Below are positions 1 to 64,000 of a stretch of DNA of 64,000 nucleotides, one piece after another; position 1 is the stretch's first letter, and each line of letters begins with the position of its first letter. This DNA is from Camelus ferus (lineage: Eukaryota). The notes beneath the pieces were generated by a model. It made no database searches. It saw only the letters and a list, made by a program, of their open reading frames with translations, and had not been told where the DNA came from. A program made the translations under genes and the position numbers. The stretch is from NCBI RefSeq assembly GCF_009834535.1, contig NC_045696.1, positions 54,314,001-54,378,000 of the forward strand, in the 5' to 3' direction.

Positions 1-74
1 AGGGCTACTGTGACAGTACTCTTTCGTCTCAAATTACTTTACGTGCCACTTGGGGAAAAGCTGAAGTAATACAG

Positions 75-438
75 TGAAATGGACTGAATGTTTACATCCC
101 CTCAAAATTCCTGTGATGAAACGTCATGCCCAAGGCGGTGGGGAGGTGGGGCCTTTGGGAGGTGATTAGGTTGTGCGGGGGGAGATCTCACAAAGGAGAC
201 TAGTGCCCTTGTAAAGAAGACCTCAGAGAGCTTCCTGACCCCTCCTGCCACCTGAGGACACAGCAAGGAAACGGCTATCTGTGAACCAGGTAGTGAGCCC
301 ACACCAGACAGTGAATCTAATCTGCTGGTGCAGTGATCTTGGACTTCCAGTCTCCATGACAGTGAGAGATACATGTTTGCTGTTTAAGCCACCCAGTCTG
401 TGGAATCTTTGTTATAGCCGCCCAAATGGACTAAGATA
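75..438 (+). mobile_element. MaLR solo LTR, MLT1A-like
   Basis: atggactgaatgt start, ggggcctttgggaggtgattagg, atcttggacttccag, tttaagccacccagtctgtgg...actaagata end. Confidence 0.9.
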
Positions 439-594
439 CTAAGTGTTTGGAATTTTCCTATGTTCAAACACATGTGCAATTACAATATTTACTAATTCTG
501 TTCAATATACAGGATGTAAGCAGGATGGACAGGTTTTTTTTCATATTTGAAGACAAAGGCAGGATAATGATAAAGAATTTAGAAGAAGAAAGTC

Positions 595-745
595 CTATCA
601 GAGCAGAAAAATCTTACAGGCTATCTGTTTTAAAGGTGGGCAAACTGAGGCCTAAAAGTGTTTTGTCTTCTTGATGGTCACAAAGCTAACAAGTGACTGA
701 AGCACAACTAGGACCCAACCCATTCTCAATGCTGGTCCAGTTGGC
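595..745 (-). mobile_element. MIR fragment
   Basis: aaactgaggcc...ggtcaca core in antisense. Confidence 0.65.
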
Positions 746-1264
746 TGCACCAGGATGATCTTGTTTTATCCATTAATGATGGAAACAATTTCATATGATT
801 TTTATGCCTCTATTATCTATGTAAGGTAGGAAAATTTGTAAAACAGAGGCCCTTTGGAAGAAACAAAAATTCAAACAAACCTCTAAAATCTTAAAACGCT
901 GCATTGTACTAAGGGTCTTAGAAAAGACTTATAGGCAATGCTAACTTATCACCCTAGATAAGAAAATGATATATGTCCCACATTATTTTTTTTAATTCTC
1001 CTAATCCTCTTAATAAATGGCTGATAACTTGGACACAAATAAATCATAACACTGTAGTCATTTTTGGAAGAACACCTTTTTTAGAGTATTATGTGTCATC
1101 TGACTTATTGCACTAATATACTTCCCAAGGGTTATCTTTGTACATTTTATTAGTTTTTTTTCAAAACTTTATTAGATTTATTCACCAGATACATACTTCT
1201 GGTAGGATATTTGTCCTTATTTGAATTGCTTTATTCTGCAACTGTTTATCCTCCATGCTTTCAT

Positions 1265-1717
1265 TTTTAAAAAGCAGTCTTATTTTTTTTTCCAGCTGTT
1301 CATCTTCTCAATTCTTCTCAGTCTTCTTCCTCAGCATCACTAGAGATCATTGCTTCAAGGACCTCTACCAGGGCGTTTCACTTCCTTACCAATCTCTAAT
1401 ATACTTTTGAGAAGAGGCATGAAAAGTCTTGGCATCCTGACTGGGGCATCACTGCTGGTCTATCTATGTAATTGACACCAGCCAGCACTGTGCCTTCTGC
1501 TGCCTCCTGTACTGGGGCTGGAACTGAGGACTTTTATGGTCTCTTACAGCCAAAAGGACTAGAAGCTGTAACACAGCTAACACAGAGGACTATGGAAATA
1601 TAAATGAGAGTCATCATTATTGACGGTGGTAAGTGGTCACGATTATCTCTTTATTCCTGGATATTTTCAAGCAAATGCTATTTTAGCTAACATTTTTTCT
1701 CCCTGAATCCAATGAAA
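1265..1717 (-). pseudogene. Candidate terminal exon with stops and frameshifts: hydrophobic MMTLIYISIVLC/LAVLQLLVLLAVR, later acidic SSDAEEED
   Basis: Acceptor cttattctctttatcatgttatag; needs frameshifts; 3' end undefined. Confidence 0.3.
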
Positions 1718-1889
1718 CTATAACATGATAAAGAGAATAAGCCTGTTTCTAGCAGTTCTAACTAAACAAATGTTGGTTTTCTATGTCCAATTAGATGGTT
1801 TATAGAGCATCATCCCCTCTTAATAAACTGGCTTTGTTTTTCTATTTTTTAATTAAATTTTATTTTACATTTGAATGAAGTAGGCTTAC

Positions 1890-1957
1890 TATATGTCTAC
1901 AAATGCAATTGCATTCTCTCCTGTGAGAGTAGAATGTAAACAATTTAGCTTCTTCTC
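1890..1957 (-). pseudogene. Candidate exon, 68 nt, phase 0-2: EKKLNCLHSTLTGENAIAFVDI(Y)
   Basis: Acceptor ctttgatttttag, donor ATA|gtaagc; resembles the last helix of a thioredoxin-like domain. Confidence 0.45.
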
Positions 1958-2381
1958 CTAAAAATCAAAGTTCTAGTTCAGTTGCAAACTATGATATATA
2001 AAAAGAGTATATAACATCAACTATTATGCCTATTAGTCATGTTACCAATCAAATTCTTATAACAGCAGAGTGTATAACAAGTATACACATGCTTGTTAAA
2101 TATACAGCACTGCATTATCTTAATGTCAGAGGAGAGATAATGGTTTAAGGATGGAAAACACATTCTAATTTAACCTATTTCACTATGTTGCAAGGAGAAT
2201 TGAGAGAATTTCTTAAAAACTCTGTTCCCCTATGTTGATGTTCTTCAATATCAGAGAACACTTATGGCATGGGTGTACACATATGTGCATACATATCATT
2301 AATTAATACGTAAAAATATATACATACAGATACAAGTTAATATTCCTATCACTATTGCTCAGGATGAAAATTACCACTAAC

Positions 2382-2440
2382 CAAACAATGTTCTAAATTA
2401 TATGTTGTATTTTTCATCAAAAGCTTACTAAACTCCAGGA
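2382..2440 (-). pseudogene. Candidate exon, 59 nt, phase 1-0: (V)LEFSKLLMKNTTYNLEHCL
   Basis: Acceptor ttttgcctgttttttag; donor TTG|gttagt, or GTG|gtaatt ending at 2375. Confidence 0.35.
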
Positions 2441-3184
2441 CTAAAAAACAGGCAAAATGATTTTATAGAATGGCTAGAGTTTAGGAATCTAACAACCTCT
2501 TATCATGTGTAAACAAAAGTACTGCTTTAATGTTCCAGGTTTTGATGTCAGAAGTGAATTACAGAATGAAATTATGGCTTTCTTTAAGGAATGGTATACT
2601 TTGATCACAAAACAATGTTTATTCTTTTATATTGAATGAGGAATAGGACATCACAGGGGAATCAATACATTATCTTTTATAATAAAATAAAAGCAACAAT
2701 TTAAATGAGTATACTCCTTCAGGCAAGGGGAATTTAGGATGGACCTAAAACTATATTAAAAATATAACATTTCCATTAAAACCCACAATTATATTCTATA
2801 GAACAAATACTAAATTTCAAACTTTAAAAAATCATAATAAACATATTCTTCAGGTATTTACTAAACTGCTAATTAAATGTCTGCTACATGCATAAATTTA
2901 GAGCTAACATAAATTGTATATAGCAGTTTATTTCTTTAACAAATATGAATTATTTGCATTTTAGTTCTCAGGTGCTGTATTATAAAAATACACCTATATT
3001 CACTACTATCCATAACACATCACCTCTTAGGAATTATCTGAGCATCTTGTGGTCTTGTTTTATTGTTTGTTTATACTATAGTTTTCTATTTAGAGTGAAT
3101 AACCTAAGAATAAGAAGTATTTATGAATGAACTGGGAGAAAGGGAAAAAAAAGGGCTCCTTTCTGTGAGGCTAAATTCTGGGAT

Positions 3185-3870
3185 TCACTTAGTCACCTAG
3201 ATGTATATTTTGTAAATTCCTACTAATAACCAGATACTGTGCAAAGCTCTCAGCTTACAATGTTGCAACTGAAAGACAGAGACTGTGTCCAAGAGTTTAC
3301 AGTCTTGTGCAAGAGGTAGATGGCAAAGGGACAATCCAGTCAATAAATATTGAACTTAATCACTGAAAGGAATACTATGAAGGTGAAAATTTGGGAACTG
3401 TATTAGAGATTAATATAAAGGACACACTCAAAGAAAGAGGTCAAAAAAGCACACTTTAAGAGAGTAGTTATAATCTAAATCTTAAATGATTAAAAAGGAG
3501 ACAGCATGCCAAGGGCAGAAGAGAGCATTCCAGAGAAAAAATAAGGACATGTTAGATCCTAAGATGGGAAGAGTACAGCACATCTTAAGGACTGAAGGTC
3601 AGGTAATGTATCTGGTCCTTTGGCAGCAAATTGGGGTGCAGTTTTGAAAATGTTTGAATGTATAAGATGCAAATGATTAGAGATTTTGGCTATGGTCAAG
3701 AATTTGAACTTTTTAGAGGGGGCTGGGAAGCTCTTGAAGGGTTTGAAACAGAAGAATGGACAAATAGCTCTGGATGTTTTGCAAAAGGACTGACTGCAGT
3801 TGGGTGAGGTGGAAACAAGGTAACCAGCAAACAGCCCAGGTTACCAAAAATAGTCAAGGCACAAAGTGAT
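3185..3870 (-). mobile_element. L2 LINE fragment
   Basis: Antisense L2 3' region (cctact...ccagatactgtgc...gagtttacagtct...agagcattccag...gaatttgaactt). Confidence 0.75.
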
Positions 3871-4707
3871 CCATTCTCCGCCTGGTTTTCAATTCTTTGC
3901 CTTCCCTATCCAACCCCACTCTCACCCCTTGAAAGATCCTTTTCCTTCCTTGAAGACTTAGTCCCAGCCCTCAACAACTTATTCACCTTCTAGAACTTCT
4001 AGATTTTTGAGTATACCCTTTGGGGTGAGTAGGATTGACCTCATGCTGTTAGCAGAGTGTTCAGGGTTTGAGTATCAGTCTCAAGGGTCACAGTGAGAAG
4101 AGGGAATATCCTTTGAAAACATGGTGGGAAACTGAGAGCTACTGCGGCAGCCAGCCAACATCTGCAAGGAAATGAGATCTGAATACAAGAAAGACAAAGT
4201 CCAAACATCAGTCTTAGAGATCAGAGGTGTTACTACTTAAATCTTACAAAGATTACAGTCAGAAATGCACATTTCTCACTGCCCCTGCTTGCTGTGCCTA
4301 TTGAAGAAGCTGGGTAGAATACTGAAGTCAGTATCTTTAAGTGAATATGTTTGAACACTGAGGCAGAAAAAGTGAGTAAGGGATCTGAGTCTAAGCTGGT
4401 GTCTAAGCTTCCTGTGTGCCATGTGTATGCATCACTGCTCCTCCCTGTTGGTCATTTTACAGTGACCTGTTTTCTGGATAGTTCTAGGTTTTCACTATTT
4501 CACATCTGGCCCACGACACTGAACACACAACTCCTGTTCAATCAAAAAGCAAGAAAATAAGACTGGAAAGGAAAAACAGAGTCAGATGACAGAGAGCCTT
4601 GAATGTAGCTCCAATGAGCCTGAAATTTACAAAGGAGACAGAGGGCCATTACTGAGTCTGTGCAGAGACGTGACCCTCAATATGTTTTAATGAAAGATAA
4701 GCAGATC

Positions 4708-4870
4708 AGATGTTTATTAGACACCTACTGTATGCCAGGAACTCTAAATACTCTCATGTATTCTTACAGGTACAGGTATTATTCTCCATTTACAAAAAAA
4801 ACACAACTGAATCTCAACTGCTAACATTACGTCCAAGTTCACATAGTACACTGTGGTGTGTATTTAATCC
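4708..4870 (-). mobile_element. MIR
   Basis: tttattagacacctactgtatgccagg...ctccatttaca...ccaagttcacatag. Confidence 0.75.
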
Positions 4871-5015
4871 TACATTAATCGTAAATATAACTGAGGCTAA
4901 TACAAAAGGTCTGATTTGTGTTGCCTTTGAAAGCCTACTGTCTGCCCCTAATGAGTACTCTACTTACTTTAGTTTACCGAGCCTGCCCACCAGGAAGTTA
5001 TAAAAATACACCAAC

Positions 5016-5092
5016 CCTCGTTAGAAAGCTTTCGACTCAGAAAACTTGCTGAATCATTGAGTACCATTAAAGCTATATATCAGAATCTGAAT
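5016..5092 (-). pseudogene. Candidate exon, 77 nt, phase 2-1: FRF*YIALMVLNDSASFLSRKLSNE
   Basis: Very strong acceptor cttcttcttcatactcttccttttgttag; donor AGG|gttggt, with alternatives ending at 4978 or 4968; junction codon with the upstream segment is TAA. Confidence 0.4.
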
Positions 5093-5479
5093 CTAACAAA
5101 AGGAAGAGTATGAAGAAGAAGAATCAAAGATGGAAAAATATCGAAGGACAAAACCATTTCTACCACCTACATTAATACAACACATCAAAAAATGCTTCTT
5201 TAAAAGCACAGTAATTGTGACTATCTGTAATTGTATCAACAGGGCCTGAACTCTCAGGCACATTTGTGGAGCTTTGACTAGTATAACAGAGTCAGGGAAT
5301 AAGCTGAATCATCTCTCTTCCACTGTATCAAAACTACAATTCCAAGTGTGACACTGAAATTATTTAATAAGCAGGTTTTTGTAATTAACTAAAGGTACCT
5401 TGATTCCATGTTAAAATGCTCTATACTTAAAAATTTGTCCTTACTATTTAAACTAAGTTTTATCTACTGCAGCTCAAGC

Positions 5480-6100
5480 CCAACTTATCCAACTCAGAGT
5501 GACTGGTGGGAATAACAGATTCCTTCTCTCATTTACAGTATCTCTTTCCTACGTGTGAGCAGTTACCCTGCTTCCCTGTTACCGTTCTTGCAGTCTGAAC
5601 ATGTCCAGTTCCCTTAATGTTTCCTTATAGACCTCATTTTCCAAACCTTTTATCATTTTTTGTTGCTCTCTTCAGAACTCATTCAAATTTATCTGTGATT
5701 CTCTTTCAACTAAGGAACAAATACTGAACACAGTTATCCAATTGAGGCCTAAAGTGTGCTGGTAGAGCTAAATAATTACTTCTTATTTCATCCATGCTCT
5801 CCCTATCAATATACCCTCAAGCAGTATCTAGGGTTTTATACAGCACCATCATACTGTTGACTTATACTCAATTCATCATTCATTATAGCCTACATCTCCA
5901 TCCCCGTGGAACAATCATTTGTGCAGTTTACATTTGTTTTTACTGAATCCCTTTTTATAGATTTCAGCCCCACGTCCTATTTATCAAGATGGTTGTTTGC
6001 AATACTAACCTCCAATTTGCCTCCAATGGCACACAATCCCCAAGTTCTCAACTGTGTAAATGATTAGCACACTTTCTGCTTTATATCACCAAATCTCTGA
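5480..6100 (-). mobile_element. L3/CR1 LINE fragment (ORF2 3' region)
   Basis: aacatgtccagttccctt...actgaacacagt...catcatactgttgacttatact resembles the antisense CR1/L3 consensus. Confidence 0.75.
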
Positions 6101-6110
6101 GTACACATTT

Positions 6111-6112
<2 letters not shown>

Positions 6113-6162
<50 letters not shown>
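6113..6162. repeat. (GT)25 microsatellite
   Basis: Perfect dinucleotide run, read directly. Confidence 0.98.
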
Positions 6163-6165
<3 letters not shown>

Positions 6166-6239
6166 ATGCTAAATTACGCTAAGATTTAAGATTTAAAACT
6201 TTTTCTTCTTACTCCTTACACTGCTAACCTCAAAAGCTC

Positions 6240-6460
6240 TGATTTATTGAGTGCCAATTAGATTGCCAAGACTGTTTGCCATTATATTAGCCCCCATAAT
6301 AATATTTTTGAGATTTGATTAGCCCAATTTCACAGGAAAAAAAAACAACAAACAAAACTCTGAGAGCTATAGATGTCCGGTAATTTTCTCAGCATGTAAC
6401 TGAGAAGGAGGCCAGTTAGAACTAGAACTGGTCTGTTTGATTTCACAACCAAGCACCTTC
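6240..6460 (-). mobile_element. MIR
   Basis: tttattgagtgcc...cccaatttcacag...actagaactggtctgtttga. Confidence 0.7.
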
Positions 6461-7157
6461 CATCACACCAGTAAATAATACAGTTTAATTCAAAGCTTGT
6501 TGTACCAACAGGTACCTCACTGCTTCTATTACTACACAGGGTTTTTAAAAACCATGGCAATGTCTTCACTCCAGGAAGTCTTCTTTTAGGAGGGATGATG
6601 CTGGTGCTGTGAATGATGAGGCCATTGTTCCTGGGGACAGAGACAATACCACCAACAAAATTACTGCTTACTATGAAAGCCCTGGTATCTGAAAGCCTAC
6701 TGAATAGAGTTCATCATAGGTTGTTCTCCCACCCCTTTTTCTAAATTCAAAAAGCATCCCAACTAAAGTAATATGATAATTAACTTGACTTCTATTTGCT
6801 TCCTTATTTCAAAGTAATTGAATCCAAACATTATCCATCCAAATCACTGGCCTAAGTCAATGGTTGCTAAATGAGGTGCTAAGGCTCTGTTGGGTATTTA
6901 AAAAATTCCTGAGGGATGTTGTAGATTTTAGTGTACTAGAATTAAGAAAGCACAATGCTTGTTTAATTAAGGCTTTATGAGCTGACTGTGTGACTTGCCC
7001 ACATCAGCAACTTAGCCCCTATCTTTTCAAATCCAAAGTGCACATATGCTCACTTAACTGGTGAACACAGAATTCAACTGATTCAGGGAATGGGTACCAA
7101 GGCCTGTTTTGCAAAATGGGCTTGTTCATAAGGTTAATATGAATGTGTCTATTTCTT

Positions 7158-7277
7158 TTTTTTATAGAGCCTAGTACTTAATTACATGATTTTTTAAAGG
7201 TTATACTCCATTTATAGTTATAAAATATTTGCTGTATTCCCCATGTTGTACAATATATACTTGTAGCTGATTTTTTT
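7158..7277 (-). mobile_element. Short 5'-truncated L1 3' end with 16-bp TSD
   Basis: ggttatactccatttatagttat...tgtacaatatatacttgtagct; flanks aatgtgtctatttctt (7142-7157) and aatatgtctatttctt (7278-7293). Confidence 0.85.
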
Positions 7278-8048
7278 AATATGTCTATTTCTTAGAAATG
7301 GAAAAGGAACAAGAACAAATGACGGATGATAAGAGACTTGTTAATATTGAGAAATTTAGAAAATGTAAAATAATTATTAAGAATAAATGAATTTGCTGTT
7401 CTAGGACAGTTGTCTAGCAATGGGCATTCCTTAATAACTACATATACTTCACCCTTTCCTTGGATGCATTATTAGTGAAATAGAATGTGTCAAAAGGTTT
7501 GGTTTTCAGCAGACAGATGAGAAAATTATCTACCAAATATAGCTACTTTCCAATGGAGCGACTTAGAAGATACTGCGTTCTGAGTTCAGATTTTGTTAAA
7601 ACATGCATCGGTTTGGTGGAATATAAAGACCCTCCAAGTTCAGGATCATGGCCAAGGCACTTGGTAAGTAGGAGGAGGCCAAAGAGTAAAATCCTATACT
7701 GAGCAGAAGCTGGGTGGCTTGAGGGTACAGTGGGAGAAGAGGGCTGCTTTGCTAAGCCTGTGCCCTGACCCTTGAGAGCCTAAACGCAGGCTATGGGCAG
7801 ATGCATCCTCTGCATCTATTCCCCAGAGTCTTGAGAGCAGTGTAAAGGTGGAATGTGAGGATGGGAAAGGGCACAACAGAAGGAAAAATGAAAGAATTGT
7901 TTCCCTTGCATTTATTCTCCACACATTTCTTCCACCAACTGATTCCTTTCTTACTACATGAAATTTGTTCTCACCAGTAATAAATAAAATTTTCAAAAAC
8001 TCAAAGCAGGTATTGTAACCTCCCTAGTATTGATTATTTTAAACTTAC

Positions 8049-8326
8049 TAAAACAGGCTCACAATAGGTAGACTGTAGTATTTTATGGGTTTAAAAATAG
8101 TTCTTCATTTTAAAAGTTGGATAGCACTGAAACTGGACTTTAATTTTTCTGTTTGTATTATTTTTTTCTTAATTTTACCTTTCTTTTTTACTCTCCTCTT
8201 AATAGAGATTCTCTCAGCTTAGTTTGCCAGGGTTTTTGTTTGTTCACTTTCCTCATTTTCCTTTTCCGTAATGCATATTAGAAAGTATATTAAAGACCCA
8301 AAGTCGTTACAACTATCCCCTCAATC
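8049..8326 (-). pseudogene. Candidate exon, 278 nt, phase 0-2: acidic/basic linker then SFSAIQLLK*RTIFKPIKYYSLPIVSLF; 3 stops
   Basis: Acceptor ctattccttttataag, donor TTA|gtaagt; length fits phase 0-2 without a frameshift. Confidence 0.4.
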
Positions 8327-8946
8327 CTTATAAAAGGAATAGATTAACCCAGAGAAGACTTATTACAAATGCCAAAAATGGTTGGTTTGACATCATGGAC
8401 GTAACTGTGTGACAGGACTTGCTGAGAGAGAGTGGATTAGTGAAGGAAGAAAGAGTAACCAAGGTTGGGTTGGACCTAAGTAGGAAAGGGAGAAGTCAAG
8501 AATAGCTGTCTAATAAAATGGCCAAGGGAGCTGCACCCAGGTACCTCCAGGTATAGTAACAGGTTCATAAGAAGTTAGAAGGCTCAGACTCAAGATAATG
8601 TCAGACTTATCCACATTTAAGGTCATTTAGTTAATGAGTTAGATTTGAGAGTTCTCTCCTCTCCTTTTTCCACTATTTAAAAGAAATTGTGGTTAAAACA
8701 TACGCAGTCTTCAAAACTGAAATATTTTTTTCAACCGAAAAAAACTAAGACATATAATTAATTAGGCATTATGTTCTCTAGATACCATTTGCACATACCA
8801 ATTAGAGACACAGGAAAACAGGAAAACTAGTTGTTTGTATTGCAGATATGCCTAATATGAACAACATTCTAAGGACTATGAAGATGCAGGAAACACTAAG
8901 TTAAAAAACACTGGAAAAATAAAAAAATAAACAAAAAAATAAATAC

Positions 8947-9013
8947 CTCAGCTACTTCATTTTGAGTCTTATAGGGAAAATCAAGCCAAACAGAATAACA
9001 ACACCAAAAAAAC
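8947..9013 (-). pseudogene. Candidate exon, 67 nt, phase 2-0: FFWCCYSVWLDFPYKTQNEVAE
   Basis: Weak acceptor aattttaag, donor GAG|gtattt; the only fully open frame fits both neighbours. Confidence 0.4.
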
Positions 9014-9740
9014 CTTAAAATTTCAAATTATAATTAAATGATTAAAAACACATTGTCTAGCATTTTCAGCAATAAGCTTATTTCCAAATGCAAGCTTATT
9101 GCTCTTTTAATTCTTCTCAACAGCAAATTGGTATTACTACTTTATTTGGTTATCACTTAGATTTTCAAGTCTGTTAAAAATTGGAAAGTATTTTTCTTCT
9201 CCTAACTTAGATGAAGCATTAAACGACCATTTTTATTCTGTTGACAAGAAAAATCTACTTCATGATTTTATAAATTGCTTGGAGACAAAGATAATTGTAT
9301 AATTTTCTTATCAGAGCCAATGCTAATAATTTATTATTAACATTATTTTTAATTTGAATACAAGTAGAAGGCATCCCAGAGAAGGGAGTATGGTGAAGTA
9401 TTCAGAAGGAAATTCTAACCTTATACAAAGTGGCAAATCACTGTTTCCTTCTTGGATTTGGATTTGTTTTTTGTTTGTTTGTTTTTTGTTTTTGTTTTTT
9501 CAGCTAAAGAAAAACAGATTCAATAGGGCATCTGCTATTTCATACTCAGGTCCTTTGTTTTCCATTTAAATTAAAGACTTATTTTCTCACTGGAAATTGT
9601 TTCTATTATTAACTGTCAGTATGCTGATGAAGTATGTTTCATTATTGACCATCTACTCTCAGAAATAGTGAAACATTTTCATTATGTCATTTATTCTTAG
9701 CGATACACACTTTGTTCTAATTTTGTAGCCAACTACTCAC

Positions 9741-9780
9741 CTCATGCATTGGCATATTTAACTGGTTTTATCAAATCATA
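9741..9780 (-). pseudogene. Candidate exon, 40 nt, phase 1-2: (I)*FDKTS*ICQCM(R)
   Basis: Strong sites (ttaattttcttgcatag and GAG|gtgagt); all three frames contain stops. Confidence 0.45.
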
Positions 9781-10306
9781 CTATGCAAGAAAATTAATAC
9801 ACATTCCACTAACAGAAGTATATATTTAAAGATCAGCCCTGACCATCTTAGATCTCCAAAAGTTTTGGTAGATAAAAAAACTCAGATTTTTTTTTTAAAA
9901 GAAAGGGATGCCAATAAATTAAAAACAGATTAAGTGAGAATATCACTATGTTATCAAAATGTCATTAGGGAAACAAAAGTCTAATTTAATTGGAGATATT
10001 CAATACCATATAAATCTTTGAATAAAATATAACTGTTATATATACAGTGAATATGGAAGCACCAGTTAGAAATTGGGTTCAATCTAAATAAATTTTATTA
10101 CACCCATTTCTGATTGCTAAATTAGCAAGGGCCAATTATCATAAATTACCTTGGATATTATGATACTGCTATGCAGAATCAGTTATTGAAGGATATTCTT
10201 TAAAATGAAAGTTGATACTAGCTTATTTAACTCCTACTGAAGTGAATGTATATTTAATTTTAAAATATGTTTAGAAAAACCTTGATGCACAAAGAAAAAA
10301 ACTTAC

Positions 10307-10359
10307 TTCTCAGGAATCTGAACCATTTACTTATCCTTACTTCTGAGAATACTTCATTT
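10307..10359 (-). pseudogene. Candidate exon, 53 nt, phase 2-1: NEVFSEVRISKWFRFLR
   Basis: Acceptor cttcacctgtcttgtggccccag, donor GAA|gtaagt; the only open frame matches the phase of the upstream segment. Confidence 0.45.
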
Positions 10360-10693
10360 CTGGGGCCACAAGACAGGTGAAGTTTGTCCTTAATATTTAC
10401 CTGTTACCTAACTTATTTTCATTTATTAGACTATAATTCTTTCAGGACAGAAGTCTACTTTCTTTTAAGTTGCTTTTTAAAAATCTCCTTCTCTGAAAAA
10501 CATTAAAAATAACATTAAATACTGTTGAATTCAATGAAACAAATACTTGAAATCATACAATTTCCCCTTTACAATGGAAGGTTAGGTTTGCCAAATAAAA
10601 AACATGAATGCATGCTTAAAGTGTTAAAAAAAAAAAAAAGACTATTGACATGTATTTCAGCATGTCCCAGCTGTGTTTCTGTGGGGCACATAC

Positions 10694-10752
10694 CTAGTGA
10701 TTTTGGATGACAGCTGTATGTCCAGGTATGTAAATAAAAGCATTTTTTCTTC
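10694..10752 (-). pseudogene. Candidate exon, 59 nt, phase 0-2: EEKMLLFTYLDIQLSSKIT(R)
   Basis: Acceptor gtgctttttgtag, donor TAG|gtatgt; open frame compatible with both neighbours. Confidence 0.5.
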
Positions 10753-11202
10753 CTACAAAAAGCACTTATAATTCCTAAGGAAAGATGAAATGTGCTCTGA
10801 CCTGACAATTTGGTTTACTGTTATCGGTAAGTTTATGGTTAGCTTGTAGTTAGTATAGTAATCCATGTTGGATATCAGCACTGGATATTCTTCTTTAAAA
10901 GAAATTATTTAGTAAAAATGCTCAACTATATATCTTTAGTTGTCAGCACAAATAACTGGAAAAGAATAACAGCAGAGCGTGAAAATACCCCAGTAAACAC
11001 ATTTATGTATGTTTCCAGAAACAATCAAAACCAAGCAGGAAAACCTGAATTTTCAGCCCCATATAGGAATTTGCTTCCTTGGCAGGTCTAGTGATAAAGA
11101 AGTCCTATTGCTTTGCGGGTGTCTTGCTACTGCTTAGGCCTGGAATTTGATTGATAGTGGGCACATTACACATCTATAATCATTTCTCATATCCAGCCAT
11201 GC

Positions 11203-11328
11203 CTTTTCATGAAATAAACTACAAAATTTGGGCACTTTTCTCAAGACAATAATGGTAGCTGAGTTTTCTTCAAAATCAAAACATTTTGAGTCCTTCTGGT
11301 AAAAAGCACAACTGATATCAGGCTTGCT
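11203..11328 (-). pseudogene. Candidate exon, 126 nt, phase 0-0: SKPDISCAFYQKDSKCFDFEENSATIIVLRKVPKFCSLFHEK
   Basis: Acceptor ttttttttcag; lies inside the 102-aa ORF 11134-11442; donor only non-canonical AAG|gcatgg, so the 3' boundary is uncertain. Confidence 0.35.
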
Positions 11329-11639
11329 CTGAAAAAAAACTGTTCCACCAGCAGAAGAAAGAGCTGTCTTGTGCATCAAAAACAGGACTCTGTCCACCTT
11401 CCTCAGAACATAAATGTGGCTACTTTCACGATGATGATTCAATGGAACTGTGCTCTCTTGAGGGCAAGGACCTTATTTATTCAATTGGCATAAATATTGG
11501 CACAGAGAGAGCATTATAATGCTATATGAATCAGTAAAGAAGCAGAGTGGAGAAAGCAGATCCCTTAATAAAGGTTTTCACTCTTTGTACCACTGTATTA
11601 TATAAGAGCCACAGCAGACTTTAGGTATTTGAGATCTTT

Positions 11640-12389
11640 GAGACATCTTGGTCCTTCCCTCTCCTTCATTCTCCATAATTCATGCAGTACCAAGTCAGAG
11701 GTAACCCTTGAATCTAGCAGCTTCTCTCTGTATGATCTACCAACACTTCAGTCCAAGCAATTGTCATCTCTTGCCTGTAACAGTCTTCTTTTTGGTCTCC
11801 TTTTATCTACTCTGGCCCCCTCCAATTTTTTTGAATACCAAATCAAAGAGATGTTTTCGCTTACAAGTGGAATTATTACTCCTTTTCCCTTAAACTCTTT
11901 AGTGGCCTCCCATACTCTTTTGATAAAGACTGAAAAGTCTGGAGTCTATGGCTCTCATCATGTCATGTACCCTGGACATCTGTCTGGTGCATAGATGCAC
12001 CACACCATCCATGCTGTTTCTCCTCTTAGAATGTGCCCCGCACCTCCTTATCCTAGTCAAGTCTTCCTCTTTAGGATTTCAGCTGATCATGCCTTTCCTT
12101 AGGCAAGCCTTTCTTGATCCCCACCCCTACCCCAGTTATACACTTTGCTATCAATTCTTACAGTACCACATTCCTCTCCTTCAAAGCACTTAGCTCAATT
12201 TGAAATAATGAATTCGTTAGTATGATTATTTGATTAATGTCTGTTTTTCTCTTAGGCTGTAATTTTCGTGATGGAAGAGAGTGTCTCATTTTGTTCACCA
12301 CTGTGTACCTTGGGTATACCAGAAGTCTGGCACATAACACTAGCTCTTAAATAATATATATTGGATGGATGAATAAATGAACGAATGAA
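11640..12389 (+). mobile_element. L2a 3' fragment
   Basis: Ends tctcattttgttcaccactgtgtacc...tggcacata...gaataaatgaacgaatgaa. Confidence 0.88.
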
Positions 12390-12865
12390 CCTCTGAACCC
12401 CTTTTACAGGAGTGAGGGTGGGCAGTAAGCATACTATACACAGACTGGTGCTTATCTTTGTGACTGGCATCAGCATTTTTAAGACAGGTTTTTCTTTGAT
12501 GGAGGGTGGGGAGGTTACTATATTTGATTAGGAGACATTAATTTTTATGAGATAAATACAAAAAGAATCTTTATTAATCTAAACTGACTATACTGAAAAC
12601 TGTTTTTTTTTTTTTTTAATTTCTAACATCTTTTAAAAATCAGTCAGGCTACCCAGATAAGCTCGTTTTCTATAGCCAATATCTATTGTCTTGACAAAGA
12701 TGCTGTTATTTCTAAAGAGCTTTCAACTGCTTACTGGTGATATAATGATTCTTAGATTTGTATTACACGTCTAATTCCAAAATGCCTTTAAAACAATTAT
12801 GTCATTTGTCTAAAAGCAACTAATGAGGTGATGGGTGTGGGAATTATTCCCAGGTCACTGGTGGC

Positions 12866-12930
12866 AACTTTGCTGTACATCTGCAACTAACACAATACCG
12901 TAAATCAACTATACTTCAATAAAAAAAAAA
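12866..12930 (+). mobile_element. L1 3' terminal fragment with A tail
   Basis: actttgctgtacatctgcaactaacacaata...aatcaactatacttcaataaaa. Confidence 0.85.
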
Positions 12931-12948
12931 TTTTAAAGTAAAACTTAC

Positions 12949-13044
12949 TCTTGAGGACAGCTTGTGATATGAACTTTTATTTGTTTTTGTTTTTTGTTTT
13001 TTGCTACAATGCAACCCGATGGTCAATTCATAGCAGCCTTTAAG
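12949..13044 (-). pseudogene. Candidate exon, 96 nt, phase 0-0: LKGCYELTIGLHCSKKQKTKTNKSSYHKLSSR
   Basis: Acceptor gttctcttgtttaacag, donor AGA|gtaagt; only one frame open; contains an AAAAAC-type run. Confidence 0.45.
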
Positions 13045-13429
13045 CTGTTAAACAAGAGAACACTGGCATAAGATATCTCCACCTTCATTCATAGCACTCT
13101 GATGAAACTGAAGAATAAGGCAGTAGTGAGCAAGGATATATACTTTTTTCAGGAGCTTAGGAAAATTACCAAGTTGCTGACTTGGTGTTAAATGAAATGA
13201 GGGCAAATTGTAGTTCTGCATATTGAAGTTCTGAGCAAAAGGCTCAAGGAAATTGAGGCCAATAAAGGGCTGACATAATGAGAGGACACTGACCCTTGAT
13301 TTTATTTATTTAAAATTCACTCTCCTGTAGAACTAAGCTTTTTTTTTTGTTTTAAGAATATCTTACTAGAAATATGAGCCATGTACTCATAGGCCCTACC
13401 TTTTACTTACCTGTTTTTACTTGCTGGCT

Positions 13430-13885
13430 TCCATGTGGTATCATGGGTAAAAACATAAGTTCTTGGGTTATATGGTCTGGGTTCAGAATCCCTTTCTATC
13501 TGTTCCTAGCTTTATTTTTTTTTTAACTTGAAATATGTTTCAATTTCTTCATTTGTAAAATAGGAATTCCAACTATCTTTCTTCCAGAAAAGATTCAGAT
13601 ATTACAGGGCCTGAAGCTTATTATAACTGTGGGAAGAATGTCTCTATGAAAAAGCAAACACAAACACACAAATGACTACGAGTACACAGGCTCAGACCCC
13701 AACCTGGGTCTTGGAAGGAGGCAGTGTAAGTAAGCACCACAAAGCTTAAGCTTTGAAAGCCTCACCTCTGTATTCCTCTTTCTCAGTTAAAAAATAAATG
13801 AAGATTGAATAAAATAAACTAGGTAGCACATCACAGCACACAGTAAACACTCAAGTGCTAGACCTCATCCTCATTGTTATTACTT
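13430..13885 (+). mobile_element. MIR split by a MER45A-like insertion
   Basis: ggtctgggttcag...catttgtaaaatagg, resuming after about 13780 with acagtaaacactcaa. Confidence 0.65.
13585..13775 (-). mobile_element. hAT-Tip100 MITE, MER45A-like
   Basis: gggcctgaagcttat near one end, cttggaagg...aagcttaagcttt near the other. Confidence 0.7.
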
Positions 13886-14014
13886 TTACTGGAACTCTCA
13901 AAGGTGTCAGCATAAATAATATCCATTTATAATTCCTCAAATTTTACTTTTATTTTTCTGAGGCTAAACAGTAGATAGGATGAAATAGATTAATTAGAGT
14001 GATGCGTGTTCAAA

Positions 14015-14400
14015 CATTAGTTCATTCATTCATTTATTCGTTTACTGAGCAAAGTATATCACGCAGCTACTCTGTGCCAGGCATGGAGTGGAGAGCAAAA
14101 GAGTTAAGGGAGGGACACACAGGAAAATGCAAAACAAATTTAAAAATGAGTAATAACAGATGTGTATGAGTGTCATGGGGTAAGAAGAGGGCACTTCAAT
14201 AGAGAATATTGGGGACAGACATTAATTGGACATAACAGCAGAGGAAGACCTGTCGGGAGGTGATCATTATTAAGCAGAATATTCTGAAGGATCCCATCAA
14301 GAGGAGTTGGGAATAGCATTCCAGCAGAAGGAATATCATGTTTGGAGACTAAGCAGAAAAGAACATGAAATGTTCTAGAAATCTAGGCTCTATAAATAGG
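14015..14400 (-). mobile_element. L2 fragment
   Basis: ttcattcattcatttattc...ctactctgtgccaggc...agcattccagcagaagg. Confidence 0.8.
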
Positions 14401-15282
14401 TCAGATGTTCAAAGAATAAAGTGAGTCCAGTGACTAATGGTTCATAGATGCTTCAGTGAGATGAGTTCTTAAAAAAAAAAAAAAAAGACAAATCAAATTT
14501 TGATGTAATGGAGCCAAACACATAAAGCTTGGACTTGGGCTGCTGAAAACACAGCTCTCTCCAGATAATGATGAGCTTTTAGGACAGAACCGTCTTAATT
14601 TACCTTTTATGCTGGATTATTGATGCAAGCTTGAACAGGGAGCTTCCCTGGACAAGCATCCCCACTCCTGACAAGCACATTAAAACAGACCAGATGAAAT
14701 CCACCTAAGGACAATGTCTTAAATGTAAAACAGTGAGTGATTTGAGGGAATTCAAAAGAATTGGATTATACTGTCAACAATGATTTAAGGAAAGAAAAAA
14801 ATGTATTAAAGTCATAAAATTCAAGAGTAAGTAGTCCAGCCTAGAAGAGTGAAGAACTGGCAGGTATCATTAAAGGCTTCTGAAAAGAGATGTGCTTAGG
14901 AAAAGATGAGAGGTACAAATTGCTAGTAAGAAAGGGGAGGGGGTATAGAAGATACCTATATTTCAGACTTCCAATGTCTTCCTTTCAGCTATTCTGTTAA
15001 CTTCCAAGTAGCAGAATGCTACTCTTCACGCTGTGTATTCTTTCTGACATGGGGAGTTTCCTTAATAATTGTTTAAAAGGCAATTTTAAAGACAATTTGA
15101 TACTCATCTCATGGTCTAAACCAAAGAAAGAGAAAGTGGCAGTGAAACAGCTGAAGATTCGGAAGTAAACAAACCTGTAGGATACAACTGAGTGTCCTTC
15201 TTTTGATCCTTAATCCATGTTTTCACACCAAAGAAAATACTTGTAAGTTCTCTGAAATAATGACCCAATTTTAGTTACAACC

Positions 15283-15663
15283 TGCTATGGATTGAATTGT
15301 GTTCCCCCACATTCATAGCTGAAACCCTAACTCACCCCCACTGTGATGGACTTTGGAGACTGGGGCCTCTGGGAGGTACTGAGTTTAGATGAGGTCATGA
15401 GGGTGAGGCCTTCATAATGGGATTATTGCCTTTATAAGAAGAGACACCAGACAACTTGCTTCCTCCTCCTTTCTCTCTCCACTATGGGAAGACACAGGGA
15501 GAAGGTGGCCATCTTCAAGCCAGGAAAGGGCTCTTGTTGAGAAATCAAATCTGCCTGTACCTTGATCTTGGACTTCCCAGCCTCCAGAAATGTAAGAAAT
15601 ATGTTTGTTGTTTAAGACACCCAGTCCATGCTGTTTTGTGTCAGCAGCCTGAGCTGAGTAAAT
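15283..15663 (+). mobile_element. MaLR solo LTR, MLT1A/B-like
   Basis: tgctatggattgaattgtgttcccc...ccttgatcttggacttcccagcctccagaa...gcagcctgagctga. Confidence 0.92.
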
Positions 15664-18619
15664 TGGCTCCAGAAACAAATCAAACATATCCCATTCACAC
15701 CCTAGAAAGCATTCGTGCTGACCCCTTCTCCTTTTCAAGGAGCCAATTTCATTTGCACATAAAGAGTGAAGTTGCTAAGTATTTTTGCAGAGGCAGCCAA
15801 TCAACGCATGTTAAACAAAAACAATATAGGCATATGGCACCTGCAGAAAATCTAATTCCAGAGATGTTCTTATTAATTTAAATAGGGCTGCAGTGGCACA
15901 GCCACTGATTATCTGTGTCCAGGGTTACTCTGAAGATTCATGAAAGCATCAAGCATATTTTGGAGCCATATGGAAAATACATTCCTCTCCTGTCAACTCT
16001 TGCTTTGGATCAACTGTAGGATTCACCCAGGAGATTTGAAATGTCAACAATAAGGTCCCTGCTCTTTTCATCATCTCTGTCTTCTTTCAGGGTTCAACAT
16101 ACTTCTAAGCTGTTGGAGAATCTCAGTAAGATTGAGAGGTAACTGGAACTCTTAGAAACTCAGGAATAACATGAAAACGTTCTCAAGTTCTACCACTGCC
16201 TTCAGTTAGAAGCCCAAGGCTTCTTCTGACTATCTATGCCTGCACACTCTACAAATATGCACTCTCTAGGAGAATTCCATGCCTGCTCAGATCTGTCAGC
16301 CTGGCTTGAGAAAGGACTTTCTCAATCATGACATGCTCTGGTTCCCAGGATCAAGGCTACTATTCTGCTGGACAGAATATTCCCCTCCAATTAAACAATT
16401 GAAAGCACAACGCTGCCTGCTTCCTCCCTTCAAATGAGACCAGAATCTAAGTCTTTTCCACTATCTCTTATGTATGATAGGCGCTCCATATGTGCTGAAT
16501 TAAAGTTTATTCCCATCCATTATTATTCCTAGATGGGAGCATTAGTGGAGTGAACACACATATCTCCGCATGAGCTGTTTTGACCATGAGAACATGGCCA
16601 CCTACACAAACCATTTGGTTCTCAATGAGCCAGAACATCTGTGCTGGATAAATAAACACAAAAATAGTGACTCAGAAATGAGCACTGCAAACAGTTGTAT
16701 TTGCATTGCCTAAAAGCCCCATAGGCCCTGTACAGTTCATTATGACCATGTAGTAGGTCTTATATTGGACAAGACTTACTTATTTTAGGTTGTTTTGTGT
16801 AAGTTTAGAACAACAAATGGCATCTTCACAAGCTGCAAAACGTTTTATGAGTATTTAGAGGTCCTAACATTTTCACCTGTGCTGTCTTGATGGCTGGACA
16901 AGTACTTTTTTAGGCAGGACCAGTAACGGATAGATTTGAATACATGTTTTATATTTGGACCCTAGAAATGTTCAATTCCTAAACATTATTTTGTGTACAA
17001 CGTTCTTCTTTTCTTCCTGTGGTCACCACCTACCATTATCTGATTATGACTCAAAAGCAAGCATAAATGTGTGTTGATTTAGATGGTTAAGCATTCCAAT
17101 TCCAATCTGAATACATCCATCTTACCAAATGGAATGTTATGCAGACCTCTTGTCCTCCCTCCTGCTTGTTATGGCAGAGATTTATACCATAATCTCCCAG
17201 CACATCTGAATTAGAGCCGTGAGTCCCAATGGCAATTGTCTAAGGTTGTAATTATTATGGTAAAAACTTAGTCCAGCAAATCTTCCTCTCCTTTCATTTG
17301 AAGATTCACATTCCCTAATGCCAGATTCATATTTATGATGTTCTTGTTATTTAACAGTTTCATTTTATTTATGCTAAATGTATTTCTAACAAATTCTACC
17401 ATATTTTCATTATTCAACAAAATTTTCAAAGAAGATAGTAGATAATGATTAATCTTCAATATACAAAGTCTTATAACAAAGTCTTCAGTTGTCTAATCCC
17501 TTTCTGTCTCTCCCTTACCCTCTCCCACACACACATACATACACCAGTATTTGGACTAATAAATCAAAGAAAAAATTCCTTAGCATATAGAATAATTTTT
17601 GCTCTCAAATATTTCTCTCCTTCACACATACTTACATCACTCATTCAGCTAAAATCCGCATGCATCTTTTTCAATTCATTGTTGTGTATGCTAAAGTTTA
17701 TATCTCTTTGGAAGATTAATTAATACAGTCACAGCTAATTATCTGTATTTGTTCATATGATCAAGGCCATTACACACAGTGGACATTATTAAGACAATCA
17801 GTTTTTTAGCCTTTCAGCACAGGTCAGGATAAAGCCTTATCATTCTTCCTCAATAGGAACACTGGCCATCACAGGAGAGTGAAATGATATTGGTCCAGTC
17901 TGGTGAATGTTCATTCAGAATTTCAGTCTTAAAAAGTTTCAGTCTTTGTAAATGAATTCAGAGACAGGAAAAGAGGGGAGGGGGATCTCATAAGCTTGGA
18001 GAATTTCTCTTGTATCAAAATACCCTGCAATAATGTCAAACATAAGAGTATTACAATGACCTGAGAAAATCCTTGAAGAGGTTCCTCACTGAGGTGGCTC
18101 CAAAGGACTGATTGAGAACGTTGAGTATGAATGTGTGTATTTACCTGCATGTGTACAAGGGAAGTTGGGAGAAAAATTCATGTTTTAATATATAACCTCA
18201 GTCTGTAAGTCCATGCTCAACTATAGGGTACACAAGATTTGTCTGGGGACATTGTCTTAAATTAAGATTTCTGGAAGATCTACAGATCTGGCAGAAGGCC
18301 CTGAAATCTGCATTTTAGTTTCTATTCCAAGAAAGTTGTGAACTACAGCTTCTCTTTTCTTCCTTCCTAGATGATTAAGAGCCTACGTTGAAGAGAACAG
18401 TTTGGGAAGACAAGGCAAAGCACTCATCCATCAACTGAAGTTGTTAAAAGTTGGGCTGACAAATGCTCAACAACCAGTCTATCTAGTATATGTCAACCCT
18501 AATTTAAGAGGTTTCTAAACCTTTGAAAGGTCAATGTATATGCTGTAATATATTATAGGAGGGCACCATCCATCACTTCCTGTCTTCCCCCTTTCCTGTC
18601 CCTTCAAGGTTTTAAGCTG

Positions 18620-18990
18620 AGAAACTCAGAGGCCACATTATCACTGGGGCTCATGCTCCCTCTCCAAATACATTCTTCATTTTCCCCGAGTCTAATGCCT
18701 TGTTCTTTCCTACTTCAGTTCCTCTCCTTGCTCTCCTCAATCTGGAAGCCTTTCATCTACCTTATTAACCATACACTTTCTTAACTATCCAGACTAAGGG
18801 TGTATCCTCTCTGGAGACGTCTCCAGTTATCCATGTCCTTCCTGTATAAATTCCATGTCCATTTTTTTTTTCATTTTTTAAACATTATTGTTAATTGTTT
18901 TATTCCAGCTCCCCTATACCCCTTTGGATACAAAGGACACATATACTTGTATATGTCCCCAATACCATCTACACCAGATGCTTTATAAAA
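18620..18990 (+). mobile_element. Degraded L2 fragment
   Basis: Pyrimidine-rich L2-like 3' region. Confidence 0.5.
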
Positions 18991-18999
18991 ATTAATATA

Positions 19000-19300
19000 A
19001 AATAGGTTTCTCAAAAAGGGCTCTAAGGACCAACCACAAGGGAATTATCTGAAGCCCATGTGAAGTATGCATATCCTGGGAAACCCCACTCAACACTTGC
19101 AGGACCACAACCTTTACTTTTGATCTATCAGGATACCCTGCAGTATGAAACCCATTGGCCTAGAAACATATTTTCACTAAGGTGAAAATCATTTGAGGCC
19201 CTTGTAAAAATTACATTTTCCCTGAGCTCTGTTAGTCCTTCTGAAGGAAGGAGAATCCCAGGAGCAGTGGCCTAAGAATCTATATCTTTAACAAGCCCTT
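19000..19300. mobile_element. hAT-Charlie MER5-like fragments
   Basis: gtttctcaaa...ggacca and gtggcctaagaatctatatctttaacaagc motifs. Confidence 0.55.
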
Positions 19301-20239
19301 TTCATCTCTATCCTTGTCTCATCAACTAATTTAACCATTAGGAAAGGTGATGAAACTTTTTCTAAACTGTTAACAGTGCTTTCTTAAATGGATAAAAGCA
19401 CATTTCAGAGAATCGTGTAATGCTACTTTCTCAAAATTTTGCTTTAATTTTAATCTTTTCATTATTTAAAACATTCATAGTTTGAGAAATGTACACCAAA
19501 GAATAATGCATTCATTATCTAAATTATTTCCCCTGAGTGAGATAAGACACCTGCAGGTAATTTGGCTGCGTGTAGAAATAGTGGAATTTGTATAAGCTGA
19601 AGTCCTAACTTTGAAGTTTATGGATTCATGGATGAGGGAAAGTTATCCAATTTCTAGGAGAATCAATTTCCTCTTTAAAAAAGATGGGGGGATCACAATA
19701 TCAAACTTGCAAGATAATATATGTAGTCCAGTGTAGGGTGAGGCACAGGGAATTAGTCACCCCTGACTCTAAAATTCCAGCAAAATGGGGAAAGTATGTA
19801 AGGTACATGGGGGTGGAGGTAAGAGCCCTTGTTCAGATCATAGTTCATCTCTGCATCAGCAGAGAGATGACCTCTCCTTTTCAGGAGACTGACTGACAGT
19901 TTCTGTGGGCTGGGTCCCCATTACAGACCTGTGATTTCCACCCTGTATCTAGGCAGCAGTAGAGGACCGTTCGCCTCTCTCTTTAACCTCCCTCAACTGT
20001 ACAAAGTGCAATACAATAGCATTCTTAAATGCTCACTTACTTTAATAAACAAAGTATTATATTTGCTGTGGTAACTTAATAAGTAGACTAAATTTTGTAT
20101 AATCTCTTCTATTTGAGTTCCTTGTTTATCTGTTGTTTGCTGGAAATAACATTTTTTAAAACAACCATAATGAATGCTCTTACAGCAAAAACATATAAAA
20201 GACCAAATTTAAAATCATCTAATGAAAATTGCTGTTCTG

Positions 20240-21240
20240 TTTTTAAATATGTATTTCCACTCTTCCTAGAAATATACATTTTATTCTTTTTTAAATTGGC
20301 ATGGTTTTTATATAGTGTTTTTCATATCTAATGTTACGCACACTTCCACACTGGTTCAAATATTCTTTAAAAAATGGTTAATAATTGCTTAATATGTATT
20401 ACTATAACAGCTCTATTATTTGTTTAAATATTCTATTATTGGACATTTAGTCCTTCTGCTTTGCTATTGTAAGGAGTTTTTAAATAAATATTCTTATAGA
20501 TAGATCTCTGATTGCATCTTTAATTATTTTGTGAGAAGCCATTTCTAGAAGTGGTATTACAGGGTCAAAGGGAAAAAAGGTTTTTAAAGCTCATGATATA
20601 TATCTCTCCCAATTGCTTTCCAGAATATTGCTAATTCAAATTCCATTACCTGCTTCCTACACAAGAATCCAATCGTACCCAACAGCAAAGCTTAATAATT
20701 TTTTTTGCTACAATATTTTCTAAGTAAATAAACCCTAAAGGAAATTCCTTTTTACTTTACATGTATTTGATTACTATTATGGTTGCTCTTGTTTCATTTC
20801 TTCCTTGTTCATTTTCTATTTTTTGCATATTGTTCTTGCTTCCTTTTTCAGTGGGGCACTAATATTTTTCCAGTGACTTGTACATGCACTCTATGTTTTG
20901 AAAAATAAATATTTTATTTACTATATTAGCTAGACAAGTTTTCCTAGACTGAAATTTGCCTGTAAATTTTGTTTAGTTTAAATACTAATCTTCATTTTGA
21001 TAGATATATATTTTACTTTCCTGAAATGTCAGGGCAAGAAATCAGGAAAAAACCCACTGTACTGTTAAATTTTTCAAAAACTCAGAAAAGTTGAAAAAGA
21101 ATCATGCAGTGAACACCAGATAGCTACAACTTACATTCTAGAATTGTTTTAATTTAATTTTATAATTAATGTTTTAGGTTTTTATCACATATCTATATAC
21201 TGGCAATTGTTTTAATCGTTTAGTTAATTCTTTTTATATA
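20240..21240 (-). mobile_element. Old L1M/L1ME 3' fragments
   Basis: ttggacatttag...ttgctattgtaa...tctagaagtggtattacagggtcaaagg...aattgctttccag. Confidence 0.75.
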
Positions 21241-22094
21241 ATCCCACTTTCAGGAATTAAATCTAAGGAAACCCTCACTGAAGTCTAAGCACTATAAAAA
21301 GTAGGTCCTCTTTCTATCTTGCTTTCAATAGTATCCACAGCCTCTAGAACAGGGCTCATCACCCTGTAGCCCTCACTAAATATTTGACCAAATAGCATTT
21401 TCAATGGGGAGGCAGGGACTTTTCTTGCTCTAGAACAATAAAAAATACTTTTCAGTGTGTTTAAATCCTAATGTCATAAAATCTAGCTAGTGCAAAGCAG
21501 CATAGCATATTCTAACAGCCAGTCAGATGTAACTGGCCTACATAAGTGTGCTAAATGTCTGAAAAAGTATGCTCAAAAGCATGCTGAAAATATTACAAAC
21601 ATGAAATATCTTGCAGCTACAAATAAGCAAAAAGTCTGGGGATAAACTGCCATAAATTCTTGAAAATGCTTTGCATCATTTAATGACAGTATCCAATATC
21701 TGGGAGGGAATTAGGATTCAAAACATTTTCACTTCCTTCCATTAGATGATGGGCTAATACCGAAATGCCTATGAAGACAGAAGAACAAAAGGAAATGTTG
21801 CAGGCTAAAGCATCTGACAAGAACGGGGAAAAGTGTGTCATGGATTGTAGAATTTCTCTCATTGAGAGGGGAAGAGAAAAATGATGCATGATACTTCAAA
21901 AGAGAAAAAAAGTCTGTCATGAATCTTCAGAGTCTGGAGGGCCTGGGTGAGCAGAAATGTAGAAACAAGCTAATTACAGTCTATCTGCTACTCTCCTTGT
22001 TAGGAACAAAAAGGGAAGGAGACACAAATCTTCTACATTTACTAACAACAACAACAACAACAACAAAAACTTTTATTTTGTCCCTTTTCTCAAG

Positions 22095-22153
22095 AGTCTT
22101 GGAACAAAGCTAACTCTGCCATGTGGTTGCAGTTAAAATCACTTGGGAAGCTT

Positions 22154-22189
<36 letters not shown>

Positions 22190-22315
22190 AATGTCCAGAG
22201 CATATGCCAGATCAAGGAAATCAGAATTTCTTTAGGTTGGGGAGGGAGGGGAAGGCATTTACATAAAATACTCCCCAAGTCATCCTGATGTGCAGCGAGG
22301 AATGCAAAACACTAG
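22095..22315. mobile_element. MER5A-like MITE containing an expanded A33 run (22155-22187)
   Basis: aatcacttgggaagctt...aaatcagaatt...ccccaag...ctgatgtgcagc. Confidence 0.75.
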
Positions 22316-22929
22316 ATGAAAGAATGCAGCAAGAGGAGGAAGAGTCCGATGCTGTGAAGTGCTAAGTCCTTTCCAGAGTCTGCTCCCCCACTGTGACCAA
22401 CCAAAAAGAGGCAAAGGCAAGAAAATGCTTTCCAATGATTCAGATTTCAGCTATCTCTCACCCAAACGTCAGTGTGTGCACTGGTTTCTACGGAAAATGC
22501 TAGGGGGAGCTTTCATCAGAAGCTCCACCTTCTATTTGTATTTAGGGTGATGTACAAGTTATGCTAACAATGTAAAAAATGCCTCCTTCCCATGAAACGA
22601 AATAAACCAAAAACAACAATGAAAGCACTCAGCCCAGTACCTGTTGCACAGACTCTTGCTAAATCTTAGTCTCTAACTGCTCTGCTTTAGATGTCCTGAG
22701 GTGAAAATTAAAAATCAAGTACATTGTACTTGCCCTGAAAGAACAAGTTTTCATTTGGGAGCAGGGAGAAGGGGATATTCTTCTATGAATTGACTTTCTA
22801 AACATACTACTTTTTTTTTTAATCAGCATTTTACAAATTATCTCCACTTGACAGACAAGAAAAATTTTAATAAATAGAACGGGATTTGAACTAGAACTGC
22901 CTGAACTGAGTGTATTTTGCTCCTATAAT

Positions 22930-23525
22930 TACAATTTTCCCTATTTACACAACATTTATCCATTTCTGACATTTAGGGAACTCCTGATTTCTAACCATTA
23001 TAAAAACAGGTTAATAGTTTCATGTGTGTTATTTTTTTTCCTCCCTATTTAGACTTAAAGATAACCTTGGAAGGGAGTTGTCAAAGAATGTGAACATGTT
23101 TATGGAATTGTATGCACACTGTGAAATTGTTTGCCAAAGCGGTGGTCCAAATAGACAACACCTCCAGCAATGCATGATAGACAAATCTCCAGAGTATTTA
23201 TTTCCAACTTAATAGGTGAAAATGATATTTAATCTCATTGCTTAACTTCTGTTTTATTGGTGAAGAGGATCTTTTTTTATATTATATGTTTTGGGATTAT
23301 TCATCTATTGAAATTTTCACTTGTAAGCTTTGATAGAGTTTAATTTGTAGAGTTTTTCACAGTTGCAATCAGTATTTTCATGGCATTATGTTTAATGCTT
23401 ATTTCCCCAACTAGACAGTAAGCCCCTTGAAGGCAGATGTCATATCTATCATGTTCAATGTTGATTGATGGTGCCTAGCATCTTGCCTGGTATATAATGT
23501 GTGCTAAAATTATTCATAAATACAA
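22930..23525. mobile_element. L1M fragment (minus) followed by an L2 3' end (plus)
   Basis: ttgtcaaag...aattgtttgccaaag; then ccccaactagacagtaagccccttgaaggcag...gtgcctagc. Confidence 0.7.
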
Positions 23526-24925
23526 AGACCTATTTACTTCTGACATCTATTGGAGGAAAATGTGCAGTCTATTATATTTTTATGGTGTTGGTTTTATTGT
23601 TGTTTTGTATGGTTTAGGGTAGTCCCATGGCTAGGAAATGACCATCACAAAGTCATCCATTCTAAACAAAATTAGCATTGAAGAGTCATAAAATACAAGA
23701 AGCAGTTTGAATGGGATGGGAATAATCTAGGAAACTTTCCTGGGAGAGATGGATCTCTTTACTGCCAAAACCTTTTTCGAATAAAAGAGAGTTTTGTGGT
23801 CCCCTGTCTGTGGGGGGTTCTGCTGATAACCTTTTATAAGAGGTAATGGACCTAATTGAAACAACCTGTATTCTCTAGGCTGCAATGGACTTCTAATTAG
23901 CCCAATTAACGTGATGGCTTTAATTTGTAAGACAGGTAATGGTTGAGAATATGATTTCTTTGCAACCACTTCCTCTAGGATGTAAAACAACGATGAAGAG
24001 CAGCTAGAGCACTCCCTGAGTGGCTAAACACCGTATTTACTCATTGTATTTCCCTCCCCTTCTTGTTTCATAATTTTAAAGAGAAAATGAAGGTGTTTTT
24101 CCTCCACAGAACTCCCCCGGCATGACCCCTTTCTTAGGACACCCACCAAGAGCAGATGTGAAGTGACTCCTTTGAGTTTTCCTAAGGCCAGTCCAGTAGA
24201 GAACCCCTAACTGGAGGTCATATGTGTCCTGGTCAATGTTCAAAAATACTTGAGTTTTCCCTTTTCTGTTGAAATAAACATTATAATTATTATTTTTTTA
24301 AAAATCCTAAAGGAAACTATGATGTGTGCGTCTGAGGCAAACCACTTTTGTCACATCCTGCTGGTCCCCATGAGCGGAGAAACATCAAAATAACCTGCCC
24401 GCTGTCACTGCCTGTGGAAAGTCTGATTAGCTCTCCAGCAATCTGATCTATAGAAATGGCCTTTCCTTACTATCTCAGCACCCTCTCTGGGAAACAGCAT
24501 GCTTGCTGCTCTGTTCAGACTCCACAGTGATATTTTTTTTTTTTTTAGCCAATTCCCAGGGGATTCTGTTGGTTTTGAATATGTAAAGGAACCAAAGATT
24601 TTCAAAAAGAATTACTGAGCCTGATAGGGGCTTTTTGATTTATGTAGCTATCACCTGAAGTGAGAATCCCCTCTTTGAGGTTTAAAATCTGTTGGAGATT
24701 ATCTTCCTTCCTCTACCTATTAGCACATATTTTGGGCAAGTTCATGCAAATAAAATAGCAGCACAATTGGGAACCACCATAATAATTTCAGTAATTTGGC
24801 CAAGTATTTTCTATAGCAGTTATTAATAAGCCACATATTTCTCAATACCCTAAAGTTACTCTTGACAACAATGTTAGTTCAGTGTTTCTAAAATAATGAT
24901 TAAAAACAAATTTTTATCTTTCAGA

Positions 24926-25240
24926 ACTTCGCTGTCCAATACAGTAGCAATTAGCTACTTGTGGCTATTTAGCACTTGACCTGTGACCAGTCCAAACTCA
25001 GTTGGGCTGCAAGTCCAAAATACACACTGGGTTTTGAGGACTCATTACAGAAAAATGTGTAACATCTAATTAGTATTCTTGTGTTGACTGCACACTGAAA
25101 TGATAATAGTTTATATAAATGGTCAAAATAAAATACATTATAAAATTGATTTCACCTCTTTTTCCTTTTTCAGAAGTGTGGCTACTGGAAAATTTAAAAC
25201 TACATGTGTGGATTGCATCAGACTTATGTTGGCCAGCATT
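24926..25240 (-). mobile_element. hAT-Charlie MITE, MER33-like, near full length
   Basis: cgctgtccaatacagtagc...aaatacacactgg...gatttcacct...gtggctactggaaaatttaaaa...ttggccagc. Confidence 0.88.
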
Positions 25241-27709
25241 AGGAAGGAAATATTTAGGCCTCAGCACTGCCGGAGTTTACCACTAACAGGATGATCTCAA
25301 TATGTATATATTGCCTTTCCCCAGCTCCCCACAAACTCTGCCCAGAAGCAGCACATTAAGAGGAATTACAAAGATAAACACCTGCTAATCAATTAGAGAG
25401 GCTAGATCTCCAGGGGAACAGACTAGGCTAAGGAAGTAAGCGCCTCACCTCCCACCTCCGGTGCTGCCCCATTCCTAGGACACGTCCCGTCCACCACAGC
25501 CGACATCTGAGGCTCCAGAGGCAAGCGGGTGTAATCACAGTCAGCACTCCGGCTCTCCAGTCGTTAGTCTGCACCCTCCGACCAACAGCATTTTCAGAAA
25601 GGGCTTGAAGTAGGGATGGGGGTAGTAGTCTTAGCATTTTAAAAGCAAAAAATCTCCAAGTGTTATTGATAATTAATGCAAGTATGGTTGCATTTAGTGT
25701 TATTTTGAAAATCTTTGCTATCAGGCAAATCGATTTTTAAATCAGATTTTATCTAAGTGAGGTTCTGATATAACAGATTCAACTTAATAGATGCTTAAAA
25801 TGAATATTCCAGGACCCCATCACCAGTGATGATAATTTATCAGGCCCGGACCAGGAAAAATAATCTTGACCTAAGTAACTTTACAATATTCTCATTCTAA
25901 AATACATGGTGGAAACCACCACTTGAAGCTATTTTTTAGTTTTAATTACTTACTGTTTAAAATAAATATATTATGTAACACATACATTGCCATAGTATTA
26001 CCTATATATTTAGAGATAAGGATATGAATAACTATTTCCCCAGAAGCATTTGGTTTCTCTACTGTCTATGCATGAGCACCTGAACACAATTACTTCAGTC
26101 ATAATTTTCTGACAAATCTAAAAATTGACTGTTGGTATTACTTGTCTAAAATTCTTTAATAAAAAGTACTTAATAAATATCTTATCCTATTATTTTCCTG
26201 ATTATAAGACTTAAAATATAAAATTCCATAATATTTTATGTAGTTATAAATTAAGATTAGAAAGATTGATTTTTTTTGAGCCCCAAGACTTAGCCATTCC
26301 CTGAAAATGCATACAGCAGGGATCTCTTAGAATTTCTTTAATTATACCATGTAAAATGCCATCCATTTTGACTACTCACAAATATACTGAGGAGAGAGAG
26401 ATTTAAAAAAATCAGTGGTTATATTTGGAGTTAAAAATGAGATACTTCAGACAGCAACACGCATCATAGTATCAAAACAAATCGGATGTGTCACATGACA
26501 CAAAGGAAGAAACAGCAACCCTGGATTCTGGTGTGGGGTTATCTACAAACAGTGACGTGGGCATTAGTCACCTTATGTGAAAAAAAACGGAAGACGGTAA
26601 ACAAGATGACGGCAAGACTTCCTTTCAGTTCTGACAGTCTGAGTTTTTAATCTGCACTTGCAGGGACCTATCAGGATAGAATCACGACCAGATTGTTTGG
26701 GCAAGATTTAGAGCATCTCTGACACAAGCTTGTGTGTGGTCACCCTGTGCAATAGCGAGCAAATTGTAGGGCACGTGTAGCAGCAGAAGCGTGAGGTTTC
26801 CACAACGCCACAGCTGCTGCAGAACAAGGCTGAAATGGGGGTCCTGGAGAGGTGACTAGGCAGCTATGCTGTGACTGAGGAGGCGACTGGAGGATGGTTT
26901 CTGAGTCAGGCTGCTGCAGGGAGGGGACAAGGCCTAGGGGCAGGGTCTTTCCCTGGAAAGCACACAAGGCGGATGGCTCTCTCTGCCCCGAGCCTCATAA
27001 GCACCACCATTTAAACAGCGGAGGAAAAGGAAGACGTTTGTGAAAGTGACATATCTTTACGTGACTATGGGAGAGTGGCTTTTACATTTTTATTATTTTC
27101 AAAAGAAAACATTAGGAAGGTCGGTCAAGCCAGCTGCCTTGTGAGGAAACAAAGAACCAGCGCTCAGGGAGCAAGGATGGCAGGGAAGAAGGAAAAGTCA
27201 GCGGATAGGATACTTGTCTCCGAACCCGAACTGTACAAAGTTTCTCAAAACTTACATTATAAATAAGTGATATTGTACTAATGCTTTTTCTTCCCTCTTG
27301 ATTGGCTCACCATGAGACTTCAGTCTGACAGCCTCTCACCATTCTGCCATGCTGTTTTTCTTCTCTGTTTGTCTAGGTTCAGAATAAAAGACTTGGCCTA
27401 TACGGCAGATCCTGCCAGAAGCAAAGGCAAGAACCATTATGTAGAATATTTAATATACTTGAAGCACACTTGGCTAAGTTCCTAGAAGATCAGAGTTTCA
27501 TTCCTGAAATGTCCTTTTATCTTAATCCCAGTTAACCACCTTTTCAACTAAATGGTGTGAACTGAAGACCTTTCATCTTTCCTACCATATAAGCCTAAGC
27601 CTGTCCTCTGAGGTCTTATAATTCAGAAGTATTACTCCTTGCTGAAGTGTTCTCAGGAAACTCTTTTCATGAATGTTAAATTTTGACAACAGTCCTAAGA
27701 TAATGACTC

Positions 27710-27870
27710 AGTTTTATATACTGCTTACTGCATGCAAAGCACTCTCAAAAGTGCTTCACACATATTTACTCATTAATCCTTGTTGTAACTCTATGCATTA
27801 GGTGCATCTTACAAACAAGAAATCAGGTATCAAAAGAGGTTAAGTGACTTGCACAGAGTCACTAAAAGAA
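27710..27870 (-). mobile_element. MIR
   Basis: gtgcttcacacatatttactcattaatcct...gaggttaagtgacttgc. Confidence 0.8.
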
Positions 27871-28115
27871 TGAGCAACTTCATGAAAAGGAAAGAAGCAG
27901 CTACTCTGTGAAATGCTACTCTTGCACAAGAACATACAAGTCCGTGATGGCGCCTCATGACTTGTACTTGACATGGGAGAAAGTGATTGCACTTTGAAGA
28001 CAAGAGGCCTGCATTCAAATAAAAATTCAGCCACACACTAGCTGCAGGATTCCTGAGCAAGTAAGTCACTTAGCTTTTTTGAGGCTGGAAGTTTTTTTAT
28101 CTCTAAAAATGGAGC

Positions 28116-28763
28116 TGTTAGAGCAGGCAGATATGAGCAGAGAAAGGGGGACACAGGCCAAATGGCAGGAATTGGGCAGAAAGGAGGGGCACAGGCTGAA
28201 TACAGGAAATCATACATCATGTAAGCACCAGGGATCCCAGGGCAGAGAAAGAAAAGCAGAAACCTCTGGGCTGATAAGAGGTCACAACTTGTGGGGTGAT
28301 GAGAGGCCTAGAGGCCAACAAAGAAAGGTGGGAAAAGGCAGGAATCTCCAGTGTCCAAATTAACCTCTTGCTCATTATGCCCTAATTTCAATAAAATTAG
28401 CCTTGCAGATTAGAAGTTCCCATCATGCACTGATGCCATGACACTTTGGATTCAGACTAAATAAGGACAAAAATCCCTTCTCCCTTTGGGAAGGTGGAGT
28501 TGGGATGAAAATCAGGGAATACAACCCCAGAGTCCTCCCTCCCTAATGAATATTCCACCCATTCATTTTCACACTCTATGTAACCAACTTGCCAAAGAAA
28601 CTCCTGGCAGCTGCTCACCTGAGCCAGCCTGCTCTCCTCTTGAGAGTGTACTGTCTATCCCTTAATAAATCCTCACTTTACTTTCTTAACCTCCGTGTCC
28701 TGTCTCTGAATTCTTTCTGGGACAGGACAAGAACCTGGACACTGGTTACATTTACCAGCAACA
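28116..28763 (+). mobile_element. ERV1-class solo LTR, MER41-like, 648 bp, 4-bp TSD GAGC, inserted in a MIR
   Basis: TGTT...AACA termini; GAGC at 28112-28115 and 28764-28767; AATAAA at 28664-28669; atgaatattccaccc and gaattctttct...caagaacc hallmarks; MIR sequence on both sides. Confidence 0.9.
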
Positions 28764-30534
28764 GAGCTAGGGTTTAAAGAGATGATGTGAGGGTCAAAAA
28801 TAATGTATCAGAGATACCTGGTACACACCAGTCACTCAAGAGTTACTGATGTTATTATTAAAATCAGTTAACTATAAAGGGCTACCTGAATCTATTACTC
28901 CCTGTTACCCTTCCTACCATTATGAGGTTTCTGCTGTTTCCTCTCTCCCTTAATATCTGGTGATGCAGGACCCAGGTTACAGTGCAAACAGTATGCAGGG
29001 GCCACAGCAGGCCATAGCACATATCTGAGATCCCCAGGATCCTATCTGTTCACTGCATAGACGAATGGCCAGTTAAGTTAACCCCAGGGTTTCATTCTCT
29101 GTAATGATACATCTCAGGCCATCGATCCATGGCTTTATTTTCAAGCTTATTTAAGCAGGAGCTATAAAAAGCAGAGTATCACATACATGCAATATGGAAT
29201 TAATCCTCACCCGCTCACCCCTCTAATTCTCCCAGATACCTATTTATTCGCCCTTATTTTAGGAAGTAGAATCCAATAAAGAAACAGGTTGGGAAATTTT
29301 TTTAGGGTTATCATTTTCCACACAATGATATAAATGATTCTGTGTACAATCGCTATCTTGCTCGTGAGAACCCAGGGCTGTTTTCTGGAATGGCGTGCCA
29401 GAAACAGAAATCAGCATTGCTCCCTGAGGTGATTCGCTATGGCATTATTGCTGCTGTGAATTTTCTAAAAATTGTAAACCTCATCTTTGTTAAAGGAGGC
29501 CTGGTTTTAGTTTTCTTTTATCAATAGGCAGTAAGGTTAACTATATCAGGCCTATGAGATGTGAAGGGAATTATCAATTTATTGTACTATAAAGAGCAAA
29601 GGAAACTCGAGGCTCTTTTAGCCATAAAAGCATCCTCTTCCCTTCTTCCTTTTCCTTCTCCCGAGCTGATACAGAGGCAGGAATGGCCGTGTGTGTCTGA
29701 GCAGTCAGGAACGGAGGCGAGGACCACTTCTTCTCACACCTGCCTTTGACATTTCAGGAACTACTGTGCAATTAATTTAAGGTTGAGGAACTCTATTTTC
29801 TTCTTTGAGGGCAAGGGGGATGTGAACTATAGGAATATTTCCCTGTAAGTATTTTATTCCCTGAATAAAGAAATTTGTATAAAAGCAACAAGGTTCATGA
29901 TGTAAATTGCTTCGAAGAAATTTGTTCCTTGAGTTCCACACCACAGGACTAAATTCTTGGTTCTAAGTTTTAAGATTAAGTTCTTTAAAGTAGGGATGTT
30001 GGTGACTTACATAAACAACTCCCAAGAGCAGGATCTCAGATATGTGATATATATAACTGGCACTTTGTAGAGTCTGGGTAAAATCACATCTTAGGATGCT
30101 CGCTTAATAGTAATTCCTACATAGCTTCTAAGAGGTTTCAACTCTATATATTATGTAGAGTGTATGTTTTTAAGAGTTTTATGGGAGTCAGGAGAATTGG
30201 CTTCTGTCTCTCCATTTGCATTTAATGTTCTAAAAGTTCTTAAGCTGGAAATGGTCTGAGACAGCTCACTGGGACTCTTTCAATTTCTAAATAATCAAAC
30301 CTATCATCAGCCAACTCTCAGTTTTATCTTCCTTCAGGCAGGTTTAAAATATATGCATATATGCTATAGAAGCTGTTTTCTTTTTTCCCTCAAACCTCGT
30401 TTCAGGAGCCAATATGCTGGTTTCCCAAAGGAAAAAAAAAAATGTTTGTTTCCATGATTTTGGCAGAAACAAATGTTTTCTTTGGGGCTGTTCAGTCAAA
30501 TGTTTTCAAGTTTTCTTGTTTCGTTCTGTTGGGG

Positions 30535-30551
30535 GGAGCACCCCCTGGTGG
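30535..30551 (-). promoter_or_regulatory. CTCF binding motif
   Basis: Minus strand reads CCACCAGGGGGTGCTCC, a near-consensus core, in non-repeat DNA. Confidence 0.7.
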
Positions 30552-30859
30552 AAAACTGTGAAAATGTTTGCCACGTGTTTTGACTGTTAGGTTCAATAGG
30601 CAGATGTGTTTGGAAAAAACTACTTTTACACAAATCACACCCAGAGCTGCTTTTTTCAATGTTAATGTCTTGAAAAATTTCTTTACTTCTTTCTAATCAT
30701 TACCACACTATTTAGAACGTGCTTCCTTGTTTTAGATGTTGCACAGACACAGTCAGTGGAGATGCTGCTATAATCCCCGTGCGTCAGAATTGAGTGAAGA
30801 AGGGCACCGAGGCATTATGTTCTTAGAGGTGGGCAAAGGAGGAGCCTTTTCTTCCTCCC

Positions 30860-30970
30860 TTGCTACTATTCCCTCTCTCTCTCCCCTCTCCTGACTGCTC
30901 TCTCCCTGTCACTCTTCCTCTCTCTTTCTCCCAGTCCAGTCTGTTTGTCTGTCCTTCCTTCCTTCTTTCC
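30860..30970. repeat. CT-rich polypyrimidine low-complexity tract
   Basis: Read directly. Confidence 0.8.
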
Positions 30971-31265
30971 TACAAGTACAAACAAAACTCTACTTCCTAG
31001 AGGGCTTCAGTGAGTGAGACAACAATCTCCTGGGAAGATACCCAGTTACAGGTAAAGATTAAGGTCCATCCCCTTCCAGAAAACTATCCTGCTACAGCAA
31101 CCTGGGGGAGATTAATGAGAAGGTGGTTTGTTAGGAGATCTTCTTGGTCCCCCACTTCCTCCAAAATATGAACTTGAATAATTACTGAAAAGAATATATG
31201 CATTTTATAGAGAGAAAAAAATCAAGTCTGGAGTAACTGGAAAGAGCACTACTGCTTATCCTTCT

Positions 31266-31725
31266 TGTTATGGGTTGAATCATGTACCCCAAAATTAATA
31301 CATTTAAGTTCTAAGCCCTAGTACTTCCGAGTGTGACCTTATTTGGAAATACCATCATTGCAGATATAATTAGTTAAGATAGGTGGTACCCAAGTAGGAT
31401 GGGCCTCTAACCCAATATGGCTGCTGTCCTTATAAAAAGGAGACATTTGAACACAGACACACAACCAGGGAGAATGCCATGTGAACATGAAGGCAGAGAT
31501 TGGGTGATACACCTGCAAGCCAAGTAAATAAAAAATTGCCTGCAAACCCTTTGAAGCTAAGAGAAAAGCACAGGACAGAGTCTCCCAGAGCAGTCCTCTG
31601 AAGAAACAATCCTGCCTATTCCTCGAATTTGAACTTCTAGCCTCCGGAATGGTAAGGTAACAAATTTCTACTGCTTAAGTTATCTGGTCTGTGATATTGC
31701 GTTATGGCAACCCTAGCAAATTAAT
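31266..31725 (+). mobile_element. MaLR solo LTR, MLT1C-like
   Basis: tgttatgggttgaat...gtgaccttatttggaaata...gtccttataa...atggcaaccctagcaaa. Confidence 0.92.
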
Positions 31726-33039
31726 CTTCCTTTGAACCCAACTGGTGGTCCCCTCTCTGCCTAAAACCTTTCAGAGTATAGACCAGTTTGAGTGGTCCAA
31801 CTCCTTCCCGTGGTTTCCTGGCCATCTGTACTCAAAAGCACTGAAGACAGAGATAGAAGACAGATGACAGATTGGGGACTTGGCAAAATGGCCAATCTCC
31901 CAAGTGGCTCTTCCTTACACTAAGGCTTAGCAATAATCATGTCTGCCGCCACTACACAGAACCAAAATGTAATGGCAAAACAGCAGGGGAGCCCAGAGTC
32001 TCTCTCCACCTCTTATGTTCCCAATGACCCGAGTGTGGATGTTACTGCAGGCAAACAAAACAGAACAAAAGGAAAGAGGCGACAGACATGTCTCCTGGAA
32101 TACCTATGCTGATTGGAGCTTTCTGAAACCTCTTTAACCTACTCTCCATGGAGTCGTCCAGTACTCCTATCTTCTCTGACACATCCTCCTGCCTGAGGGA
32201 CTATGTTCCACACTGTTCCCCAAACACACTAAAGCCTTTTCTCCATTTGGTTTGCTCACTGTACTACTCTCATCCCCTAAGGACATCCAGCTCCGCCTTC
32301 TACTTGGAACCTTCCCCAACCAAACCAACCCACGTTAACCACTCCCCGTGGTGCTTGTTGACTATCCTGCATCATTTAAAGTCCAGGGACTTTCCTTCCA
32401 CATCAGAGTCAAGTCCAATGAAGACCACTGTAACTTTCCTTATTTAAAGGTACACTTCACAGCATGCTATGCTCTGGAGCGTACCGTGGCTGAGCAATGC
32501 AGGCTTACTTTCTGAAAGAAAACAAATAGCTCTGATTATGTGGCTGGACATCTCCATTCCCAAATATACACAAAGATGTGAATAATGACTTTAGAGTCTG
32601 AACAATATTTTCTTTTATAATATACCATGCCTACAGCAACCTGAGAGATGGGGATTCTTACAATAATATTGAAGGTTTGGGATTAGTTAGAAGGTAGTTG
32701 AAAAAAGCTTTGGAATATGTTTCAGGCTTATGGTTCTCAGGTGATAGTATTTTATAGAAAATTTTACTCAGAGAGGAACTTCCAGACTTTCAGGGTTTTT
32801 TCCCTTTATTTTTCTTTCCATTTAATCTCCTGGTTAAGGAAATTCCAGTCTCCTTATGATTATTCCCACAACTATCCAGATTTCACTTACACTTCCTGTC
32901 ATACACTCTGTTTCCAACAACCCCCAAGAGAAGGAGAAATAAGCCTATGCCACGTCCTTTTCTTCTGAAATGATGAAACAACAGGAGAAGGACACATCAC
33001 CCAAAACTCCCGTATCCACTCTAGCCAAATGCTGAGCTG

Positions 33040-33850
33040 TGTGCTGCGCCCAACCAGCTCGATTACGGTGTCATCCCTCCCCTTTGTTTATATTTATTAT
33101 TTTTGGAGGATTTTCCCCCTCTAGTGGTTTGTGTACCTTTTCCCATTTTTTATAAGTCATGAATCATAGTTTGATTTACAACCTCTCTCAGGGGAGATAG
33201 GCAAGTCTAATAAGGGAGCAGCCGGCAAGTGTAATTAATACCCGCCAGACATTGTACCACATTAGCATGCCCGTATCCCGGGCTGGGGAAGAATGAAGTC
33301 GAGAGCGATGTGCACAAGGCCAAGAAGCCACTCACCCTGGGCATCAGCAGCGATGAGTGATATGAAGCCGGGACAGTGGGGGCTGAGACCCACTGCCCCA
33401 CTGGTCCAGCACGAAACACTAGGGGAACAGAGAGCTGGGTAAGGAGGATGGACAGGCCCACGGAGGAAGGATGCGGAGACAGAGATGCTGTGTGTGGCTG
33501 ATGGATCACTCCCGTTTCAAACACAAAAATAAGGCAGCTTGCCAGAGCAGTGTGGGCCAGTTTCATTAAAACTCTTCATTCATCATACTGAAATGAGGCA
33601 GTATGTGTTACTATAATGGTGTTGGCCTAGTGCCAATGCTTTCCCCATGGTGGGTGGCCATTCGGGGAGGGCAGAGTGGTAGGTGGGGAAGAAGACAAGA
33701 GGACGGCCCCGCCCAGCACGCCTTGCATCTATCCCATCTCAGCCCTACACCCAACAGTCCGCGAGTACGTGGAAAGGCCCAGAACCTCCACAACAGTGAA
33801 GAATCAGGCACCCGGATCCCTCCCTCCAGCCAGCCCCCTGGCACAAAATA
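33040..33850. promoter_or_regulatory. CpG-enriched promoter/enhancer-like segment
   Basis: Roughly two dozen CpGs in about 800 bp; GC box GGCCCCGCCC at 33705-33714; no recognisable repeat. Confidence 0.45.
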
Positions 33851-36119
33851 ATCAGAATTATCATCAGTCTGGCTTCTTAGTGGGGATATTTTGGGGGAGC
33901 AGCTGCATTTCCATATGTTGCCTTCATACATTCATGAAAGACCAAGATTTCATAAACATACAGGAATGGATATAAATTGAAGGGGTGTGTGTGTGTGTAT
34001 GTGTCTGTACGGGCAGGGGTTCCTCTCCCTCCCTAAAATTATGCTATAAAAACAGTTTAAATGATACTATCCAAACCTTTCCCCAATGATTTTCATCAGT
34101 TTCTTAAAAAAATATTTTTTTTAAATATCTTAATGGGGAAAGGGGAATCAGACTCAGATCATAGTATAAAAGGCTGGCATCGCATAATTGGGTCTGACTG
34201 GTACAGACATTTCCCTGCACCTGATTACACAGAGGAAGAGGACAAAAATAAAAGACTGCCCAAGCAAGGCCTGACCGTTGTTTCTCATGGATCACTTGCT
34301 GTGTCCTTGGCCATGCTATGCCAATCTTTCCTAGGTACAATACTCACCCTGATATTTCTGACAGTCAGATTATGAAAGCATATGTAGTAATGTTGTAGGT
34401 GCTATAAAATGAACAGAATTCCCCACAGCTGTGAGGACATGACTGGCATTGATGTTGCCAGATGAGGGATGAACTGCATATATCAAACTTGTCTCCAGTC
34501 TTTTGATGGATTCTTTGTCTGCTTCCCGACGATGCCAAGACTCTGCATCGGGTGCCAATGCTCAGGCAGTAGCTCAGAGAGAGCACGCATTGTTCAATTA
34601 CACAGAGCACTTCTGTGGAGGGTTGCTACTTTCATGGTTTGTTTTCGAGGATTAATGCTGGCAATACCACAGAGTCAACTTTTCAGCTTGGAATACTAAA
34701 CAGAAATATGGCATCTCATATGTGATATGAAGAGTGATTTAAATTGTGCTCTAATTCTGTTCTTTAAAAATTCATTCATCATTCATTCATTTACTCGTTG
34801 AGCAGCAATGCTCTGTTTTCTGGACTGCAGGACAAATTCAAGGCAACAGAGATGCCGAGATGAATGAGAGACAATTGCCTTGCCAAAGGTATATGCATGA
34901 GCTATGTTTACAAATAGCATGTCTGTGATAAGAGACATTAGAATGATGCAGCTTCAGGGCTATAAAGATTCCATGAAGAAGACACAGTGCTGGCAAAATA
35001 TATTCTCAAACACACACAGACACACAAATATACACAGTCTGTCAGTTTTGTTGTTGGCATAACTATGAATTTGGCTTTAAATACTAAGAGCAAGAAGGCT
35101 GCATATTATTTTCAATACTGAAATGGAAAAGTAAACTCCACTGAAAACGCAGTCTCACTATTTAGCCCTGCATTTGATGTTTTCGCTCATGGATCTATGA
35201 AAGCCCTCAAGTCCAACCATCTCATATAAGACTCACCTAAGTAACCTACCTCCTCCCTATTTCCTGGGGCACAGCTGCTAATGAATGGCCAATGAAGGGC
35301 AAGCAAGGGGGAAACCTGGAACCAGAGAGCCTGGATAATTATTAGAACGAATAATTGGCTTCTGAAATCTGAGAGTTGATTGTATGTATCAATTACTGGT
35401 TAACAAAAAAGTACATAGGTCTACAATAAAAATTATAACATTCAGAATAGGTAATTTGGTGAGATGAAATATGCCCCCAAAGTCAAATGTTAAAAACAAA
35501 GGTTATCATTCATCCGATGTCAACTGATTAATTATGAACTCACTGTAGCCTAGAATAGCTCACTAACAGGAAAGCAGTGGCTTTATCAGATTTCCCTATC
35601 CTTGTCAAAAAAGAACTAAACAACCAGAAAAGTGTAGAGCTACCATGCAAGGATCTTCCTGGCTTATCATCAAGCTGCCCAACAAAATATATCTACTTGT
35701 CCTGCTAAACATAACCTCAACCATCTCTTATTTATTGTGGTTGGGAAGGGTAGAGATGGTATCAATAAATCTATAGAAAAAGTCAAAGCCTTACATTAGC
35801 TAACGGTTGTAAACTTCCTTAGAATTTCCACTTTGGTCTTTGGCGATGTGAGTTTTCTATATCTCTAAGAAGAGGTAATGAAAGAAAAATATATTACATT
35901 TTATTTCTCTCTTCTCTTTCACACATAGCCTTCAAAGAAAAACTGATAACTCATTGAAATGAACAAGAGAAACAGTAAGAAAGGTAGGATATAGTTTAGA
36001 GAAGTATGCTGAGTTAGTATATTTCAGACTATTTAAGTAGAATTCTTTTTGGAGGAATCTATCTGCTACCTTCTATGAACTGAAGATCAAGCCAAGTTAC
36101 AGGACTGAGAGATAAAGGA

Positions 36120-36350
36120 GAATTAATACAGCATGTATTCAGTTCCTGTGATGTGCAAAGAGTTATGAATATATGACCTTACTGAATATTTTATGATTCT
36201 TTTAAAAGGTAGGTATCACAATCCATTCAATAGGCAAGAAGATCGAGGCTTAGAAAGAGTACGTAATTGAACTAAATTTTTATAGCTAGCGAATGGTAAA
36301 GCTGGAATAAAACCTCAGCCTTACCAACTCTGCTATACAATTCTTCCTCC
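36120..36350 (-). mobile_element. MIR
   Basis: aggtaggtat...gaggcttagaaag...gctagcgaatggtaaagctggaat. Confidence 0.65.
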
Positions 36351-36739
36351 CTAGAATACATCATTTTAACTTTTTAGCTTGTTTTAAAAATTTATTGGAG
36401 GCAGCAGAGAACACTGAAAACCTGAAGAACAACAGAGTTTGCACACTGGGGATCCTTAAGTAGGCAGATATGATGTATATAACCTATCAGGATGCAAGCT
36501 GTATATTCAAAAAACACAAAGGAGTGATTTGTTACCAATGGAGATGTGTCAAACTTGTTTTAGAAAATCCCTTGTTAAGAGGAAGTTTTCATTTCGTTTT
36601 GGACTACTTTCATTTTGATTAGGTAATCTTACCTCAGCACTTTGGAGTTACTTTCTCAATCCAATATACTTCACATCATCCTGCAGACAGCTAATGAAGA
36701 CCAATCTCTTAAGTAAGATGAGCAGCAGTATCTCATATT

Positions 36740-36950
36740 GCCCTGGGTTCAAATCTCAGCACTACCACTTTCTAGCACCATGACCTTGGACAAGTTACTA
36801 AACCTCTCTGTGCCCCAGTTTCCCCATGTATAAAATGAGAATATTAGCATACATCTCTCAAATGGTTTTGGTACAATACATTCATTAACAAATGTCAAGT
36901 CCTTAAAAAGAGTATCTGGTAACCAGTTCATGCTATGCAACACCTTGCTA
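36740..36950 (+). mobile_element. MIR
   Basis: cctgggttcaaatctcagc...tgaccttggacaagttactaaacctctctgtgccccagtttcc. Confidence 0.93.
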
Positions 36951-37689
36951 TTCTCACACTGATAATAGAGCCTAAACATATAGCCGAGGGCCTGGTACTC
37001 AGCAAGGTTCAACAATTACTAGTTTCCTTTCCTCATGTGAAAGCATATAGTTGCTTTCTCTCACAGAAATGTAGCTAAATTAAACTCATTCAGGGTTCAG
37101 TGTCCTTTTATTTTTCCTACTCCTTCAATTCTCCTATATTCCCACCTTAGATTTTTGCTACCCTCAGGAGAAATACATAGTGCCATTCACACATTCCTCC
37201 ACCCATCCCAAGACGCTAGTTCCTGTTATTCACAGGCACATCCTGGAATTCTGATAATTTCATTTTATGATAAAAATCTTAAAATTTCAGTATAAACTTC
37301 TGATTAAACTCCACCAAGTGTGAATTTGAGTGATATATCACCGTGTATATATATACACACACACATACATAAACATAGTGAAAAGATACATATATGTGTG
37401 TGTGTGTGCTACATTTTGCATAAAAATGTAAAATCAGATTCCCAGAGTTGGGAAGTCCTACCTCATCCCTTTGCCATCTGATGTATAACACTTATGTAAT
37501 AAAACAGGTAATAAAACAAAAAAGCCTATCAAGGCTCTGTTGGGATTTTTCCATTCTAAGGATTTTATAATGATGAAAATTACTTAACTATTCCTTAACT
37601 TGAGCTGAAATCTTTCCCCTTTCCATTTACTGGCCCTAGATTTGCCTTCTACAGAAATGGTAAACAACTTTTTTTTTTTAAACAGCATT

Positions 37690-38487
37690 TGTAGTGGATG
37701 CTACGGTACACACCTAAATCTTCTATTTCCAAGAATAAAACATTCATTCCCTTGCTACAAAATCTTTCTCACTGAGATATCAATTGAGTCCCTCTCCAAA
37801 TTTATGACCTTTCTTTGGGGACACCCTTTGTCCAAGGATTTGTCTGTTAATTTTTTATCAGAGTATATTTTTGAAGATAATTCTCCTGGTCAGTCTTATT
37901 CTTGCTCAGTATTTTGAATCAACCATATAAGAAAGTACTACTTTACCAAAAATGGAGATTGACTAGTACAAATTCATGGTCACTAACATACCCAGGGAAT
38001 GCATTGCTTAAATCACTATTAGGTTTGTTTTTTTTTTTTAATATATTTTATTTCACATGGTTAGGAACTAAAAATAATCATACACTAATTGTGCAGTAGA
38101 CATGTCATCAATTCCATGCATTTCTAGCTAGCATTCTAAGAGCATGTCCTACAATACTCAAATGGTCGTGGGATGGAATGGGGAGGGTCACTTTCTTCAG
38201 GTCTCTAGTGGACTGGGCATCTGGGGACCACAGGCATGGGCAGGAAGATGGTATTTCCAAGCACATATCGGGCAAACATTGGCTTTTCCCTACAGCTACC
38301 TGGGTATGAACTTCTGGCCCCAAATGGAGTCAGCTGAGGCTGCTGTGGTAAATGGCTTGTGGTTCAACTCCTCCCTCTGTCCAAGCATGCTTCCTTCACT
38401 CCCCACAGGTGTTGACCTCAACAGCACTTCTAATAAACTTTGATCTTTGTCTTAGAGTCTGCTTCTTAGGAAACCAGACCTGCAATA
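37690..38487 (+). mobile_element. ERVL solo LTR, LTR16-like, with an AT-rich internal interruption (about 37830-38110)
   Basis: tgtagtggatgct start; aataaac...agagtctgcttc...acctgcaata end; near-TSD gcatt/gtatt. Confidence 0.8.
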
Positions 38488-40479
38488 GTATTTCCACAAT
38501 TTTAAGTTTAACTTGCATTGTTTCCAACAACAGTATGTTGTTTATTTTTTTCACATACTCATTTGTTCATTATTCATACACCTCAGCCATCCATTTATCT
38601 ATTCATATATTTCTTCATTCCAAAAGAAGTATCTTTTGAGTAAATTTAACATATATGTATAAGGTAACAGGCTGGGCTCCACAGGGACAGACAATGTATA
38701 GATGCAGTCCTTTCTTGGCCTTTAACTTAACATAGCTTATAACTGAGCAAGTAGGATTGGATGAGTACACTAGTACATCAGCAATACTAGAGAATATGGG
38801 AGAGATGGAGGAGGGGAGGGAAGGGTGTGGGGAGAGAGAGAGAGAGAAAGAGAGAGACGTACACACATACATAAAGGAACCCACCTAGCACTGAACATCA
38901 TTGTAGGAGTGTGTGTATGTATGTGTGTTTGGTGTGTCATAACTTCTTAAAGAGATAATTCCCTGCTGCTTTTCTGCTGCATCATGCTATGTAGACTAGC
39001 TTATTTTTCCTCTACCTATGACATTACATTTCTTCCCACTTACAACTTCTTATGGATTATACCTTTTCTGTATGCAACCTTAGACCCTTATCTAGCTTCC
39101 TATCCTCTTAGGAGTTTCAAGTGTTTCAAATTTGATTTTATGCCTGAAAGGTCTTGAAACCTTTCTTTCCCTTAAGCTTCCTATTAATCCATTTTCTCTC
39201 TTTGGATTTTTCTCTATCATGTGAAATTTGAAGAGAATTGATATCTCCAATGAAAATGCCATGAGGGAGGGGTTGGTAGGAAGTCAGACCTTAAATCTGT
39301 GTTCAAATCTCTCAGGAAGTTGTGGTAAGGTATTGTAGTTTTCATAGAGAAGAGTTTAAGATTAAAATCCAATACTCATTAAAAATGCTCCAATTTTAGT
39401 AAAATAAACTGAAATAAAAAACAGAAGCTAAATTATCTCTGTTAAGAATAAACCTTTCATCAATGCAGAGTTAGAATTATAAACAAAAAAAGAATAAATG
39501 AAATAAAATATTTAGCCTGAACCAGCAGAATTTTAAGTATGATCAACAACATTACAGTTCAAATTTAATGAATTTTAAAGCTTTCAGGATATGAAATATT
39601 AAGTGCAAATCATAATTGTCAATCAGTCAAATGGTATCTGTTTCCACTGAGCTCAAGATGCTAGGTTTGCCCTCAAGGGTAAGAAAACCTAAGAAATGAA
39701 GTTGTCTGGGGAATGACTGTTAACAATGATTTCATAAATCCAAAAGGAATTTACAGCTGCTACTGAATTCGTCAATGATGAACCACAAGTATCTAGAATG
39801 ATCCCAGGTACCAAGTAGGTACTTAATAAGTATCTGTGAAATGAATGAATATAAATATCAATGAATAATTCAGTTATGTTCTAGGTTACTTCAAATATAC
39901 TACAAATGCAAAGTCGAATCCAATAAACTTTTTCACTGCTATTTCTAACTTTTTTTTTTTCTTTTTCTGATATTCTCCATGGTGGTACTTCACTGAGATA
40001 TTCTACATGCTTTCCAATTAGGTGTCCAATTGGATGTCTGGAAACAGTCTCAAGTAGAGACATGATATTTTAAATTACATTCATTTTAAATGAGAAAATA
40101 TTTTAACATTCCATTATTATATTATCATCTTGATTACTGAAGTGGCTGTTGTGATAGGGTTGTTTCATATTTTATTTGACCAAATGCAAATTAAAGAATC
40201 ATTAAGACATAATGAGATATGCTTAAGGGATGAGAGAGAGGAGAGGAAGAGGAGAAATAAATATAATAAAGTGCATATTTTCAAGTTACTTGAATAATTT
40301 GATACCTGTGATTTGGGTTGTCACATGAAGTGATGAAATTAGCACGGTACTGAAAATTTTTCATTGCAAAAAAACACTCCTACTTAATTTTTTAGTTTAT
40401 AAAACTAGTGATAGACTCTTTCCTAATAATAATCCTTCTTCTGAAATATCATCAACTTACGCTTTTAAACCACTATAAA

Positions 40480-41295
40480 ATTTTTAACTTTCTTCATGGA
40501 AAAGACTTCTTGAATCTGGCCCCTGATTTTGCATCTGAGCTACCCTCTTTTTCTTGCTACCTCTCCATTGCAAATTGTATTAAGAAATAAAAATTATACT
40601 TAATTAGGAATATTTTCCCTCTTAAGTGAAATCTGAATTTAACATCCAAGACATCATAATGCACTAGGTCATGATTCAATAAATATTTGTTAAATGTTTA
40701 ATAAATCACCAAGGATCATGTACTTATAACATTAAATATGAGTGAGTTACTGTAAAAGGGGAAAAAAACACACTTTTTTGGCTGATGCCATCAAAATTAT
40801 AGCATTAAAATAAAGACTACACATTAGTAAAAGTCTGCATGTCTCTCATTTCACACCACAGTTTAATATTTATACTCTAGTTGTACTAAGCTCCCATAAT
40901 ATATAAGCTCTTTCTTCTACTTGTTTGCACATGAAATTTCCTCTGCCTGGAATGTCTTTCCCATTCCATGCCCACAATTTGTCTGTAATTTCTGCTTCTT
41001 TTACAAATCTCAAGATAGAAGTCATACCTTGGAAAGCCTTAGCAGACACTCCCACCCTTTTAGAAGATCTTCTAGTATGCTGCTACATTGCCTTACACAT
41101 ATCCCTACACAAATACTGAGATGGCATAAAGAAACAAACATGAATTGTTTCTCTTTCCTTTAAAATTGTGAGCTACTAAAAAGAAGGAACTGCGTCTCAT
41201 TCACCACTGTTTTCCCTCCACATAACACAGAGCTTGGCACTGGAGGGTGTGTAGGTCCTTGATAAATATTTCTGGATTGACTGACTGACTAAATG
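40480..41295 (+). mobile_element. L2 fragments
   Basis: tttcctctgcctggaatgtctttcc...attgtgagct...tctcattcaccactg...ataaatattt. Confidence 0.8.
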
Positions 41296-41529
41296 ACAAT
41301 ATTCACTCATTTATTACATGCCAATTTCCTTTCGTGTTGCTACAGTCCTACCACTGCATGCTACCTCTGGGAAGCTAACCTATGAAAGTGAAATGTTAAC
41401 ATTTCATGGCAGGTAATTTTTACTTTAATACCCAGGGTTTAGATACTGACTTCTTGCTAGAAAGGTCACTGCCCTAAACTATAAACTGTTAAGTTTATAG
41501 TTGACATCTTGGAAAATTTCTCCAGAGCA

Positions 41530-41990
41530 TAAAGAGACCCTAGAAAAATATTCATTGAGGCACTGTTTATAATAGGGAATTGTATGGATAGCCAAATAAA
41601 ATGTGTTATATCCAAATTATGAAATGCTATGTAACAATTAGGAATAGCCAGGTAGATTTAAGTCTAACAAACTGATGTCCTACTATCGAAGAAACAAAAG
41701 CAAGAAGCCAGCACATACTTTGAGTACAATACTTATCTTAAGACATATCTTAAAATTGCAGTATATTTCTATGAGTACACTTATGATAGAGGCATATGAC
41801 CATGCAGAAAACAGTCTTTGAGGACTCATATCAAACTGAAATCAATGGCTCCATTAGAAAAGGAAAGAGGGGACCATGAATGAAGTTTTAAGTCATTTAT
41901 TTGCAATGTTTTATTTCTTATCTGTAATGTCTTCAGTTTTTTCAAAGAAAGTTTTTAGTCTTTAGAATGGATTTTAAACACACTGAATCT
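41530..41990 (+). mobile_element. Old L1ME-like 3' fragment
   Basis: tattcattgaggcactgtttataatag...gaaatgctatgtaacaatta. Confidence 0.7.
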
Positions 41991-43054
41991 TGATACATTT
42001 GAAAGACAAAGAATATATACTATGTGAACAATTGTGCAAAACTAATTACCCATCTATCATATTATAGAGGTAGAATGCTGAAAACTAAAATTTGCCATGT
42101 AATAAACAGACGAAAATCAAAATATTTTTCTTTTCGTATAAGAAAAAAAGTACTAGTTATCTTCTATTATGTCAGGGATGGGTGGAGAGTACGAAGAAAC
42201 AAAAATTACATAACAGATCAAAAATATGGAAAGAACCATGGATTTAGAACCTGTTGACATGAGGGCCACCCCACCCCTGGCTCCACCAGATCTTGACCAT
42301 GAGATCTGGGTGTGTCATAAACTCCAGTGTATCTATTATCCTAATCCTTAAAGTGAAGGTGAGTACCAACCTAGTGGTTATCAAACCTAGAAGTCACGGT
42401 GCTCTCGGAGAAACGTAAGAAAAGATTATTATATTGAGGACCATGCTGTCATATTCTGCCTTATGATAAATTATAGTGCAGATAAATAATAATATGGAGC
42501 ACACTTACTTGTTTAATTATGTGTTTCAAAGCTTCTTCTCTCAGTAGACTTATTTGAGTGGGGTCATAGAATGTGTTTTAGTCAATTTTGTACCTATAAC
42601 ACTTTTCATGGTACATGGGGTATGAAAGGCAAAAAAAGATCACAGGAGAAAAGCTTGAAAAAGGTTCATTCTGTTTGCTAGACTTAAATGCCCCTCTCTC
42701 ATGCAGGGAATACAACCATTATTTTCTTACAGGAAATCTATAGTTGGTTCAACTCCTAGAGCACAGTTAGGAACTCTGGTTATGATGACCTTTCAGGATC
42801 CTGCTCCGCTAAGATAACACCCATACAATTTTTATTAACTGTCTTGGAAAGCCCTCTCTCATATCTCTTGAGGAAAACAGGCTCTCATCAAGATGAATGA
42901 CAACAGAAAAAAAAATCATGTCTCTAAACACTTAATATCAGTTTCAATAAATACCCTGAATTCCTTAAAATATTCTCATTCACTTGCATAATTTCCTGTT
43001 ACCTTAAACCAGCATAACAAGTACTCTTATAAAGTAGACGTACATTTCTACTTG

Positions 43055-43285
43055 GTATAACATGGACTTTGGAATCAGTTTACTTAGGTTTGACTTCTAG
43101 GTCTACGTAAACTCTGATCTTGGACAAGTTACTTTATACTTCTATGCCTCAGTTTCTTTATCTCTAAAATCAGTATAAAAATACTGACCTCAAACCCTTG
43201 AGATAAGGTTTAAATCAGTTAACATTTGCAAAATGCTAAGAACACTGTCTGACCCAAGTAACTGCTATGCAAATATTCTTTGAAT
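43055..43285 (+). mobile_element. MIR
   Basis: gactttggaatcag...tgatcttggacaagttactt...tgcctcagtttctt. Confidence 0.88.
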
Positions 43286-43729
43286 AAGAAACAAATTCCC
43301 TACACTTTTTTTTAAACCAGATTGCATGACTACTCAGTTTCAACAAAGTTGGCCAAGATTAGGTCAATGTCATTCAAGAAAAATGTCCTTAGTTACAAAT
43401 AGCAGGGAAACCTTTGAAAGAGTAACGGGAACATATGAATGAGCACAGACATATTAGTGATGTAAGTGTCTGCAGAGAAATTGGAACCAAGTGTTCCCTG
43501 GGTGGATGAGTAGTTCCTTCATGTCCACAAATGATTCTGTCATCTTGGAAGACAAAGCACACGGTAGACTATATGACACTTGGTAAACATTCATTAAATG
43601 TTTGTTTAATTTTAATTAACTAACTATTAGTTAACTAGTATATGAAATAGTTGTTTGACTATAAACAAGTCACTTGACATCTCTAGGCTTCTGTTTCCTC
43701 AAGGGAAAAACGAAGAAACTTAACTAAAT

Positions 43730-44022
43730 CAGTATTCCCTTAATTATGTTCAACTAAAAACTGGTTTCCTAGAGTTATTAATCAGTGCCCTTGAGAAGAT
43801 ATCCATGCTAGAATAATGTTTGGGGAAGCTGCATGCTATTTCCTTCTCCTGTGTTCACAAACACAGTGGTGCAGTAGACATTGTGAGATGTTTTACAATA
43901 AGGAAATTTGATTTTTCTTACTACTTCCCAAATTTGATTGACAATGGACTCCTTTCCTTTGGTTTCTATTCTATTAGTATCTCACAGAGGTAGTGCTATT
44001 CTGAACAAAAATGGAAAACATG
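43730..44022. mobile_element. hAT-Charlie MITE (MER112/MER119-like)
   Basis: cagtattccc...tgttc start; internal inverted tttggggaag and cttcccaaa; gaaca...ggaaaacatgg end. Confidence 0.6.
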
Positions 44023-45239
44023 GCTACTCAACGTTTAGTCTGAAGACCAATGCTAGCCTGGAAATTACTAAGTACAAAAATTGAGAGTAGGCATTTAAAA
44101 CCTTTTATAGCCATTTGATAGAATAATACTTTTGTCTGCTCAACCTAATAATAAAAAATTAAGGATTATATTTTCTATTTTCCCTTCATGGCTTTTTTCC
44201 TTACACGTTCATTTGTATTAGATTTTACTTAATCCATTATGTGCTGGAAATTAAAAAGGAAAGAAAAAGAAAATGGGTTCTTCACCTTAGACAGTTTGAG
44301 AAGTATTGACAAGATGAACAACAACGTCATTTCCAAATCTTTTATGTTATGTATCTTCCTATTGTTTCCGTTAGAGAGTCTACTAATATAATGAGTCCTG
44401 TGTTCTACCCAAAATTTTTATCAGAATCTGTAGAGTTACAGGGAATCTATATTTCTACAGCTTCCCAGGCAATTCTGACCATACTTTGAGAAACAATGCC
44501 TTACATTGTGAGCAACCTGATGATAAAAGCTGTATTTTATTTATCTTTGTTTCACCAGTGATGAATCCACAGAAAAGAAATAGGTTTGTGAAATGTGGAA
44601 ATGAGAAACCTCTGGTAACAGAATCGAGTGTCTCATTAGTATGAGACTTTTGAGTCCTATGTTCATGGATAAATTAGAGTTAATCCAAACTAGAAACAAA
44701 CTACTACCAGACTAAAAAACCAAATCCTACTCATCAATTGTCAGAAAGCAAAAAATGTAATTCTCCAAATACTGACACTTAGAGCTTGCTTCATATTGCA
44801 GTTATTTTGAAGTAGGCAGGGTTTCTGACATGATCCTTGCAGAAATGTCAACCAATTTTTTTATCCAAGCATTAGCACCATAATAGCAATAGATTCAGCA
44901 AACAGGTCTCCAGTATTACAATTTAAAATTAAAATATCCTCTTGTTCTATGTCTTAGCCCACACTACATTCATCATATGGATACAAATATTTTAAACCTT
45001 TTGTTAAAAGATATTTTTACTAGTCCTCGTCCCTCAATCAGTTTAGCATCATTTGGGTATTTAAGTACGATGTCTTCATGTTCATATCTACAGAATGCTA
45101 ACTGTTTAAAATGCAGGTTGACATGTTGTTTTCTTATTTTATGTTGTTAATAAGGCAAGGAATGTATGTATGTGATTACTGCCTTACGGTATTGTACGTT
45201 TGTTTGTTGAGAAGAATCTAAATCCTGATCACAGTCATT

Positions 45240-45410
45240 CTCTATCCTAGATTACATCTTGGAATCACTTGAGATATTGAAAAATCTGATACCTGGGTCC
45301 AATACCTAGAGTTTCTGATTTAATTCATCTTTGGAGTGGCTTGAAAATCAGAATTTTTGAAAGCTCCCAAAATGGTTCTAATATATAACTAGGGTTGAGA
45401 ACCACAAAAC
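45240..45410. mobile_element. MER5A-like MITE
   Basis: ggaatcacttgag...tctgatttaatt...aagctccc...gggttgagaaccac. Confidence 0.8.
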
Positions 45411-46914
45411 TGACCAAGTGCAGCTCCTCTCAGACAAACATATAGTAATTATGACATCTTGTACTCAGGCAAATGCAAAGATTTAAACTGACATGGAGAA
45501 GGAATACCTGTGGGCCCACTGTGAAGGGTTCTTTTATTCACTGAGGGTTAAGAAAATGGATGCTGTTCAGTTTTAAAAGAGAAATATACAGCCCTCTATA
45601 CATTCCTCACACTCTTCCTTCTGCACAGCCTCAGTAATCATTCCTGCTCATCAGATTCAGGTTGTTTATAAACAATAAGGAAAAGTTACAAGACAGTAAA
45701 AAAGAGACCACAGGGAGAAGGGAAACAGAGTGAGAAAGAATGTCTTCATTAAATTGCTTTTAAAAACCCAAATAAAATAACTAAAGAAACAAACATACAA
45801 AAACAAAACAAAACAAACAAACAAACAAAAACACTTACTGCTCTCTTAGCCTCATGTCCTACTGTCTAATTTCCTGTACCATCTGGGTCCCAAAGACATG
45901 AATTACTTTTCTTAGGGTTAGACCTTTTCACCTCTAGATATGGCGAAAATGTCCTGAAGGGAGGGGAGGATGATGGGAAATGTATAATTTTGGGGGCAAG
46001 AAGGGCTTGCTGTCTCTTGCCTTTTCCCATGTAGGTAAGGATAAGAGAATACTTCACATCCAGCCAAACAATAGCCTGTGACTTTCTTCTGTACACAGAG
46101 GTCACATCTCCAGCTCTAATCTTCTTTCATCTGCACTGTCATTTCATTAAAAGAATGGTTTCCACCTCAAGTCCCTGTTCCTGTATAGAGTTAGGCCTGA
46201 AATGCGTCAAAGTCTTAAATAAAAAAATATATATATTAAACCTTGTTTAATATGTAGGAAAGCATCCATTTTGATTAAGAATATCTTATATCATAATCAA
46301 ATAAAGTTATAGCTGAAGGACAATTTGTTCTCTGGGGTATTGCTTCTTTGAGTCCCAGAAAACACTCCTGTTTGTTCTAATCACCTCCAAATTTACTTTG
46401 ATTTGCAAATTCAGAATACTTTTCGTAAACAAACACTGACAATGAATTAACAATACTGTATGACCCCTCCTTTCATTGTACGAATATTTTTTCATGCTCA
46501 GAATATGTTTGTATCCCCTTTACATATTTTACTTCAGATCTTAGTGGGTAACCTTGGGTCTTAGTAACTTGTACTTTATGTCAAACTCCTTTATTTTTCT
46601 TGATATTTTTCTCAACTATAGACAATCTCTGTCAAATGAGGAAAGTAGAGGATGCCCAGTTAAGTGGTATTCTGTCCAAAAAGAAATACTTCTCTATCTT
46701 TTCTACTTCCTACCAGTAACTAACTTTCTAGGTGACTACGAGGCAAAATACACAGCATGAGAATTTGCTGCCAGCATTACTCAACTCTGCCATTTAGATG
46801 AATCAAGTTACCTACGGAACTTACTTTAAGGAAGATTATTCTTCTGTTTCAATCGATTTCCTCATTCCTCACTATCATCAAACAATATTCTTCTTAAATT
46901 GATTTTTATTTAGT

Positions 46915-47200
46915 TTTCATTCAACACACCTTAGTTGAGAACTACCACACGACAAGCATCATCCTACATGCCACAGAATTGTCTACACTCATGATCTCAA
47001 CTGTCAAAGAACTCACAGCCCATCTGGGGAGAAGTAAGAAAACTAAGGCTTACAAAGAGCTAGACTGACAGATGGCCATAGGACTGCAGCAGAAGGTGGG
47101 GTGGGGGTGGCCAGATAATGCACTTTGGATGGTGGGAGAAGGGGAAGGAACAGCCAAGTAAGACTATCCAAAGAGGGTGTTATTTGAATAGAAGATATCT
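46915..47200 (-). mobile_element. L2 fragment
   Basis: ttcattcaacacac...ttgagaactac...aagaactcacag. Confidence 0.6.
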
Positions 47201-47819
47201 GGTCAGTGTAGAGGAACATGTATGGATGGTATAGAGTTCCCAGCAGAGAAAATCCAACAAACGTAAGATCCCTTCAGTGTCAAAGAATGTAAGAAAAATC
47301 TGCTTGCAGTAAAAATTACCCATGGAAGTCCCAAAATTTTTGCATGAAATGTAACATATATTTTATTTTCATTTATATCATCCTGTATAATAACTTTAAC
47401 ACATTTAAGTTTGAAAACCACTGAACCAAATTAAAGGAAGTCACAAAAGGAAAATCTACATGAGGTATCTTGAGATTCAAACCATTCTGCATTTAGGTGA
47501 CTATTATGTCAAACCCTTGGTGACAAATGGAGGACAGAAGGGCAAGATCTTAATTATTTCTAGCTAACAGCCACTCTATGTTGATATTAAGACTCTTTTA
47601 CCTTAATATATGCTAAAATGTTTGTTATGCAGACTAGATGTTATACATACAATCACTTAGCACAGGGCCTGACTAATAGTAATACTTTAATATATTTTAT
47701 TTTATATTTAAATCCAAGTCTTGATTGATCAGGCTCATCTACTTGGCCACCAACTTCTGATTCCAAGTTGAAATTTCTTAGCATGGCCTTATCAAGTAGC
47801 TATCCCTGCCATGATCTGA

Positions 47820-48540
47820 GGAAGTGATCTCAAATTACAAGTAACTCGATTTCTAAAGAGAGTATGTGAGACACATTGGGGCACAACACAACTCTGACAG
47901 GGTCGTCCCCAGAACAGAGGTTTCCAAGCACCATCTTGTAGAGAACTCGAAGCAATTCCACAAAGATGGGTACAAAGTACATCTGGAGGGCAGGAGGAGA
48001 GATGGGGAGGGAGGACCTTGTGTCATGTTAAGGAATGAAAATTTATCCTAGGTCTTTGGATAATTTTAAGCGAAGGAGTGACATACACATATTTTGTTTG
48101 AAAAGGTTACTTTGGTGGCTATGTACAAAATGGTTTAGAGATAAGCACCACTCACATCAAGGAGAAAAGTAAGGGGCCTTCTAGGATAATCCTGGTGAGA
48201 AATTCAAAGGGACTAAATCAAGTCTGAATCAGGAGGAATGGAGCAAAGAAAATGGAACAGAGATATTTAGGAGACAAAGAAACTAGGGTTGATTTTTTTT
48301 TATTGGAAATGAAGGTTTCGGTATGAAGCGATGAATTCAGTTTTGGCCATTCTGATTTTGAGTTTCCTGTGAGCTATTCAGACGGAATTGTTCAGGTGGC
48401 AATTGGACAAAAAGGTCTGAAGTGTAGCAAAGAATTCCTGGCTAGAGATACAAATTTCAGATATATTAACACATAACCAGACAGAGAATAGAGGAGAGTT
48501 AAAGACTGATCCCAGGATAGTGCCAACATGTAAGGAATAA
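47820..48540 (-). mobile_element. L2 fragment
   Basis: ttttaagcgaaggagtgacat...agagatatttaggag...gatgaattcagttttgg...ggctagagatacaaattt. Confidence 0.82.
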
Positions 48541-48969
48541 AATACAATGACAGCACAAAAAGTGAATGGGCCGGAATTTTTTTTTATTTTTTAACAATAC
48601 AAAGAACACTTGAGTATATTTATAAGCAGAAAAAACTAACTACTTTCTTTTAAAATGTATGTGAGAATATAGCAAAACTTATGAACCAAGGTTTTAGAAG
48701 AGATAGGCGTGCATGGGACACCCCTCCTACTCTACAGGGTCACCCTAAAGGCAGGTTCTACTCTTGGATTAAATCACAACCCTTCCACCATAAATATTTG
48801 TTAAGTGAAATCCCATAACTTATAGCAGCTTTTAAAAGGAACAGGTGACATCTAAGGGTAGCAGGAAACAGGAAAAATGTGTGTAAATCCAGAAAGACTT
48901 GTCTTAAGACATTGGCTTTAAATGGTTTGATTCAGTCAAAGTGTAAATAGCATTAGTTTGAAGCCCCAA

Positions 48970-49389
48970 GTGTGGCACTCAGATGTACTTCTAGAGAACT
49001 TGCCTTTTTAGAGAATAGACTTGACTGCCCTCTCTGGCTGCTACCCCTTTGAATCAACCACTTCATTCTTGCCAAGGCCACCTCACCTCCAGGCTCTTCC
49101 CAGCTGATGCATGAGCAGAGCAGGGATACAGATTCTGACCCATCACTACTGGACTTCTCTAACAGGCAACTTTTTGGTTTCCACCAGCCCAGCCAAGATT
49201 TCTCCCAGAACTGTGCTGCAGCCTAGAGCTCTTCCAACAAAATCTTTCCTCCTGAGTCTCCTTTCAGCACTGCAGACAGAAAGCCGACTCCTTTTTTCCC
49301 TTTTATCCACACAGGCCTTTCCCACCTAAATCTCTTGCACTTCCAATCCTGTCTCGACACCTCTGCTTCTAGGACGACTTGAATTGACA
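48970..49389 (+). mobile_element. ERVL LTR16-family solo LTR
   Basis: 3' end taaatctcttgcacttccaatcctgtctcgac...tgcttct...gaattgaca; 5' boundary uncertain. Confidence 0.7.
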
Positions 49390-50678
49390 CCAGTGATTGC
49401 TCTGATGGCAGAGATTTCAAGTTAACAAGACAGACAAAGCTCCTATTTCCAAAGATACTACAGTTTGTTGGTTTTTGATAGAGTATCAGTGTCTACATCT
49501 TGATTCTACTTTTAGTCCCTGTGGACAGAGTGATCTACATCTCCTTCCTTTTTATTTCTTTTTAAACTCGTTGCTTTGATATTGGCATACCCGAGGATTC
49601 CCAGGATGGCTTGGTGCCTCTTTCAATTTAACTTTATACTGTATCCTCTGCACCCCTGCCAAGAACAGCACCGTTATCCCACATTTATGAACAATCTCAT
49701 CATTTATATCTCTCAAAGCTACCCCTTGGCACTGTGGCAGAAAGTGAGTCATCACACACCCATGAAATCTAAGATGATTCTGAGATAATGCAGTAAAAAT
49801 TAGCCATCTCACACCTTACCCCTCACTCTTTTTCATTCTGGCTGTCTGCCCCAGGCTGACAACATGCGCGCATGTCACTTTCTGTCTTTATTCTAAATTG
49901 CATCCTGAGACCAGAATGCCTCGACACCCGCATGCCTCTCATCAAAATCCGAACATTGCTTTAAAATGCATGAGTCATTTTATTCACATCTTGGGTTCTG
50001 TTTGGGAAAATGCTGATCCTAGAAAACAGAAAAAGTCTCATTTCCTCTCTCTCCTTCATTTTCCACAATGTTCCATAGCCTATACAGCACTTCTGGTCCA
50101 CCCTTCATACAGCTGATGGCTTCACAACACTTCTCAGTCACAAAGGCTCAACAATTGCAGGAGCTGGCGGAATTATCGCTTGATCGGGTGGACACAGGCA
50201 CGGACTCTTTTTCAAGTCCTTAAGGTCTGCTACCTTTGTGGAGAAACATTACTCCTTTGGCAGTACATGTGGAGAGGAGAGGGAAGAGAAAAGGAATTAG
50301 GGTTAGATTGGGAGGAGGAATAGGGCAATCTCTCTGTGGGTGTATATTGACCCATCGTCTCTCCTGGATGCCACAATCCATTTCATTTTCTCCTTTGGCT
50401 CTTGTAAAGCTTTATGAAACACCCCAAACAATCCATTTTGCAATAAAATGCTGTCGCATTCCCATATTATTGTCTGTAGCTCACTTTAAACTCGACCTCA
50501 CATCAAAAGGGAGTAAAGCAAGTCAGCTGCTACATCCCAGTGGATGCTCTTAGGTTGTCTTCAGGGCTTAAAAAATGTCCCTGAAAACCACATTTTAAAA
50601 CAAAGTGCATCCTGTATCAGTGGACATGCTTCAATAAATTGGAGTGCCACTGCAGGCCTCCTTAGAATGCAAGCACTA

Positions 50679-50813
50679 CTAAATTGGGAGTTTGGGATTT
50701 GCAGATACTAACTACTATATATAAAATAGGTAAACGACAAGTTGCTACTGTATAGCACAGTCAACTATATTCAATAGCTTGTAACAGCCTATAATGAAAA
50801 AGAATACAAAAAG

Positions 50814-50852
<39 letters not shown>

Positions 50853-50942
50853 GTATACCTGAATCACTATGCTATACACCAGAAATTAACACAACATTGT
50901 AAACTGACTATACATCAATTTAAAAAAATCTATATTAAAAAA
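50679..50942 (+). mobile_element. Young 5'-truncated L1 3' UTR (cetartiodactyl type) with a perfect 15-bp TSD and internal (TA)n
   Basis: gggagtttgggatttgcagatac...actgtatagcacag...acaccagaaattaacacaacattgtaaactgactatac; TSD agaatgcaagcacta at 50664-50678 and 50943-50957. Confidence 0.93.
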
Positions 50943-53179
50943 AGAATGCAAGCACTAAAGCTCTGTAGGCTGGGGCACAGAAGGACCTAGTCTTGTCTTC
51001 TACCTTACATTAATAAATCGTCACATTCAGGTACACACAAAAACCATGGAGAGGTGGAAAGGTGTTAGTGACAACAGTTCAGAATGATAGAGTTCAGCAG
51101 ACCTGTGGGCATAACCAGAAATCAGGAGTGTGGGTGACCTTCCTCATCCCAGTAGATCTGTCACGGGAACAGAGACACAGGAAGATAAAATGCTGAGGGA
51201 TGAAATGCCTAGCTGAACAATATTTTGCTTCCTCATTTCTGAAAGATACTTTGGTTTTGGTCCCACTGTATCTCTCACTGTCTTCTACAATTATGCTCAA
51301 AGTTAATTTTGTTTTTGAAAATGTTCCAGACTTAATCTTATTAGTCAGTGGATTTGTATGAGTGTGTTAAAAACATAAACACATACATAGAGACACAGAT
51401 GTTGAGGCAGACCTATAGTTTCTTCTGTGTGTGCCAGTTTCTCTGTCTCTTCCTGGTCTAAATAGAGACTTTTTTTGTATGTTGGTCCTGCCTTTCACAT
51501 TAAGTCACAAACTCCTCCAGGGCAGGGATCATGGCTATCCAATACACTGTCTCTAGATATCCATCTGAGAAAGGCGGATTCTTCTTGAGGACAAATAGTT
51601 GACCTTAGGGTCAAGAAATCTTGGATCTACTTGGACATGAATTTGCTCAGATAACAATCTCTATGTGTCTTAGACTCCCCCGGTAGAAAAACAGGATCAG
51701 AAGCAATTTCTTTATGGGGTAGTCTAAGAATTCTGATGATGGGGGGACACTTATCAGGGAAAGGTAGTGTGGAAATGCTCAGTGCATCTTTCGCTCTACC
51801 CCTCCAGTGTGTGGAGAGACTCAGTCCTAATCCCTTGGCTGTTGCACTGAAGATATTTTATTTTCTAAGTATCTAACTCTGCCCCTTTATGCTGAGTAGA
51901 AGAATTATTTAGGTTATTTCCTTTTAGCATTTAAGTGATTTTACCTATTTGGAAAATTTCACCCAACTACCCTTTTCAGTGAATACACTAATATATTTTC
52001 TTTAATAGGTTCCCTAGAGTCACTTTTGCCATTTTTCCATGATTCTTTTCTTTTCATGATCAACTTATCTGCTTCTATTTAAAACATAATTCTTCACAAG
52101 GCCCCCATGGTAATATTCATTTGAGGCTTTTCTGAATCAAGTTCTGTCATAATTAGTTATGTTGTCCAATCTTTACTATTTCATAGGGAAGAACTAAGAT
52201 TTAAAGGTCAAAGAGCAAAATAAAGTAGCAAGAGCTTAGGGCAGTTTTAAAACTGAAGACTGTGACAAAGGAACCCATCAGTTCAAAAAACAGATTCAGG
52301 AAATTTACTTCCATTGCCTCCAGTTCCCGGATTGAAGATGTAGTTTCATTATTCTCATCATTAAGTGACAAAGGTGCTCTCTGACACTTGAGGCATAAAT
52401 GAATGAATAAAAAGCATCCTATTAGATATCACAGGAAAAAAAAAAACTTGTCCTCCAGAACTAAAAGTCTAATTGCATATTTAGATGACAATAAAAGCAG
52501 GATAAAATTAAGTATAAGCAATACGCTTGTCAAAAAAAAAAAAGAGAGAGAAAGAGATGAGACAAGTTCTGATGGTGTAAGCATTCAAGTGATGTTAACA
52601 GAAGTAGATGACAAAACTTAAAGAAAGCCTTGAGGGACAAGATGTGGTGATTTATTAAAAGTAAATACAAGCAGGTCACAGAATAGATGATAGGGCTGGA
52701 AAACAAGTTTTAAGATTGCCTGGAAAAAAAAATGTCCCATATATACCTTAGGATTGGTTCTGATGTGGAAAAAAGACGACCTTCAGAGAGAGAGAACTTG
52801 GACCATTTCCTTCTTGAGGTGTCTAATCCAAAAGGATAACTGGTAGTCCCAGGACACTTGATCATCAAAGAGCTGGTCGTAGGCTTATACCCCAGCTGCA
52901 GAGGATGCTGAGAAAGACAGTTTACACAACATTCCTTTCCAACAGAGGGAGGCAGTCTGCTCCTCACTGAGACACAGAGGCATGGTTAGGAGGCGGTGGA
53001 AATCTACTTACCTACATGTGGATGGGCAGACCAGGAAGCCACAGAGAATGATAACTAACCATTCTTAGCAAATCCTTTCAGTCAGCATCAGCTTCATTAA
53101 GAGGTGAAAAGAAAAAAAAAAAAAAAGAGGTGAAAAGATTCAACAAGGAGAGTATATTCTTGCTCCTGAATTCTCATCA

Positions 53180-53345
53180 TGTTAGAGCTAAGAGGTACCT
53201 TAAAACTCTTTCAGTCCAATCTCCTTGATGAAGAAACCAAGAGGTGAAAAGGTATGTCCAGGGTCACAGAGCAGATTACTGGGACAGCCAGTAATAGTCC
53301 CTGGCCTCCTAATCCCCACCCAGGGTAGTGCTTGTGCCCCTGAAC
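53180..53345 (-). mobile_element. MIR
   Basis: atgttagagct...gatgaagaaac...ccagggtcacagagc. Confidence 0.65.
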
Positions 53346-55069
53346 CAAGTGTAATTGTAAGAGAGATCCTTACTTCTCCAAAGAATGAAGGCAAGCGTCC
53401 TATTTTCTCTCTGCTTGAGGGAGCCCTTCTTTTTCATTGAGATGCAAAGTTGTATAGGACAGGACTGTTCTAAGGCTCTTATAATACACACTCCATGACA
53501 ATTCCTCCTTCACTAGCCCCAGTCATGTTCCTTTCACCACATGACTCCCTAGTGGTTTCCACTGTGTTGGACTATAACATATTCTACTCTGAAAAATCAA
53601 AAAAACTCCATTTGGGACATGACCCAGTGGGAAAGAGTTATGAAGGAAAGGCTCTGTCCTTCTCTGGTCTGTGAAGTTTTACCCTTCACTTCTCCTCTGA
53701 GGGACTCACTTTCCTGATCTGTAAAATTAGGATACACACCTCTCAAGTTTTTAGTTTTGTTTAGTTTAATTTGTGTTTGTAATGTGTGATGTATGTTTAT
53801 CCAGAAGCAAGGACTATTTCTATCCATCAAGGGCATAAATATTTAATTAATTTGAAATATCAAATTTTGCAAATCTTTACCATCCAGCCACAACTATTGG
53901 GCCCCTCTACCCTTCAGCCTCTGGCCCCTGCTTTCAATACTGACATCAAAATCTACCGATTCCTGCCATTTCTTCCACTCTGTAGTCTCCCAAATGACAA
54001 AGTCTTAACCACCTGGTGGCTTGGGTACCTACCTCATGGCCTGTTGAACACCAGCCTTATTAACACACTTACACAACACTATATATTTTGCCTTTTTTCT
54101 AGAACAGATGTTGACCTTCCTGTGGCTTATAGACCAAAAACTCTGTGGTTTGCATTATGTTTCCCCAAATGCATTGCCTTGATTTTTTTCAAAAATTTAA
54201 TTCTATTCTTTTGGGTCTCTGATCCTAAACAATTTCTGCTTTCTCAAGCTTCAGTGTGTTGCAGCACCTTCCTGGTCAGTGTCCTGCAAATAAATGTGCC
54301 ATCAAGGTTGTTTACTGCTTTGCCAGATTTCTAATAAAGACTTTAATCTGTGCCTGCCACTTGTCACTGAAATTACTCCCTAACTAAATATATGGATGAG
54401 CCAGGTCTTATTAGAGAAATTCTAGCTGATATATGAGTAGTCACATATTTACATTTATCAGATGTTTTGTTAGTAGGTTGTAGTTTCTGATACTCTAAAA
54501 ATTTTGACCCTTAAGAATTATAGTTACATATGGTTCAATCTAATATATATATTCTGGAAAGAGCACAAGACTTGAAGTTAGGAGCCAGGAGCTAATTTCT
54601 GTCACTGAGTGATTGTAGATATGTACTTTCTTTGCCTCTCTAGGCCTCGGTTCCCACAACTTCAAAATAAAGCTTTAAATTAGGTGATTTGTCACTTTCT
54701 CTCCAGGCTTTTCAAAGTCTATATATACTTGTCATGAAGCTTATTGAAACCTAGCTTTAAAAAAACTTAAACATATATATTGGTTAAATTGTTCAGAGGA
54801 AAATATAAGAGATTTTTGGAAAACAGTTCTGGAAGATTTTACATCAAAAGCTATTTGTATAAATTTAGAGATAGGCTCTAACTGCCACAGGGTTTACAGA
54901 AGTTGAAAAATTGGATTAAGTTTTCACTTCAGTAATATCTACCTACCAGCTCATTGGCAATAAGTGCATGTTTCTGATGGCCAAATGGGTAGGATACGCC
55001 AGAGTGAACCAATTACCTCTCATAAATTTGGGGCTAGAAGTTTGCTACCATTAACCACCAAGCACTCCC

Positions 55070-55690
55070 AGAATCACAGCCTCAAAGTCATTCCTGACTC
55101 TGCTTCCTCCATTCAATGAGTTGCCAGGTTCCCGTTAACCTGGAGTCCCTCACGAATTCACCATTCTCAGGTCAGTCATCCAAATTCAGGCCTCATTAGG
55201 TTATTTCAGTCATTTCATAATTATTCTTACTGCTTCCAAGATTTCCCTGTTGTCTTGATGTGACCAAAGTAAGATACTCACATAAATTTCCTTAACTATA
55301 GCTCTGATCGTATTATTCTTAAACTCATGCATTGGCTTCCTAACATTTACCAAATCCATTTAAAATCCTTTGGTATGTTAAAAAAAAAGTATTCAGAGAT
55401 CTAATCTCAACCATCTTTCTGGATTATTTTTCAACTTGCCATTTCAAATTATATTCTTTCAAAGCCTAGGTCCAAGTCAATATTTTCTTAAAACACCCCT
55501 TAGGTGTTCCAGAAACCCTCTGAACCCTCAAGTGATTCTGTCAGAGCACTCATACCTTCTATGCATAAATTATAATTTCCTCTGTTATTCACTAGACCAC
55601 CTTTTCATTAAATGCAGGGATTGTTTCTTCCTTAATATTACAGTCTCCGTGATCCCTTCTTGAGTGATTATTATATGAATTTAAAATGAA
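55070..55690 (+). mobile_element. Degraded L2 fragment
   Basis: gtcattcctgactct...tcaggcctcat...actagacc...gcagggattgtttctt. Confidence 0.65.
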
Positions 55691-56491
55691 TAGATGGTTT
55701 GCCTCTTCCTAAAGGTAAAGTAGAAATTTACTTCCTCTGAAGTGGAAACAGTGATGCAATTATTTTTATAGTTTACATTTTAACTGAAAAAATTAAAATT
55801 ACAAATTATGTTACAATTAGATAACTCCTTTTAAAACCCCATGCAAGTTATGTTTCATCAGCCATTTCTTTAGAGAGAAAAAACGTTCTTTTTATTTATT
55901 TAAGAAAGGTAGTTCAGTTTCAAAAATGTTCTACTTATTTATTTAATATATATGTTTCAGTACTTTTCTAAGTAGTGATATTCCACAAGCTCAACCATAA
56001 CTCATTGGCTTAGCTATCAAGTTTCATCTTTCTTTCTGAAGCATGTACAAGATAATGCCTATCTTATCCCACTCAGTGAAAGTCACAAGAGTTTCTTTAG
56101 TTTTCAAGTAAGTATACCTTCCCATCTATCAGGTGGATTAAATACATATCAGAAGTAAATAACTCCATTAGTCACAAGAATAGACTCATCAGTCAGACTC
56201 TGAGGTCAAACATTTGACAGGTGCCAATGAGGTCTTTCCAATATCACCTTTCAGAAATGAGGAAATCAAAGGAGTTAACCAAGGTAGTATCAAGGGACCA
56301 CCAAACAAACTGGGACAAAATACACCAGATGGTTCCAGTCAAGGCTTCAGGATGAACCCATATCCAGAATATACTCTGTGATATTGTTAGTTGACCTAAA
56401 CAGGTGAAACTGGTGAGCTGAAGATAAATATTTCATATTTTCACAAGAAGTAGTACCTAAAGGTCATTCAAAAATATCACAGCACAGAGCA

Positions 56492-56492
<1 letters not shown>

Positions 56493-56540
<48 letters not shown>

Positions 56541-56570
56541 CACATATATATGTGTGTGTATATATATATA
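56493..56570. repeat. Compound (TA)n/(CA)n/(TG)n microsatellite
   Basis: Read directly. Confidence 0.95.
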
Positions 56571-59500
56571 TTCCTTATTTGCTATTAATATAAATCTAGT
56601 CAAATCTAAAAGGCAAGTCTGGTTTCTTTTGTCTTTTTAGAGAAAACTAAAACATTAGTAGCATAAAGTTGGGCCATACTCTTTTTTTTTTTTTTTTTTT
56701 TGTCGTATTTCAGGAATTTTATCAGTCATCTTTCGAGAAGCTCTTTTGGAAATAAATTGGATTTTTGCTGACTTTCCTGAGAATATCCCTTTGCATAATC
56801 CTTGTCTAATAAACAAAAGGAACTATATAACTTATCTGCTCTGTTTGAGATTCTACATTTGCTGATCACATAGACAAAATAAGCTTAGTCTCTGGCAACC
56901 CAGATGATGTCTCTCTCTCTTCTCCATGCCTCAGGAAGTCCTCCCTATTCACTGCTCATGCCAACAAACAGTGAGAACTGGAGTAAATGAAGGCACAGAC
57001 AGGGATTTGCATTCTCGTTCTATTCTTTGACTAGGGACTAAATCCTCAAGTGAGGTAGCGGGATGACAAACACCCACAAAAAAATTCCTTCGAACAAAGG
57101 GAAAACAAGGATAATAGCCAAGGCAAATGCGTCAAAAAACTGCAAGGTTAAAAGAAATTAGAATGCTTCCTTATTTCCTTTGGCTATCATCTCCTGGAGG
57201 ATCTCTCTCCCCCCAAGATTCCTACCCTCATTAGACATACTCAGCCGAGTTAGCACTCAACTAATATATAAGCGACAAACAACACACAACTGGCTCCATA
57301 TTTCTTTCTCCCAGGCTGGCTCTTGTCTTCCACAGAAACTGGTTCACACTCAACATAATGCCTAAAGGCAAAGTTATCTTCCCATCTCCCTAGTCTACAG
57401 CCCTGAAGGTCTGCACATTCTTCTTCAGATAAGGATCTTGTTTTCTACCTCAAGAGAGCATTCCACTGGTCAGATTTTCAGACTTAGGTCCCTATTTTAG
57501 GTAATTGAGCATTTATAGCACCGCCCATGTTTCTTTTTAGGGCCAACTCATAATGCTAACAAGAAATGCACTGCTGTCTGCCTACCAGGGACGGAGCATG
57601 AGGAATAATGAGCAAACATCAGTGAATGAACTACGCAGCCACAGACAAACTACCAGAGACATGTACCTTCCTGAGAGGCAGAGAATTATGAAGGCAATAT
57701 TGCCTGATGGGATATGTAAGAACAGCCTTGGAAGTTCATGTGTGGATGGAAACCAATTAAGTAAAGCACTTATGAAAATTGCTTTCTACTGTCTAGATGA
57801 GAATTTATCATGAGACATGGTTTTTAAATGAAAAACCTTCCATGTAAACCTGGATTAAGTGTTTTGTCCAAGGTGACACAATAAGGAGACCAAGAGAGAT
57901 AAAAATAGAATGCTTGAAACCAGCCTCCTGATCTAATCATCAGACACTTTGTGCGTTTATCTGAAGAGGTCCTAATGCAAAGTAGAAGCTTAAGAGTGAG
58001 AGGTCAGTGTAAGAATTGCAGCAGCCCACTGGGCAGCAATAGAAATGGAATTGATTGCTTCCGTGAAGAGTGATAAAATGTTATCAATAATGACACAGCA
58101 AAAGAAAAAACTTGCCATCTTCTACATCATAAAAGCATTTGCTCCACTAAAATGCATTTTGCTAACCTTGACTAGTCACTAAAGGTCACATGACATCTGA
58201 CCCTCTTTAATCCTGGCATTTTGGCTTAAGTATAATATAAGCAGGCAATTTCATTATGTCTTTGTCTTTTTTTTTTTCCCCCAATCCTTTTCCGTGTGAT
58301 TTTTTTCACACGAAGTTTTAAAGAGCACCTGCTACATATAAAGTGACAAGGGGATAAAAATGGACCAGGCTTATTTCTATCTCTCAGGGAACTCAAGTTC
58401 TGTTGCTCAGGGATGCCTAAATAATCCTTCCAGACACAGGGGGTGAGTGCTCTAAAATCGGTAAGGATAGAGTCCCTGTGGGAACAGAGTAGTGGGAGGG
58501 AGAGGAACAGTCAGAAACCAGGCCACAAAAGCTAGTAACTTTGCAGGTGGATACAAGGTACCATGGGAGAGAAGACAACTCTGGGCAAAGGAAGTAGCTT
58601 GAGCAAAAGCCCCTCTGCTTCCATTACTTCAATGTCTTTGTCAGACACTTGTTTTCCTCTCTTTAGACATTTATTTTTTACACCAATCCAGGCTTTATTC
58701 CTTATTGGCTGTTTTAATTTTCTTCATCTCCATAATCACCATTTTCTTGTATGATGGTGATACTAGGAGTACCTTCCAAATATTAGTGAGAATTGAATGA
58801 GGAATTCCACGTAAGGATTTGAATAAACTTGGCAAATTAAGTTCTGCATATAATTATTATGATGATTTACTCAAATATAGAATATGATTTAGAGGAAGCT
58901 GTCAACAATCCTACTCGTGCAGGACAACCCAAGTCATGTCTAATCAAAGACGTTACCCTCAGTGGTCTCTCACATCCTTCACATCCCTCAAATATTAGGG
59001 GGATTGGGTCATTATTTTCTTAGAAGGAAGTATTCAATTAGCCAGACACTTAAAAAGAAGAGATTAGCTACAAGTAGCAAGACCCTGAGCTGGGAAACAA
59101 ACAGGCACATTTTGATATTGAGAAAAAGCTACAGTGTCACAGTGAGAATGCCCAGGGCAATGGGACATCAGAGGAGCACAGTGCTCAGGACATATTTTGC
59201 CTACATCACAGTTCTGCTTGTTGTCAGCCCCCATAAGGCTATTATGAGAGGATGATCTATTAGATCAGAAGGAAAGCTTCTAAAGTCCATCCTATCAACC
59301 ACATGGACAGGATAGCTGGGGCAACAGGTGGAATGAACAGCATGGTGGTGAGACTTGAACTGGAGGCAAATTTTTTCTAGCTACCTAAAGAAACTTTAAT
59401 CATTTTATGAGTAAGGTGGCTATGGTGGGGTACAAATTAAAAAAAAAAAAAACACCCACTTGGGTGTTATTTTTACTAGAAAATAACATATGTGTGAAGG

Positions 59501-60209
59501 GATACTTCCTTTCTTTTACTATTTCATTAAAGTATTAAATTAACGGCAATGGAAGTCCGGGACCCTATAAAACCTTAGAAAACCTATTAAGTCTGTAGGC
59601 TCTCCAGCCTTTGAGAATAGATTCCTATGGTGGTGCAAAGGATGCTCTCTCTCTCTCTCCGTGTGTGCAGTGAAAAATAAGGTAAGTATGGTCACATGTG
59701 GACCTCATCAAGTTCATTTCATTTGTGAAATCAACTAAAAAATGGCTGTAGGTTTGCCAGCCCCTTTGCTAATGGCAGCATGAGCACCTGTCACCACAAC
59801 GTCAACAGTGATGATCAGAGCAATATCCGTGCCCTGTAAAGCGAGACTTAAGGGACTGGCTGGCTTGGAGCATGTTTGTCCTGCACTGACACTGGAACTG
59901 CTTTTTGTGTGCTGTGCAGGTGATGTCAATACCATACGTGTGGGAATTAAACAAATGGATGCTATTAAATCTAGTCAGTTGAATGAAGGACTAAGGCAGG
60001 AACTGTGTTTATGGTCTAAGCCCTCCAAATGCAATCAGGTTGCAAAATCTGAGACTCAGCATCTTCATCTTTCTTTATAGACCCTGAGACTCTTAATATC
60101 TGTTTCATCCAAACTCTACCAAATTCTAGGACCACTTGTCACTGAGGCAGAAGACAGAGAAAGTTCTTTAGATCCATAGTCTAGAATTCTGCAGTAGGTC
60201 TTGCTTACA

Positions 60210-61330
60210 AGAATTCATTCAACAACTATCCAAGTATTTATTTAATGTATTCAGTACGATCCAGATTCAGGTCTACAGAAACAAACAAATAGGCAAAAAT
60301 ACCTGACCTCTTTAAGACGATAAACATAATCTTACAATTCCACTGGGTGGGATTTACAGACAATGACTTAGGAAATTTAGGGTATCTTAGAAAGGGATCG
60401 ACATAAAAGAGAAAGGGAAATTGGTAATATGTTTCTCTTCAAAGATTGAGTTCACAACTTTGAATAAGGGTGATTAGGAGAGGGCTTTCTGAAAAAGATT
60501 TGAAGGAGGTACAGAGCAAGCCAAGTGCATATCTGGAGGAAGAGTACTTCAAACAAAGCCAACAAAACACACAAAGGTCTAAGGGGACGTGTGACTGATT
60601 AGTGGAAGAAGAGCAGGGAGAAAGGCTGGCTGGAGCACAGTCAGGAAAGGATAACTGTTGATGAGGTCAGACAGTTAAACAGGGACAGATCACATAGGGC
60701 CTTGAGAGCTTTGGTCTTTAGATTAGATATTAAGACATGGAGGTGTCTGGAGTAGAAGTATAATATGAACTTACTCATTATTTAACAAGGTCATTCTGGC
60801 CCTCTGCCTGTTTTGTACATCTGTGAGGTAAAAAAGTTTTCTACATTTCTAACTGGTTGATTAAAAAAAAAAAATCAAAGGAAGAATAAGATTCCATGGC
60901 ATGTGGAAATAATATGAAAACTCAAATTTCAATATCTTGGTAAAAGTCTTGTGGAATTCAGTCATGCTCATTCATTTGTCCCTTCTATTGCTCTCTTCAT
61001 GCTACCATGATAGAGTGGAGTAGTTGTGACCAGTATTATATGGCCCCCAAAGCCTAAGATATTTACTTTCTAGCCCTCTGCAAACAAGTTCTCCCACCCT
61101 GGATTAGACTATATGGGGCAAATGTGGAAGCAGAAACCAGTTAGGAGGCACTGCAACAATCAGAGTAAGAGATGATGGTGGCTTGGACCAGTGGTCAGTG
61201 TTAGCGATGGTGAGAACCTGCCAGGTCCAGGACACATTTGGAAGTTAAAGCCAAGTCCTTGTGCTACTACAATGGCAATCAGGGTGCAGGAGACATAAAA
61301 GGATCAGAAAAATTCCAAGTTGCAGTACCC
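60210..61330 (-). mobile_element. L2a fragment split by a MER58-like insertion
   Basis: ttcattcaacaac...gatttgaaggagg...; resumes after about 61101 with ccagttaggaggc...gagatgatggtggcttggacc. Confidence 0.85.
60798..61101. mobile_element. hAT-Charlie MITE, MER58B-like
   Basis: gcctgttttgta...aatcaaaggaagaata...catgctcattcattt...aaagcctaagatatttact...ccctg. Confidence 0.85.
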
Positions 61331-62739
61331 CAGTTGCGACTCCACATCTCCAAACCTCTAAGCCACTTACTGAGGTGTTTCACAGTTGTTTTATTTTTTT
61401 AAAAGTGCTTTTAAACTTGTCCCTGAGTTCTCAGTTCTGTCACCTCTCTTCCACCTCACTCTCCACAAGGAGAGGGCTCTTGCACCTGCTTACCAATCTT
61501 CCTCCCAGATCAAGCTTACGTCTTTATCTCTTCATTTTTCTGCCTTTGTTTACAGGCCAGAAAGTGGGGAGAGGAAAATTAAAGCCAGATAAAAGATAAT
61601 TTAAGGGGAGTCCTCAGATGGCCCCTTTTCTTCTTGTCAATACTTACTAAGAAGAAATGGTTCCTTAGGAATTCTGTGCCAAACAAGCAACTTTTATTTT
61701 GCCTCTGTAAGAGAGTCCAGAAACTGATGCCTAAAATGGCCAGCTACTCTTCCAGAACAAAATATCAAAAATGCTATTTATAAACAGATAATAGTATCTT
61801 AAAATAGTCTTAACAGAATACTGAATCATTGATATTTCATTCATTTTCACCAAAGAGTAGACATGAAATTTTCTGAAATGGCTATGAGCTGACCTGAACT
61901 ATTTTTTTAGCACTAAATTTGTATGACTTAGTGTATAATATTTCACTCGTGATTTAAAAAGATGAGACATATGGTTGTCACTAGGGCTTTGATGTTTTTG
62001 TTATTGTTGCTACAACTTTGATAGGCATCACTTTCTTCATCAAAAATGACATAGGTGGATTAAACTCTCTCTTAGGTCCTTATTATTTTAGCATTTTGGG
62101 TTTGTGAATCCTATTGGGGGTCTGCTAACATTCAAGAAGTTTAGGGAAGAGGATGTGAAGTGCTAAATCCTCTGTGTTTTAGGCTGTATATATTCCTTCC
62201 AACTCTGCCTCCTGTTTCTGTCCCTACAAGGTAGACTTTTTGCATAGAAACAGCCTCTTTGCCAGGGCTTTCGTTCTTCTCTAGAATCAGAAGTCAGGGC
62301 TCCTCAGCTTATAAGGTCACAACTATCCCAACTGGCAAAGGCTGTAGAGAATGCCAATTACTACACTTGCAGTTAGAAGCCAATTATTTTTTCTTAAAAT
62401 AACATGTGTCCTGTAGTCAAATTGAAGAGTGCAGCTAGGTAATGGAAGCAGCCCGTTGCAGACTGAGCAGGAGGTGAAAGACAAGGGCAGTAGGGTTAGA
62501 GAAAGGTCAGGATACAGGATTCACTGAGAGGAATGCTCACAGAATTACAGAATGTTAGAGCAAAACAGATCTTACAAATCATGGTGTTAGAAATATATCC
62601 TTGGTCCTGACCCAGGCTTTGGAAACAGGGTATACCCCTCAGCTGTTGACTCAGGAATTCAGATGGCTCACATAATATCATTTCAATTTTATGTATATTC
62701 TGTAAGCAAGCATGTTATGAGGAAAACGAAGTAATAAGG

Positions 62740-62960
62740 CAAATTGGGAAAGGCAGACAAATCTAGAGATGAATGCCAGCTCTATTTCTTAGATCTGGAT
62801 CCCATGATGATTTAACTACCTTTTCAGGATCCCAAATTTTCCATAGAAAAAGGGGGATGCTCACACCTACCTCGAGGGAATGGTGAGATTTATTGATGAT
62901 GGAGGTAATTATCTGGTACTGAGTACACACTTAACAAATAGCGCCTTCTTTACAGTTACC
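62740..62960 (+). mobile_element. MIR
   Basis: tctagagatgaatgccagctct...acctacctcgaggg...ctggtactgagta. Confidence 0.6.
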
Positions 62961-63648
62961 ATGTGTAGTTATGTTTAAAGGGTTCCTCTAATCTGTTCCC
63001 ATTTCTAATGTTTTCTACAGCTCCATTCTCCAACCATCTCAAGCTTTCTTGAATGCTTAATCTATCTCCCTCAATCTGGGGGGGACCCCAAATCCTTGGG
63101 TATTTTTTTGTCTTCTGATAGGTCAGATGGGAAGTTTAAAAGTTCCCAGCCATCCTTTAGCAACTGTCACCATGGCTGTCTGCTGTCATTTCTAAGAACT
63201 TACTTTACATAGTGGGTCATCTTGGCAGCTGGAGCTTGTACCCCATTATAGGTCCAAGTCTGCAGGAATCTGACTGCTGTGTGTGGGTGTAACTGAATAG
63301 GATCCTACTGTCATCATTGGTGATCATCTGATATCTGTAATGGTGTTTGTATCTGCTTCACTGTATAACGGTTTAAAGGTCTTTCTCATGCTCTTGCTGA
63401 CCAGGATTGGGCTGGAGAGGAGGGAGGCTTGGGTAGTCTGCCCAACCCCCTCATGATGCTGTGTGCAGGGATTACACTCAGTGCCCTGCTCTTGTCCCTA
63501 GTGCTTTGCTCCTAACCCCAGTGCCCTCCTCTTGATTCCAACACCTCAGAAAAAGCAATTGGGTGTTTTCTACATCTCATCATTTATAACTCATCCTAAC
63601 TGTGCATGCCTGCAGTTGTTTTTGACTCCTTGTGGTTTCCTTGTATCC

Positions 63649-64000
63649 TGTTGTTCAAGCTGCAGGCCTCAATCTGCAGCAGGAGATCCCAGGCCTCAGC
63701 CTGCTTAAAGGGCTAAAAGCATTTATCAGTTTGACTTTAAACTACACAAGTTTTTCTCTAGAGCTCTTTTCCACAGAGCCCCTGCCTATGCACCATTTGT
63801 TCTAGGTACAAGAATATTAAAAGAGTCCCAAAGCCAGAGGTGAATTTCATACCCAGCAGAGGGAAGGGGAGCCCTGCATCTGCAAAAACAAGAACTTTGC
63901 AACACTTTGTTACCCTGTATATGATCTCTGTGGAAACTAGCTCCACCCCTTGAACTATTAAACTTTTATTATAAAACCCCCTGTCTTCTCTCCAAGCAGG
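63649..64000 (+). mobile_element. Possible ERV LTR (U3 part) cut by the window end
   Basis: TGTTG start and a TATA-like tataaaacccc near 63970; no 3' end or TSD visible. Confidence 0.35.

Follow-up and report, generated by a model that had tools for sequence, protein, structure and literature searches.

Introduction

TXNDC16 (ERp90) belongs to the PDI family and carries a tail behind its b'-type domain. It is built of five Trx-like domains without CXXC, of which Trx3-5 resemble the a-b-b' domains of ERp57, and it is encoded at 14q22.1 by 21 exons for 825 residues; other non-catalytic members of the family likewise have no CXXC active site (PMC3040216). Intron-containing gene fossils are already known as the class of unitary pseudogenes and, as such a fossil yields no protein, the interest of one more is limited. 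The region of the brain gene LSAMP has been studied for psychiatric and cardiovascular associations, and exons 1a and 1b of the mouse gene are 1.6 Mbp apart (PMC4409639).

Here we describe a locus in the wild camel (Camelus ferus, NC_045696.1, 54,314,001 to 54,378,000; this stretch of 64,000 nucleotides is called the window and positions are counted from its first letter). An inspection of its letters had suggested a decayed minus-strand gene of 11 exons, a paralogue of TXNDC16. The locus is likely nested in the giant first intron of LSAMP, on the same strand; the placement was made through human coordinates, the counterpart being expected near hg38 chr3:117.4-117.7 Mb. It is supported by an excess of T+G on the minus strand in 25 of 32 blocks. 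We consider the region to be a decayed, intron-containing PDI-family pseudogene with a probability of roughly 0.55.

Results

The features of the locus are listed below from 5' to 3' on the minus strand; letters A to J denote exons of the original prediction.

13405..13434, minus strand: possible end of an upstream exon; the donor after 13411 (12.9 bits) is the strongest in the window, 1st of 6,421 GT sites
12949..13044, minus strand: exon A, 96 nt, phase 0-0, no stop, A-rich microsatellite inside
11203..11328, minus strand: exon B, 126 nt, phase 0-0, GC donor, no stop
10694..10752, minus strand: exon C, 59 nt, phase 0-2, no stop
10307..10359, minus strand: exon D, 53 nt, phase 2-1, no stop, strong sites
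9741..9780, minus strand: exon E, 40 nt, phase 1-2, 2 stops, strong donor
8947..9013, minus strand: exon F, 67 nt, phase 2-0, stop-free; the acceptor is weak and profiles give no support
8049..8326, minus strand: exon G, 278 nt, phase 0-2, 3 stops, A-rich
5016..5092, minus strand: exon H, 77 nt, phase 2-1, 1 stop and a further one at the G/H junction, no profile support
2382..2440, minus strand: exon I, 59 nt, phase 1-0, stop-free, without support from profiles
1890..1957, minus strand: exon J, 68 nt, phase 0-2, stop-free; aligns with the final strand and helix of the PDI b' domain
1559..1717, minus strand: opening 159 nt of the last segment as predicted; more likely intronic, forming the 3' portion of a 331-nt intron (1889-1559)
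1267..1558, minus strand: revised last exon, phase 2, with a weak AG acceptor before 1558 (-0.4 bits); codons 1 to ~30 align with the PDI x-linker and first strand of a'; codon bias of coding type continues as far as the TAA at 1269-1267; five stops lie inside the exon, and its end is acidic and basic
1384..1390, minus strand: putative alternative end of the last exon; a good donor after 1390 (7.8 bits) would end a 169-nt exon of phase 2-0
1146..1235, minus strand: 4 putative poly(A)-signal hexamers (1235, 1182, 1173, 1151) downstream of the terminal stop; such hexamers are frequent in AT-rich DNA

The description of the chain was accurate. An AG acceptor precedes all 11 segments, the 10 internal ones are followed by a GT donor in nine cases and by a GC donor in one (11203), and the phases chain exactly as written, while the about 300 codons with seven stops given for the part before the last segment proved to be 923 nt, or ~308 codons, with seven stops. 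The other two global frames of these 923 nt hold 23 and 32 stops. Seven of the 10 internal segments are free of stops in the chain frame, and one of the seven stops spans the junction of G and H. The last segment as predicted (1717 onward, 150 codons) has eight internal stops and the terminal one, which is about the random rate, and with it the 11 segments total 405-458 codons (about 400-460). An intact product of this chain is ruled out by its stop codons. An intron-containing structure (segments bounded by AG and GT) and disabling changes (7 + 8 stops) are both present, with homology supporting one junction. By approximate splice-site weights, the predicted sites are in the top 0.1-27% of AG/GT sites, and acceptors and donors are often mutually best (7/10 and 6/10). 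All 21 splice dinucleotides are intact and the chain has no frameshift. This fits badly with the ~13-15 stops, which correspond to roughly 0.27 substitutions per site, and for this reason several of the predicted boundaries probably stand in for true splice sites that have decayed.

The phase-compatible chain, offered as evidence by itself, did not withstand comparison with chance. Chains as good or better, an outcome that the original prediction had itself named among those that would refute it, were obtained by dynamic programming in 10 of 10 control stretches (one of them overlapping the predicted region) on both strands: those of 10 phase-compatible exons scored 128-154 compared with 86.8 for the predicted chain, and a second chance comparison of phase chains gave the same answer. 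The lesson is that exon chains selected by eye for phase compatibility carry weak evidential weight alone. A signal that had not been put forward with the prediction is the composition of the donor flanks: compared with 136 decoy donors taken from this region and strand, the intron sequence following the 10 donors is enriched in T (0.40 vs 0.30, P = 0.002) and depleted in GC (0.29 vs 0.36, P = 0.0003). Acceptor flanks showed no bias against decoys (P = 0.25-0.29), and GC and purine content of exons versus flanks and AG-free zones were the same as in decoys. The codon pattern of the last segment is of coding type (G 0.33/0.17/0.18) and takes rank 1 among 634 non-overlapping 150-codon frames, the window-wide P of this bias being 0.18; the bias begins near 1596 and ends past the terminal TAA. 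Profile matches enriched in the predicted frames arise with permuted profiles too (P = 0.03-0.18).

Homology was examined with profiles built from 120 PDI-family proteins; about ten overlapping profiles and several statistics were tried. The proposed PDI-family origin gained modest support from one junction, which uses an acceptor at 1558 and not the predicted one at 1717. When exon J (1957-1890) is joined to the AG at 1558, a gapless match of ~48 residues is formed to the last helix of the PDI b' domain, the x-linker and the first strand of a'. The joined sequence shares 17 of 48 residues with P0114 without gaps (E = 0.001 among the 120 proteins), and hhalign gave P = 0.003 over 47 columns. 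The HMM score with acceptor 1558 was reached by 6 and 8 of 1,000 shuffles, compared with 48 and 30 for acceptor 1717, and by 0/250 permuted profiles for each of two profiles when the best of 8 acceptors was taken. Within the window the junction ranks first among the 5,716 and the 6,370 junctions that were scored (813 donors, both strands), by a small margin over the next (24.9 vs 22.5; 23.2 vs 22.4), and permuted profiles run over the 11 predicted donors reached its score in 0/238 and 2/221 trials. Conditional on the best column of exon J, the stretch at 1558 continues the match best among 8,916 AG sites with both profiles, and among 127,680 positions it comes first for one profile and second for the other; just 64 of the 8,916 AGs (~0.7%) lie 70-700 nt from the exon J donor. 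Acceptor 1558 was chosen post hoc, after two partial matches were known, and the P of the junction, roughly corrected for multiple tries, is ~0.01. This was the one junction of 10 significant against PDI profiles; the other nine gave no signal, their scores being reached by 50-343 of 400 permutations.

Beyond the end of b', the x-linker and the first strand of a', no whole thioredoxin-fold domain was significant. Exons A-C match the b domain of PDIA4 weakly (2/300 shuffles, 1/111 null chains), and the weak b'-like placement of exon G is explicable by composition alone. Spliced profile alignment of the whole region was no better than that of 9 control regions, anchored extension upstream of the supported junction equalled the lowest of 140 permutations, and an a' core was not recognisable on extension (21.5 vs 21.8 +/- 2.2). 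CGHC is absent from the chain, whose sole CX2C sits in the probably intronic hydrophobic stretch within 1559..1717. This stretch was also considered as a transmembrane helix (~1630-1560) with a TMX-like tail, its hydrophobicity being within the top 26 of 852 frames; the helix was dropped because it falls on a pyrimidine-rich tract (67% Y over 52 nt), shows no codon bias and breaks the PDI match. No signal-peptide frame was found in the three frames of the 310 nt before the 13411 donor, and 5' exons may be unrecognised. A KDEL-type tetrapeptide is absent from the C-terminal end, which is acidic and then lysine-rich; decay or a different last exon could mask one.

Single exons had no relative in any database search. 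Pfam, the check proposed with the original prediction, brought it no support from 7 single exons, 14 read-through frames and 2 pieces, being weak on short decayed pieces, and its TXNDC16_N model, again with low power on such exons, matched no exon or read-through frame. One of the 14 read-through frames matched SusE at E = 0.07, in intronic sequence. Nothing was matched in NCBIfam and PDB sequences, and neither Rfam nor the Atlas with exon B gave informative matches. When the last segment was compared by phmmer with 1.84 billion proteins, two matches were returned and both were rejected as chance, P0004 being a low-complexity acidic repeat protein and P0005 a 74-residue repeat aligned to the probably intronic part. 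The lack of a close protein among these 1.84 billion representatives argues against a recent duplicate, and the protein searches contained no intact orthologue. Word search with exon G gave 0/183 candidates, and the single match of exon B was discarded as a spurious ORF from the orthologous DNA of a relative. Metagenome scans were blank, and a viral scan for a TMX3-type motif gave no informative match. Descent of exon G from L1 ORF2 was dropped as the PDB sequence search gave no match. AlphaFold on the last segment had a mean pLDDT of 49.

Discussion

If the locus is a PDI-family pseudogene, its ancestor would have been a folding helper of the ER that carried a b'-type substrate-binding domain, an x-linker and, after these, either a reduced a' domain or an acidic tail. 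The gene would have been inactivated long ago and its true splice sites partly decayed, in which case the upstream exons of the prediction are a mix of real and stand-in boundaries. At present it would be copied only passively, within the pre-mRNA of its host, and any spliced product would be a target for nonsense-mediated decay. We tentatively suggest, with less than even confidence, that an uncatalogued vertebrate PDI-family gene occupied the megabase first intron of LSAMP, was lost early in placentals and would survive, unnamed but intact, in sauropsids, monotremes or marsupials, where a phase-2 intron should close its b' domain. Such a gene would extend the well-catalogued family of ER folding enzymes by one lost member, would imply an unnamed intact gene in non-placental vertebrates by which the loss could be dated and tested, and would be a same-strand nested gene within one of the largest introns.

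A less likely alternative is that there is no gene, and that an over-fitted chain was drawn through chance AG/GT sites of ordinary intron DNA, with the single PDI match as the best of many tries. The better-scoring chains in every control stretch, the decoy-like exon and flank composition and AG-free zones, the window-wide P of the last-exon codon bias (0.18) and its random stop rate, the blank database searches and the conflict of the stop load with intact sites and frames all agree with it. However, the junction match withstands composition-preserving controls and passes a conditional test independent of the choice of exon J in the prediction, and the donor-flank bias (P = 0.0003-0.002) also speaks against chance. 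Improbable in our estimate is the narrower form of the pseudogene reading in which the predicted exons are those of a dead TXNDC16 paralogue. Motif matches to TXNDC16 in conserved order were proposed with the prediction. Trx domains without CXXC and the a-b-b' likeness of that protein would suit the b- and b'-like hints and the missing CGHC (PMC3040216), but Pfam found no match although it includes TXNDC16_N, and of the conserved Cys motifs of TXNDC16 the chain has CX8C four times, CX6C twice and CX9C not at all (19 Cys vs 16 expected by chance). The ~400-460 codons are also at odds with 825 residues and 21 exons (PMC3040216), and the only testable junction contradicts acceptor 1717 and fits the b'-x-a' order of classical PDIs.

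Intactness of all splice dinucleotides and the mutually best acceptors and donors would be expected if the segments were live non-coding exons, of a lncRNA or cryptic ones in LSAMP 1a transcripts, with splice sites maintained through use, whether or not the segments descend from coding exons. The human lncRNA AC092691.1 and LSAMP transcripts do have exon 1 in common (PMC10823626), and 0.31-0.90 of the words from 1200-10800 are present in runs of RNA or probable RNA, which is not counted as evidence of splicing. Shares of 0.6-0.9, however, mean that introns are covered too, as for nascent host RNA or DNA, and the part available of supplement 3 of PMC5577775 lists no conserved human lncRNA within hg19 chr3:115.0-119.8 Mb. 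Reads across the junctions were not seen either, and we regard live exons as quite improbable. An intact gene in other frames or boundaries, or an artefact of the assembly, could be imagined from the seven stop-free internal segments, yet this is largely refuted by stops within the best-supported exon, by 23 and 32 stops in the other global frames, by the presence of 0.98 of words in six runs and by the lack of matching annotated proteins.

The decayed PDI-family gene that we favour is not described in the available parts of PMC4409639, PMC10823626, PMC3500226, PMC7563561, PMC3040216, PMC6886504 and PMC5577775, and it was not matched in the accessible content of the supplements of PMC5577775 and PMC6886504 (for the latter, the nine files except files 1 and 8). 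It resembles unitary pseudogenes (PMC5577775; Mudge et al. 2019, PMC6886504) as an intron-containing fossil with disablements and no known parent, but the class is defined by an intact orthologue, and protein searches found none for the camel locus. With TXNDC16/ERp90 it would have in common the PDI family, the absence of CXXC, numerous exons and a tail following a b'-type domain, while its 11 segments and 405-458 codons are about half the length of the 825 residues from 21 exons, and further exons may be unrecognised. Compared with classical PDIs (P4HB/PDIA1 type, PDIA3/ERp57 and PDIA4/ERp72), it has many stops and is without CGHC and without a recognisable a or a' core, signal peptide or KDEL-type end, and ~110 additional residues separate its b-like and b'-like matches. 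The supported intron position is presumably unlike those in P4HB, PDIA3 and PDIA4. What the locus shares with these enzymes is a gapless match across the b'-x-a' junction, for which P0114, P0028, P0015, P0127 and P0058 are examples.

Results

The original prediction had proposed a multi-exon pseudogene resembling TXNDC16, and its segments, AG and GT (one GC) dinucleotides, phases and seven stops proved exact when the sequence was rechecked. The sites that matter here are:

1265-13434 (-): candidate multi-exon pseudogene
13411 (-): strongest donor in the window (first of 6,421 GT sites), 367 nt upstream of exon A
13044-12949 (-): exon A
11328-11203 (-): exon B
1957-1890 (-): exon J
1717 (-): predicted acceptor of the last segment
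1558 (-): revised acceptor of the last segment, phase 2

The other two global frames hold 23 and 32 stops, versus 7, and the 150 codons of the last segment include 8 internal stops. Splice-site strength along the chain is only moderate. Phase chaining, offered earlier as evidence for a gene, carries no evidential weight, since the best 10-exon phase-compatible chain reached 128-154 in 10 of 10 control stretches compared with 86.8 for the predicted one; the result held for an exon set chosen without regard to frame. Two signals lie outside the criteria used to pick the chain: donor flanks are T-rich (P 0.002) and GC-poor (P 0.0003) relative to 136 decoy donors from the region, and the coding-type codon pattern of the last segment is the strongest among 634 frames, which window-wide amounts to P only 0.18. 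These signals are not fully independent, since the prediction may have favoured DNA of this kind. Acceptor flanks showed no signal against decoys. No clear coding frame was seen before the 13411 donor, which could close an upstream or non-coding exon.

Exons and read-through frames found no match in Pfam, NCBIfam, PDB or Atlas; the Pfam profile search, suggested earlier as a check, was blank for the exons and read-through pieces submitted. Against 1.84 billion proteins the last segment gave two matches only, both unrelated, so a close intact orthologue is unlikely to be on record, whereas a distant one could be. The sole match of exon B was a spurious ORF in orthologous DNA of a related animal. 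Two Logan ORFs of a related animal, P0007 and P0008, extend beyond exon B into intronic sequence (window 11268-11006, minus strand; identities 36/39 and 37/46, one frameshift, 21/22 in the exon part), and because residues beyond the exon end are identical, the GC donor of exon B seems to be common to that animal.

A full protein disulfide isomerase (PDI) was obtained via an active-site motif, and from it 120 PDI-family proteins (the best 120 of 7,630 hits); profiles were made from 90 a-b-b'-a' members and 38 PDIA4-type members. A complete a-b-b'-a' PDI whose C-terminus resembles an ER-retrieval signal is encoded on a 372 kb IMG/VR contig (L002, 2252-3613, minus strand), and about 20 close relatives were among the proteins returned. 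In the unrevised chain, exons A-C resembled the PDIA4 b domain (E 0.012; 2/300 shuffles, 1/111 null chains), the end of exon J the last helix of b' (P 0.11), and part of the last segment the x-linker (reached by 5-35 of 300 shuffles); these matches are hints only.

The last helix of b' and the x-linker are adjacent in PDIs and stand 53 codons apart in the predicted chain. Splicing to an AG at 1558, whose phase is the one needed, eliminates exactly this gap. At this junction, the only testable one, the strong 1717 site was judged wrong, and 1558 fits PDI. With 1890 joined to 1558, the alignment to PDI runs gap-free through 47-52 columns (hhalign P 0.003; score reached by 6 and 8 of 1,000 shuffles), and 17/48 residues are identical to one fetched PDI, P0114 (E 0.001, 120 proteins). 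The removed 159 nt lack codon bias, which starts near 1596, and end in a pyrimidine tract. The acceptor itself now scores only -0.4 bits, a weakness expected of a decayed site. Because 1558 was chosen after the fact, permutation and ranking controls were applied. Given the best of 8 acceptors, 0 of 250 permuted profiles reached the junction score, twice; for the 11 predicted donors it was matched by 0/238 and 2/221 permutations. It ranked first of 5,716 and of 6,370 scored junctions (813 donors, both strands), by a narrow margin over the next (24.9 vs 22.5; 23.2 vs 22.4). The second half was tested alone, because exon J had been picked for a thioredoxin-like helix: given the best column of exon J, 1558 was the top continuation in both profiles among 8,916 AG sites, of which only 64 (~0.7%) are in reach of the exon J donor. 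Allowing for about 10 overlapping profiles and several statistics, we estimate a corrected P of ~0.01.

The window is repeat-bearing mammalian DNA (GC 37.5%) with no long ORF and no Rfam match. Features noted by eye, with presumed identities, and raised-CpG blocks are:

~90-440, 15290-15650, 31270-31730: presumably old MLT1/MST-like LTR elements
~7190-7290, 12870-12925, 50690-50930: presumed short L1 3'-tail fragments of a type common in even-toed ungulates, one beginning ~24 nt past the exon A donor
~27990-28770 (+), ~63560-64000 (+): presumed LTR-like stretches, recognised by LTR-type ends and a poly(A) signal; the window end truncates the second
25000-27000, 29000-30000, 33000-34000: raised CpG observed/expected (0.32-0.38, 1-kb blocks), possible regulatory elements of the host intron

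Scaled human coordinates suggest that the locus falls at about hg38 chr3:117.5 Mb, in the interval from LSAMP exon 1a to exon 1b. T+G is in excess on the minus strand in 25 of 32 2-kb blocks (mean 0.038 +/- 0.008, window 1-64000), which would fit transcription of the whole window from the minus strand, likely as part of LSAMP intron 1. Words of window 1200-10800, introns too, are present at a share of 0.31-0.90 in RNA or probable-RNA sequencing runs; a single study labelled reproductive system metagenome contributes four RNA-seq runs that contain 0.57-0.64 of them, either as host RNA or as host DNA. Given the scaled coordinates, T+G excess and word shares, the candidate likely sits on the host strand within LSAMP intron 1. 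The part of PMC4409639 covered places mouse LSAMP exons 1a and 1b 1.6 Mbp apart and describes the two-promoter structure as conserved.

Discussion

Disabled frames together with one PDI-type junction point to a PDI-family fossil, to which we give a probability of about 0.55. Its ancestor would have assisted folding in the ER, its b'-type substrate-binding domain followed by an x-linker and by either a reduced a' domain or an acidic tail; the roles of these domains in PDIs are well established. After inactivation it would have decayed inside the host intron, and today it may be transcribed passively, any spliced form carrying premature stops. That the chain arose from ordinary DNA, with no gene behind it, is the less probable account: better chains came from all ten control stretches, but the junction 1890 to 1558 passes the permutation and conditional controls. 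An intact gene is hardly credible.

Only one of ten junctions is significant, whole-region spliced alignment stays at control level, anchored extension fails both upstream and into the a' core, no CGHC was found in the chain, and profile-match enrichment in the predicted frames is largely composition. Divergent b and b' domains may be poorly detected by classical PDI profiles, so the upstream blanks are compatible with real exons. The stop load implies ~0.27 substitutions per site, at which finding 21/21 splice dinucleotides intact and the frame unshifted would be unlikely; the listed chain therefore cannot match the ancestral structure exactly, unless use preserved the splicing. A reading as live non-coding exons, compatible with a PDI-family fossil, is quite improbable. 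If real, the locus is an unannotated unitary-type pseudogene. It did not appear in the literature covered, nor in the covered supplement files of two pseudogene/lncRNA surveys, one of them PMC6886504.

Within the PDI family, identity as a TXNDC16 paralogue, as originally described, is unlikely: the pieces searched gave no match to a TXNDC16 profile in Pfam, and the chain falls short of that protein in length and exon number. The caution that the locus is not TXNDC16 itself holds: it is not the orthologue. According to the part covered of PMC3040216, which also describes the a- and b-type domains of PDIs, TXNDC16 lies at 14q22.1 and its 21 exons encode 825 residues with five Trx-like domains. 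In the covered part of the human PDI gene table (PMC3500226), the sole chromosome 3 member is PDIA5, at 3q21.1.
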